Shown one piece after another: positions 1 through 64,000 of a stretch of 64,000 bases of DNA (the stretch's first letter is position 1; the number at the start of each line of letters is the position of its first letter). The stretch is taken from assembly GCA_964016885.1 (NCBI GenBank), contig OZ024740.1, positions 406,596,001 to 406,660,000 on the forward strand. The letters are read 5' to 3'. Position numbers and translations under genes: made by a program. The DNA is from Eledone cirrhosa (Eukaryota). The notes below the pieces were generated by a model. The model did not search any database, was not told the DNA's origin, and saw only the letters and a list, made by a program, of their open reading frames with translations.

Positions 1-2565
1 CCGTTATTAGTTAGTAGTCATTAGCTAGTAGTCATTTAGGATTCCGTCATTAGTTAGTAGTCATTGTGGATTCCGTTATTAGTTAGTAGTCATTAGCTAG
101 TAGTCATTGTGGATTCCGTCATTACCTAGTAGTCATTGTGGATTCCGTCATTAGCTAGTAGTCTTTGTGGATTGCGTCATTAGCTAGTAGTCATTGTGGA
201 TTCAGTTATCAGTTAATAGTCATTAGCAAGTAGTCATTGTGGATGTCATTATCAGTTATTAGTCATTAGCTAGTAGTCATTGTGGATTTCATTATTAGTT
301 TGTAGTCATTAGTTAGTAGTCTATGTGGATTCCGTCATTAGTTAGTAGTCATTAGCTAGTAGTCATTAGCTTGTAGTCATTGTGGATTCCGTCATTCGCT
401 AGTAGACATTGTGGATTCCGTTATTAGTTAGTAGTCATTGTGGATTCCGTCATTAGCTAGTAGTAATTGTGGATTCCGTTATTACTTAGTAGTCATTAGC
501 TAGTAGTCATTGTGGATTCCGTTATTAGCTAGTAGTCATTGTGGATTCCGTGATTCGCTAGTAGACACTGTGGATTCCGTTATTAGTTATTAGTCATTGT
601 GGATTCCGTCATTAGTTAGTAGACATTGTGGATTCCGTTTTTAGTTAGTAGTCATTGTGGATTCCGTTATTAGTTAGTAGTCATTGTGGATTCCGTCATT
701 AGCTAGTAGTCATTGTGGATTCCGTATTTAGTTAGTAGTCATAAGCTAGTAGTCATTGTGGATTCCGTCATTGGCTAGTAGTCATTGTGGATTCCGTTAT
801 TAGTTAGTAGTCAATGTGGATTCCGTCATTCGTTAGTAGTCATTGTGGATTCCGTTATTAGTTAGTAGCCATTGTGGATTCCGTTATTAATTAGTAGTCA
901 TTAGCTAGTAGTCACTGTGGATTCCGTTATTAGTTAGTAGTCATTAGCTAGTCGTCAGTGTGGATTCCGTTATTAGTTAGTAGTCATTATGAATTCCATT
1001 ATTAGTTAGTAGTCATTAGTTAGTAGTCATTGTGGATTCCGTTATTAGTTAGTAGTCATTGTGGATTCCGTTATTAGTTATTAGTCATTTTAGATTCCCT
1101 TATTAGTTAGTAGTCTTTGTGGATTCCGTCATTAGTTAGTAGTCATTGTGGATTCCGTCATTAGTTAGTAGTCATTATCTAGTAGTCATTAGCTAGTAGT
1201 CATTGTGGATTACGTCATTCGCCACAAGTCAATGTGGATTCCGTCATTAGTTAGTAGTCATTGTGGATTCCATTATTAGTTAGTAGTCATTGTGGATTCC
1301 GTTATTAGTTAGTAGCCATTGTGGATTCCGTTATTAGTTAGTAATCATTAGCTAGTAGTCGTTGTGGATTCCGTTATTAGTTAGTAGTCATTAGCTAGTA
1401 ATCATTTTGGATTCCGCCATTAGTTAGTAGCCATTGTGGTTTCCGTTATTAGTTATTAGTCATTAGTTAGTAGTCATTGTGGATTCCGTCATTCGTTAGT
1501 AGTGAATGTGGATTCCGTTATTAGTTATTAGCCATTGTGGATTCCGTTATTAGTTAGTAGTCATTAGCTAGTAGTCAATGTGGATTCCGTTATTAGTTAG
1601 TGGTCAGTGGCTAGTAGTCATTTAGGATTCCGTCATTAGTTAGTAGTCATTGTGGATTCCGTTATTAGTTAGTAGTCATTAGCTAGTAGTCATTTAGGAT
1701 TCCGTCATTAGTTAGTAGTCATTGTGGATTCCGTTATTAGTTAGTAGTCATTAGCTAGTAGTCATTGTGGATTCCGTCATTACCTAGTAGTCATTGTGGA
1801 TTCCGTCATTAGCTAGTAGTCTTTGTGGATTCCGTCATTAGCTAGTAGTCATTGTGGATTCAGTTATCAGTTAATAGTCATTAGCAAGTAGTCATTGTGG
1901 ATGTCATTATCAGTTATTAGTCATTAACTAGTAGTCATTGTGGATTTCATTATTAGTTTGTAGTCATTAGTTAGTAGTCTATGTGGATTCCGTCATTAGT
2001 TAGTAGTCATTAGCTAGTAGTCATTAGCTTGTAGTCATTGTGGATTCCGTCATTCGCTAGTAGATATTGTGGATTCCGTTATTAGTTAGTAGTCATTGTG
2101 GATTCCGTCATTAGCTAGTAGTCATTGTGGATTCCGTTATTAGTTAGTAGTCATTAGCTAGTAGTCATTGTGGATTCCGTTATTAGCTAGTAGTCATTGT
2201 GGATTCCGTGATTCGCTAGTAGACATTGTGGATTCCGTTATTAGTTAGTAGTCATTGTGGATTCCGTCATTAGTTAGTAGACATTGTGGATTCCGTTTTT
2301 AGTTAGTAGTCATTGTGGATTCCGTTATTAGTTAGTAGTCATTGTGGATTCCGTCATTAGCTAGTAGTCATTGTGGATTCCGTATTTAGTTAGTAGTCAT
2401 AAGCTAGTAGTCATTGTGGATTCCGTCATTGGCTAGTAGTCATTGTGGATTCCGTTATTAGTTAGTAGTCAATGTGGATTCCGTCATTCGTTAGTAGTCA
2501 TTGTGGATTCCGTTATTAGTTAGTAGCCATTGTGGATTCCGTTATTAATTAGTAGTCATTAGCTA
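1..2565. repeat. Local higher-order duplication, period 1658 bp (about 1-905 repeated at about 1659-2565)
   Basis: Markers TACCTAG 123/1781, GGATGTCATTATCAG 241/1899 and GATTCCGTTTTTAG 631/2289 are all offset by 1658. Confidence 0.85.
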
Positions 2566-3419
2566 GAAGTCATTTTTGATTCCGTCATTAGTTAGTAGTG
2601 ATTGTGGATTCGCTCATCAGTTAGTAGTCATTGTGGATTCCGTTATTAGTTAGTAGTCATTGTGGATTCCGTTATTAGTTAGTAGTCATTAGCTAGTAGT
2701 CATTGTGGATTCCGTTATTAGTTAGTAGTCATTGTAGATTCCGTTATTAGTTAGTAGTCATTATGGATTCGTCATTCGCTAGTAGTTATTGTGGATTCCG
2801 TCATTAGTTAGTAGTCATTATGGATTCCGTTATTAGTTAGTAGTCATTGTGGATTCCATTATTAGTTAGTAATCATTAGCTAGTAGTCGTTGTGGATTCC
2901 GTTATTAGTTAGTAGTCATTAGCTAGTAGTCATTTTGGATCCGACATTAGTTAGTAGTCATTGTGGATTCCGTTATTAGTTAGTAGTCATTAGCTAGTAG
3001 TCACTGTGGATTCCGTCATTACGTAGGAGTCATTGTGGATTCCGTCATTACCTAGTAGTCATTGTGGATTCAGTCATTAGCTAGTAGTCATTGTGGATTC
3101 AGTTATTAGTTAGTAGGTATTAGCAAGTAGTCATTGTGGATTCCCTCATTAGTTAGTAGTCATTGTGGAATACGTTATTAGTTAGTAGTCATTAGCTAGT
3201 AGTCAGTGTGGATTCCGTTATTAGTTAGTAGTCATTATGAATTCCATTATTAGTTAGTAGTCATTAGTTAGTAGTCATTGTGGATTCCGTTATTAGTTAG
3301 TAGTCATTGTGGATTCCGTTATTAGTTAGTAGTCATTTTAGATTCCGTTATTAGTTAGTAGTTTTTGAGGATTCCGTCATTAGTTAGTAGTCATTGTGGA
3401 TTCCGTCATTAGTTAGTAG

Positions 3420-6400
3420 TCATTAGCTAGTAGTCATTATCTAGTAGTCATTGTGGATTACGTCATTCGCCAGAAGTCATTGTGGATTCCGTCATTAGTT
3501 AGTAGTCATTGTGGATTCCATTATTAGTTATTAGTCATTGTGGATTCCGTTATTAGTTAGTAGTCATTAGCTAGTAACCATTTTGGATTCCGACATTAGT
3601 TAGTAGCCATTGTGGATTCCGTTATTAGTTATTAGTCATTAGTTAGTAGTCATTGTGGATTCCGTCATTCGTTAGTAGTGAATGTGGATTCCGTTATTAG
3701 TTAGTAGCCATTGTGGATTCCGTTATTAGTTAGTAGTCATTAGCTAGTAGTCAATGTGGATTCCGTTATTAGTTAGTAGTCATTAGCTAGTAGTCATTTA
3801 GGATTCCGTCATTAGCTAGTAGTCATTGTGGATTCCGTATTTAGTTAGTAGTCATAAGCTAGTAGTCATTGAGGATTCCGTCATTGGCTAGTAGTCATTG
3901 TGGATTCCGTTATTAGTTAGTAGTCATTGTAGATTCCGTTATTAGTTAGTAGTCATTAGCTAGTAGTCATTGTGGATTCGTCATTCGCTTGTAGTTATTG
4001 TGGATTCCGTCATTAGTTAGTAGTCATTGTGGATTCCGTTATTAGTCAGTAGTCATTGTGGATTCCATTATTAGTTAGTAGTCATTAGCTAGTAGTCAGT
4101 GTGGATTCCGTTATTAGTTAGTAGTCATTATGAATTCCATTATTAGTTAATAGTCATTAGTTAGTAGTCATTGTGGATTCCGTTATTAGTTAGTAGTCAT
4201 TGTGCATTCCGTTATTAGTTAGTAGTCATTTTAGATTCCGTTATTAGTTAGTAGTCTTTGTGGATTCCGTCATTAGTTAGTAGTCATTGTGGATTCCGTC
4301 ATTAGTTAGTAGTCATTAGCTAGTAGTCATTAGCTAGTAGTCATTGTGGATTACGTCATTCGCCAGAAGTCATTGTGGATTCCGTCATTAGTTAGTAGTC
4401 ATTGTGGATTCCATTATTAGTTAGTAGTCATTGTGGATTCCGTTATTAGTTAGTAGCCATTGTGGATTCCGTTATTAGTTAGTAATCATTAGCTAGTAGT
4501 CGTTGTGGATTCCGTCATTAGTTAGTAGTCATTAGCTAGTAATCATTTTGGATTCCGACATTAGTTAGTAGCCATTGTGGATTCCGTTATTAGTTATTAG
4601 TCATTAGTTAGTAGTCATTGTGGATTCCGTCATTCGTTAGTAGTGAATGTGGATTCCGTTATTAGTTAGTAGCCGTTGTGGATTCCGTTATTAGTTAGTA
4701 GTCATTAGCTAGTAGTCAATGTGGATTCCGTTATTAGTTAGTAGTCATTAGCTAGTAGTCATTTAGGATTCCGTCATTAGTTAGTAGTCATTGTGGATTC
4801 CGTCATTAATTAGTAGTCTTTGTGGACTCCGTTATTAGTAAGTAGTCATTAGCTAGTAGTCATTGTGGATTCCGTCATTAGTTAGTAGTCATTGTGGATT
4901 CCGTTATTAGTTAGTAGTCGTTGTGCATTCCGTTATTAGTTAGTAGTCGTAGTGGATTCCGTCATTAACTAGTAGTCATTGTGGATTGCGTTATTAGTTA
5001 GTAGTCATTAGCTAGTAGTCATTGTGGATTCCGTTATTAGTTAGTAGTCATTGTAGATTCCGTTAATAGTTAGTAGTCATTAGCTAGTAGTCATTATCTA
5101 GTAGTCATTGTGGATTACGTCATTCGCCAGAAGTCATTGTGGATTCCGTCATTAGTTAGTAGTCATTGTGGATTCCATTATTAGTTATTAGTCATTGTGG
5201 ATTCCGTTATTAGTTAGTAGTCATTAGCTAGTAACCATTTTGGATTCCGACATTAGTTAGTAGCCATTGTGGATTCCGTTATTAGTTATTAGTCATTAGT
5301 TAGTAGTCATTGTGGATTCCGTCATTCGTTAGTAGTGAATGTGGATTCCGTTATTAGTTAGTAGCCATTGTGGATTCCGTTATTAGTTAGTAGTCATTAG
5401 CTAGTAGTCAATGTGGATTCCGTTATTAGTTAGTAGTCATTAGCTAGTAGTCATTTAGGATTCCGTCATTAGCTAGTAGTCATTGTGGATTCCGTATTTA
5501 GTTAGTAGTCATAAGCTAGTAGTCATTGAGGATTCCGTCATTGGCTAGTAGTCATTGTGGATTCCGTTATTAGTTAGTAGTCATTGTAGATTCCGTTATT
5601 AGTTAGTAGTCATTAGCTAGTAGTCATTGTGGATTCGTCATTCGCTTGTAGTTATTGTGGATTCCGTCATTAGTTAGTAGTCATTGTGGATTCCGTTATT
5701 AGTCAGTAGTCATTGTGGATTCCATTATTAGTTAGTAGTCATTAGCTAGTAGTCAGTGTGGATTCCGTTATTAGTTAGTAGTCATTATGAATTCCATTAT
5801 TAGTTAATAGTCATTAGTTAGTAGTCATTGTGGATTCCGTTATTAGTTAGTAGTCATTGTGCATTCCGTTATTAGTTAGTAGTCATTTTAGATTCCGTTA
5901 TTAGTTAGTAGTCTTTGTGGATTCCGTCATTAGTTAGTAGTCATTGTGGATTCCGTCATTAGTTAGTAGTCATTAGCTAGTAGTCATTAGCTAGTAGTCA
6001 TTGTGGATTACGTCATTCGCCAGAAGTCATTGTGGATTCCGTCCTTAGTTAGTAGTCATTGTGGATTCCATTATTAGTTAGTAGTCATTGTGGATTCCGT
6101 TATTAGTTAGTAGCCATTGTGGATTCCGTTATTAGTTAGTAATCATTAGCTAGTAGTCGTTGTGGATTCCGTCATTAGTTAGTAGTCATTAGCTAGTAAT
6201 CATTTTGGATTCCGACATTAGTTAGTAGCCATTGTGGATTCCGTTATTAGTTATTAGTCATTAGTTAGTAGTCATTGTGGATTCCGTCATTCGTTAGTAG
6301 TGAATGTGGATTCCGTTATTAGTTAGTAGCCGTTGTGGATTCCGTTATTAGTTAGTAGTCATTAGCTAGTAGTCAATGTGGATTCCGTTATTAGTTAGTA

Positions 6401-6745
6401 GTCATTAGCTAGTAGTCATTTAGGATTCCGTCATTAGTTAGTAGTCATTGTGGATTCCGTCATTAATTAGTAGTCTTTGTGGACTCCGTTATTAGTAAGT
6501 AGTCATTAGCTAGTAGTCATTGTGGATTCCGTCATTAGTTAGTAGTCATTGTGGATTCCGTTATTAGTTAGTAGTCGTTGTGCATTCCGTTATTAGTTAG
6601 TAGTCGTAGTGGATTCCGTCATTAACTAGTAGTCATTGTGGATTGCGTTATTAGTTAGTAGTCATTAGCTAGTAGTCATTGTGGATTCCGTTATTAGTTA
6701 GTAGTCATTGTAGATTCCGTTAATAGTTAGTAGTCATTAGCTAGT
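3420..6745. repeat. Near-perfect tandem duplication, period 1657 bp
   Basis: Markers TAACCA 3575/5232, GGACTCC 4824/6481 and GTTAATAG 5062/6719 are all offset by 1657. Confidence 0.9.
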
Positions 6746-8299
6746 AGTCATTGTTGATTCGTCATTCGCTAGTAATCATTGTGGGTTCCGTCATTAGTTA
6801 GTAGTCATTATGGATTCCGTTATTAGTTAGTAGTCATTAGCTAGTAGTCGTTGTGGATTCCATTATTAGTTAGTAGTCATTAGCTAGTAGTCATTTTGGA
6901 TTCCGACATTAGTTAGTAGTCATTGTGGATTCCGTTATTAGTTAGTAGTCATTAGCTAGTAGTCATTGTGGATTCCGTCATTACGTAGGAGTCATTGTGG
7001 ATTCCGTCATTACCTAGTAGTCATTGTGGATTCCGTCATTCGTTAGTAGTCATTGTGGAATACGTTATTAGTTAGTAGTCATTAGCTAGTAGTCAGTGTG
7101 GATTCCGTTATTAGTTAGTAGTCATTGTGAATTCCATTATTAGTTAGTAGTCATTAGTTAGTAGTCATTAGTTAGTAGTCATTGTGGATACCGTTATTAG
7201 TTAGTAGTCGTAGTGGATTCCGTCATTAATTAGAAGTCATTGTGGATTCCGTTATTAGTTAGTAGTCATTAGCTAGTAGTCATTGTGGATTCGGTTATTA
7301 GTTAGTAGTCATTGTAGATTAAGTTATTAGTTAGTAGTCATTAGCTAGTAGTCATTGTGGATTCGTCATTCGCTAGTAATCATTGTGGGTTCCGTCATTA
7401 GTTAGTAGTCATTGTGGATTCCGTTATTAGTTAGTAGTCAATGTGGATTCCATTATTAGTTAGTAGTCATTTTGGATCCCATTATTAATTAGTAGTCATT
7501 GTGGATTCCGTTATTATTAAGTAGTCATTAGCTAGTCGTCATTGTGGATTCCGTCATTAGTTAATAGTCGTTAACTACCCGTCATTGTGGATCCGCCATT
7601 AGTTAGTAGTCATTGTGGATTCCGTTATTAGTTAGTTGTCATTGTAGATTCCGTTATTAGTTAGTAGTCATTAGCTAGTGGTCATTGTGGATTCCGTGAT
7701 TAGTTAGTAGTCATTGTGGATTCCGTTATTAGTTAGTAGTCATTAACTAGTAGTCATTGTAGATTCCGTCATTAGCTAGTAGTCATTGTGGATTTAATTA
7801 TAAGTTAGAAGTCATTAGTTAGTAGTCATTGTGGATTCCGTCATATGTTAGTATTCATTGTGGATTCCCGTATTAGTTAGTAGTCATTAGCTAGAAGTCA
7901 TTGTGGATTCCAGCATTCGCTAGTAGTCATGGGGTATTCCGTTATTAGTTAGTAGTCATTGTGGATTCCGTTATTAGTAAGTAGTCATTAGCTAGTAGTC
8001 AATGTGGATTCCGTTATTAGTTAGTAGTCCTTGTGGATTCCGTTATTAGTAAGTAGTCATTAGCTAGTAGTCATTGTGGATTCCGTCATTAGTTAGTAGT
8101 CAATGTGGATTCCGTTATTAGTTAGTAGTCATTAGCTAATAGTCATTGTGGATTCCGGTATTAGTTAGTAGTCATTGTAGATTCCGTTATTAGTTAGTAG
8201 TCATTGTGGATTCCGTCATTAGTCAGTAATCATTGTGGATTCCGTTATTAGTTAGTAGTCATTGTGGATTCCATTATTACTTAGTAGTCATTTTGGATT

Positions 8300-11200
8300 C
8301 CGTTATTAGTTAGTAGCCATTATAGATTCCGTTATTAGTTAGTAGTCATTAGCTAGTGGTCATTGTGTATTCCGTGATTAGTTAGCAGTCATTGTGGATT
8401 CCGTTATTAGTTAGTAGTCATTAACTAGTAGTCATTGTGGATTTAATTATTAGTTCGTAGTCATTAGTTAGTAGTCATTGTGGATTCCGTCATTAGTTAG
8501 TAGTCCTTGTGGATTCCGTCATAAGTTAGTAGTCATTGTGGATTCCGTTATTAGTTAGTAGTCATTAGCTAGAAGTCATTGTGGATTGCAGCATTTGCTA
8601 GTAGTCATGGAGGATTCCGTTATTAGTTAGTAGTCATTGTGGATTCCGTCATTAGTTAGTAGTCATTAGCTAGTAGTCATTGTGGATTACGTCATTCGCC
8701 AGAAGTCATTGTGGATTCCGTCATTAGTTAGTAGTCATTGTGGATTAAAATATTAGTTAGTAGTCATTGTGGATTCCGTTATTAGTTAGTAGCCATTGTG
8801 GATTCCGTTATTAGTTAGTAATCATTAGCTAGTAGTCGTTGTGGATTCCGTTATTAGTTAGTAGTCATTAGCTAGTAATCATTTTGGATTCCGACATTAG
8901 TTAGTAGCCATTGTGGATTCCGTTATTAGTTATTAGTCATTAGTTAGTAGTCATTGTGGATTCCGTCATTCGTTAGTAGTGAATGTGGATTCCGTTATTA
9001 GTTAGTAGCCATTGTGGATTCCGTTATTAGTTAGTAGTCATTAGCTAGTAGTCATTGTGGATTCCGTTATTAGTTAGTAGTCATTAGCTAGTAGTCATTG
9101 TGGATTCCGTCATTACCTAGTAGTCATTGTGGATTCCGTCATTAGCTAGTAGTCTTTGTGGATTCCGTCATTAGCTAGTAGTCATTGTGGATTCAGTTAT
9201 CAGTTAATAGTCATTAGCAAGTAGTCATTGTGGATGTCATTCTTAGTTATTAGTCATTAGCTAGTAGTCATTGTGGATTCCCTCATTAGTTAATAGTCAT
9301 TGTGGATTCCGTTATTAGTTAGTAGTCATTTGCTAGTAGTCATTGTGGATTTCATTATTAGTTTGTAGTCATTAGTTAGTAGTCTATGTGGATTCCGTCA
9401 TTAGTTAGTAGTCATTGTGGATTCCGTCATTAGTTAGTAGTCATTAGCTAGTAGTCATTAGCTTGTAGTTATTGTGGATTCCGTCATTCGCTAGTAGACA
9501 TTGTGGATTCCGTTATTACTTAGTAGTCATTGTGGATTCCGTCATTAGTTAGTAGACATTGTGGATTCCGTTATTAGTTAGTAGTCATTGTGGATTCCGT
9601 TATTAGTTAGTAGTCATTGTGGATTACGTCATTCGCTAGTAGACATTGTGGATTCCGTTATTAGTTAGTAGTCATTGTGGATTCCGTCATTAGTTAGTAG
9701 ACATTGTGGATTCCGTTATTAGTTAGTAGTCATTGTGGATTCCGTTATTAGTTAGTAGTCATTGTGGATTCCGTCATTAGCTAGTAGTCATTGTGGATTC
9801 CGTATTTAGTTAGTAGTCATAAGCTAGCAGTCATTGTGGATTCCGTCATTGGCTAGTAGTCATTGTGGATTCCGTTATTAGTTAGTAGTCAATGTGGATT
9901 CCGTCATTCGTTAGTAGTCATTGTGGATTCCATTATTAGTTAGTAGTCATTGTGGATTCCGTTATTAGTTAGTAGCCATTGTGGATTCCGTTATTAGTTA
10001 GTAGTTATTAGCTAGTAGTCACTGTGGATTCCGTTATTAGTTAGTAGTCATTAGCTAGAAGTCATTTTTGATTCCGTCATTAGTTAGTAGTGATTGTGGA
10101 TTCGCTCATCAGTTAGTAGTCATTGTGGATTCCGTTATTAGTTAGTAGTCATTGTGGATTCAGTTATTAGTTAGTAGTCTTTGTGGATTCCGTCATTAGT
10201 CAGTAGTCATTATCTAGTAGTCATTAGCTAGTAGTCATTGTGGATTACGTCATTCGTCAGAAGTCATTGTGGATTCCGTCATTAGTTAGTAGTCATTGTG
10301 GATTCCATTATTAGTTAGTAGTCATTGTGGATTCCGTTATTAGTTAGTAGCCATTGTGGATTCCGTTATTAGTTAGTAATCATTAGCTAGTAGTCGTTGT
10401 GGATTCCGTTATTAGTTAGTAGTCATTAGCTAGTAATCATTTTGGATTCCTACATTAGTTAGTAGCCATTGTGGATTCCGTTATTAGTTATTAGTCATTA
10501 GTTAGTAGTCATTGTGGATTCCGTCATTCGTTAGTAGTGAATGTGGATTCCGTTATTAGTTAGTAGCCATTGTGGAATCCGTTATTAGTTAGTAGTCATT
10601 AGCTAGTAGCCAATGTGGATTCCGTTATTAGTTAGTAGTCATTAGCTAGTAGTCATTTAGGATTCCGTCATTAGTTAGTAGTCATTGTGGATTCCGTTAT
10701 TAGTTAGTAGTCATTAGCTAGTAGTCATTTAGGATTCCGTCATTAGTTAGTAGTCATTGTGGATTCCGTTATTAGTTAGTAGTCATTAGCTAGTAGTCAT
10801 TGTGGATTCCGTCATTACCTAGTAGTCATTGTGGATTCCGTCATTATCTAGTAGTCTTTGTGGATTCCGTCATTAGCTAGTAGTCATTGTGGATTCAGTT
10901 ATCAGTTAATAGTCATTAGCAAGTAGTCATTGTGGATGTCATTATCAGTTATTAGTCATTAGCTAGTAGTCATTGTGGATTCCCTCATTAGTTAATAGTC
11001 ATTGTGGATTCCGTTATTAGTTAGTAGTCATTAGCTAGTAGTCATTGTGGATTTCATTATTAGTTTGTGGTCATTATTTAGTAGTCTATGTGGATTCCGT
11101 CATTAGTTAGTGGGTAATTAGCTAGTAGTCATTAGCTATTAGTCATTGTGGATTCCGTCATTCGCTAGTAGACATTGTGGATTCCGTTATTAGTTAGTAG

Positions 11201-14200
11201 TCATTGTGGATTCCGTCATTAGCTAGTAGTCATTGTGGATTCCGTTATTAGTTAGTAGTCATTAGCTAGTAGTCATTGTGGATTCCGTTATTAGCTAGTA
11301 GTCATTGTGGATTACGTCATTCGCTAGTAGACATTGTGGATTCCGTTATTAATTAGTAGTCATTGTGGATTCCGTCATTAGCTAGTAGTCATTGTGGATT
11401 CCGTATTTAGTTAGTAGTCATAAGCTAGTAGTCATTGTGGATTCCGTCATTGGCTAGTAGTCATTGTGGATTCCGTTATTAGCTAGTAGTCATTGTGGAT
11501 TCCGTGATTCGCTAGTAGACATTGTGGATTCCGTTATTAGTTAGTAGTCATTGTGGATTCCGTCATTAGTTAGTAGTCATTGTGGATTCCGTTATTAGTT
11601 AGTAGTCATTGTGGATTCCGTCATTAGCTAGTAGTCAATGTGGATTCCGTATTTAGTTAGTAGTCATAAGCTAGTAGTCATTGTTGATTCCGTCATTGGC
11701 TAGTAGTCATTGTGGATTCCGTTATTAGTTCGTAGTCAATGTGGATTCCGTCATTCGTTAGTAGTCATTGTGGATTCCATTATTAGTTAGTAGTCATTGT
11801 GGATTCCGTTATTAGTTAGTAGTCAATGTGGATTCCGTCATTCGTTAGTAGTCATTGTGGATTCCATTATTAGTTAGAAGTCATTGTGGATTCCGTTATT
11901 AGTTAGTAGCCATTGTGGATTCCGTTATTAGTTAGTAGTCATTAGCTAGTAGTCACTGTGGATTCCGTTATTAGTTAGTAGTCATTAGCTAGAAGTCATT
12001 TTTGATTCCCTCATTAGTTAGTAGTGATTGTGGATTCGCTCATCAGTTAGTAGTCATTGTGGATTCCGTTATTAGTTAGTAGTCATTGTGGAATCCGTTA
12101 TTAGTTAGTAGACATTAGCTAGTAGTCATTGTGGATTCCGTTATTAGTTAGTAGTCATTGTAGATTCCGTTATTAGTTAGTAGTTATTAGCTAGTAGTCA
12201 TTGTGGATTCGTCATTCGCTAGTAGTTATTGTGGATTCTGTCATTAGTTAGTAGTCATTGTGGATTCCGTTATTAGTTAGTAGTCATTGTGGATTCCATT
12301 ATTAGTTAGTAATCATTATCTAGTAGTCGTTGTGGATTCCGTTATTAGTTAGTAGTCATTAGCTAGTAGTTATTTTGCATTCCGACATTAGTTAGTAGTC
12401 ATTGTGGATTCCGTTATTAGTTAGTAGTCATTAGCTAGTAGTCATCGTGGATTCCGTCATACGTAGGAGTCATTGTGGATTCCGTCATTACCTAGTAGTT
12501 ATTGGGGATTCAGTCATTAGCTAGTAGTCATTGTGGATTCAGTTATTAGTTAGTAGGTATTAGCAAGTAGTCATTGTGGATTCCCTCATTAGTTAGTAGT
12601 CATTGTGGATTCCGTTATTAGTTAGTAGTCATTGTGGATTCCGTAATTAGTTAGTAGTCATTTTAGATTCCGTTATTAGTTAGTAGTCTTTGTGGATTCC
12701 GTCATTAGTTAGTAGTCATTGTGGATTCCGTCATTAGTTAGTAGTCATTAGCTAGTAGTCATTAGCTAGTAGTCATTGTGGATTACGTCATTCGCCAGAA
12801 GTCATTGTGGATTCCGTCATTAGTTAGTAGTCATTGTGGATTCCATTATTAGTTAGTAGTCATAGTGGATTCCGTTATTAGTTAGTAGCCATTGTGGATT
12901 CCGTTATTAGTTAGTAATCATTAGCTAGTAGTCGTTGTGGATTCCGTTATTAGTTAGTAGTCATTAGCTAGTAATCATTTTGGATTCCGACATTAGTTAG
13001 TAGCCATTGTGGATTCCGTTATTAGTTATTAGTCATTAGTTAGTAGTCATTGTGGATTCCGTCATTCGTTAGTAGTGAATGTGGATTCCCTTATTAGATA
13101 GTAGCCATTGTGGATTCCGTTATTAGTTAGTAGTCATTAGCTAGTAGTCAATGTGGATTCCGTTATTAGTTAGTAGTCATTAGCTAGTAGTCATTTAGGA
13201 TTCCGTCATTAGTTAGTAGTCATTGTGGATTCCGTTATTAGTTAGTAGTCATTAGCTAGTAGTCATTGTGGATTCCGTCATTACCTAGTAGTCATTGTGG
13301 ATACCGTCATTAGCTAGTAGTCTTTGTGGATTCCGTCATTAGCTAGTAGTCATTGTGGATTCAGTTATCAGTTAATAGTCATTAGCAAGTAGTCATTGTG
13401 GATGTCATTATTAGTTATTAGTCATTAGCTAGTAGTCATTGTGGATTCCCTCATTAGTTAATAGTCATTGTGGATTCCGTTATTAGTTAGTAGTCATTAG
13501 CTAGTAGTCATTGTGGATTTCATTATTAGTTATTAGTCATTAGCTAGTAGTCATTGTGGATTCCCTCATTAGTTAATAGTCATTGTGGATTCCGTTATTA
13601 GTTAGTAGTCATTAGCTAGTAGTCACTATGGATTCCGTTATTAGTTAGTAGTCATTAGCTAGAAGTCATTTTTGATTCCCTCATTAGTTAGTAGTGATTG
13701 TGGATTCGCTCATCAGTTAGTAGTCATTGTGGATTCCGTTATTAGTTAGTAGTCATTGTGGAATCCGTTATTAGTTAGTAGACATTAGCTAGTAGTCATT
13801 GTGGATTCCGTTATTAGTTAGTAGTCATTGTAGATTCCGTTATTAGTTAGTAGTCATTAGCTAGTAGTCATTGTGGATTCGTCATTCGCTAGTAGTTATT
13901 GTGGATTCCGTCATTAGTTAGTAGTCGTTGTGGATTCCGTTATTAGTTAGTAGTCATTAGCTAGTAGTCCTTTTGCATTCCGACATTAGTTAGTAGTCAT
14001 TGTGGATTCCGTTATTAGTTAGTAGTCATTAGCTAGTAGTCATTGTGGATTCCGTCATACGTAGGAGTCATTGTGGTTTCCGTCATTACCTAGTAGTCAT
14101 TGGGTATTCAGTCATTAGCTAGTAGTCATTGTGGATTCAGTTATTAGTTAGTAGGTATTAGCAAGTAGTCATTGTGGATTCCCTCATTAGTTAGTAGTCA

Positions 14201-17200
14201 TTGTGGAATACGTTATTAGTTAGTAGTCATTAGCTAGTAGTCATTGTGGATTCCGTTATTAGTTAGTAGTCATTGTGGATTCCGTTATTAGTTAGTAGTC
14301 ATTTTAGATTCCGTTATTAGTTAGTAGTCTTTGTGGATTCCGTCATTAGTTAGTAGTCATTGTGGATTCCGTCATTAGTTAGTAGTCATTAGCTAGTAGT
14401 CATTGTGGATTACGTCATTCGCCAGAAGTCATTGTGGATTCCGTCATTAGTTAGTAGTCATTGTGGATTCCATTATTAGTTAGTAGTCATAGTGGATTCC
14501 GTTATTAGTTAGTAGCCATTGTGGATTCTGTTATTAGTTAGTAATCATTAGCTAGTAGTCGTTGTGGATTCCGTTATTAGTTAGTAGTCATTAGCTAGTA
14601 ATCATTTTGGATTCCGACATTAGTTAGTAGCCATTGTGGATTCCGTTATTAGTTATTAGTCATTAGTTAGTAGTCATTGTGGATTCTGTCATTCGTTAGT
14701 AGTGAATGTGGATTCCCTTATTAGTTAGTAGCCATTGTGGATTCCGTTATTAGTTAGTAGTCATTAGCTAGTAGTCAATGTGGATTCCGTTATTAGTTAG
14801 TAGTCATTAGCTAGTAGTCATTTAGGATTCCGTCATTAGTTAGTAGTCATTGTGGATTCCGTTATTAGTTAGTAGTCATTAGCTAGTAGTCATTGTGGAT
14901 TCCGTCATTACCTAGTAGTCATTGTGGATACCGTCATTAGCTAGTAGTCTTTGTGGATTCCGTCATTAGCTAGTAGTCATTGTGGATTCAGTTATCAGTT
15001 AATAGTCATTAGCAAGTAGTCATTGTGGATGTCATTATTAGTTATTAGTCATTAGCTAGTAGTCATTGTGGATTCCCTCATTAGTTAATAGTCATTGTGG
15101 ATTCCGTTATTAGTTAGTAGTCATTAGCTAGTAGTCATTGTGGATTTCATTATTAGTTTGTAATCATTAGTTAGTAGTCTTTGTGGATTCCGTCATTAGT
15201 TAGTAGTCATTGTGGATTCCGTCATTAGTTAGTAGTCATTAGCTAGTAGTCATTAGCTTGTAGTTATTGTGGATTCCGTCATTCGCTAGTAGACATTGTG
15301 ATTCCGTTATTAGTTAGTAGTCATTGTAGATTCCGTTATTAGTTAGTAGTCATTAGCTAGTAGTCATTGTGGATTCCGTTATTAGCTAGTAGTCATTGTG
15401 GATTCCGTGATTCGCTAGTAGACATTGTGGATTCCGTTATTAGTTAGTAGTCATTGTGGATTCCGTCATTAGTTAGTAGACATTGTGGATTCCGTTATTA
15501 GTTAGTAGTCATTGTGGATTCCGTTATTAGTTAGTAGTCATTAGCTAGTAGTCATTGTGGATTCCGTTATTAGCTAGTAGTCATTGTGGATTCCGTGATT
15601 CGCTAGTAGACATTGTGGATTCCGTTATTAGTTAGTAGTCATTGTGGATTCCGTCATTAGTTAGTAGACATTGTGGATTCCGTTATTAGTTAGTAGTCAT
15701 TGTGGATTCCGTTATTAGTTAGTAGTCATTGTGGATTCCGTCATTAGCTAGTAGTCATTGTGAATTCCGTATTTAGTTAGTAGTCATAAGCTAGTAGTCA
15801 TTGTGGATTACGTCATTGGCTAGTAGTCATTGTGGATTCCGTTATTAGTTCGTAGTCAATGTGGATTCCGTCATTCGTTAGTAGTCATTGTGGATTCCAT
15901 TATTAGTTAGTAGTCATTGTGGATTCCGTTATTAGTTAGTAGCCATTGTGGATTCCGTTATTAGTTAGTAGTCATTAGCTAGTAGTCACTGTGGATTCCG
16001 TTATTAGTTAGTAGCCATTGTGGATTCCGTTATTAGTTAGTAGTCATTAGCTAGTAGTCATTGTGGATTCCGTTATTAGTTAGTAGTCATTAGCTAGTAG
16101 TCATTGTGGATTCCGTTATTAGCTAGTAGTCATTGTGGATTCCGTGATTCGCTAGTAGACATTGTGGATTCCGTTATTAGTTAGTAGTCATTGTGGATTC
16201 CGTCATTAGTTAGTAGACATTGTGGATTCCATTATTACTTAGTAGTCATTTTGGATCCCATTATTAGTTGGTAGTCATTGTGGATTCCGTTATTAGTAAG
16301 TAGTCATTAGCTAGTAGTCATTGTGGATTCCGTCATTAGTTAATAGTCATTAACTACCAGTCATTGTGGATCCATCATTAGTTAGTAGTCATTGTGGATT
16401 CCGTTATTAGTTAGTAGCCATTATAGATTCCGTTATTAGTTAGTAGTCATTAGCTAGTGGTCATTGTGTATTCCGTGATTAGTTAGCAGTCATTGTGGAT
16501 TCCGTTATTAGTTAGTAGTCATTAACTAGTAGTCATTGTAGATTCCGTCATTAGCTAGTAGTCATTGTGGATTTAATTATTAGTTCGTAGTCATTAGTTA
16601 GTAGTCATTGTGGATTCCGTCATTAGTTAGTAGTCCTTGTGGATTCCGTCATAAGTTAGTAGTCATTGTGGATTCCGTTATTAGTTAGTAGTCATTAGCT
16701 AGAAGTCATTGTGGATTCCAGCATTTGCTAGTAGTCATGGAGGATTCCGTTATTAGTTAGTAGTCTTTGTGGATTCCGTCATTAGTTAGTAGTCATTGTG
16801 GATTCCGTCATTAGTTAGTAGTCATTAGCTAGTAGTCATTGTGGATTACGTCATTCGCCAGAAGTCATTGTGGATTCCGTCATTAGTTAGTAGTCATTGT
16901 GGATTCAAATATTAGTTAGTAGTCATTGTGGATTCCGTTATTAGTTAGTAGCCATTGTGGATTCCGTTATTAGTTAGTAATCATTAGCTAGTAGTCGTTG
17001 TGGATTCCGTTATTAGTTAGTAGTCATTAGCTAGTAATCATTTTGGATTCCGACATTAGTTAGTAGCCATTGTGGATTCCGTTATTAGTTATTAGTCATT
17101 AGTTAGTAGTCATTGTGGATTCCGTCATTCGTTAGTAGTGAATGTGGATTCCGTTATTAGTTAGTAGCCATTGTGGATTCCGTTATTAGTTAGTAGTCAT

Positions 17201-20200
17201 TAGCTAGTAGTCATTGTGGATTCCGTTATTAGTTAGTAGTCATTAGCTAGTAGTCATTGTGGATTCCGTCATTACCTAGTAGTCATTGTGGATTCCGTCA
17301 TTAGCTAGTAGTCTTTGTGGATTCCGTCATTAGCTAGTAGTCATTGTGGATTCAGTTATCAGTTAATAGTCATTAGCAAGTAGTCATTGTGGATGTCATT
17401 CTTAGTTATTAGTCATTAGCTAGTAGTCATTGTGGATTCCCTCATTAGTTAATAGTCATTGTGGATTCCGTTATTAGTTAGTAGTCATTTGCTAGTAGTC
17501 ATTGTGGATTTCATTATTAGTTTGTAGTCATTAGTTAGTAGTCTATGTGGATTCCGTCATTAGTTAGTAGTCATTGTGGATTCCGTCATTAGTTAGTAGT
17601 CATTAGCTAGTAGTCATTAGCTTGTAGTTATTGTGGATTCCGTCATTCGCTAGTAGACATTGTGGATTCCGTTATTACTTAGTAGTCATTGTGGATTCCG
17701 TCATTAGTTAGTAGACATTGTGGATTCCGTTATTAGTTAGTAGTCATTGTGGATTCCGTTATTAGTGAGTAGTCATTGTGGATTACGTCATTCGCTAGTA
17801 GACATTGTGGATTCCGTTATTAGTTAGTAGTCATTGTGGATTCCGTCATTAGTTAGTAGACATTGTGGATTCCGTTATTAGTTAGTAGTCATTGTGGATT
17901 CCGTTATTAGTTAGTAGTCATTGTGGATTCCGTCATTAGCTAGTAGTCATTGTGGATTCCGTATTTAGTTAGTAGTCATAAGCTAGTAGTCATTGTGGAT
18001 TCCGTCATTGGCTAGTAGTCATTGTGGATTCCGTTATTAGTTAGTAGTCAATGTGGATTCCGTCATTCGTTAGTAGTCATTGTGGATTCCATTATTAGTT
18101 AGTAGTCATTGTGGATTCCGTTATTAGTTAGTAGCCATTGTGGATTCCGTTATTAGTTAGTAGTTATTAGCTAGTAGTCACTGTGGATTCCGTTATTAGT
18201 TAGTAGTCATTAGCTAGAAGTCATTTTTGATTCCGTCATTAGTTAGTAGTGATTGTGGATTCGCTCATCAGTTAGTAGTCATTGTGGATTCCGTTATTAG
18301 TTAGTAGTCATTGTGGATTCAGTTATTAGTTAGTAGTCTTTGTGGATTCCGTCATTAGTTAGTAGTCATTATCTAGTAGTCATTAGCTAGTAGTCATTGT
18401 GGATTACGTCATTCGTCAGAAGTCATTGTGGATTCCGTCATTAGTTAGTAGTCATTGTGGATTCCATTATTAGTTAGTAGTCATTGTGGATTCCGTTATT
18501 AGTTAGTAGCCATTGTGGATTCCGTTATTAGTTAGTAATCATTAGCTAGTAGTCGTTGTGGATTCCGTTATTAGTTAGTAGTCATTAGCTAGTAATCATT
18601 TTGGATTCCGTCATTAGTTAGTAGTCATTAGCTAGTAGTCATTGTGGATTACGTCATTCGCCAGAAGTCATTGTGGATTCCGTCATTAGTTAGTAGTCAT
18701 TGTGGATTCAAATATTAGTTAGTAGTCATTGTGGATTCCGTTATTAGTTAGTAGTCATTAGCTAGTAATCATTTTGGATTCCAACATTAGTTAGTAGCCA
18801 TTGTGGATTCCGTTATTAGTTATTAGTCATTAGTTAGTAGTCATTGTGGATTCCGTCATTCGTTAGTAGTGAATGTGGATTCCGTTATTAGTTAGTAGCC
18901 ATTGTGGATTCCGTTATTAGTTAGTAGTCATTAGCTAGTAGTCATTGTGGATTCCGTTATTAGTTAGTAGTCATTAGCTAGTAGTCATTGTGGATTCCGT
19001 CATTACCTAGTAGTCATTGTGGATTCCGTCATTAGCTAGTAGTCTTTGTGGATTCCGTCATTAGCTAGTAGTCATTGTGGATTCAGTTATCAGTTAATAG
19101 TCATTAGCAAGTAGTCATTGTGGATGTCATTCTTAGTTATTAGTCATTAGCTAGTAGTCATTGTGGATTCCCTCATTAGTTAATAGTCATTGTGGATTCC
19201 GTTATTAGTTAGTAGTCATTTGCTAGTAGTCATTGTGGATTTCATTATTAGTTTGTAGTCATTAGTTAGTAGTCTATGTGGATTCCGTCATTAGTTAGTA
19301 GTCATTGTGGATTCCGTCATTAGTTAGTAGTCATTAGCTAGTAGTCATTAGCTTGTAGTTATTGTGGATTCCGTCATTCGCTAGTAGACATTGTGGATTC
19401 CGTTATTACTTAGTAGTCATTGTGGATTCCGTCATTAGTTAGTAGACATTGTGGATTCCGTTATTAGTTAGTAGTCATTGTGGATTCCGTTATTAGTTAG
19501 TAGTCATTGTGGATTACGTCATTCGCTAGTAGACATTGTGGATTCCGTTATTAGTTAGTAGTCATTGTGGATTCCGTCATTAGTTAGTAGACATTGTGGA
19601 TTCCGTTATTAGTTAGTAGTCATTGTGGATTCCGTTATTAGTTAGTAGTCATTGTGGATTCCGTCATTAGCTAGTAGTCATTGCGGATTCCGTATTTAGT
19701 TAGTAGTCATAAGCTAGTAGTCATTGTGGATTCCGTCATTGGCTAGTAGTCATTGTGGATTCCGTTATTAGTTAGTAGTCAATGTGGATTCCGTCATTCG
19801 TTAGTAGTCATTGTGGATTCCATTATTAGTTAGTAGTCATTGTGGATTCCGTTATTAGTTAGTAGCCATTGTGGATTCCGTTATTAGTTAGTAGTTATTA
19901 GCTAGTAGTCACTGTGGATTCCGTTATTAGTTAGTAGTCATTAGCTAGAAGTCATTTTTGATTCCGTCATTAGTTAGTAGTGATTGTGGATTCGCTCATC
20001 AGTTAGTAGTCATTGTGGATTCCGTTATTAGTTAGTAGTCATTGTGGATTCAGTTATTAGTTAGTAGTCTTTGTGGATTCCGTCATTAGTTAGTAGTCAT
20101 TATCTAGTAGTCATTAGCTAGTAGTCATTGTGGATTACGTCATCCGTCAGAAGTCATTGTGGATTCCGTCATTAGTTAGTAGTCATTGTGGATTCCATTA

Positions 20201-23200
20201 TTAGTTAGTAGTCATTGTGGATTCCGTTATTAGTTAGTAGCCATTGTGGATTCCGTTATTAGTTAGTAATCATTAGCTAGTAGTCGTTGTGGATTCCGTT
20301 ATTAGTTAGTAGTCATTAGCTAGTAATCATTTTGGATTCCTACATTAGTTAGTAGCCATTGTGGATTCCGTTATTAGTTATTAGTCATTAGTTAGTAGTC
20401 ATTGTGGATTCCGTCATTCGTTAGTAGTGAATGTGGATTCCGTTATTAGTTAGTAGCCATTGTGGAATCCGTTATTAGTTAGTAGTCATTAGCTAGTAGC
20501 CAATGTGGATTCCGTTATTAGTTAGTAGTCATTAGCTAGTAGTCATTTAGGATTCCGTCATTAGTTAGTAGTCATTGTGGATTCCGTTATTAGTTAGTAG
20601 TCATTAGCTAGTAGTCATTTAGGATTCCGTCATTAGTTAGTAGTCATTGTGGATTCCGTTATTAGTTAGTAGTCATTAGCTAGTAGTCATTGTGGATTCC
20701 GTCATTACCTAGTAGTCATTGTGGATTCCGTCATTATCTAGTAGTCTTTGTGGATTCCGTCATTAGCTAGTAGTCATTGTGGATTCAGTTATCAGTTAAT
20801 AGTCATTAGCAAGTAGTCATTGTGGATGTCATTATCAGTTATTAGTCATTAGCTAGTAGTCATTGTGGATTCCCTCATTAGTTAATAGTCATTGTGGATT
20901 CCGTTATTAGTTAGTAGTCATTAGCTAGTAGTCATTGTGGATTTCATTATTAGTTTGTGGTCATTATTTAGTAGTCTATGTGGATTCCGTCATTAGTTAG
21001 TGGGTAATTAGCTAGTAGTCATTAGCTATTAGTCATTGTGGATTCCGTCATTCGCTAGTAGACATTGTGGATTCCGTTATTAGTTAGTAGTCATTGTGGA
21101 TTCCGTCATTAGCTAGTAGTCATTGTGGATTCCGTTATTAGTTAGTAGTCATTAGCTAGTAGTCATTGTGGATTCCGTTATTAGCTAGTAGTCATTGTGG
21201 ATTACGTCATTCGCTAGTAGACATTGTGGATTCCGTTATTAATTAGTAGTCATTGTGGATTCCGTCATTAGTTAGTAGACATTGTGGATTCCGTTATTAG
21301 TTAGTAGTCATTGTGGATTCCGTTATTAGTTAGTAGTCATTGTGGATTCCATCATTAGCTAGTAGTCATTGTGGATTCCGTATTTAGTTAGTAGTCATAA
21401 GCTAGTAGTCATTGTGGATTCCGTCATTGGCTAGTAGTCATTGTGGATTCCGTTATTAGCTAGTAGTCATTGTGGATTCCGTGATTCGCTAGTAGACATT
21501 GTGGATTCCGTTATTAGTTAGTAGTCATTGTGGATTCCGTCATTAGTTAGTAGTCATTGTGGATTCCGTTATTAGTTAGTAGTCATTGTGGATTCCGTCA
21601 TTAGCTAGTAGTCAATGTGGATTCCGTATTTAGTTAGTAGTCATAAGCTAGTAGTCATTGTTGATTCCGTCATTGGCTAGTAGTCATTGTGGATTCCGTT
21701 ATTAGTTCGTAGTCAATGTGGATTCCGTCATTCGTTAGTAGTCATTGTGGATTCCATTATTAGTTAGTAGTCATTGTGGATTCCGTTATTAGTTAGTAGT
21801 CAATGTGGATTCCGTCATTCGTTAGTAGTCATTGTGGATTCCATTATTAGTTAGAAGTCATTGTGGATTCCGTTATTAGTTAGTAGCCATTGTGGATTCC
21901 GTTATTAGTTAGTAGTCATTAGCTAGTAGTCACTGTGGATTCCGTTATTAGTTAGTAGTCATTAGCTAGAAGTCATTTTTGATTCCCTCATTAGTTAGTA
22001 GTGATTGTGGATTCGCTCATCAGTTAGTAGTCATTGTGGATTCCGTTATTAGTTAGTAGTCATTGTGGAATCCATTATTAGTTAGTAGACATTAGCTAGT
22101 AGTCATTGTGGATTCCGTTATTAGTTAGTAGTCATTGTAGATTCCGTTATTAGTTAGTAGTTATTAGCTAGTAGTCATTGTGGATTCGTCATTCGCTAGT
22201 AGTTATTGTGGATTCTGTCATTAGTTAGTAGTCATTGTGGATTCCGTTATTAGTTAGTAGTCATTGTGGATTCCATTATTAGTTAGTAATCATTATCTAG
22301 TAGTCGTTGTGGATTCCGTTATTAGTTAGTAGTCATTAGCTAGTAGTTATTTTGCATTCCGACATTAGTTAGTAGTCATTGTGGATTCCGTTATTAGTTA
22401 GTAGTCATTAGCTAGTAGTCATCGTGGATTCCGTCATACGTAGGAGTCATTGTGGATTCCGTCATTACCTAGTAGTCATTAGGGATTCAGTCATTAGCTA
22501 GTAGTCATTGTGGATTCAGTTATTAGTTAGTAGGTATTAGCAAGTAGTCATTGTGGATTCCCTCATTAGTTAGTAGTCATTGTGGAATACGTTATTATTT
22601 AGTAGTCATTAGCTTTTAGTCATTGTGGATTCCGTTATTAGTTAGTAGTCATTGTGGATTCCGTAATTAGTTAGTAGTCATTTTAGATTCCGTTATTAGT
22701 TAGTAGTCTTTGTGGATTCCGTCATTAGTTAGTAGTCATTGTGGATTCCGTCATTAGTTAGTAGTCATTAGCTAGTAGTCATTAGCTAGTAGTCATTGTG
22801 GATTACGTCATTCGCCAGAAGTCATTGTGGATTCCGTCATTAGTTAGTAGTCATTGTGGATTCCATTATTAGTTAGTAGTCATAGTGGATTCCGTTATTA
22901 GTTAGTAGCCATTGTGGATTCCGTTATTAGTTAGTAATCATTAGCTAGTAGTCGTTGTGGATTCCGTTATTAGTTAGTAGTCATTAGCTAGTAATCATTT
23001 TGGATTCCGACATTAGTTAGTAGCCATTGTGGATTCCGTTATTAGTTATTAGTCATTAGTTAGTAGTCATTGTGGATTCCGTCATTCGTTAGTAGTGAAT
23101 GTGGATTCCCTTATTAGATAGTAGCCATTGTGGATTCCGTTATTAGTTAGTAGTCATTAGCTAGTAGTCAATGTGGATTCCGTTATTAGTTAGTAGTCAT

Positions 23201-26200
23201 TAGCTAGTAGTCATTTAGGATTCCGTCATTAGTTAGTAGTCATTGTGGATTCCGTTATTAGTTAGTAGTCATTAGCTAGTAGTCATTGTGGATTCCGTCA
23301 TTACCTAGTAGTCATTGTGGATACCGTCATTAGCTAGTAGTCTTTGTGGATTCCGTCATTAGCTAGTAGTCATTGTGGATTCAGTTATCAGTTAATAGTC
23401 ATTAGCAAGTAGTCATTGTGGATGTCATTATTAGTTATTAGTCATTAGCTAGTAGTCATTGTGGATTCCCTCATTAGTTAATAGTCATTGTGGATTCCGT
23501 TATTAGTTAGTAGTCATTAGCTAGTAGTCATTGTGGATTTCATTATTAGTTATTAGTCATTAGCTAGTAGTCATTGTGGATTCCCTCATTAGTTAATAGT
23601 CATTGTGGATTCCGTTATTAGTTAGTAGTCATTAGCTAGTAGTCACTGTGGATTCCGTTATTAGTTAGTAGTCATTAGCTAGAAGTCATTTTTGATTCCC
23701 TCATTAGTTAGTAGTGATTGTGGATTCGCTCATCAGTTAGTAGTCATTGTGGATTCCGTTATTAGTTAGTAGTCATTGTGGAATCCGTTATTAGTTAGTA
23801 GACATTAGCTAGTAGTCATTGTGGATTCCGTTATTAGTTAGTAGTCATTGTAGATTCCGTTATTAGTTAGTAGTCATTAGCTAGTAGTCATTGTGGATTC
23901 GTCATTCGCTAGTAGTTATTGTGGATTCCGTCATTAGTTAGTAGTCATTGTGGATTCCGTTATTAGTTAGTAGTCATTGTGGATTCCATTATTAGTTAGT
24001 AATCATTATCTAGTAGTCGTTGTGGATTCCGTTATTAGTTAGTAGTCATTAGCTAGTAGTCCTTTTGCATTCCGACATTAGTTAGTAGTCATTGTGGATT
24101 CCGTTATTAGTTAGTAGTCATTAGCTAGTAGTCATTGTGGATTCCGTCATACGTAGGAGTCATTGTGGATTCCGTCATTACCTAGTAGTCATTGGGTATT
24201 CAGTCATTAGCTAGTAGTCATTGTGGATTCAGTTATTAGTTAGTAGGTATTAGCAAGTAGTCATTGTGGATTCCCTCATTAGTTAGTAGTCATTGTGGAA
24301 TACGTTATTAGTTAGTAGTCATTAGCTAGTAGTCATTGTGGATTCCGTTATTAGTTAGTAGTCATTGTGGATTCCGTTATTAGTTAGTAGTCATTTTAGA
24401 TTCCGTTATTAGTTAGTAGTCTTTGTGGATTCCGTCATTAGTTAGTAGTCATTGTGGATTCCGTCATTAGTTAGTAGTCATTAGCTAGTAGTCATTGTGG
24501 ATTACGTCATTCGCCAGAAGTCATTGTGGATTCCGTCATTAGTTAGTAGTCATTGTGGATTCCATTATTAGTTAGTAGTCATAGTGGATTCCGTTATTAG
24601 TTAGTAGCCATTGTGGATTCTGTTATTAGTTAGTAATCATTAGCTAGTAGTCGTTGTGGATTCCGTTATTAGTTAGTAGTCATTAGCTAGTAATCATTTT
24701 GGATTCCGACATTAGTTAGTAGCCATTGTGGATTCCGTTATTAGTTATTAGTCATTAGTTAGTAGTCATTGTGGATTCTGTCATTCGTTAGTAGTGAATG
24801 TGGATTCCCTTATTAGTTAGTAGCCATTGTGGATTCCGTTATTAGTTAGTAGTCATTAGCTAGTAGTCAATGTGGATTCCGTTATTAGTTAGTAGTCATT
24901 AGCTAGTAGTCATTTAGGATTCCGTCATTAGTTAGTAGTCATTGTGGATTCCGTTATTAGTTAGTAGTCATTAGCTAGTAGTCATTGTGGATTCCGTCAT
25001 TACCTAGTAGTCATTGTGGATACCGTCATTAGCTAGTAGTCTTTGTGGATTCCGTCATTAGCTAGTAGTCATTGTGGATTCAGTTATCAGTTAATAGTCA
25101 TTAGCAAGTAGTCATTGTGGATGTCATTATTAGTTATTAGTCATTAGCTAGTAGTCATTGTGGATTTCCTCATTAGTTAATAGTCATTGTGGATTCCGTT
25201 ATTAGTTAGTAGTCATTAGCTAGTAGTCATTGTGGATTTCATTATTAGTTTGTAATCATTAGTTAGTAGTCTTTGTGGATTCCGTCATTAGTTAGTAGTC
25301 ATTGTGGATTCCGTCATTAGTTAGTAGTCATTAGCTAGTAGTCATTAGCTTGTAGTTATTATGGATTCCGTCATTCGCTAGTAGACATTGTGATTCCGTT
25401 ATTAGTTAGTAGTCATTGTAGATTCCGTTATTAGTTAGTAGTCATTAGCTAGTAGTCATTGTGGATTCCGTTATTAGCTAGTAGTCATTGTGGATTCCGT
25501 GATTCGCTAGTAGACATTGTGGATTCCGTTATTAGTTAGTAGTCATTGTGGATTCCGTCATTAGTTAGTAGACATTGTGGATTCCGTTATTAGTTAGTAG
25601 TCATTGTGGATTCCGTTATTAGTTAGTAGTCATTAGCTAGTAGTCATTGTGGATTCCGTTATTAGCTAGTAGTCATTGTGGATTCCGTGATTCGCTAGTA
25701 GACATTGTGGATTCCGTTATTAGTTAGTAGTCATTGTGGATTCCGTCATTAGTTAGTAGACATTGTGGATTCCGTTATTAGTTAGTAGTCATTGTGGATT
25801 CCGTTATTAGTTAGTAGTCATTGTGGATTCCGTCATTAGCTAGTAGTCATTGTGAATTCCGTATTTAGTTAGTAGTCATAAGCTAGTAGTCATTGTGGAT
25901 TACGTCATTGGCTAGTAGTCATTGTGGATTCCGTTATTAGTTCGTAGTCAATGTGGATTCCGTCATTCGTTAGTAGTCATTGTGGATTCCATTATTAGTT
26001 AGTAGTCATTGTGGATTCCGTTATTAGTTAGTAGCCATTGTGGATTCCGTTATTAGTTAGTAGTCATTAGCTAGTAGTCACTGTGGATTCCGTTATTAGT
26101 TAGTAGCCATTGTGGATTCCGTTATTAGTTAGTAGTCATTAGCTAGTAGTCATTGTGGATTCCGTTATTAGTTAGTAGTCATTAGCTAGTAGTCATTGTG

Positions 26201-26290
26201 GATTCCGTTATTAGCTAGTAGTCATTGTGGATTCCGTGATTCGCTAGTAGACATTGTGGATTCCGTTATTAGTTAGTAGTCATTGTGGAT
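8300..26290. repeat. Large higher-order duplication: about 8300-16200 repeated at about 16400-26290, with a nested about 1.8-kb duplication in the second copy
   Basis: TATAGATTCC 8321/16422; TCTTAG 9241/17400/19131; TGGGTAATTA 11111/21001; CATACGTAGG 14056/24148; TGAATTCC 15761/25853. Confidence 0.87.
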
Positions 26291-29200
26291 TCCGTCATTA
26301 GCTAGTAGTCATTGTGGATTCCGTATTTAGTTAGTAGTCATAAGCTAGTAGTCATTGTGGATGTCATTATCAGTTATTAGTCATTAGCTAGTAGTCATTG
26401 TGGATTCCCTCATTAGTTAATAGTCATTGTGGATTCCGTTATTAGTTAGTAGTCATTAGCTAGTAGTCATTGTGGATTTCATTATTAGTTTGTAGTCATT
26501 AGTTAGTAGTCTATGTGGATTCCGTCATTAGTTAGTAGTCATTAGCTAGTAGTCATTAGCTTGTAGTCATTGTGGAATCCGTCATTCGCTAGTAGACATT
26601 GTGGATTCCGTTATTAGTTAGTAGTCATTGTGGATTCCGTCATTAGCTAGTAGTCATTGTGGATTCCGTTATTAGTTAGTAGTCATTAACTAGTACTCAT
26701 TGTGGATTCCGTTATTAGCTAATAGTCATTGTGGATTACGTCATTCGCTAGTAGACATTGTGGATTCCGTTATTAGGTAGTAGACATTGTGGATTTCGTC
26801 ATTAGCTAGTAGTCATTGTGGATTCCGTATTTAATTAGTAGTCATAAGCTAGTAGTCATTGTGGATTCCGTCATTGGCTAGTAGTCATTGTGGATTCCGT
26901 TATTAGTTAATAGTCGATGTGGATTCCGTCATTCGTTAGTAGTCATTGTGGATTCCGTTATTAGTTAGTAGCCATTGTGGATTCCGTTATTAGTTAGTAG
27001 TCATTAGCTAGTAGTCACTGTGGATTCCGTTATTAGTTAGTAGTCATTAGCTAGAAGTCATTTTTGATTCCGTCATTAGTTAGTAGTGATTGTGGATTCC
27101 CTCATCAGTTAGTAGTCATTGTGGATTCCGTTATTAGTTAGTAGTCATTGTGGATTCCGTTATTAGTTAGTAGTCATTGTGGATTCCGTTATTAGTTAGT
27201 AGTCATTAGCTAGTAGTCATTGTGGAGTCCGTTATTAGTTAGTAGTCATTGTAGATTCCGTTATTAGTTAGTAGTCATTAGCTAGTAGCCATCGTGGATT
27301 CGTCATTCGCTAGTAGTTATTGTGGATTCCGTCATTAGTTAGTAGTCATTGTGGATTCCGTTATTAGTTAGTAGTCATTGTGGATTCCATTATTAGTTAG
27401 TAATCATTAGCTAGTAGTCGTTGTGGATTCCGTTAATAGTTAGTAGTCATTAGCTAGTAGTCATTTTGGATTCCGACATTAGTTAGTAGTCATTGTGGAT
27501 TCCGTTATTAGTTAGTAGTCATTAGCCAGTAGTCATTGTGGATTCCGTCATTACGTAGGAGTCATTGTGGATTCCGTCATTACCTAGTAGTCATTGTGGA
27601 TTCAGTCATTAGCTAGTAGTCATTGTGGATTCAGTTATTAGTTAGTAGGTATTAGCAAGTAGTCATTGTGGATTCCCTCATTAGTTACTAGTCATTGTGG
27701 AATACGTTATTAGTTAGTAGTCATTAGCTAGTAGTCAGTGTGGATTCCGTTATTAGTTAGTAGTCATTATGAATTCCATTATTAGTTAGTAGTCATTAGT
27801 CAGTAGTCATTGTGGATTCCGTTATTAGCTAGTAGTCATTGTGGATTCCGTTATTAGTTAGTAGTCATTTTAGATTCCGTTATTAGTTAGTAGTCTTTGT
27901 GGATTCCGTCATTAGTTAGTAGTCATTGTGGATTCCGTCATTAGTTAGTAGTCATTAGCTAGTAGTCATTAGCTAGTAGTCATTGTGGATTACGTCATTC
28001 GCCAGAAGTCATTGTGGATTCCGTCATTAGTTAGTAGTCATTGTGGATTCCATTATTAGTTAGTAGTCATAGTGGATTCCGTTATTAGTTATTAGTCATT
28101 AGTTAGTAGTCATTGTGGATTCTGTTATTCGTTAGTAGTGAATGTGGATTCCGTTATTAGTTAGTAGCCATTGTGGATTCCGTTATTAGTTAGTAGTCAT
28201 TAGCTAGTAGTCAATGTGGATTCCGTTAGTAGTCATTAGCTAGTAGTCATTTAGGATTCCGTCATTAGTTAGTAGTCATTGTGGATTCCGTTATTAGTTA
28301 GTAGTCATTAGCTAGTAGTCATTGTGGATTCCGTCATTACCTAGTAGTTATTGTGGATACCGTCATTAGCTAGTAGTCTTTGTGGATTCCGTCATTAGCT
28401 AGTAGTCATTGTGGATTCAGTTATCAGTTAATAGTCATTAGCAAGTAGTCATTGTGGATGTCATTATTAGTTATTAGTCATTAGCTAGTAGTCATTGTGG
28501 ATTTCATTATTAGTTTGTAATCATTAGTTAGTAGTCTTTGTGGATTCCGTCATTAGTTAGTAGTCATTGTGGATTCCGTCATTAGTTAGTAGTCATTAGC
28601 TAGTAGTCATTAGCTTGTAGTCATTGTGGATTCCGTCATTCGCTAGTAGACATTGTGGATTCCTTTATTAGTAAGTAGTCATTGTGGATTCCGTCATTAG
28701 CTAGTAGTCATTGTGGATTCCGTTATTAGTTAGTAGTCATTAGCTAGTAGTCATTGTGGATTCCGTTATTAGCTAGTAGTCATTGTGGATTCCGTGATTC
28801 GCTAGTAGACATTGTGGATTCCGTTATTAGTTAGTAGTCATTGTGGATTCCGTCATTAGTTAGTAGACATTGTGGATTCCGTTATTAGTTAGTAGTCATT
28901 GTGGATTCCGTTATTAGTTAGTAGTCATTGTGGATTCCGTTATTAGTTAGTAGTCATTGTGGATTACGTTATTAGTCAGTAGTCATTGTGGATTCCATTA
29001 TTAGTTAGTAGTCATTAGCTAGTAGTCGTTGTGGATTCCGTTATTAGTTAGTAGTCATTAGCTAGTAGTCATTTTGGATTCCGACATTACGTAGGAGTCA
29101 TTGTGGATTCCGTCATTACCTAGTAGTCATTGTGGATTCCGTTATTAGTTAGTAGTCATTAGCTAGTAGTCATTGTGGATTACGTCATTCGCTAGAAGTC

Positions 29201-30739
29201 ATTGTGGATTCCGTCATTAGTTAGTAGTCATTGTGGATTCCATTATTAGTTAGTAGTCATTGTGGATTCCGTTATTAGTTAGTAGCCATTGTGGATTCCG
29301 TTATTAGTTAGTAATCATTAGCTAGTAGTCGTTGTGGATTCCGTTATTAGTTAGTAGTCATTAGCTAGTAATCATTTTGGATTCCGACATTAGTTAGTAG
29401 CCATTGTGGATTCCGTTATTAGTTATTAGTCATTAGTTAGTAGTCATTGTGGATTCCGTCATTCGTTAGTAGTGAATGTGGATTCCGTTATTAGTTAGTA
29501 GACATTGTGGATTCCGTTATTAGTTAGTAGTCATTAGCTAGTAGTCAATGTGGATTCCGTTATTAGTTAGTAGTCATTAGCTAGTAGTCATTTAGGATTC
29601 CGTCATTAGTTAGTAGTCATTAGCTAGTAGTCATGGTGGGTTTTATTATTAGTTTGTAGTCATTAGTTAGTAGTCTTTGTGGATTCCGTCATTAGTTAGT
29701 AGTCATTGTGGATTCCGTCATTAGTTAGTACTCATTAGCTAGTAGTCATTAGCTTGTAGTCATTGTGGATTCCGTCATTCGCTAGTAGACATTGTGGATT
29801 CCGTTATTAGTTAGTAGTCATTGTGGATTCCGTCATTAGCTAGTAGTCATTGTGGATTCCGTTATTAGTTAGTAGTCGTTAGCTAGTAGTCATTTTGGAT
29901 TTCGTTATTAGCTAGTAGTCATTGTGGATTCCGTGATTCGCTAGTAGACATTGTGGATTCCGTTATTAGTTAGTAGTCATTGTGGATTCCGTCATTAGTT
30001 AGTAGACATTGTGGATTCCGTTATTAGTTAGTAGTCATTGTGGATTCCGTTATTAGTTAGTAGTCATTGTGGATTCCGTCATAAGCTAGTAGTCATTGTG
30101 GATTCCGTCATTGGCTAGTAGTCATTGTGGATTCAGTTATTAGTTCGTAGTCAATGTGGATTCCGTCATTCGTTAGTAGTCATTGTGGATTCCATTATTA
30201 GTTAGTAGTCATTGTGGATTCCGTTATTAGTTAGTAGCCATTGTGGATTCCGTTATTAGTTAGTAGTCATTAGCTAGTAGTCACTGTGGATTCCGTTATT
30301 AGTTAGTAGTCATTAGCTAGAAGTCATTTTTGATTCCGTCATTAGTTAGTAGTGATTGTGGATTCCCTCATCAGTTAGTAGTCATTGTGGATTCCGTTAT
30401 TAGTTAGTAGTCATTGTGGCTTCCGTTATTAGTTAGTAGTCATTGTAGATTCCGTTATTAGTTAGTAGTCATTAGCTAGTAGTCATTGTGGATTCGTCAT
30501 TCGCTAGTAGTTATTGTGGATTCCGTCATTAGTTAGTAGTCATTGTGGATTCAGTTATTAGTCAGTAGTCATTGTGGATTCCATTATTAGTTAGTAGTCA
30601 TTGTGGATTCCGTTATTAGTTAGTAGTCATTAGCTAGTAGTCATTTTGGATTCCGTCATTACGTAGGAGTCATTGTGGATTCCGTCATTACCTAGTAGTC
30701 ATTGTGGATTCAGTCATTAGCAAGTAGTCATTGTGGATT

Positions 30740-33700
30740 CCCTCATTAGTTAGTAGTCATTTTAGATTCCTTTATTAGTTAGTAGTCATTGTGGATTCCG
30801 TTATTAGTTAGTAGTCATTGTGGATTCCGTCATTAGTTAATAGTCATTAATTACCAGTCATTGTGGATCCGTCATTAGTTAGTAGTCATTAGCTAGTGGT
30901 CATTGTGGCTTCCGTCATTAGTTAGTAGTCATTGTGGATTCCGTTATTAGTTAGTAGCCATTAACTAGTAGTCATTGTAGATTCCGTCATTAGCTAGTAG
31001 TCATTGTGGATTTAATTATTAGTTAGTAGTCATTAGTTAGTAGTCATTGTGGATTCCGTCATTAGTCAGTAGTCCTTGTGGATTCCGTCATAAGTTAGTA
31101 GTCATTGTTGATTCCGTTATTAGTTAGTAATCATTCGCTAGAAATCATTGTGGATTCCATGATTCGCTAGTAGTCATGGAGGATTCCGTTATTAGTTAGT
31201 AGTCATTGTGGATTTCATTATTAGTTAATAGTCATTAGTTAGTAGTCTTTGTGGATTCTGTCATTAGTTAGTAGTCATTGTGCATTTGGTCATAAGTTAG
31301 TAGTCATTAGCTAGTAGTCATTAGCTAGTAGTCATTGTGGTTACCTCATTCGCTAGTAGTCATTGTGGATTCCGTTATTAGTTAGTAGTCATTGTGGATT
31401 CCGTCATTAGCTAGTAGTCATTGGCGATTCCCTTATTAGTTAGTAGTCATTGTGGATTTTGTTATTAGTTAGTAGTCATTGTGGATTCCGTTATTAGTTA
31501 GTAGTCATTGTGGATTCCGTTATTAGTTAGTAGCCATTGTGGATTCCGTTATTAGCTAGTAGTCATTTCGGATTCCGTCATTAGTTAGTAGTCATTGTGG
31601 ATTCCGTTATTAGTTAGTAGTCATTAGCTAGTAGTCATTGTGGATTCCGTCATTACCTAGTAGTCATTGTGGATACCGTCATTAGCTAGTAGTCTTTGTG
31701 GATTCCGTCATTAGCTAGTAGTCATTGTGGATTCAGTTATCAGTTAATAGTCATTAGCAAGTAGTCATTGTGGATGTCATTATTTAGTTAGTAGCCATTG
31801 TGGATTCCGTTATTAGCTAGTAGTCATTTCGGATTCCGTCATTAGTTAGTAGTCATTGTGGATTCCGTTATTAGTTAGTAGTCATTAGCTAGTAGTCATT
31901 GTGGATTTCATTATTAGTTTGTAGTCATTAGTTAGTTGTCTTTGTGGATTCCGTCATTAGTTAGTAGTCATTGTGGATTCCGTCATTAGTTAGTACTCAT
32001 TAGCTAGTAGTCATTAGCTTGTAGTCATTGTGGATTCCGTCATTCGCTAGTAGACATTGTGGATTCCGTTATTAGTTAGTAGTCATTGTGCATTCCGTCA
32101 TTAGCTAGTAGTCATTGTGGATTCCGTTATTAGTTAGTAGTCATTAGCTAGTAGTCATTGTGGATTCCGTTATTAGCTAGTAGTCATTGTGGATTCCGTG
32201 ATTCGCTAGTAGACATTGTGGATTCCGTTATTAGTTAGTAGTCATTGTGGATTCCGTTATTAGTTAGTAGTCATTGTGGATTCCGTCATAAGCTAGTAGT
32301 CATTGTGGATTCCGTCATTGGCTAGTAGTCATTGTGGATTCCGTTATTAGTTCGTAGTCAATGTGGATTCCGTCATTCGTTAGTAGTCATTGTGGATTCC
32401 GTTATTAGTTAGTAGTCATTGTGGATTCCGTTATTAGTTAGTTGTCATTAGCTAGTAGGCATTGTGGATTCCGTTATTAGCTAGTAGTCATTGTAGATTC
32501 CGTTATTAGTTAGTAGTCATTAGCTAGTAGTCATTGTGGATTCGTCATTCGCTAGTAGTTATTGTGGATTCCGTCATTAGTTAGTAGTCATTGTGGATTC
32601 CGTTATTAGTCAGTAGTCATTGTGGATTCCATTATTAGTTAGTAATCATTAGCTAGTAGTCGTTGTGGATTCCGTTATTAGTTAGTAGTCATTAGCTAGT
32701 AGTCATTTTGGATTCCGACATTAGTTAGTAGTCATTGTGGATTCAGTCATTAGCTAGTAGTCATTGTGGATTCAGTTATTAGTTAGTAGGTATTAGCAAG
32801 TAGTCATTGTGGATTCCCTCATTAGTTAGTAGTCATTGTGGAATACATTATTAGTTAGTAGTCATTAGCTAGTAGTCAGTGTGGATTCCGTTATTAGTTA
32901 GTAGTCATTATGAATTCCATTATTAGTTAGTAGTCATTAGTTAGTACTCATTGTGGATTCCGTTATTATTTAGTAGTCATTGTGGATTCCGTTATTAGTT
33001 AGTAGTCATTTTAGATTCCCTTATTAGTTAGTAGTCATTGTGGATTCCGTTATTAGTTAGTAGTCATTGTGGATTCCGTCATTAGTTAATAGTCATTAAT
33101 TACCAGTCATTGTGGATCCGTCATTAGTTAGTAGTCATTAGCTAGTGGTCATTGTGGCTTCCGTCATTAGTTAGTAGTCATTGTGGATTCCCTTATTAGT
33201 TAGTAGTCATTAACTAGTAGTCATTGTAGATTCCGTCATTAGCTAGTAGTCATTGTGGATTTAATTATTAGTTAGTAGTCATTAGTTAGTAGTCATTGTG
33301 GATTCCGTCATTAGTCAGTAGTCCTTGTGGATTCCGTCATAAGTTAGTAGTCATTGTTGATTCCGTTATTAGTTAGTAATCATTCGCTAGAAGTCATTGT
33401 GGATTCCATGATTCGCTAGTAGTCATGGAGGATTCCGTTATTAGTTAGTAGTCATTGTGGATTTCATTATTAGTTAATAGTCATTAGTTAGTAGTCTTTG
33501 TGGATTCTGTCATTAGTTAGTAGTCATTGTGCATTTGGTCATAAGTTAGTAGTCATTAGCTAGTAGTCATTAGCTAGTAGTCATTGTGGATACCTCATTC
33601 GCTAGTAGTCATTGTGGATTCCGTTATTAGTTAGTAGTCATTGTGGATTCCGTCATTAGCTAGTAGTCATTGGCGATTCCCTTATTAGTTAGTAGTCATT

Positions 33701-36050
33701 GTGGATTCAGTTATTAGTTAGTAGTCATTGTGGATTCCGTTATTAGTTAGTAGTCATTGTGGATTCCGTCATTAGTTAGTAGTCATTGTGGATTCCGTTA
33801 TTAGTTAGTAGTCATTAGCTAGTAGTCATTGTGGATTCCGTCATTACCTAGTAGTCATTGTGGATACCGTCATTAGCTAGTAGTCTTTGTGGATTCCGTC
33901 ATTAGCTAGTAGTCATTGTGGATTCAGTTATCAGTTAATAGTCATTAGCAAGTAGTCATTGTGGATGTCATTATTAGTTATTAGTCATTAGCTGGTAGTC
34001 ATTGTGGATTCCGTCATTAGTTAGTAGTCATTGTGGATTCCGTCATTAGTTAGTACTCATTAGCTAGTAGTCATTAGCTTGTAGTCATTGTGGATTCCGT
34101 CATTCGCTAGTAGACATTGTGGATTCCGTTGTTAGTTAGTAGTCATTGTGCATTCCGTCATTAGCTAGTAGTCATTGTGGATTCCGTTATTAGTTAGTAG
34201 TCATTAGCTAGTAGTCATTGTGGATTCCGTTATTAGCTAGTAGTCATTGTGGATTCCGTGATTCGCTAGTAGACATTGTGGATTCCGTTATTAGTTAGTA
34301 GTCATTGTGGATTCCGTTATTAGTTAGTAGTCATTGTGGATTCCGTCATAAGCCAGTAGTCATTGTGGATTCCGTCATTGGCTAGTAGTCATTGTGGATT
34401 CCGTTATTAGTTCGTAGTCAATGTGGATTCCGTCATTCGTTAGTAGTCATTGTGGATTCCATTATTAGTTAGTAGTCATTGTGGATTCCGTTATTAGTTA
34501 GTAGCCATTGTGGATTCCGTTATTAGTTAGTAGTCATTAGCTAGTAGTCACTGTGGATTCCGTTATTAGTTAGTAGTCATTAGCTAGAAGTCATTTTTGA
34601 TTCCGTCATTAGTTAGTAGTGATTGTGGATTCCCTCATCAGTTAGTAGTCATTGTGGATTCCGTTATTAGTTAGTAGTCATTGTGGATTCCGTTATTAGT
34701 AAGTTGTCATTAGCTAGTAGTCATTGTGGATTCCGTTATTAGTTAGTAGTCATTAGCTAGTAGTCATTGTGGATTCGTCATTCGCTAGTAGTTATTGTGG
34801 ATTCCGTCATTAGTTAGTAGTCATTGTGGATTCCGTTATTAGTCAGTAGTCATTGTCGATTCCATTATTAGTTAGTAATCATTAGCTAGTAGTCGTTGTG
34901 GATTCCGTTATTAGTTAGTAGTCATTAGCTAGTAGTCATTTTGGATTCCGACATTAGTTAGTAGTCATTGTGGATTCAGTCATTAGCTAGAAGTCATTGT
35001 GGATTCAGTTATTAGTTAGTAGGTATTAGCAAGTAGTCATTGTGGATTCCCTCATTAGTTAGTAGTCATTGTGGAATACATTATTAGTTAGTAGTCATTA
35101 GCTAGTAGTCAGTGTGGATTCCGTTATTAGTTAGTAGTCATTATGAATTCCATTATTAGTTAGTAGTCATTAGTTAGTACTCATTGTGGATTCCGTTGTT
35201 AGTTAGTAGTCATTGTGGATTCCGTTATTAGTTAGTAGTCATTTTAGATTCCCTTATTAGTTAGTAGTCATTGTGGATTCCGTTATTAGTTAGTAGTCAT
35301 TGTGGATTCCGTCATTAGTTAATAGTCATTAATTACCAGTCATTGTGGATCCGTCATTAGTTAGTAGTCATTAGCTAGTGGTCATTGTGGCTTCCGTCAT
35401 TAGTTAGTAGTCATTGTGGATTCCGTTATTAGTTAGTAGTCATTAACTAGTAGTCATTGTAGATTCCGTCATTATCTAGTAGTCATTGTGGATTTAATTA
35501 TTAGTTAGTAGTCATTAGTTAGTAGTCATTGTGGATTCCGTCATTAGTCAGTAGTCCTTGTGGATTCCGTCATAAGATAGTAGTCATTGTTGATTCCGTT
35601 ATTAGTTAGTAATCATTCGCTAGAAGTCATTGTGGATTCCATAATTCGCTAGTAGTCATGGAGGATTCCGTTATTAGTTAGTAGTCATTGCGGATTTCAT
35701 TATTAGTTAATAGTCATTAGTTAGTAGTCTTTGTGGATTCCGTCATTAGTTAGTAGTCATTGTGCATTCGGTCATTAGTTAGTAGTCATTAGCTAGTAGT
35801 CATGAGCTAGTAGTCATCGTGTATTACCTCATTCGCTAGTAGTCATTGTGGATTCCGTTATTAGTTAGTAGTCATTGTGGATTCCGTCATTAGCTAGTAG
35901 TCATTGGCGATTCCCTTATTAGTTAGTAGTCATTGTGCATTCAGTTATTAGTTAGTAGTCATTGTGGATTCCGTTATTAGTTAGTAGTCATTGTGGATTC
36001 CGTTATTAGTTAGTAGCCATTGTGGATTCAGTTATTAGCTAGTAGTCATT
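30740..36050. repeat. Higher-order repeat of about 2.24 kb, about 2.4 copies
   Basis: Marker TTACCAG at 30851, 33100 and 35333 (spacing 2249, 2233), with the same downstream order of variants (GGCTTCC, GATTTAATT, CATGGAGG, GGCGATTCCC). Confidence 0.82.
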
Positions 36051-38279
36051 TCGGATTCCGTCATTAGTTAGTAGTCATTCTGGATTCCGTTATTAGTTAG
36101 TAGTCATTGTGGATTCCGTCATTAGCTAGTAGTCATTGGCGATTCCCTTATTAGTTAGTAGTCATTATGGATTCCGTCATTACCTAGTAGTAATGGTGGA
36201 TTCCGTCATTAGCTAGTAGTCATTGTGGATTCCGTCATTAGCTAGTAGTCATTGTGGATTCAGTTATTAGTTAGTAGTCATTAGCTAGTAGTCATTGTGG
36301 ATTTCATTATTAGTTAGTAGTCATTAGCTAGTAGTCATTGTGGATTCCGTTATTAGTTAGTAGTCATTAGCTAGTAGTCATTGTGGATTCCGTCATTACC
36401 TAGTAGTCATTGTGGATTACGTCATTAGTTAGTAGTCGTTGTGGATTCCGTTATTAGTTAGTAGTCGTAGTGGATTCCGTCATTAACTACTAGTCATTGT
36501 GGATTCCGTTATTAGTTAGTAGTCATTAGCTAGTAGTCATTGTGGATTCCGTTATTAGTTAGTAGTCATTGTAGATTAAGTTATTAGTTAGTAGTCATTA
36601 GCTAATAGTCATTTTGGATCCCATTATTAATTAGTAGTCATTGTGGATTCCGTTATTATTAAGTAGTCATTAGCTAGTCGTCATTGTGGATTCCGTCATT
36701 AGTTAATAGTCATTAACTACCCGTCATTGTGGATCCGTCATTAGTTAGTAGTGATTGTGGATTCCGTTATTAGTTAGTAGTCATTGTAGATTCCGTTATT
36801 AGTTAGTAGTCATTAGCTAGTGGTCATTGTGGATTCCGTGATTAGTTAGTAGTCATTGTGCATTCCGTTATTAGTTAGTAGTCATTAACTAGTAGTCGTT
36901 GTAGATTCCGTCATTAGCTAGTAGTCATTGTGGATTTAATTATAAGTTAGAATTCATTAGTAAGTAGTCATTGTGCATTACGTCATTAGTTAGTAGTCAT
37001 TGTAGATTCCGTTATTAGTTATTAGTCATTAGCTAGTAGTCATTGTGGATTCCGTCATTAGTCAGTAGTCATTGTGGATTCCGTTATTAGTTAGTAGTCA
37101 TTGTGGATTCCATTATTAGTTAGTAGTCATTTTGGATCCCATTATTAGTTGGTAGTCATTGTGGATTCCGTTATTAGTAAGTAGTCATTAGCTAGTAGTC
37201 ATTGTGGATTCCGTCATTAGTTAATAGTCATTAACTACCAGTCATTGTGGATCCATCATTAGTTACTAGTCATTGTGGATTCCGTTATTAGTTAGTAGTC
37301 ATTGTAGATTCCGTTATTAGTTAGTAGTCATTAGCTAGTGGTCATTGTGTATTCCGTGATTAGTTAGTAGTCATTGTGGATTCCGTTATTACTTAGTAGT
37401 CATTAACTAGTAGTCATTGTAGATTCCGTCATTAGTTAGTAGTCCTTGTGGATTCCGTCATAAGTTAGTAGTCATTGTGGATTCCGTTATTAGTTAGTAG
37501 TCATTAGCTAGAAGTCATTGTGGATTCCAGCATTTGCTCGTAGTCATGGAGGATTCCGTTATTAGTTAGTAGTCTTTGTGGATTCCGTCATTAGTTAGTA
37601 GTCATTGTGGATTCCGTCATTAGTTAGTAGTCATTAGCTAGTAGTCATTAGATAGTAGTCATTGTGGATTACGTCATTCGCCAGTAGTCATTGTGGATTC
37701 CGTCATTAGTTAGTAGTCATTGTGGATTCCATTATTAGTTAGTAGTCATTGTGGATTCCGTTATTAGTTAGTAGCCATTGTGGATTCCGTTATTAATTAG
37801 TCATCATTAGCTAGTAGTCGTTGTGGATTCCGTTATGAGTTAGTAGTCATTAGCTAGTAATCATTTTGGATTCCGACATTAGTTAGTAGCCATTGTGGAT
37901 TCCGTTATTAGTTATTAGTCATTAGTTAGTAGTCATTGTGGATTCCGTCATTCGTTAGTAGTGAATGTGGATTCCGTTATTAGTTAGTAGCCATTGTGGA
38001 TTCCGTTATTAGTTAGTAGTCATTAGCTAGTAGTCATTTAGGATTCCGTCATTAGTTAGTAGTCATTGTGGATTCCGTTGTTAGTTAGTAGTCATTAGCT
38101 AGTAGTCACTGTGGATTCCGTTATTAGTTAGTAGTCATTAGCTAGTAGTCATTTAGGATTCCGTCATTAGTTAGTAGTCATTGTGGATTCCGTTATTAGT
38201 TAGTAGTCATTAGCTAGTAGTCATTGTGGATTCCGTCATTACCTAGTAGTCATTGTGGATTCCGTCATTAGCTAGTAGT

Positions 38280-41200
38280 CTTTGTGGATTCCGTCATTAG
38301 CTAGTAGTCATTGTGGATTCAGTTATCAGTTAATAGTCATTAGCATGTAGTCATTGTGGAATTCATTATTAGTTATTAGTCATTAGCTAGTAGTCATTGT
38401 GGATTCCCTCATTAGTTAATAGTCATTGTGGATTCCGTTATTAGTTAGTAGTCATTGTGGATTCCGTCATTAGCTAGTAGTCATTGTGGATTCCGTTATT
38501 AGTTAGTAGTCATTAGCTAGTAGTCATTGTGGATTCCGTTATTAGCTAGTAGTCATTGTGGATTCCGTCATTCGCTAGTAGACATTGTGGATTCCGTTAT
38601 TAGTTAGTAGTCATTGTGGATTCCGTCATTAGTTAGTAGACATTGTGGATTCCGTTATTAGTTAGTAGTCATTGTGGATTCCGTTATTAGTTAGTAGTCA
38701 TTGTTGATTCCGTTATTAGTTAGTAATCATTCGCTAGAAGTCATTGTGGATTCCATGATTCGCTAGTAGTCATGGAGGATTCCGTTATTAGTTAGTAGTC
38801 ATTGTGGATTTCATTATTAGTTAATAGTCATTAGTTAGTAGTCATTGTGGATTCCGTCATTAGCTAGTAGTCATTGTGGATTTAATTATTAGTTAGTAGT
38901 CATTAGTTAGTAGTCATTGTGGATTCCGTCATTAGTCAGTAGTCCTTGTGGATTCCGTCATAAGTTAGTAGTCATTGTTGATTCCGTTATTAGTTAGTAA
39001 TCATTCGCTAGAAGTCATTGTGGATTCCATGATTCGCTAGTAGTCATGGAGGATTCCGTTATTAGTTAGTAGTCATTGTGGATTTCATTATTAGTTAATA
39101 GTCATTAGTTAGTAGTCTTTGTGGATTCTGTCATTAGTTAGTAGTCATTGTGCATTTGGTCATAAGTTAGTAGTCATTAGCTAGTAGTCATTAGCTAGTA
39201 GTCATTGTGGTTACCTCATTCGCTAGTAGTCATTGTGGATTCCGTTATTAGTTAGTAGTCATTGTGGATTCCGTCATTAGCTAGTAGTCATTGGCGATTC
39301 CCTTATTAGTTAGTAGTCATTGTGGATTCAGTTATTAGTTAGTAGTCATTGTGGATTCCGTTATTAGTTAGTAGTCATTGTGGATTCCGTCATTAGCTAG
39401 TAGTCATTGTGGATTCCGTCATTAGCTAGTAGTCATTGTGGATTCAGTTATCAGTTAATAGTCATTAGCATGTAGTCATTGTGGAATTCATTATTAGTTA
39501 TTAGTCATTAGCTAGTAGTCATTGTGGATTCCCTCATTAGTTAATAGTCATTGTGGATTCCGTTATTAGTTAGTAGTCATTAGCTAGTAGTCATTGTGGA
39601 TTTCATTATTAGTTAGTAGTCATTAGTTAGTAGTCTTTGTGGATTCCGTCATTAGTTAGTAGTCATTGTGGATTCCGTCATTAGTTAGTAGTCATTAGCT
39701 AGTAGTCATTAGCTAGTAGTCATTGTGGATTCCGTCATTCGCTAGTAGACATTGTGGATTCCGTTATTAGTTAGTAGTCATTGTGGATTCCGTCATTAGC
39801 TAGTAGTCATTGTGGATTCCGTTATTAGTTAGTAGTCATTAGCTAGTAGTCATTGTGGATTCCGTTATTAGCTAGTAGTCATTGTGGATTCCGTCATTCG
39901 CTAGTAGACATTGTGGATTCCGTTATTAGTTAGTAGTCATTGTGGATTCCGTCATTAGTTAGTAGACATTGTGGATTCCGTTATTAGTTAGTAGTCATTG
40001 TGGATTCCGTCATTCGCTAGTAGACATTGTGGATTCCGTTATTAGTTAGTAGTCATTGTGGATTCCGTCATTAGTTAGTAGACATTGTGGATTCCGTTAT
40101 TAGTTAGTAGTCATTGTGGATTCCGTTATTAGTTAGTAGTCATTGTTGATTCCGTTATTAGTTAGTAATCATTCGCTAGAAGTCATTGTGGATTCCATGA
40201 TTCGCTAGTAGTCATGGAGGATTCCGTTATTAGTTAGTAGTCATTGTGGATTTCATTATTAGTTAATAGTCATTAGTTAGTAGTCATTGTGGATTCCGTA
40301 ATTAGCTAGTAGTCATTGTGGATTTAATTATTAGTTAGTAGTCATTAGTTAGTAGTCATTGTGGATTCCGTCATTAGTCAGTAGTCCTTGTGGATTCCGT
40401 CATAAGTTAGTAGTCATTGTTGATTCCATGATTCGCTAGTAGTCATGGAGGATTCCGTTATTAGTTAGTAGTCATTGTGGATTTCATTATTAGTTAATAG
40501 TCATTAGTTAGTAGTCTTTGTGGATTCTGTCATTAGTTAGTAGTCATTGTGCATTTGGTCATAAGTTAGTAGTCATTAGCTAGTAGTCATTAGCTAGTAG
40601 TCATTGTGGTTACCTCATTCGCTGGTAGTCATTGTGGATTCCGTTATTAGTTAGTAGTCATTGTGGATTCCGTCATTAGCTAGTAGTCATTGGCGATTCC
40701 CTTATTAGTTAGTAGTCATTGTGGATTCAGTTATTAGTTAGTAGTCATTGTGGATTCCGTTATTAGTTAGTAGTCATTGTGGATTCCGTCATTAGCTAGT
40801 AGTCATTGTGGATTCCGTCATTAGCTAGTAGTCATTGTGGATTCAGTTATCAGTTAATAGTCATTAGCATGTAGTCATTGTGGAATTCATTATTAGTTAT
40901 TAGTCATTAGCTAGTAGTCATTGTGGATTCCCTCATTAGTTAATAGTCATTGTGGATTCCGTTATTAGTTAGTAGTCATTAGCTAGTAGTCATTGTGGAT
41001 TTCATTATTAGTTAGTAGTCATTAGTTAGTAGTCTTTGTGGATTCCGTCATTAGTTAGTAGTCATTGTGGATTCCGTCATTAGTTAGTAGTCATTAGCTA
41101 GTAGTCATTAGCTAGTAGTCATTGTGGATTCCGTCATTCGCTAGTAGACATTGTGGATTCCGTTATTAGTTAGTAGTCATTGTGGATTCCGTCATTAGCT

Positions 41201-44200
41201 AGTAGTCATTGTGGATTCCGTTATTAGTTAGTAGTCATTAGCTAGTAGTCATTGTGGATTCCGTTATTAGCTAGTAGTCATTGTGGATTCCGTCATTCGC
41301 TAGTAGACATTGTGGATTCCGTTATTAGTTAGTAGTCATTGTGGATTCCGTCATTAGTTAGTAGACATTGTGGATTCCGTTATTAGTTAGTAGTCATTGT
41401 GGATTCCGTCATTCGCTAGTAGACATTGTGGATTCCGTTATTAGTTAGTAGTCATTGTGGATTCCGTCATTAGTTAGTAGACATTGTGGATTCCGTTATT
41501 AGTTAGTAGTCATTGTGGATTCCGTTATTAGTTAGTAGTCATTGTTGATTCCGTTATTAGTTAGTAATCATTCGCTAGAAGTCATTGTGGATTCCATGAT
41601 TCGCTAGTAGTCATGGAGGATTCCGTTATTAGTTAGTAGTCATTGTGGATTTCATTATTAGTTAATAGTCATTAGTTAGTAGTCATTGTGGATTCCGTAA
41701 TTAGCTAGTAGTCATTGTGGATTTAATTATTAGTTAGTAGTCATTAGTTAGTAGTCATTGTGGATTCCGTCATTAGTCAGTAGTCCTTGTGGATTCCGTC
41801 ATAAGTTAGTAGTCATTGTTGATTCCGTTATTAGTTAGTAATCATTCGCTAGAAGTCATTGTGGATTCCATGATTCGCTAGTAGTCATGGAGGATTCCGT
41901 TATTAGTTAGTAGTCATTGTGGATTTCATTATTAGTTAATAGTCATTAGTTAGTAGTCTTTGTGGATTCTGTCATTAGTTAGTAGTCATTGTGCATTTGG
42001 TCATAAGTTAGTAGTCATTAGCTAGTAGTCATTAGCTAGTAGTCATTGTGGTTACCTCATTCGCTGGTAGTCATTGTGGATTCCGTTATTAGTTAGTAGT
42101 CATTGTGGATTCCGTCATTAGCTAGTAGTCATTGGCGATTCCCTTATTAGTTAGTAGTCATTGTGGATTCAGTTATTAGTTAGTAGTCATTGTGGATTCC
42201 GTTATTAGTTAGTAGTCATTGTGGATTCCGTCATTAGCTAGTAGTCATTGTGGATTCCGTCATTAGCTAGTAGTCATTGTGGATTCAGTTATCAGTTAAT
42301 AGTCATTAGCATGTAGTCATTGTGGAATTCATTATTAGTTATTAGTCATTAGCTAGTAGTCATTGTGGATTCCCTCATTAGTTAATAGTCATTGTGGATT
42401 CCGTTATTAGTTAGTAGTCATTAGCTAGTAGTCATTGTGGATTTCATTATTAGTTAGTAGTCATTAGTTAGTAGTCTTTGTGGATTCCGTCATTAGTTAG
42501 TAGTCATTGTGGATTCCGTCATTAGTTAGTAGTCATTAGCTAGTAGTCATTAGCTAGTAGTCATTGTGGATTCCGTCATTCGCTAGTAGACATTGTGGAT
42601 TCCGTTATTAGTTAGTAGTCATTGTGGATTCCGTCATTAGCTAGTAGTCATTGTGGATTCCGTTATTAGTTAGTAGTCATTAGCTAGTAGTCATTGTGGA
42701 TTCCGTTATTAGCTAGTAGTCATTGTGGATTCCGTCATTCGCTAGTAGACATTGTGGATTCCGTTATTAGTTAGTAGTCATTGTGGATTCCGTCATTAGT
42801 TAGTAGACATTGTGGATTCCGTTATTAGTTAGTAGTCATTGTGGATTCCGTCATTCGCTAGTAGACATTGTGGATTCCGTTATTAGTTAGTAGTCATTGT
42901 GGATTCCGTCATTAGTTAGTAGACATTGTGGATTCCGTTATTAGTTAGTAGTCATTGTGGATTCCGTTATTAGTTAGTAGTCATTGTTGATTCCGTTATT
43001 AGTTAGTAATCATTCGCTAGAAGTCATTGTGGATTCCATGATTCGCTAGTAGTCATGGAGGATTCCGTTATTAGTTAGTAGTCATTGTGGATTTCATTAT
43101 TAGTTAATAGTCATTAGTTAGTAGTCATTGTGGATTCCGTCATTAGCTAGTAGTCATTGTGGATTTAATTATTAGTTAGTAGTCATTAGTTAGTAGTCAT
43201 TGTGGATTCCGTCATTAGTCAGTAGTCCTTGTGGATTCCGTCATAAGTTAGTAGTCATTGTTGATTCCGTTATTAGTTAGTAATCATTCGCTAGAAGTCA
43301 TTGTGGATTCCATGATTCGCTAGTAGTCATGGAGGATTCCGTTATTAGTTAGTAGTCATTGTGGATTTCATTATTAGTTAATAGTCATTAGTTAGTAGTC
43401 TTTGTGGATTCTGTCATTAGTTAGTAGTCATTGTGCATTTGGTCATAAGTTAGTAGTCATTAGCTAGTAGTCATTGTGGTTACCTCATTCGCTAGTAGTC
43501 ATTGTGGATTCCGTTATTAGTTAGTAGTCATTGTGGATTCCGTCATTAGCTAGTAGTCATTGGCGATTCCCTTATTAGTTAGTAGTCATTGTGGATTCAG
43601 TTATTAGTTAGTAGTCATTGTGGATTCCGTTATTAGTTAGTAGTCATTGTGGATTCCGTCATTAGCTAGTAGTCATTGTGGATTCCGTCATTAGCTAGTA
43701 GTCATTGTGGATTCAGTTATCAGTTAATAGTCATTAGCATGTAGTCATTGTGGAATTCATTATTAGTTATTAGTCATTAGCTAGTAGTCATTGTGGATTC
43801 CCTCATTAGTTAATAGTCATTGTGGATTCCGTTATTAGTTAGTAGTCATTAGCTAGTAGTCATTGTGGATTTCATTATTAGTTAGTAGTCATTAGTTAGT
43901 AGTCTTTGTGGATTCCGTCATTAGTTAGTAGTCATTGTGGATTCCGTCATTAGTTAGTAGTCATTAGCTAGTAGTCATTAGCTAGTAGTCATTGTGGATT
44001 CCGTCATTCGCTAGTAGACATTGTGGATTCCGTTATTAGTTAGTAGTCATTGTGGATTCCGTCATTAGCTAGTAGTCATTGTGGATTCCGTTATTAGTTA
44101 GTAGTCATTAGCTAGTAGTCATTGTGGATTCCGTTATTAGCTAGTAGTCATTGTGGATTCCGTCATTCGCTAGTAGACATTGTGGATTCCGTTATTAGTT

Positions 44201-44950
44201 AGTAGTCATTGTGGATTCCGTCATTAGTTAGTAGACATTGTGGATTCCGTTATTAGTTAGTAGTCATTGTGGATTCCGTTATTAGTTAGTAGTCATTGTT
44301 GATTCCGTTATTAGTTAGTAATCATTCGCTAGAAGTCATTGTGGATTCCATGATTCGCTAGTAGTCATGGAGGATTCCGTTATTAGTTAGTAGTCATTGT
44401 GGATTTCATTATTAGTTAATAGTCATTAGTTAGTAGTCATTGTGGATTCCGTCATTAGCTAGTAGTCATTGTGGATTTAATTATTAGTTAGTAGTCATTA
44501 GTTAGTAGTCATTGTGGATTCCGTCATTAGTCAGTAGTCCTTGTGGATTCCGTCATAAGTTAGTAGTCATTGTTGATTCCGTTATTAGTTAGTAATCATT
44601 CGCTAGAAGTCATTGTGGATTCCATGATTCGCTAGTAGTCATGGAGGATTCCGTTATTAGTTAGTAGTCATTGTGGATTTCATTATTAGTTAATAGTCAT
44701 TAGTTAGTAGTCTTTGTGGATTCTGACATTAGTTAGTAGTCATTGTGCATTTGGTCATAAGTTAGTAGTCATTAGCTAGTAGTCATTAGCTAGTAGTCAT
44801 TGTGGTTACCTCATTCGCTAGTAGTCATTGTGGATTCCGTTATTAGTTAGTAGTCATTGTGGATTCCGTAATAAGCTAGTAGTCATTGGCGATTCCCTTA
44901 TTAGTTAGTAGTCATTGTGGATTCAGTTATTAGTTAGTAGTCATTGTGGA
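38280..44950. repeat. Higher-order repeat of about 1.4 kb, about 5 copies
   Basis: Marker TAGCATGTAG at 38341, 39466, 40865, 42307 and 43735 (spacing 1125, 1399, 1442, 1428). Confidence 0.88.
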
Positions 44951-46959
44951 TTCCGTTATTAGTTAGTAGTCATTGTGGATTCCGTCATTAGCTAGTAGTC
45001 ATTGTGGATTCCGTATTTAGTTAGTAGTCATAAGCTAGTAGTCATTGTGGATTCCGTCATTGGCTAGTAGTCATTGTGGATTCCGTTATTAGTTAGTAGT
45101 CAATGTGGATTCCGTCATTCGTTAGCAGTCATTGTGGATTCCATTATTAGTTAGTAGTCATTGTGGATTCCGTCATTCGCTAGTAGACATTGTGGATTCC
45201 GTCATTAGTTAGTAGTGATTGTGGATTCCCTCATCAGTTAGTAGTCATTGTGCATTCCGTTATTAGTTAGTAGTCATTGTGGATTCCGTTATTAGTTAGT
45301 AGTCATTAGCTAGTAGTCATTGTAGATTCCGTTATTAGTTAGTAGTCATTAGCTAGTAGTCATTGTGGATTCCGTCATTAGTTAGTAGTGATTGTGGATT
45401 CCGTCATTACCTAGTAGTCATTGTGAATTCCGTCATTAGCTAGTAGTCATTGTGGATTCCCTCATTAGTTAGTAGTCATTGTGGAATCCGTTATTAGTTA
45501 GTAGTCATTAGCTAGTAGTCATTGTGGATTCCGTCATTAGTTAATAGTCATTGTGGATTCCGTTATTAGTTAGTAGTCATTAGCTAGTAGTCATTGTGGA
45601 TTTCATTATTAGTTAGTAGTCATTAGTTAGTAGTCATTGTGGATTCCGTTATTAGTTAGTAGTCATTGTGGATTCCGTTATTAGTTAGTAGTCATTTTAG
45701 ATTACCTTATTAGTTAGTGGTCATTGTGGATTCCGTTATTAGTTAGTAGTCGTTGTGGATTCCGTTATCAGTTAGTAGTCGTAGTGGATTTCGTCATTAG
45801 CTAGTAGTCATTGTGGATTCCGTTATTAGTTACTAGTCATTAGCTAGTAGTCATTGTGGATTCCGTTATTAGTTAGTAGTCATTGTGGATTCCGTTATTA
45901 GATAGTAGTCATTAGCTAGTAGTCATTTAGGATTCCGTCATTCGCTAGTAGTCATTGTGGATTCCGTCATTAGTTAGTTGTCATTGTGGAGTACGTTATT
46001 AGTTAGTAGTCATTAACTAGTAGTCATTGTGGATTTCGTCATTCGCTAGTAGTCAATATGGATTCCATTATTAGTTAGTAGTCATTGTGGATTCCCTTAT
46101 TAGTTAGTAGTCATTGTGGATTCCGTTATTAGTCAGTAGTCATTAACAAGTAGTCATTGTAGATTCCGTCATTAGCTAGTAGTCATTATGGATTTAATTA
46201 TTAGTTAGTAGTCATTAGCTAGTGGTCATTGTGGATTCCGTCATTAGTTAGTAGTCATTGTGGATTCCGTCATTAGCTAGTAGTCATTGGCGATTCCGTT
46301 ATTAGTTAGTAGTCATTGTGGATTCCGTTATTAGTTAGTAGTCATTGTGGATTCCGTTATTAGTTAGTAGCCATTGTGGATTCCGTTATTAGTTAGTAGT
46401 CATTAGCTAGTAGTGACTGTGGATTCCGTTATTAGTTAGTAGTCATTAGCTAGTAGTCATTTCGGATTCCGTCATTAGTTAGTAGTCATTGTGGATTCCC
46501 TTATTAGTTACTAGTCATTAGCTACTAGTCATTCTGGATTTAATTATTAGTTATTAGTCATTAGCTAGTAGTCATTGCGGATTCCCTCATTAGTTAATAG
46601 TCATTGTGGATTCCGTCATTAGTTAGTAGTCATTGTGGATTCCGTCATTTGTTAGTAGTCATTAGCTAGTAGTCATTGTGGATTCCGTCATTAGCTAGTA
46701 GTCATTGTGGATTCCGTTATTAGTTAGTAGTGATTAGCTAGTAGTCATTGTTGATTTCCGTCCTTAGCTAGTAGTCATTGTGGATTCCGTTATTCGTTAG
46801 TAGTCATTAGCTAGTAGTCATTGTGGATTCCGTCATTCGCTAACAGTCATTGAGGATTCCGTCATTAGTTAGTAGTCATTGTGGATTCCGACATTAGGTA
46901 GTAGTCATTGTGGATTCCGTTATTAGTTAGTAGTCATTAGCTAGTAGTCATTAGCTAGT

Positions 46960-49900
46960 AGTCATTGTGGATTCCGTCATTCGCTAATAGTCATTGAGGA
47001 TTCCGTCATTAGTTAGTAATCATTGTGGATTCCGTCATTAATTAGTAGTCATTGTGGATTCCGTTATTAGTTAGTAGTCATTGTGGATTCCCTCATTAGT
47101 TAGTAGTCATTGTGCATTCAGTTATTAGTTAGGAGTCATTAGTTAGTAGTCATTGTGGATTCCGTTATTAGTTAGTAGTCTTTGTGGATTCCGTTATTAG
47201 TCGGTAGTCATTGTAGATTCCGTTATTAGTTAGTAGTCATTAGCTAGTAGTCATTGTGGATTCCATCATTAGTTAGTAGTCATTGTGGATTCCGTTATTA
47301 GTTAGTAGTCATTGTCGATTCCGTTATTAGTTAGTAGCCATTGTGGATTCGGTTAATAGTTAGTAATCATTAGCTAGTAGTCGTTGTGGATTCCGTTATT
47401 AGTTAGTAGTCATTAGCTAGAAGTCATTGTGGAGTTCATTATTAGTTAGTAGTCATTGGCTAGTAGTCATTGTGGATTTCGTTATTAGTTAGTAGTCATT
47501 AGCTATTAGTCATTGTGGATTTCATTATTAGTTAGTAGTCATTAGCTAGTAGTCATTGTGGATTCCCTCATTAGTTAGTTGTCATTGTGGAATCCGTTAT
47601 TAGTTAGTAATCATTAGCTAGTAGTCATTGTGGATTCCGTCATTAGTTAGTAGTCATTGTGGATTCCGTTATTAGTTAGTAGTCATTAGCTAGTAGTCAT
47701 TGTGGCTTCCGTTATTAGTTCGTAGTCATTGTGGATTCCGTTATTAGTTAGTAGTCATTTTAGATTCCCTTATTAGTTAGTGGTCATTGTGGATTCTGTT
47801 ATTAGTTAGTAGTCGTTGTGGATTCCGTTATTAGTTAGTAGTCGTAGTGGATTCCGTCATTAGCTAGTAGTCATTGTGGATTCCGTTATTAGTTACTAGT
47901 CATTGTGGATTCCGTTATTAGTTAGTAGTTATTTAGGATTCCGTCATTAGCTAGTAGTCATTGTGGATTCCGTCATTAGTTAGTAGTCATTGTGGAGTCC
48001 GTTATTAGTTAGTAGTCATTAACTAGTAGTCATTGTGGATTCCGTCATTCGCTAGTAGGCATTATGGATTCCATTATTAGTTAGAAGTCATTAGCTAGTG
48101 GTCATTGTGGATTCCGTCATTAGTTAGTAGTCATTGGGGATTCCGTTATTAGTTAGTAGTCATTAACAAGTAGTTATTGTAGATTCCGTCATTAGCTAGT
48201 AGTCATTGTGGATTTAATTATTAGTTAGTAGTCATTAGCTAGTAGTCATTGTGGATTCTTTCATTAGTTAGTAGTTATTGTGGAATCCGTTATTAGTTAG
48301 TAGTCATTAGCTAGTAGTCATTGTGGATTCCGTCATTAGTTAGTAGTCATTAGTTAGTAGTCATTGTGGATTCCGTTATTAGTTAGTAGTCATTGTGGAT
48401 TCCGTTCTTACTTAGTAGTCATTTTAGATTCCCTTATTAGTTAGTAGTCATTGTGGATTCCGTCATTAGTTAATAGTCATTGTGTATCCGTCATTAGTTA
48501 GTTGTCATTAGCTAGTCGTCATTGTGGCTTCCATCATTAGTTAGTAGTCATTGTGGATTCCGTTATTAGTTAGTAGTCATTAACTAGTAGTCATTGTAGA
48601 TTCCGTCATTAGTTAGTAGTCATTGTGGATTCCGTCATCAGTTAGTAGTCATTGTGGATTCCGTTATTAGTTAGTAGTCATTGGGGATTCCGTCATTAGC
48701 TAGTAGTCATTGTGGATTCCATCATTCGCTAGTAGTCATGGAGGATTCCGTTATTTGTTAGTAGTTATTGTGGATTTCATTATTAGTTAGTAGTCATGAG
48801 TTAGTAGTCTTTGTGGATTCTGTCATTAGTTAGTAGTCATTGTGCATTCCGTCATTAGTTAGTAGTCATTAGCTAGTAGTCATTAGCTAGTAGTCATTGT
48901 GGATTACGTCATTCGCTAGTAGTCATTGTGGATTCCGTTATTAGTTAGTAGTCATTGTGGATTCCGTCATTAGCTAGTAGTCATTGGCGATTCCGTTATT
49001 AGTTAGTAGTCATTGTGGATTCCATCATTCGCTAGTAGTCATGGAGGATTCCGTTATTTGTTAGTAGTTATTGTGGATTTCATTATTAGTTAGTAGTCAT
49101 TAGTTAGTAGTCTTTGTGGATTCTGTCATTAGTTAGTAGTCATTGTGCATTCCGTCATTAGTTAGTAGTCATTAGCTAGTAGTCATTAGCTAGTAGTCAT
49201 TGTGGATTCCGTCATTCGTTAGGAGTCATTGTGGATTCAGTTATTAGTTAGCAGTCATTGTGGATTCCGTTATTAGTTAGTAGCCATTGTGGATTCCGTT
49301 ATTTGATAGTAGTCATTAGCTATTAGTCACTGTGGATTCCGTTATTAGTTAGTACTCATGAGCTAGTACTCATTTTGGATTCCGTCATTAGTTACTAGTC
49401 ATTGTGGATTCCGTTAATAGTTAGTAGTCATTAGCTAGTAGTCATTGTGGATTCCGTCATTACCTAGTAGTCATTGTGGATTCCGTCATTACCTAGTAGT
49501 CATTGTGGATTCCGTTATTAGCTAGTAGTCATTGTGGATTCAGTTATTAGTTAGTAGTGATTAGCTAGTAGTCATTGTGGATTTCATTATTAGTTAGTAG
49601 TCATTAGCTAGTAGTCATTGTGGATTCCCTACTTAGTTAGTAGTCATTGTGGATTCCATTATTAGTTAGTAGTCATCAGTTGGTAGCCTTTGTGGATTTC
49701 ATTATTAGTTAGTAGACATTAGTTGGTAGTCTTTGTGGATTCCGTCATTAGTTAGTAGTCATTGTGGATTCCATCATTAGTTAGTAGTCATTAGCTAGTA
49801 GTCATTAGCTAGTAGTCATTGTGGATTCCATCATTCGCTAGTAGACATTGTGGATTCCGTTATTAGTTAGTAGTCATTGTGCATTCCGTCATTAGCTAGT

Positions 49901-52900
49901 AGTTATTGTGGATTCAGTTATTAGTTAGTAGTCATAAGCTAGTAGTCATTGTGGATTTCATAATTAGTTAGTAGTCATTAGCTACTACTCATTGTGGATT
50001 CCCTCATTAGTTAGTAGTCATTGTGGAATCCGTTATTAGTTAGTAGTCATTAGCTAGTAGTCATTGTGGATTCCGTCATTAGTTAGAAGTCATTGTGGAT
50101 TCCGTTATTAGTTAGTAGTCACTAGCTAGTAGTCATTGTGGATTTCATTATTAGTTAGTAGTCATTAGTTAGTAGTCATTGTGGATTCCGTTATTAGTTA
50201 GTAGTCGTAGTGGATTCCGTCATTAGCTAGTAGTCATTGTGGATTCCGTTATTAGATACTAGTCATTAGCTAGTAGTCATTGTGGATTCCGTTATTAGTT
50301 AGTAGTCATTGTGGATTCCGTTATTAGTTAGTAGTCATTGTGAAGTACGTTATTAGTTAGTAGTCATTAACTAGTAGTCATTGTGGATTTCGTCATTCGC
50401 TAGTAGTCAATATGGATTCCATTATTAGTTAGTAGTCATTTGGGATCCCATTATTAGTTAGTAGTCATTGTGGATTCCGTTATTAGTTAATAGTCATTAA
50501 CTACCAGTCATTGTGGATCCGTCATTAGTTAGTAGTCATTGTGGATTCCGTTATTAGTTAGTAGTCATTGTGGATTCCGTTATTAGTTAGTAGTCATTAA
50601 CAAGTAGTCATTGTAGATTCCGTCATTAGCTAGTAGTCATTGTGGATTCTTTCATTAGTTAGTAGTCATTGTGGAATCCGTTATTAGTTAGTAGTCATTA
50701 GCTAGTAGTCATTGTGGATTCCGTCATTAGTTAGTAGTCATTAGTTAGTAGTCATTGTGGATTCCGTTATTAGTTAGTAGTCATTGTGGATTCCTTTCTT
50801 ACTTAGTAGTCATTTTAGATTCCCTTATTAGTTAGTAGTCATTGTCGATTCCGTCATTAGTTAATAGTCATTGTGGATCCGTCATTAGTTAGTAGTCATT
50901 AGCTAGTCGTCATTGTGGCTTCCATCATTAGTTAGTAGTTATTGTGGATTTCATTATTAGTTAATAGTCATTAGTTAGTAGTCTTTGTGGATTCTGTCAT
51001 TAGTTAGTAGTCCTTGTGCATTCCGTCATTAGTTAGTAGTCATTAGCTAGTAGTCATTAGCTAGTAGTCATTGTGGATTCCGTCATTCGCTAATAGTCAT
51101 TGAGGATTCCGTCATTAGTTAGTAATCATTGTGGATTCCGTCATTAATTAGTAGTCATTGTGGATTCCGTTATTAGTTAGTAGTCATTGTGGATTCCGTC
51201 ATTAGCTAGTAGTCATTGAGGATTCCCTCATTAGTTAGTAGACATTGTGGATTCCGTTATTAGTTAGGAGTCGTGGTGGATTCCGTTGTTAGTTAGTAGT
51301 CTTAGTGGATTCCGCCATTAACTAGTAGTCATTGTGGATTCCGTTATTAGTTAGTAGTCATTAGTTAGTAGTCATTGTGGATTCCGTTATTAGTTAGTAG
51401 TCATTGTGGATTCCGTTATTAGTCGGTAGTCATTGTAGATTCCGTTATTAGTTAGTAGTCATTAGCTAGTAGTCATTGTGGATTCCATCATTAGTTAGTA
51501 GTCATTGTGGCTTCCGTTATTAGTTAGTAGTCATTGTGGATTCCGTTATTAGTTAGTAGCCATTGTGGATTCCGTTAATAGTTAGTAATCATTAGCTAGT
51601 AGTCGTTGTGGATTCCGTTATTAGTTAGTAGTCATTAGCTAGAAGTCATTGTGGAGTTCATTATTAGTTAGTAGTCATTAGCTAGTAGTCATTGTGGATT
51701 TCATTATTAGTTAGTAGTCATTAGCTATTAGTCATTGTGGATTTCATTATTAGTTAGTAGTCATTAGCTAGTAGTCATTGTGGATTCCCTCATTAGTTAG
51801 TTGTCATTGTGGAATCCGTTATTAGTTAGTAATCATTAGCTAGTAGTCATTGTGGATTCCGTCATTAGTTAGTAGTCATTGTGGATTCCGTTATTAGTTA
51901 GTAGTCATTAGCTAGTAGTCATTGTGGCTTCCGTTATTAGTTCGTAGTCATTGTGGATTCCGTTATTAGTTAGTAGTCATTTTAGATTCCCTTATTAGTT
52001 AGTGGTCATTGTGGATTCTGTTATTAGTTAGTAGTCGTTGTGGATTCCGTTATTAGTTAGTAGTCGTAGTGGATTCCGTCATTAGCTAGTAGTCATTGTG
52101 GATTCCGTTATTAGTTACTAGTCATTGTGGAATCCGTTATTAGTTAGTAGTTATTTAGGATTCCGTCATTAGCTAGTAGTCATTGTGGATTCCGTCATTA
52201 GTTAGTAGTCATTGTGGAGTCCGTTATTAGTTAGTAGTCATTAACTAGTAGTCATTGTGGATTCCGTCATTCGCTAGTAGGCATTATGGATTCCATTATT
52301 AGTTAGAAGTCATTAGCTAGTGGTCATTGTGGATTCCGTCATTAGTTAGTAGTCATTGTGGATTCCGTTATTAGTTAGTAGTCATTAACAAGTAGTTATT
52401 GTAGATTCCGTCATTAGCTAGTAGTCATTGTGGATTTAATTATTAGTTAGTAGTCATTAGCTAGTAGTCATTGTGGATTCTTTCATTAGTTAGTAGTTAT
52501 TGTGGAATCCGTTATTAGTTAGTAGTCATTAGCTAGTAGTCATTGTGGATTCCGTCATTAGTTAGTAGTCATTAGTTAGTAGTCATTAGTTAGTTGTCAT
52601 TGTGGATTCCGTTATTAGTTAGTAGTCATTGTGGATTCCGTTCTTACTTAGTAGTCATTTTAGATTCCCTTATTAGTTAGTAGTCATTGTGGATTCCGTC
52701 ATTAGTTAATAGTCATTGTGTATCCGTCATTAGTTAGTTGTCATTAGCTAGTCGTCATTGTGGCTTCCATCATTAGTTAGTAGTCATTGTGGATTCCGTT
52801 ATTAGTTAGTAGTCATTAACTAGTAGTCATTGTAGATTCCGTCATTAGTTAGTAGTCATTGTGGATTCCGTCATCAGTTAGTAGTCATTGTGGATTCCCT

Positions 52901-55900
52901 TATTAGTTAGTAGTCATTGGGGATTCCGTCATTAGCTAGTAGTCATTGTGGATTCCATCATTCGCTAGTAGTCATGGAGGATTCCGTTATTTGTTAGTAG
53001 TTATTGTGGATTTCATTATTAGTTAGTAGTCATTAGTTAGTAGTCTTTGTGGATTCTGTCATTAGTTAGTAGTCATTGTGCATTCCGTCATTAGTTAGTA
53101 GTCATTAGCTAGTAGTCATTGTGGCTTCCGTTATTAGTTCGTAGTCATTGTGGATTCCGTTATTAGTTAGTAGTCATTTTAGATTCCCTTATTAGTTAGT
53201 GGTCATTGTGGATTCTGTTATTAGTTAGTAGTCGTTGTGGATTCCGTTATTAGTTAGTAGTCGTAGTGGATTCCGTCATTAGCTAGTAGTCATTGTGGAT
53301 TCCGTTATTAGTTACTAGTCATTGTGGATTCCGTTATTAGTTAGTAGTTATTTAGGATTCCGTCATTAGCTAGTAGTCATTGTGGATTCCGTCATTAGTT
53401 AGTAGTCATTGTGGAGTCCGTTATTAGTTAGTAGTCATTAACTAGTAGTCATTGTGGATTCCGTCATTCGCTAGTAGGCATTATGGATTCCATTATTAGT
53501 TAGAAGTCATTAGCTAGTGGTCATTGTGGATTCCGTCATTAGTTAGTAGTCATTGTGGATTCCGTTATTAGTTAGTAGTCATTAACAAGTAGTTATTGTA
53601 GATTCCGTCATTAGCTAGTAGTCATTGTGGATTTAATTATTAGTTAGTAGTCATTAGCTAGTAGTCATTGTGGATTCTTTCATTAGTTAGTAGTTATTGT
53701 GGAATCCGTTATTAGTTAGTAGTCATTGTGGATTCCGTCATTAGTTAGTAGTCATTAGTTAGTAGTCATTGTGGATTCCGTTATTAGTTAGTAGTCATTG
53801 TGGATTCCGTTCTTACTTAGTAGTCATTTCAGATTCCCTTATTAGTTAGTAGTCATTGTGGATTCCGTCATTAGTTAATAGTCATTGTGTATCCGTCATT
53901 AGTTAGTTGTCATTAGCTAGTCGTCATTGTGGCTTCCATCATTAGTTAGTAGTCATTGTGGATTCCGTTATTAGTTAGTAGTCATTAACTAGTAGTCATT
54001 GTAGATTCCGTCATTAGTTAGTAGTCATTGTGGATTCCGTCATCAGTTAGTAGTCATTGTGGATTCCGTTATTAGTTAGTAGTCATTGGGGATTCCGTCA
54101 TTAGCTAGTAGTCATTGTGGATTCCATCATTCGCTAGTAGTCATGGAGGATTCCGTTATTTGTTAGTAGTTATTGTGGATTTCATTATTAGTTAGTAGTC
54201 ATTAGTTAGTAGTCATTAGCTAGTAGTCATTGTGGATTCCGTCATTCGTTAGGAGTCATTGTGGATTCCGTTATTAGTTAGCAGTCATTGTGGATTCCGT
54301 TATTAGTTAGTAGCCATTGTGGATTCCGTTATTTGATAGTAGTCATTAGCTATTAGTCACTGTGGATTCCGTTATTAGTTAGTACTCATGAGCTAGTACT
54401 CATTTTGGATTCCGTCATTAGTTACTAGTCATTGTGGATTCCGTTAATAGTTAGTAGTCATTAGCTAGTAGTCATTGTGGATTCCGTCATTACCTAGTAG
54501 TCATTGTGGATTCCGTCATTACCTAGTAGTCATTGTGGATTCCGTTATTAGCTAGTAGTCATTGTGGATTCAGTTATTAGTTAGTAGTCATTAGCTAGTA
54601 GTCATTGTGGATTTCATTATTAGTTAGTAGTCATTAGCTAGTAGTCATTGTGGATTCCCTACTTAGTTAGTAGTCATTGTGGATTCCATTATTAGTTAGT
54701 AGTCATCAGTTGGTAGCCTTTGTGGATTTCATTATTAGTTAGTAGACATTAGTTGGTAGTCTTTGTGGATTCCGTCATTAGTTAGTAGTCATTGTGGATT
54801 CCGTCATTAGTTAGTAGTCATTAGCTAGTAGTCATTAGCTAGTAGTCATTGTGGATTCCATCATTCGCTAGTAGACATTGTGGATTCCGTTATTAGTTAG
54901 TAGTCATTGTGCATTCCGTCATTAGCTAGTAGTTATTGTGGATTCAGTTATTAGTTAGTAGTCATAAGCTAGTAGTCATTGTGGATTTCATTATTAGTTA
55001 GTAGTCATTAGCTAGTAGTCATTGTGGATTCCCTCATTAGTTAGTAGTCATTGTGGAATCCGTTATTAGTTAGTAGTCATTAGCTAGTAGTCATTGTGGA
55101 TTCCGTCATTAGTTAGAAGTCATTGTGGATTCCGTTATTAGTTAGTAGTCATTAGCTAGTAGTCATTGTGGATTTCATTATTAGTTAGTAGTCATTAGTT
55201 AGTAGTCATTGTGGATTCCGTTATTAATTAGTAGTCATTGTGGATTCCGTTATTAGTTACTAGTCATTAGCTCGTAGTCATTGTGGATTCCGTTATTAGT
55301 TAGTAGTCATTGTGGATTCCGTTATTAGTTAGTAGTCATTGTGAAGTACGTTATTAGTTAGTAGTCATTAACTAGTAGTCATTGTGGATTTCGTCATTCG
55401 CTAGTAGTCAATATGGATTCCATTATTGGTTAGTAGTCATTTGGGATCCCATTATTAGTTAGTAGTCATTGTGGATTCCGTTATTAGTTAATAGTCATTA
55501 ACTACCAGTCATTGTGGATCCGTCATTAGTTAGTAGTCATTGTGGATTCCGTTATTAGTTAGTAGTCATTGTGGATTCCGTTATTAGTTAGTAGTCATTA
55601 ACAAGTAGTCATTGTAGATTCCGTCATTAGCTAGTAGTCATTGTGGATTCTTTCATCAGTTAGTAGTCATTGTGGAATCCGTTATTAGTTAGTAGTCATT
55701 AGCTAGTAGTCATTGTGGATTCCGTCATTAGTTAGTAGTCATTAGTTAGTAGTCATTGTGGATTCCGTTATTAGTTAGTAGTCATTGTGGATTCCGTTCT
55801 TACTTAGTAGTCATTTTAGATTCCCTTATTAGTTAGTAGTCATTGTGGATTCCGTCATTAGTTAATAGTCATTGTTGATCCGTCATTAGTTAGTAGTCAT

Positions 55901-56050
55901 TAGCTAGTCGTCATTGTGGCTTCCATCATTAGTTAGTAGTTATTGTGGATTTCATTATTAGTTAATAGTCATTAGTTAGTAGTCTTTGTGGATTCTGTCA
56001 TTAGTTAGTAGTCCTTGTGCATTCCGTCATTAGCTAGTAGTCATTAGCTA
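46960..56050. repeat. Higher-order duplication of about 4.2 kb with a nested 1197-bp duplication
   Basis: TCGGTAG 47201/51423 and GCTAGTAGGC 48051/52273 (offset 4222); third GCTAGTAGGC at 53470 (+1197); TGAAGTACG 50341/55342. Confidence 0.8.
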
Positions 56051-58545
56051 GTAGTCATTGTGGATTACGTCATTCGCTAGTAGTCATTGTGGATTCCGTT
56101 ATTAGTTAGTAGTCATTGTGTATTCCGTCATTAGCTAGTAGTCATTGGCGATTCCGTTATTTGTTAGTAGTCATTGTGGATTCCGTCATTCGTTAGGAGT
56201 CATTGTGTATTCCGTTATTAGTTAGCAGTCATTGTGGATTCCGTTATTAGTTCGTAGCCATTGTGCATTCCGTTATTTGATAGTAGTCATTAGCTATTAG
56301 TCACTGTGGATTCCGTTATTAGTTAGTACTCATGAGCTAGTAGTCATTTTGGATTCCGTCATTAGTTACTAGTCATTGTAGATTCCGTTATTAGTTAGTA
56401 GTCATTAGCTAGTAGTCATTGTGGATTCCGTCATTACCTAGTAGTCATTGTGGATTCCGTCATTACCTAGTAGTCATTGTGGATTCCGTTATTAGCTAGT
56501 AGTCATTGTGGATTCAGTTATTAGTTAGTAGTCATTAGCTAGTAGTCATTGTGGATTTCATTATTAGTTAGTAGTCATTAGCTAGTAGTCATTGTGGATT
56601 CCCTCCTTAGTTAGTAGTCATTGTGGATTCCATTATTAGTTAGTAGTCATCAGTTGGTAGCCTTTGTGGATTTCATTATTAGTTAGTAGACATTAGGTGA
56701 TAGACTTTGTGGATTCCGTCATTAGTTAGTAGTCATTGTGGATTCCGTCATTAGTTAGTAGTCATTAGCTAGTAGTCATTAGCTAGTAGTCATTGTGGAT
56801 TCCATCATTCGCTAGTAGACATTGTGGATTCCGTTATTAGTTAGTAGTCATTGTGCATTCCGTCATTAGCTAGTAGTTATTGTGGATTCAGTTATTAGTT
56901 AGTAGTCATAAGCTAGTAGTCATTGTGGATTTCATTATTAGTTAGTAGTCATTAGCTAGTAGTCATTGTGGATTCCCTCATTAGTTAGTAGTCATTGTGG
57001 AATCCGTTATTAGTTAGTAGTCATTAGCTAGTAGTCATTGTGGATTCCGTCATTAGTTAGTAGTCATTGTGGATTCCGTTATTAGTTAGTAGTCATTAGC
57101 TAGTAGTCATTGTGGATTTCATTATTGGTTAGTAGTCATTAGTTAGTAGTCATTGTGGATTCCGTTATTAGTTAGTAGTCGTAGTGGATTCCGTCATTAG
57201 CTAGTAGTCATTGTGGATTCCGTTATTAGTTACTAGTCATTAGCTAGTAGTCATTGTGGATTCCGTTATTAGTTAGTAGTCATTGTGGATTCCGTTATTA
57301 GTTAGTAGTCATTGTGGATTCCGTTATTAGTTAGTAGTCATTAGCTAGTAGTCATTTAGGATTCCGTCATTCGCTAGTAGTCATTGTGGATTCCGTCATT
57401 AGTTAGTAGTCATTGTGGAGTACGTTATTAGTTAGTAGTCATTAACTAGTAGTCATTGTGGATTTCGTCATTGGCTAGTAGTCAATATGGATTCCATTAT
57501 TAGTTAGTAGTCATTTGGAATCCCATTATTAGTTAGTAGTCATTGTGAATTCCGTTATTAGTTAATAGTCATTAACTACCAGTCATTGTGGATCCGTCAT
57601 TAGTTAGTAGTCATTGTGGATTCCGTTATTAGTTAGTAGTCATTGTGGATTCCGTTATTAGTTAGTAGTCATTAACAAGTAGTCATTGTAGATTCCGTCA
57701 TTAAATAGTAGTCATTGTGGATTTAATTATTAGTTAGTAGTCATTAGCTAGTGGTCATTGTGGATTCCGTCATTAGTTAGTTGTCAATGTGGATTCCGTC
57801 ATTAGCTAGTAGTCCTTGGCGATTCCGTTATTAGTTAGTAGTCATTGTGGATTCCGTTATTAGTTAGTAGTCATTAGCTAGTAGTCACTGTGGATTCCGT
57901 TATTAGTTAGTAGTCATTAGCTAGTAGTCATTTAGGATTCCGTCATTAGTTAGTAGTCTTTGTGGATTCCGTTATTAGTTAGTAGTCTATAGCTAGTAGT
58001 CATTTTGGATTTCATTATTAGTTATTAGTCATTAGCTAGTAGTCATTGTGGATTCCCTCATTAGTTAATAGTCATTGTGGATTCCGTTATTAGTTAGTAG
58101 TCATTAGCTAGTAGTCATTTAGGATTCCGTCATTAGTTAGTAGTCATTGTGGATTCCCTTGTTAGTTAGTAGTCATTAGCTAGTAGTCATTTTGGATTTC
58201 ATTATTAGTTATTAGTCATTAGCTAGTAGTCATTGTGGATTCTCTCATTAGTTAATATTCATCGTGGATTTCATTATTAGTTATTAGTCATTAGTTAGTA
58301 GTCTTTGTGGATTCCGTCATTTGTAAGTAGTCATTAGCTAGTAGTCATTGTGGATTCCGCCATTCGCTAGTAGTCATTGTGGATTCCGTTATTAGTTAGT
58401 AGTCATTAGTTAGTAGTCATTGTGGATTTCATTATTAGTTAGTAGTGATTAGCTAGTAGTCATTGTGGATTCCCACCTTAGTTAGTAGTCATTGTGGATT
58501 CCATTATTAGTTAGTAGTCATCAGTTGGTAGCCTTTGTGGATTTC

Positions 58546-58560
58546 ATTATTAGTTAGTAG
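58546..58560 (+). repeat. Left target-site duplication ATTATTAGTTAGTAG
   Basis: Identical to 58744-58758. Empty paralogous sites (e.g. 61077-61091) carry only one copy between ...GCCTTTGTGGATTTC and ACATTAGTTGGTAG. Confidence 0.92.
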
Positions 58561-58570
58561 GGCGGTGGAT

Positions 58571-58582
58571 TGGCAGTATCGG
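58571..58582 (+). promoter_or_regulatory. RNA polymerase III type-2 internal promoter A box
   Basis: TGGCAGTATCGG at +11 from the element start; imperfect match to the TRGCNNARYNGG-type A-box consensus. Confidence 0.7.
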
Positions 58583-58633
58583 TAGAGGGTCGGACGCCAT
58601 GCTTTCCAGCATAGTTACGTCCCTTTACCATCT

Positions 58634-58645
58634 GAGTTCAAATCC
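58634..58645 (+). promoter_or_regulatory. RNA polymerase III type-2 internal promoter B box
   Basis: GAGTTCAAATCC contains the GTTCRANNC B-box consensus, about 50 bp downstream of the A box. Confidence 0.85.
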
Positions 58646-58743
58646 CGCCGAGGTTGACTTTGCCTTTCATCCTTACGGGGTCGATAAAATAAAGTACCAG
58701 TAATGCACTGGTAATTGCTGGCCTTGTGCCTAAAATAGAAACA

Positions 58744-58758
58744 ATTATTAGTTAGTAG
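58744..58758 (+). repeat. Right target-site duplication ATTATTAGTTAGTAG
   Basis: Identical to 58546-58560; followed by ACATTAGTTGGTAG as in the empty sites. Confidence 0.92.
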
Positions 58759-61700
58759 ACATTAGTTGGTAGTCTTTGTGGATTCCGTCATTAGTTAGTA
58801 GTCATTGTGGATTCCGTCATTAGTTAGTAGTCATTGGCGATTCCGTTATTAGTTAGTAGTCATTGTGGATTCCGTCATTCGTTAGTAGTCATTGTGGATT
58901 CCGTTATTAGTTAGCAGTCATTGTGGATTCCGTTATTAGTTAGTAGCCATTGTGGATTCCGTTATTAGATAGTAGTCATTAGCTATTAGTCACTGTGGAT
59001 TCCGTTATTAGTTAGTACTCATGAGCTAGTAGTCATTTTGGATTCCGTCATTAGTTACTAGTCATTGTGGATTCCGTTATTAGTTAGTAGTCATTAGCTA
59101 GTAGTCATTGTGGATTCCGTCATTACCTAGTAGTCATTGTGGATTCCGTCATTACCTAGTAGTCATTGTGGATTCCGTTATTAGCTAGTAGTCATTGTGG
59201 ATTCAGTTATTAGTTAGTAGTCATTAGCTAGTAGTCATTGTGGATTTCATTATTAGTTAGTAGTCATTAGCTAGTAGTCATTGTGGATTCCCTCCTTAGT
59301 TAGTAGTCATTGTGGATTCCATTATTAGTTAGTAGTCATCAGTTGGTAGCCTTTGTGGATTTCATTATTAGTTAGTAGACATTAGTTGGTAGTCTTTGTG
59401 AATTCCGTCATTAGTTAGTAGTCATTGTGGATTCCGTCATTATTTAGTAGTCATTAGCTAGTAGTCATTAGCTAGTAGTCATTGTGGATTCCATCATTCG
59501 CTAGCAGACATTGTGGATTCCGTTATTAGTTACTAGTCATTAGCTAGAAGTCATTGTGGATTCCGTTATTAGTTAGTAGTCATTGTGGATTCCGTTATTA
59601 GTTAGTAGTCATTGTGGATTCCGTTATTAGTTAGTAGTCATTAGCTAGTAGTCATTTAGGATTCCGTCATTCGCTAGTAGTCATTGTGGATTCCGTTATT
59701 AGTTACTAGTCATTAGCTAGAAGTCATTGTGGATTCCGTTATTAGTTAGTAGTCATTGTGGATTCCGTTATTAGTTAGTAGTCATTGTGGATTCCGTTAT
59801 TAGTTAGTAGTCATTAGCTAGAAGTCATTGTGGATTCCGTTATTAGTTAGTAGTCATTGTGGATTCCGTTATTAGTTAGTAGTCATTGTGGATTCCGTTA
59901 TTAGTTAGTAGTCATTAGCTAGTAGTCATTTAGGATTCCGTCATTCGCTAGTAGTCATTGTGGATTCCGTCATTAGTTAGTAGTCATTGTGGAGTACGTT
60001 ATTAGTTAGTAGTCATTAACTAGTAGTCATTGTGGATTTCGTCATTCGCTAGTAGTCAATATGGATTCCATTATTAGTTAGTAGTCATTGTGGATTCCGT
60101 TATTAGTTAATAGTCATTAACTACCAGTCATTGTGGATCCGTCATTAGTTAGTAGTCATTGTGGATTCCGTTATTAGTTAGTAGTCATTGTGGATTCCGT
60201 TATCAGTTAGTGGTCATTAACAAGTAGTCATTGTAGATTCCGTCATTAAATAGTAGTCATTGTGGATTTAATTATTAGTTAGTAGTCATTAGCTAGTGGT
60301 CATTGTGGATTCCGTCATTAGTTAGTTGTCAATGTGGATTCCGTCATTAGCTAGTAGTCCTTGGCGATTCCGTATTTAATTAGTAGTCATTGTGGATTCC
60401 GTTATTAGTTAGTAGTCATTGTGGATTACGTTATTAGTTAGTAGCCATTGTGGATTCCGTTATTAGTTAGTAGTCATTAGCTAGTAGTCACTGTGGATTC
60501 CGTTATTAGTTAGTAGTCATTAGCTAGTAGTCATTTAGGATTCCGTCATTAGTTAGTAGTCTTTGTGGATTCCGTTATTAGTTAGTAGTCTATAGCTAGT
60601 AGTCATTTTGGATTTCATTATTAGTTATTAGTCAATAGCTAGTAGTCATTGTGGATTCCCTCATTAGTTAATAGTCATTGTGGATTCCGTTATTAGTTAG
60701 TAGTCATTAGCTAGTAGTCATTTAGTATTCCGTCATTAGTTAGTAGTCATTGTGGATTCCCTTGTTAGTTAGTAGTCATTAGCTAGTAGTCATTTTGGAT
60801 TTCCTTATCAGTTATTAGTCATTAGCTAGTAGTCATTGTGGATTCCCTCATTAGTTAATATTCATCGTGGATTTCATTATTAGTTAGTAGTCATTAGTTA
60901 GTAGTCTTTGTGGATTCCGTCATTAGTTAGTAGTCATTAGCTAGTAGTCATTGTGGATTCCGCCATTCGCTAGTAGTCATTGTGGATTCCGTTATTAGTT
61001 AGTAGTCATTAGCTAGTAGTCATTGTGGATTTCATTATTAGTTAGTAGTCATCAGTTGGTAGCCTTTGTGGATTTCATTATTAGTTAGTAGACATTAGTT
61101 GGTAGTCTTTGTGGATTCCGTCATTAGTTAGTAGTCATTGTGGATTCCGTCATTAGTTAGTAGTCATTGGCGATTCCGTTATTAGTTAGTAGTCATTGTG
61201 GATTCCGTCATTCGTTAGTAGTCATTGTGGATTCCGTTATTAGTTAGCAGTCAATGTGGATTCCGTTATTAGTTAGTAGCCATTGTGGATTCCGTTATTA
61301 GATAGTAGTCATTAGCTATTAGTCACTGTGGATTCCGTTATTAGTTAGTACTCATGAGCTAGTAGTCATTTTGGATTCCGTCATTAGTTACTAGTCATTG
61401 TGGATTCCGTTATTAGTTAGTAGTCATTAGCTAGTAGTCATTGTGGATTCCGTCATTACCTAGTAGTCATTGTGGATTCCGTCATTACCTAGTAGTCATT
61501 GTGGATTCCGTTATTACCTAGTAGTCATTGTGGATTCAGTTATTAGTTAGTAGTCATTAGCTAGTAGTCATTGTGGATTTCATTATTAGTTAGTAGTGAT
61601 TAGCTAGTAGTCATTGTGGATTCCCTCCTTAGTTAGTAGTCATTGTGGATTCCATTATTAGTTAGTAGTTATTAGCTAGTAGTCATTGTGGATTCCGTCA

Positions 61701-64000
61701 TTAGTTAGTAGTCATTGTGGATTCCGTTATTAGTTAGTAGTCATTAGCTAGTAGTCATTGTGGATTTCATTATTAGTTAGTAGTCATTAGTTAGTAGTCA
61801 TCAGTTGGTAGCCTTCGTGGATTTCATTATTAGTTAGTAGACATTAGTTGGTAGTCTTTGTGGATTCCGTCATTAGTTAGTAGTCATTGTGGATTCCGTC
61901 ATTCGCTAGCAGACATTGTGGATTCCGTTATTAGTTAGTAGTCATTGTGCAGTCCGTCATTAGCTAGTAGTTATTGTGGATTCAGTTATTAGTTAGTAGT
62001 CATAAGCTAGTAGTCATTAGCTAGTAGTCATTGTGGATTCCATCATTCGCTAGCAGACATTGTGGATTCCGTTATTAGTTAGTAGTCATTAGCTAGTAGT
62101 CATTGTGGATTTCATTATTAGTTAGTAGTCATTAGCTAGTAGTCATTGTGGATTCCCTCATTAGTTAGTAGTCATTGTGGAATCCGTTATTAGTTAGTAG
62201 TCATTAGCTAGTAGTCATTGTGGATTCCGTCATTAGTTAGTAGTCATTGTGGATTCCGTTATTAGTTAGTAGTCATTAGCTAGTAGTCATTGTGGATTCC
62301 GTCATTAGTTAGTAGTCATTGTGGATTCCGTTATTAGTTAGTAGTCATTAGCTAGTAGTCATTGTGGCTTTCATTATTAGTTAGTAGTCATTAGTTAGTA
62401 ATCATTGTGGATTCCGTTATTAGTTAGTAGTCATTGTGGATTCCCTTATTAGTTAGTAGTCATTTTTAGATTACCTTATTAGTTAGTGGTCATTGTGGAT
62501 TCCGTTATTAGTTAGTAGTCGTTGTGGATTCCGTTATTAGTTAGTAGTCGTAGTGGATTCCGTCATTAGCTAGTAGTCATTGTGGATTCCGTTATTAGTT
62601 AGTAGTCATTAGCTAGTAGTCATTTAGGATTCCGTCATTCGCTAGTAGTCGTTTTGGATTCCGTCATTAGTTAGTAGTCATTGTGGAGTACGTTATTAGT
62701 TAGTAGTCATTGTGGATTCCGTTATTAGTTAATAGTCATTAACTACCAGTCATTGTGGATCCGTCATTAGTTAGTAGTCATTGTGGATTCCGTTATTAGT
62801 TAGTAGTCATTGTGGATTCCGTTATTAGTTAGTAGTCATTAACAAGTAGTCATTGTAGATTCCGTCATTAGCTAGTAGTCATTGTGGATTTAATTATTAG
62901 TTAGTAGTCATTAGCTAGTGGTCATTGTGGATTCCGTCATTAGTTAGTTGTCAATGTGGATTCCGTCATTAGCTAGTAGTCCTTGGCGATTCCGTTATCA
63001 GTTAGTAGTCATTGTGGATTCCGTTATTAGTTAGTAGTCATTGTGGATTCCGTTATTAGTTAGTAGCCATTGTGGATTCCGTTATTAGTTAGTAGTCATT
63101 AGCTAGTAGTCACTGTGGATTCCGTTATTAGTTAGTAGTCATTAGCTAGTAGTCATTTAGGATTCCGTCATTAGTTAGTAGTCTTTGTGGATTCCGTTAT
63201 TAGTTAGTAGTCTATAGCTAGTAGTCATTTTGGATTTCATTATTAGTTATTAGTCATTAGCTAGTAGTCATTGTGGATTCCCTCATTAGTTATTAGTCAT
63301 TGTGGATTCCGTTATTAGTTAGTAGTCATTAGCTAGTAGTCATTTAGGATTCCGTCATTAGTTAGTAGTCATTGTGGATTCCGTCATTAGTTAGTAGTCA
63401 TTAGCTAGTAATCATTGTGGATTCCGCCATTCGCTAGTAGTCATTGTGGATTCCGTTATTAGTTAGTAGTCATTAGCTAGTAGTCATTGTGGATTCCGTC
63501 ATTAGCTAGTAGTCATTGTGGATTCCGTTATTAGTTAGTAGTCATTAGCTAGTAGTCATTGTGGATTCCGTCATTCGCTAATAGTCATTGAGGATTCCGT
63601 CATTAGTTAGTAGTCATTGTGGATTCCGACATTAGTTAGTAGTCATTGTGGATTCCGTTATTAGTTAGTAGTCATTGTGGATTCCGTCATTAGCTAGTAG
63701 TCATTGTGGATTCCGTTATTAGTTAGTAGTCATTAGCTAGTAGTCATTGTGGATTCCGTCATTCGCTAATAGTCGTTGAGGATTCCGTCATTAGTTAGTA
63801 GTCATTGTGGATTCCGTCATTAGTTAGTAGTCATTGTGGATTCCGTTATTAGTTAGTAGTCATTGTGGATTCCGTCATTAGCTAGTAGTCATTGTGGATT
63901 CAGTTATTATTTAGTAGTCATTAGCTAGTAGTCATTGTGGATTCCGTTATTAGTTAGTAGTCTTTGTGGATTCCGTTATTAGTTAGTAGTCATTGTGGAT
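58744..64000. repeat. Tandem satellite array, right arm (same family and orientation); runs off the right window edge
   Basis: The same A/B/C blocks resume in register immediately after the insertion (ATTATTAGTTAGTAGACATTAGTTGGTAG...). Confidence 0.99.

What the first reader, a model, noticed from the sequence alone, without database searches (positions are those of the whole stretch)
58546..58758. Single SINE insertion with a perfect 15-bp TSD and six empty paralogous sites in the same array
Seen: a 183-bp island flanked by ATTATTAGTTAGTAG on both sides. The distinctive context CATCAGTTGGTAGCCTT(T/C)GTGGATTTC-[15-mer]-ACATTAG occurs uninterrupted at 49701, 54731, 56675, 59364, 61077 and 61826, so the pre-insertion allele can be read directly. 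Established: a TSD of this length, an A-rich 3' end and A/B boxes are hallmarks of LINE-mediated target-primed retrotransposition of tRNA SINEs. Inference: the sister 2.6-kb unit (61077-61091, same downstream context to GGCGATTCC) is empty, so the insertion postdates the latest local duplication. It may be very recent or polymorphic, and it is a unique anchor and clock within the satellite.
Basis: partly seen in the sequence, partly recalled or inferred. Interest (0 to 1): 0.72.

Follow-up and report, generated by a model that had tools for sequence, protein, structure and literature searches.

The report
Young SINE duplicated inside a satellite
A short mobile element, likely pasted in recently by a LINE enzyme, sits in a satellite DNA array between two identical 15-base flanks and appears twice, likely because the array itself duplicated a 9.9-kb block; this is an ordinary event.

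Summary
The sequence description is exact: a 183-bp insert (58,561-58,743), identical 15-mers on both sides and six empty sites in the window. It is a full-length copy of a young SINE subfamily with 394 genome matches; 41 of 63 dispersed chromosome-1 copies are identical. Site, strand and duplication length follow the subfamily rule: C/T then ATTAT(T), median duplication 14 bp. The tail is (ATT)n, not poly(A), and both ends of the 15-mer overlap the element's own ends.

The dating inference fails. A second copy with identical junctions lies 9,896 bp downstream, just outside the window. It sits in a tandem duplication with 1 mismatch in 9,893 bp. The proposed sister unit is about 2% diverged. 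So the insertion predates the latest duplication and is not a unique anchor, unless the second copy is an assembly artefact (about 20%; reads could not settle it).

The two copies are the only foreign DNA in a single-locus 160-kb array, where about 12 family copies are expected. No partner LINE was found. Verdict: ordinary mechanism, tidy example, low interest.

The parts
58546..58560 (+). Left copy of the 15-bp duplicated target. Its last 2 bases (AG) also match the family's own 5' start, so this boundary is ambiguous by 2 bp.
   Evidence: AG precedes the body in 29 of 42 full-length subfamily copies, often outside their duplication.
58561..58743 (+). SINE body, 183 bp, full length. One difference (G to A at element position 175, window 58,735) from the commonest subfamily sequence.
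   Evidence: The A variant is in 5 of 394 subfamily matches, 2 of them the array copies.
58571..58582 (+). Degenerate Pol III A box in a tRNA-like head.
   Evidence: strict pattern not met; aligns to the D-arm region of tRNA-model hits from this genome.
58636..58644 (+). Pol III B box (GWTCRANNC type).
   Evidence: aligns to the T-arm of tRNA-model hits.
58695..58713 (+). Predicted 7-bp hairpin near the 3' end. In these short variants it lies where longer family members carry about 30 extra bases.
   Evidence: the fold of this 101-nt part is not significant, z -0.86; longer variants seen.
58744..58758 (+). Right copy of the 15-bp target. Its first 5-6 bases (ATTAT/T) also read as the element's (ATT)n tail.
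   Evidence: 58 of 63 copies continue with ATTAT.
49701..49715 (+). Empty paralogous site.
54731..54745 (+). Empty paralogous site.
56675..56689 (+). Empty paralogous site, inside the 9,896-bp duplicated block.
59364..59378 (+). Empty paralogous site, inside the duplicated block.
61077..61091 (+). Empty site of the proposed sister unit: 625 bp downstream match with 13 mismatches, only 83 bp upstream.
61826..61840 (+). Empty paralogous site, inside the duplicated block.
55761..64000 (+). In-window part of the first unit of a 9,896-bp tandem duplication. In extended coordinates the unit runs to 65,653 and the second unit is 65,657-75,549. One substitution at 61,953. The second unit, outside the window, holds the second filled site (68,442-68,654; body at G000:C1:406664457-406664639), 100% identical with the same junctions. 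The junction between units looks like a crossover in a short shared stretch plus a 100-bp loss.
1..64000 (+). Satellite of 14/15/29/43-bp subunits with kb-scale higher-order repeats. The whole array is about 159.7 kb (extended coordinates about -31,700 to 128,000), one orientation, single locus in the assembly.
   Evidence: The 29-mer unit has 377 matches genome-wide and 377 locally.

Best explanation
A full-length copy of a young SINE subfamily sits at a site that fits the subfamily's target rule; it was likely pasted once by target-primed reverse transcription with a borrowed LINE enzyme, and then likely copied by a real 9,896-bp tandem duplication of the satellite. SHOWN: anatomy, filled and empty alleles, subfamily size and homogeneity, the target rule (C/T, then ATTAT(T); duplication 8-20 bp), two identical filled sites, and the duplicated block. 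INFERRED steps: (1) Pol III transcribes a source copy. (2) A LINE endonuclease nicks the bottom strand at the C/T-ATTATT site. (3) The RNA's AUU-repeat tail pairs with the nicked strand and primes synthesis, which explains why tail and duplication overlap. (4) A second nick 13-15 bp away, with a 2-base AG match at the 5' end, completes integration. (5) Later unequal exchange or replication slippage in the array doubled the block. Order: about 2%-diverged paralogous units, then the insertion, then the 0.01%-diverged duplication. The LINE partner is unidentified.
For: Insert and empty alleles exact. 38 dispersed full-length copies at 99% among the 40 candidates scored of 1,185. 394 matches to two diagnostic motifs. 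Of all 63 non-array copies listed for contig 1, 41 are identical, 16 have one difference and 6 have two; mean 0.25%. A duplication of 8 bp or more in 50 of 63, median 14; in those 50, the base before it is C or T in 48 and positions 1-3 read TTA in all 50. The array offers this motif only on the + strand (481 versus 0), and the SINE is on +. The junction 27-mer occurs exactly twice genome-wide. Both copies carry the rare A175 (5 of 394). Block identity is 9,892 of 9,893. The array holds a graded series of other near-perfect adjacent duplications, 1.3-6 kb with 0-0.8% mismatches. The junction carries a feature that neither end has, a 100-bp skip. Tail-target overlap and repeat-guided priming are described for CR1, L2 and RTE clades (PMC6007223, sections 15-17). 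TE copies sharing one target duplication inside satellite arrays are read as one integration plus host copying (bioRxiv 10.64898/2026.09.17.752431, passages).
Against: No raw reads were laid across either junction or the duplication breakpoint, so a false duplication is not excluded. 13 of 63 subfamily copies showed no duplication of 8 bp or more by my exact-match test. No LINE among those sampled shares the SINE's 3' end. The head is not recognised as tRNA by ARAGORN or Rfam; its likeness to 16 tRNA-model hits is weak (z 1.1-4.5). A175 may be inherited from a minor source copy, so it dates nothing by itself.
Confidence: 0.77

Rival explanations
1. The insertion is real and single; the second copy is a false tandem duplication made by the assembler (or two haplotypes laid end to end). 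The first reader's 'single, unique anchor' would then be right in the genome though wrong for the assembly.
For: Only 1 substitution in 9,893 bp, and it is the longest near-perfect repeat in the array. Satellite arrays are error-prone to assemble (established knowledge).
Against: The junction is not a plain copy of either end: it skips 100 bp present after unit 2 and in a paralog at 101,927. Other near-perfect adjacent duplications of graded divergence occur along the array. Two unrelated haplotypes would be expected to differ by more than 0.01% (inference).
Confidence: 0.19
2. The SINE entered by double-strand-break repair or gene conversion from another copy, not by target-primed reverse transcription.
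For: Short matches at both junctions (AG and ATTAT) could be read as repair microhomology.
Against: The insert is exactly full length, carries no donor flank, has a duplication of the family's usual size, and sits at the family's C/T-ATTATT motif on the only strand that offers it.
Confidence: 0.03
3. The two filled sites are independent insertions into a hot target.
For: The target motif is abundant in the array: 481 sites.
Against: Identical junctions, the same rare A175 variant and 9.9 kb of near-identical flank; the other 15 of 17 paralogous sites are empty.
Confidence: 0.01

Closest known systems
tRNA-derived SINEs of octopus genomes (tRNA-CORE, tRNA-Deu and unclassified SINEs; the OR1/OR2 families of Ohshima and Okada 1994, which I saw only as citations)
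   Same: tRNA-like head with A and B boxes, short body, very high copy number (a 16-mer of the 3' end has 225,809 matches) and recent activity. O. vulgaris has 4,544 recently active SINE insertions (PMC13282606, passages). That the host is an octopod is my inference from recalled SINE sequence and the LINE set seen; no call named the organism.
   Different: I could not compare with OR1/OR2/OK consensus sequences (not in the papers reached), so the family name is not assigned.
SINEs and LINEs with microsatellite tails whose target duplication begins with the tail repeat (Nishiyama and Ohshima 2018, PMC6007223; abstract and sections 15-17 read)
   Same: The 3' repeat overlaps the first bases of the duplication; priming by base pairing is proposed.
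   Different: Here the overlap is 5-6 bases, against 1-2 reported for animals. Duplications are longer (median 14, 16 of 50 at 18-20 bp) than the at most 13 bp reported for most RTE-related animal elements. No clear T stretch at -10 in my 50 sites. No RTE-shared 3' end was found.
Transposons copied within satellite arrays with identical target duplications (bioRxiv 10.64898/2026.09.17.752431; passages seen)
   Same: One integration, then copying by host recombination: same strand, same duplication.
   Different: Their cases are Gypsy, LINE and retrovirus copies (5-11 copies) in centromeric arrays. This is a SINE at the two-copy stage in a 160-kb single-locus array not shown to be centromeric.
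Dong/R4-type LINEs that target TAA repeats (PMC3812793, PMC3774820; passages seen)
   Same: Preference for an AAT/ATT repeat target.
   Different: The one Dong/R4-like copy found here (L064; clade label from recalled motifs) ends in (AAT)n on its sense strand, the opposite polarity to the SINE's (ATT)n, and shares no 3' sequence.

Membership tests
tRNA-derived SINE | Short (under 500 bp), non-coding, dispersed in many copies | tested here: met
   183 bp; 394 subfamily matches; 225,809 matches to a 3' 16-mer
tRNA-derived SINE | Internal Pol III A and B boxes | tested here: met
   B box matches the recalled consensus; A box degenerate; spacing about 20 nt longer than in tRNA
tRNA-derived SINE | Head homologous to a specific tRNA | tested here: inconclusive
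   No ARAGORN or Rfam tRNA hit; weak alignment to 16 tRNA-model hits, z 1.1-4.5, mostly the boxes; only 16 hits sampled
tRNA-derived SINE | Variable-length target-site duplications and 5' truncations with a fixed 3' end | tested here: met
   50 of 63 with 8-20 bp duplications; 21 of 63 start after position 2; fixed 3' end
tRNA-derived SINE | Simple-repeat or A-rich tail | tested here: met
   (ATT)n tail, not poly(A): ATTAT follows in 58 of 63; long runs in L022, L064
tRNA-derived SINE | Pol III transcription | not testable with these tools
   No usable RNA data
Stringent LINE-partnered SINE | 3' end shared with a LINE of the same genome | tested here: inconclusive
   Not found in 30 RT loci (one CR1-like family), 20 endonuclease loci (several ended before a 3' end), 30 DUF6451 loci (part of the output was cut), 1 Dong/R4-like copy, 2 Tx1-like copies. 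The sample of LINE families is small.
CR1-like LINE as partner | Same insertion signature as the SINE | tested here: not met
   Same (ATT)n tail polarity, but 0 of 17 informative 5' junctions show an 8-20 bp ATTAT-starting duplication (1 of 18 rows had no flank, and some may not be true junctions)
MetaSINE | 66-bp Meta domain after the tRNA head | tested here: inconclusive
   No likeness by eye to bivalve Meta-SINE sequences in the supplement of PMC4824008; the domain consensus is in a figure not held; no alignment run
CORE-SINE | About 65-bp CORE domain | tested here: inconclusive
   Faint likeness by eye of the central part to the 3' CORE of BivaCORE-SINE2; no alignment run; the link is otherwise recalled
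Post-integration copying in a satellite array | Copies share both junctions, strand and extended flanks | tested here: met
Post-integration copying in a satellite array | Copies confirmed by spanning reads | not testable with these tools
   The four runs laid were short contigs only

The most novel reading that the evidence does not exclude
A very large, still active SINE family is moved by an uncharacterised LINE with a strict, strand-specific C/T-ATTATT target and long staggered cuts, without the usual shared 3' end. The twin copies then catch the first step of transposon amplification by a satellite that turns over so fast that it holds one young insertion where about 12 family copies are expected, giving a nested clock for array turnover.
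Probability: 0.2. Interest if true: 0.45.

Novelty: new member of a known kind. Interest (0 to 1): 0.2.

Why it matters
Locally it is a useful marker. It orders three events (older unit duplication, insertion, 9.9-kb duplication) and gives a simple read-based check of the assembly. The near-absence of SINEs in a target-rich array suggests that the array is young or renews itself quickly. The strict target rule measured on 63 copies is a fingerprint for finding the partner LINE. None of this changes what is known about SINE movement or satellite evolution.

Tried and rejected
(1) Reads. The look-up of sequencing runs listed 24 runs, all contigs; no RNA holder listed. Laying 4 of them showed the SINE at great depth in three, the satellite flanks in one (X1), and no piece spanning the stretch. 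X1 has no cover at 58,528-58,539; contigs cannot show absence, so this is not used for or against. Filled versus empty alleles and the duplication junction remain unchecked by reads.
(2) Partner LINE, none found: CR1-like families with 945- and 957-aa frames; DUF6451 RTE-like families, which end in GAAT- or CTGAGT-type repeats; a Dong/R4-like copy of opposite tail polarity; Tx1-like flank copies. Clade names are from recalled motifs; Pfam gave only RT, endonuclease and zinc-finger domains.
(3) tRNA identity: ARAGORN and Rfam blank; the SECIS_4 hit (E 1.5 and 0.51) is treated as chance.
(4) A175 as a private mutation: rejected as proof, since 3 other subfamily copies carry it and the 3' 38-mer with A occurs 1,580 times in the wider family.
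(5) Family name: paper searches for OK/OR1/OR2 and for an 11-base core motif gave nothing useful.
(6) Earlier scan findings: none by place or sequence.
(7) One search had a miscounted gap and its zero is void.

Full report
OBSERVATION. The window is one satellite of 14/15/29/43-bp subunits. The insert lies at 58,561-58,743 (183 bp), with identical 15-mers at 58,546-58,560 and 58,744-58,758. The 15-mer alone occurs 105 times in the window, so the case rests on filled versus empty alleles, and that comparison is exact.

THE ELEMENT. A search of the own genome (3.0 Gb; window = G000:C1:406596001-406660000) gave 1,185 candidates, of which 40 were scored: 2 copies at 100% and 38 at 99%. A 16-mer of the 3' end has 225,809 exact matches. 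Two diagnostic motifs define a subfamily of 394 matches.

I took all 63 non-array copies listed for contig 1 (two of them share flanks, so 62 are independent). Against one natural copy, 41 are identical, 16 differ at one site and 6 at two: 28 differences in 11,235 bases, 0.25% (95% range 0.17-0.36%). The search fixes 27 bases per copy, so the figure is biased low; leaving them out gives about 0.29% by hand. The window copy differs at one base, a variant found in 5 of the 394, two being the array copies.

The head has a B box, a degenerate A box and weak likeness to tRNA-model hits from this genome (z 1.1-4.5 over 16). ARAGORN and Rfam do not call it a tRNA. It is a young SINE with a tRNA-like head. 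The resemblance to octopus SINEs is recalled; no call named the host.

THE JUNCTIONS. ATTAT follows the body in 58 of 63 copies. A duplication of 8-20 bp (median 14) was found in 50 of 63. In those 50 the preceding base is C or T in 48. AG precedes the body in 29 of 42 full-length copies, often outside the duplication. So the tail is (ATT)n, not poly(A). The window's 15-mer overlaps the element's tail by 5-6 bases and its 5' start by 2. The duplicated length is 15, but the true stagger could be 13-15. The satellite offers the target motif 481 times on the + strand and never on the - strand, which accounts for the orientation. Overlap of tail and target, with priming by base pairing, is described for CR1, L2 and RTE clades (PMC6007223). 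The reverse-transcription steps here are inferred from that precedent.

NOT SINGLE. The second 100% hit lies 9,896 bp downstream, outside the window, with the same junctions. The left-junction 27-mer occurs exactly twice in the genome. Both copies lie in a tandem duplication, 55,761-65,653 versus 65,657-75,549, with 1 mismatch in 9,893 bp. Across the array, 17 sites carry the diagnostic context: 2 filled and 15 empty. The proposed sister at 61,077 matches 625 bp downstream with 13 mismatches and only 83 bp upstream. The closest two-sided empty relative is at 91,253, with 20 mismatches in 1,048 bp. So the order is: about 2% duplications, then the insertion, then the 0.01% duplication. For scale only, and assuming an octopod host and the calibration quoted in PMC13282606 (distance 0.09 = 25 My), the subfamily would be under about 1 My old and the duplication of the order of 10,000 years (wide range; arithmetic by hand).

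REAL OR ARTEFACT. For a real duplication: the junction skips 100 bp that follow unit 2 and a paralog, and the array shows a graded series of adjacent near-perfect duplications of 1.3-6 kb. Against: it is the longest and among the most perfect, and no reads could be laid across it. I give the artefact about 20%. Copies sharing one target duplication inside satellite arrays have been reported for Gypsy, LINE and retroviral elements (bioRxiv 10.64898/2026.09.17.752431).

THE ARRAY. It spans about 159.7 kb in one orientation. All 377 genome-wide matches of the 29-mer unit lie in it, so it is single-locus in this assembly. The two SINE copies are its only low-copy islands. At genome-average density, 12.0 matches of the 3' 16-mer are expected; 2 are seen, from 1 event (Poisson P about 8e-5, ignoring uneven density; the 104 kb of flank hold 5). 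Targets are not scarce: 3.0 per kb against 2.1 in the flanks. A young or fast-renewing array is the likely reason (inference).

PARTNER. No sampled LINE shares the 3' end. Young CR1-like families with many intact frames end in the same (ATT)n, but 0 of 17 informative junctions show the SINE's signature. One Dong/R4-like copy has the opposite tail polarity. The sample is small, so the partner is open.

PAPERS SEEN. PMC4824008: parts 1-3 of 6 and supplement parts 1, 3, 4 of 4; figures not held, so domain consensus sequences were not seen. PMC6007223: abstract, sections 15-17. PMC4758252, PMC13282606, PMC8967140, PMC3774820, PMC3812793 and the bioRxiv atlas: passages only; the preprint's supplements are closed and may list SINE cases. 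Ohshima and Okada 1994: not seen. I do not claim that this locus or family is absent from print.

VERDICT. New member of a known kind; interest 0.2.

Noticed in passing
extended window coordinates -18,308 to -6,282 (upstream of the window): A second large near-perfect tandem duplication in the same array: period 5,994 bp, 4 mismatches in 6,033 bp.
   Followed up: partly
extended coordinates 132,341-147,922 (L037-L039): A separate GC-rich (about 55%) tandem array of about 15.6 kb, about 4 kb beyond the end of the satellite; unit not determined.
   Followed up: no
extended coordinates about 155,080 onward (L040): A third short-unit tandem repeat begins directly after the 3' end of a Tx1-like LINE.
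   Followed up: no
extended coordinates 149,932-155,047 and -47,397 to -42,198: Two Tx1/L1-like LINE copies, 78% alike over 5.3 kb, in opposite orientation on either side of the array (clade label recalled).
   Followed up: partly
L071-L100, L113-L122: Two very young CR1-like LINE families with many uninterrupted 945-aa and 957-aa frames (endonuclease plus RT), mostly 97-99% alike within the first family, both ending in (ATT)n. Several host this SINE family.
   Followed up: partly
L027 and L028 (G000:C1:249.2 Mb and 247.9 Mb): Two subfamily copies with identical flanks in opposite orientation about 1.3 Mb apart: a segmental or false duplication.
   Followed up: no
L013, L024, L053, L060, L064, L067, L171: SINE copies often sit in the tail of another copy of the family or of a LINE, as the target rule predicts, which builds tandem clusters.
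   Followed up: partly
L220, L222 (G000:C1:243.65-243.68 Mb): Clusters of 5-7 tRNA-like genes, mostly called tRNA-Thr, within 3 kb.
   Followed up: no
L221, L223-L231: Near-identical tRNA-like sequences with varied anticodons at dispersed sites, probably another tRNA-derived repeat or pseudogene family.
   Followed up: no
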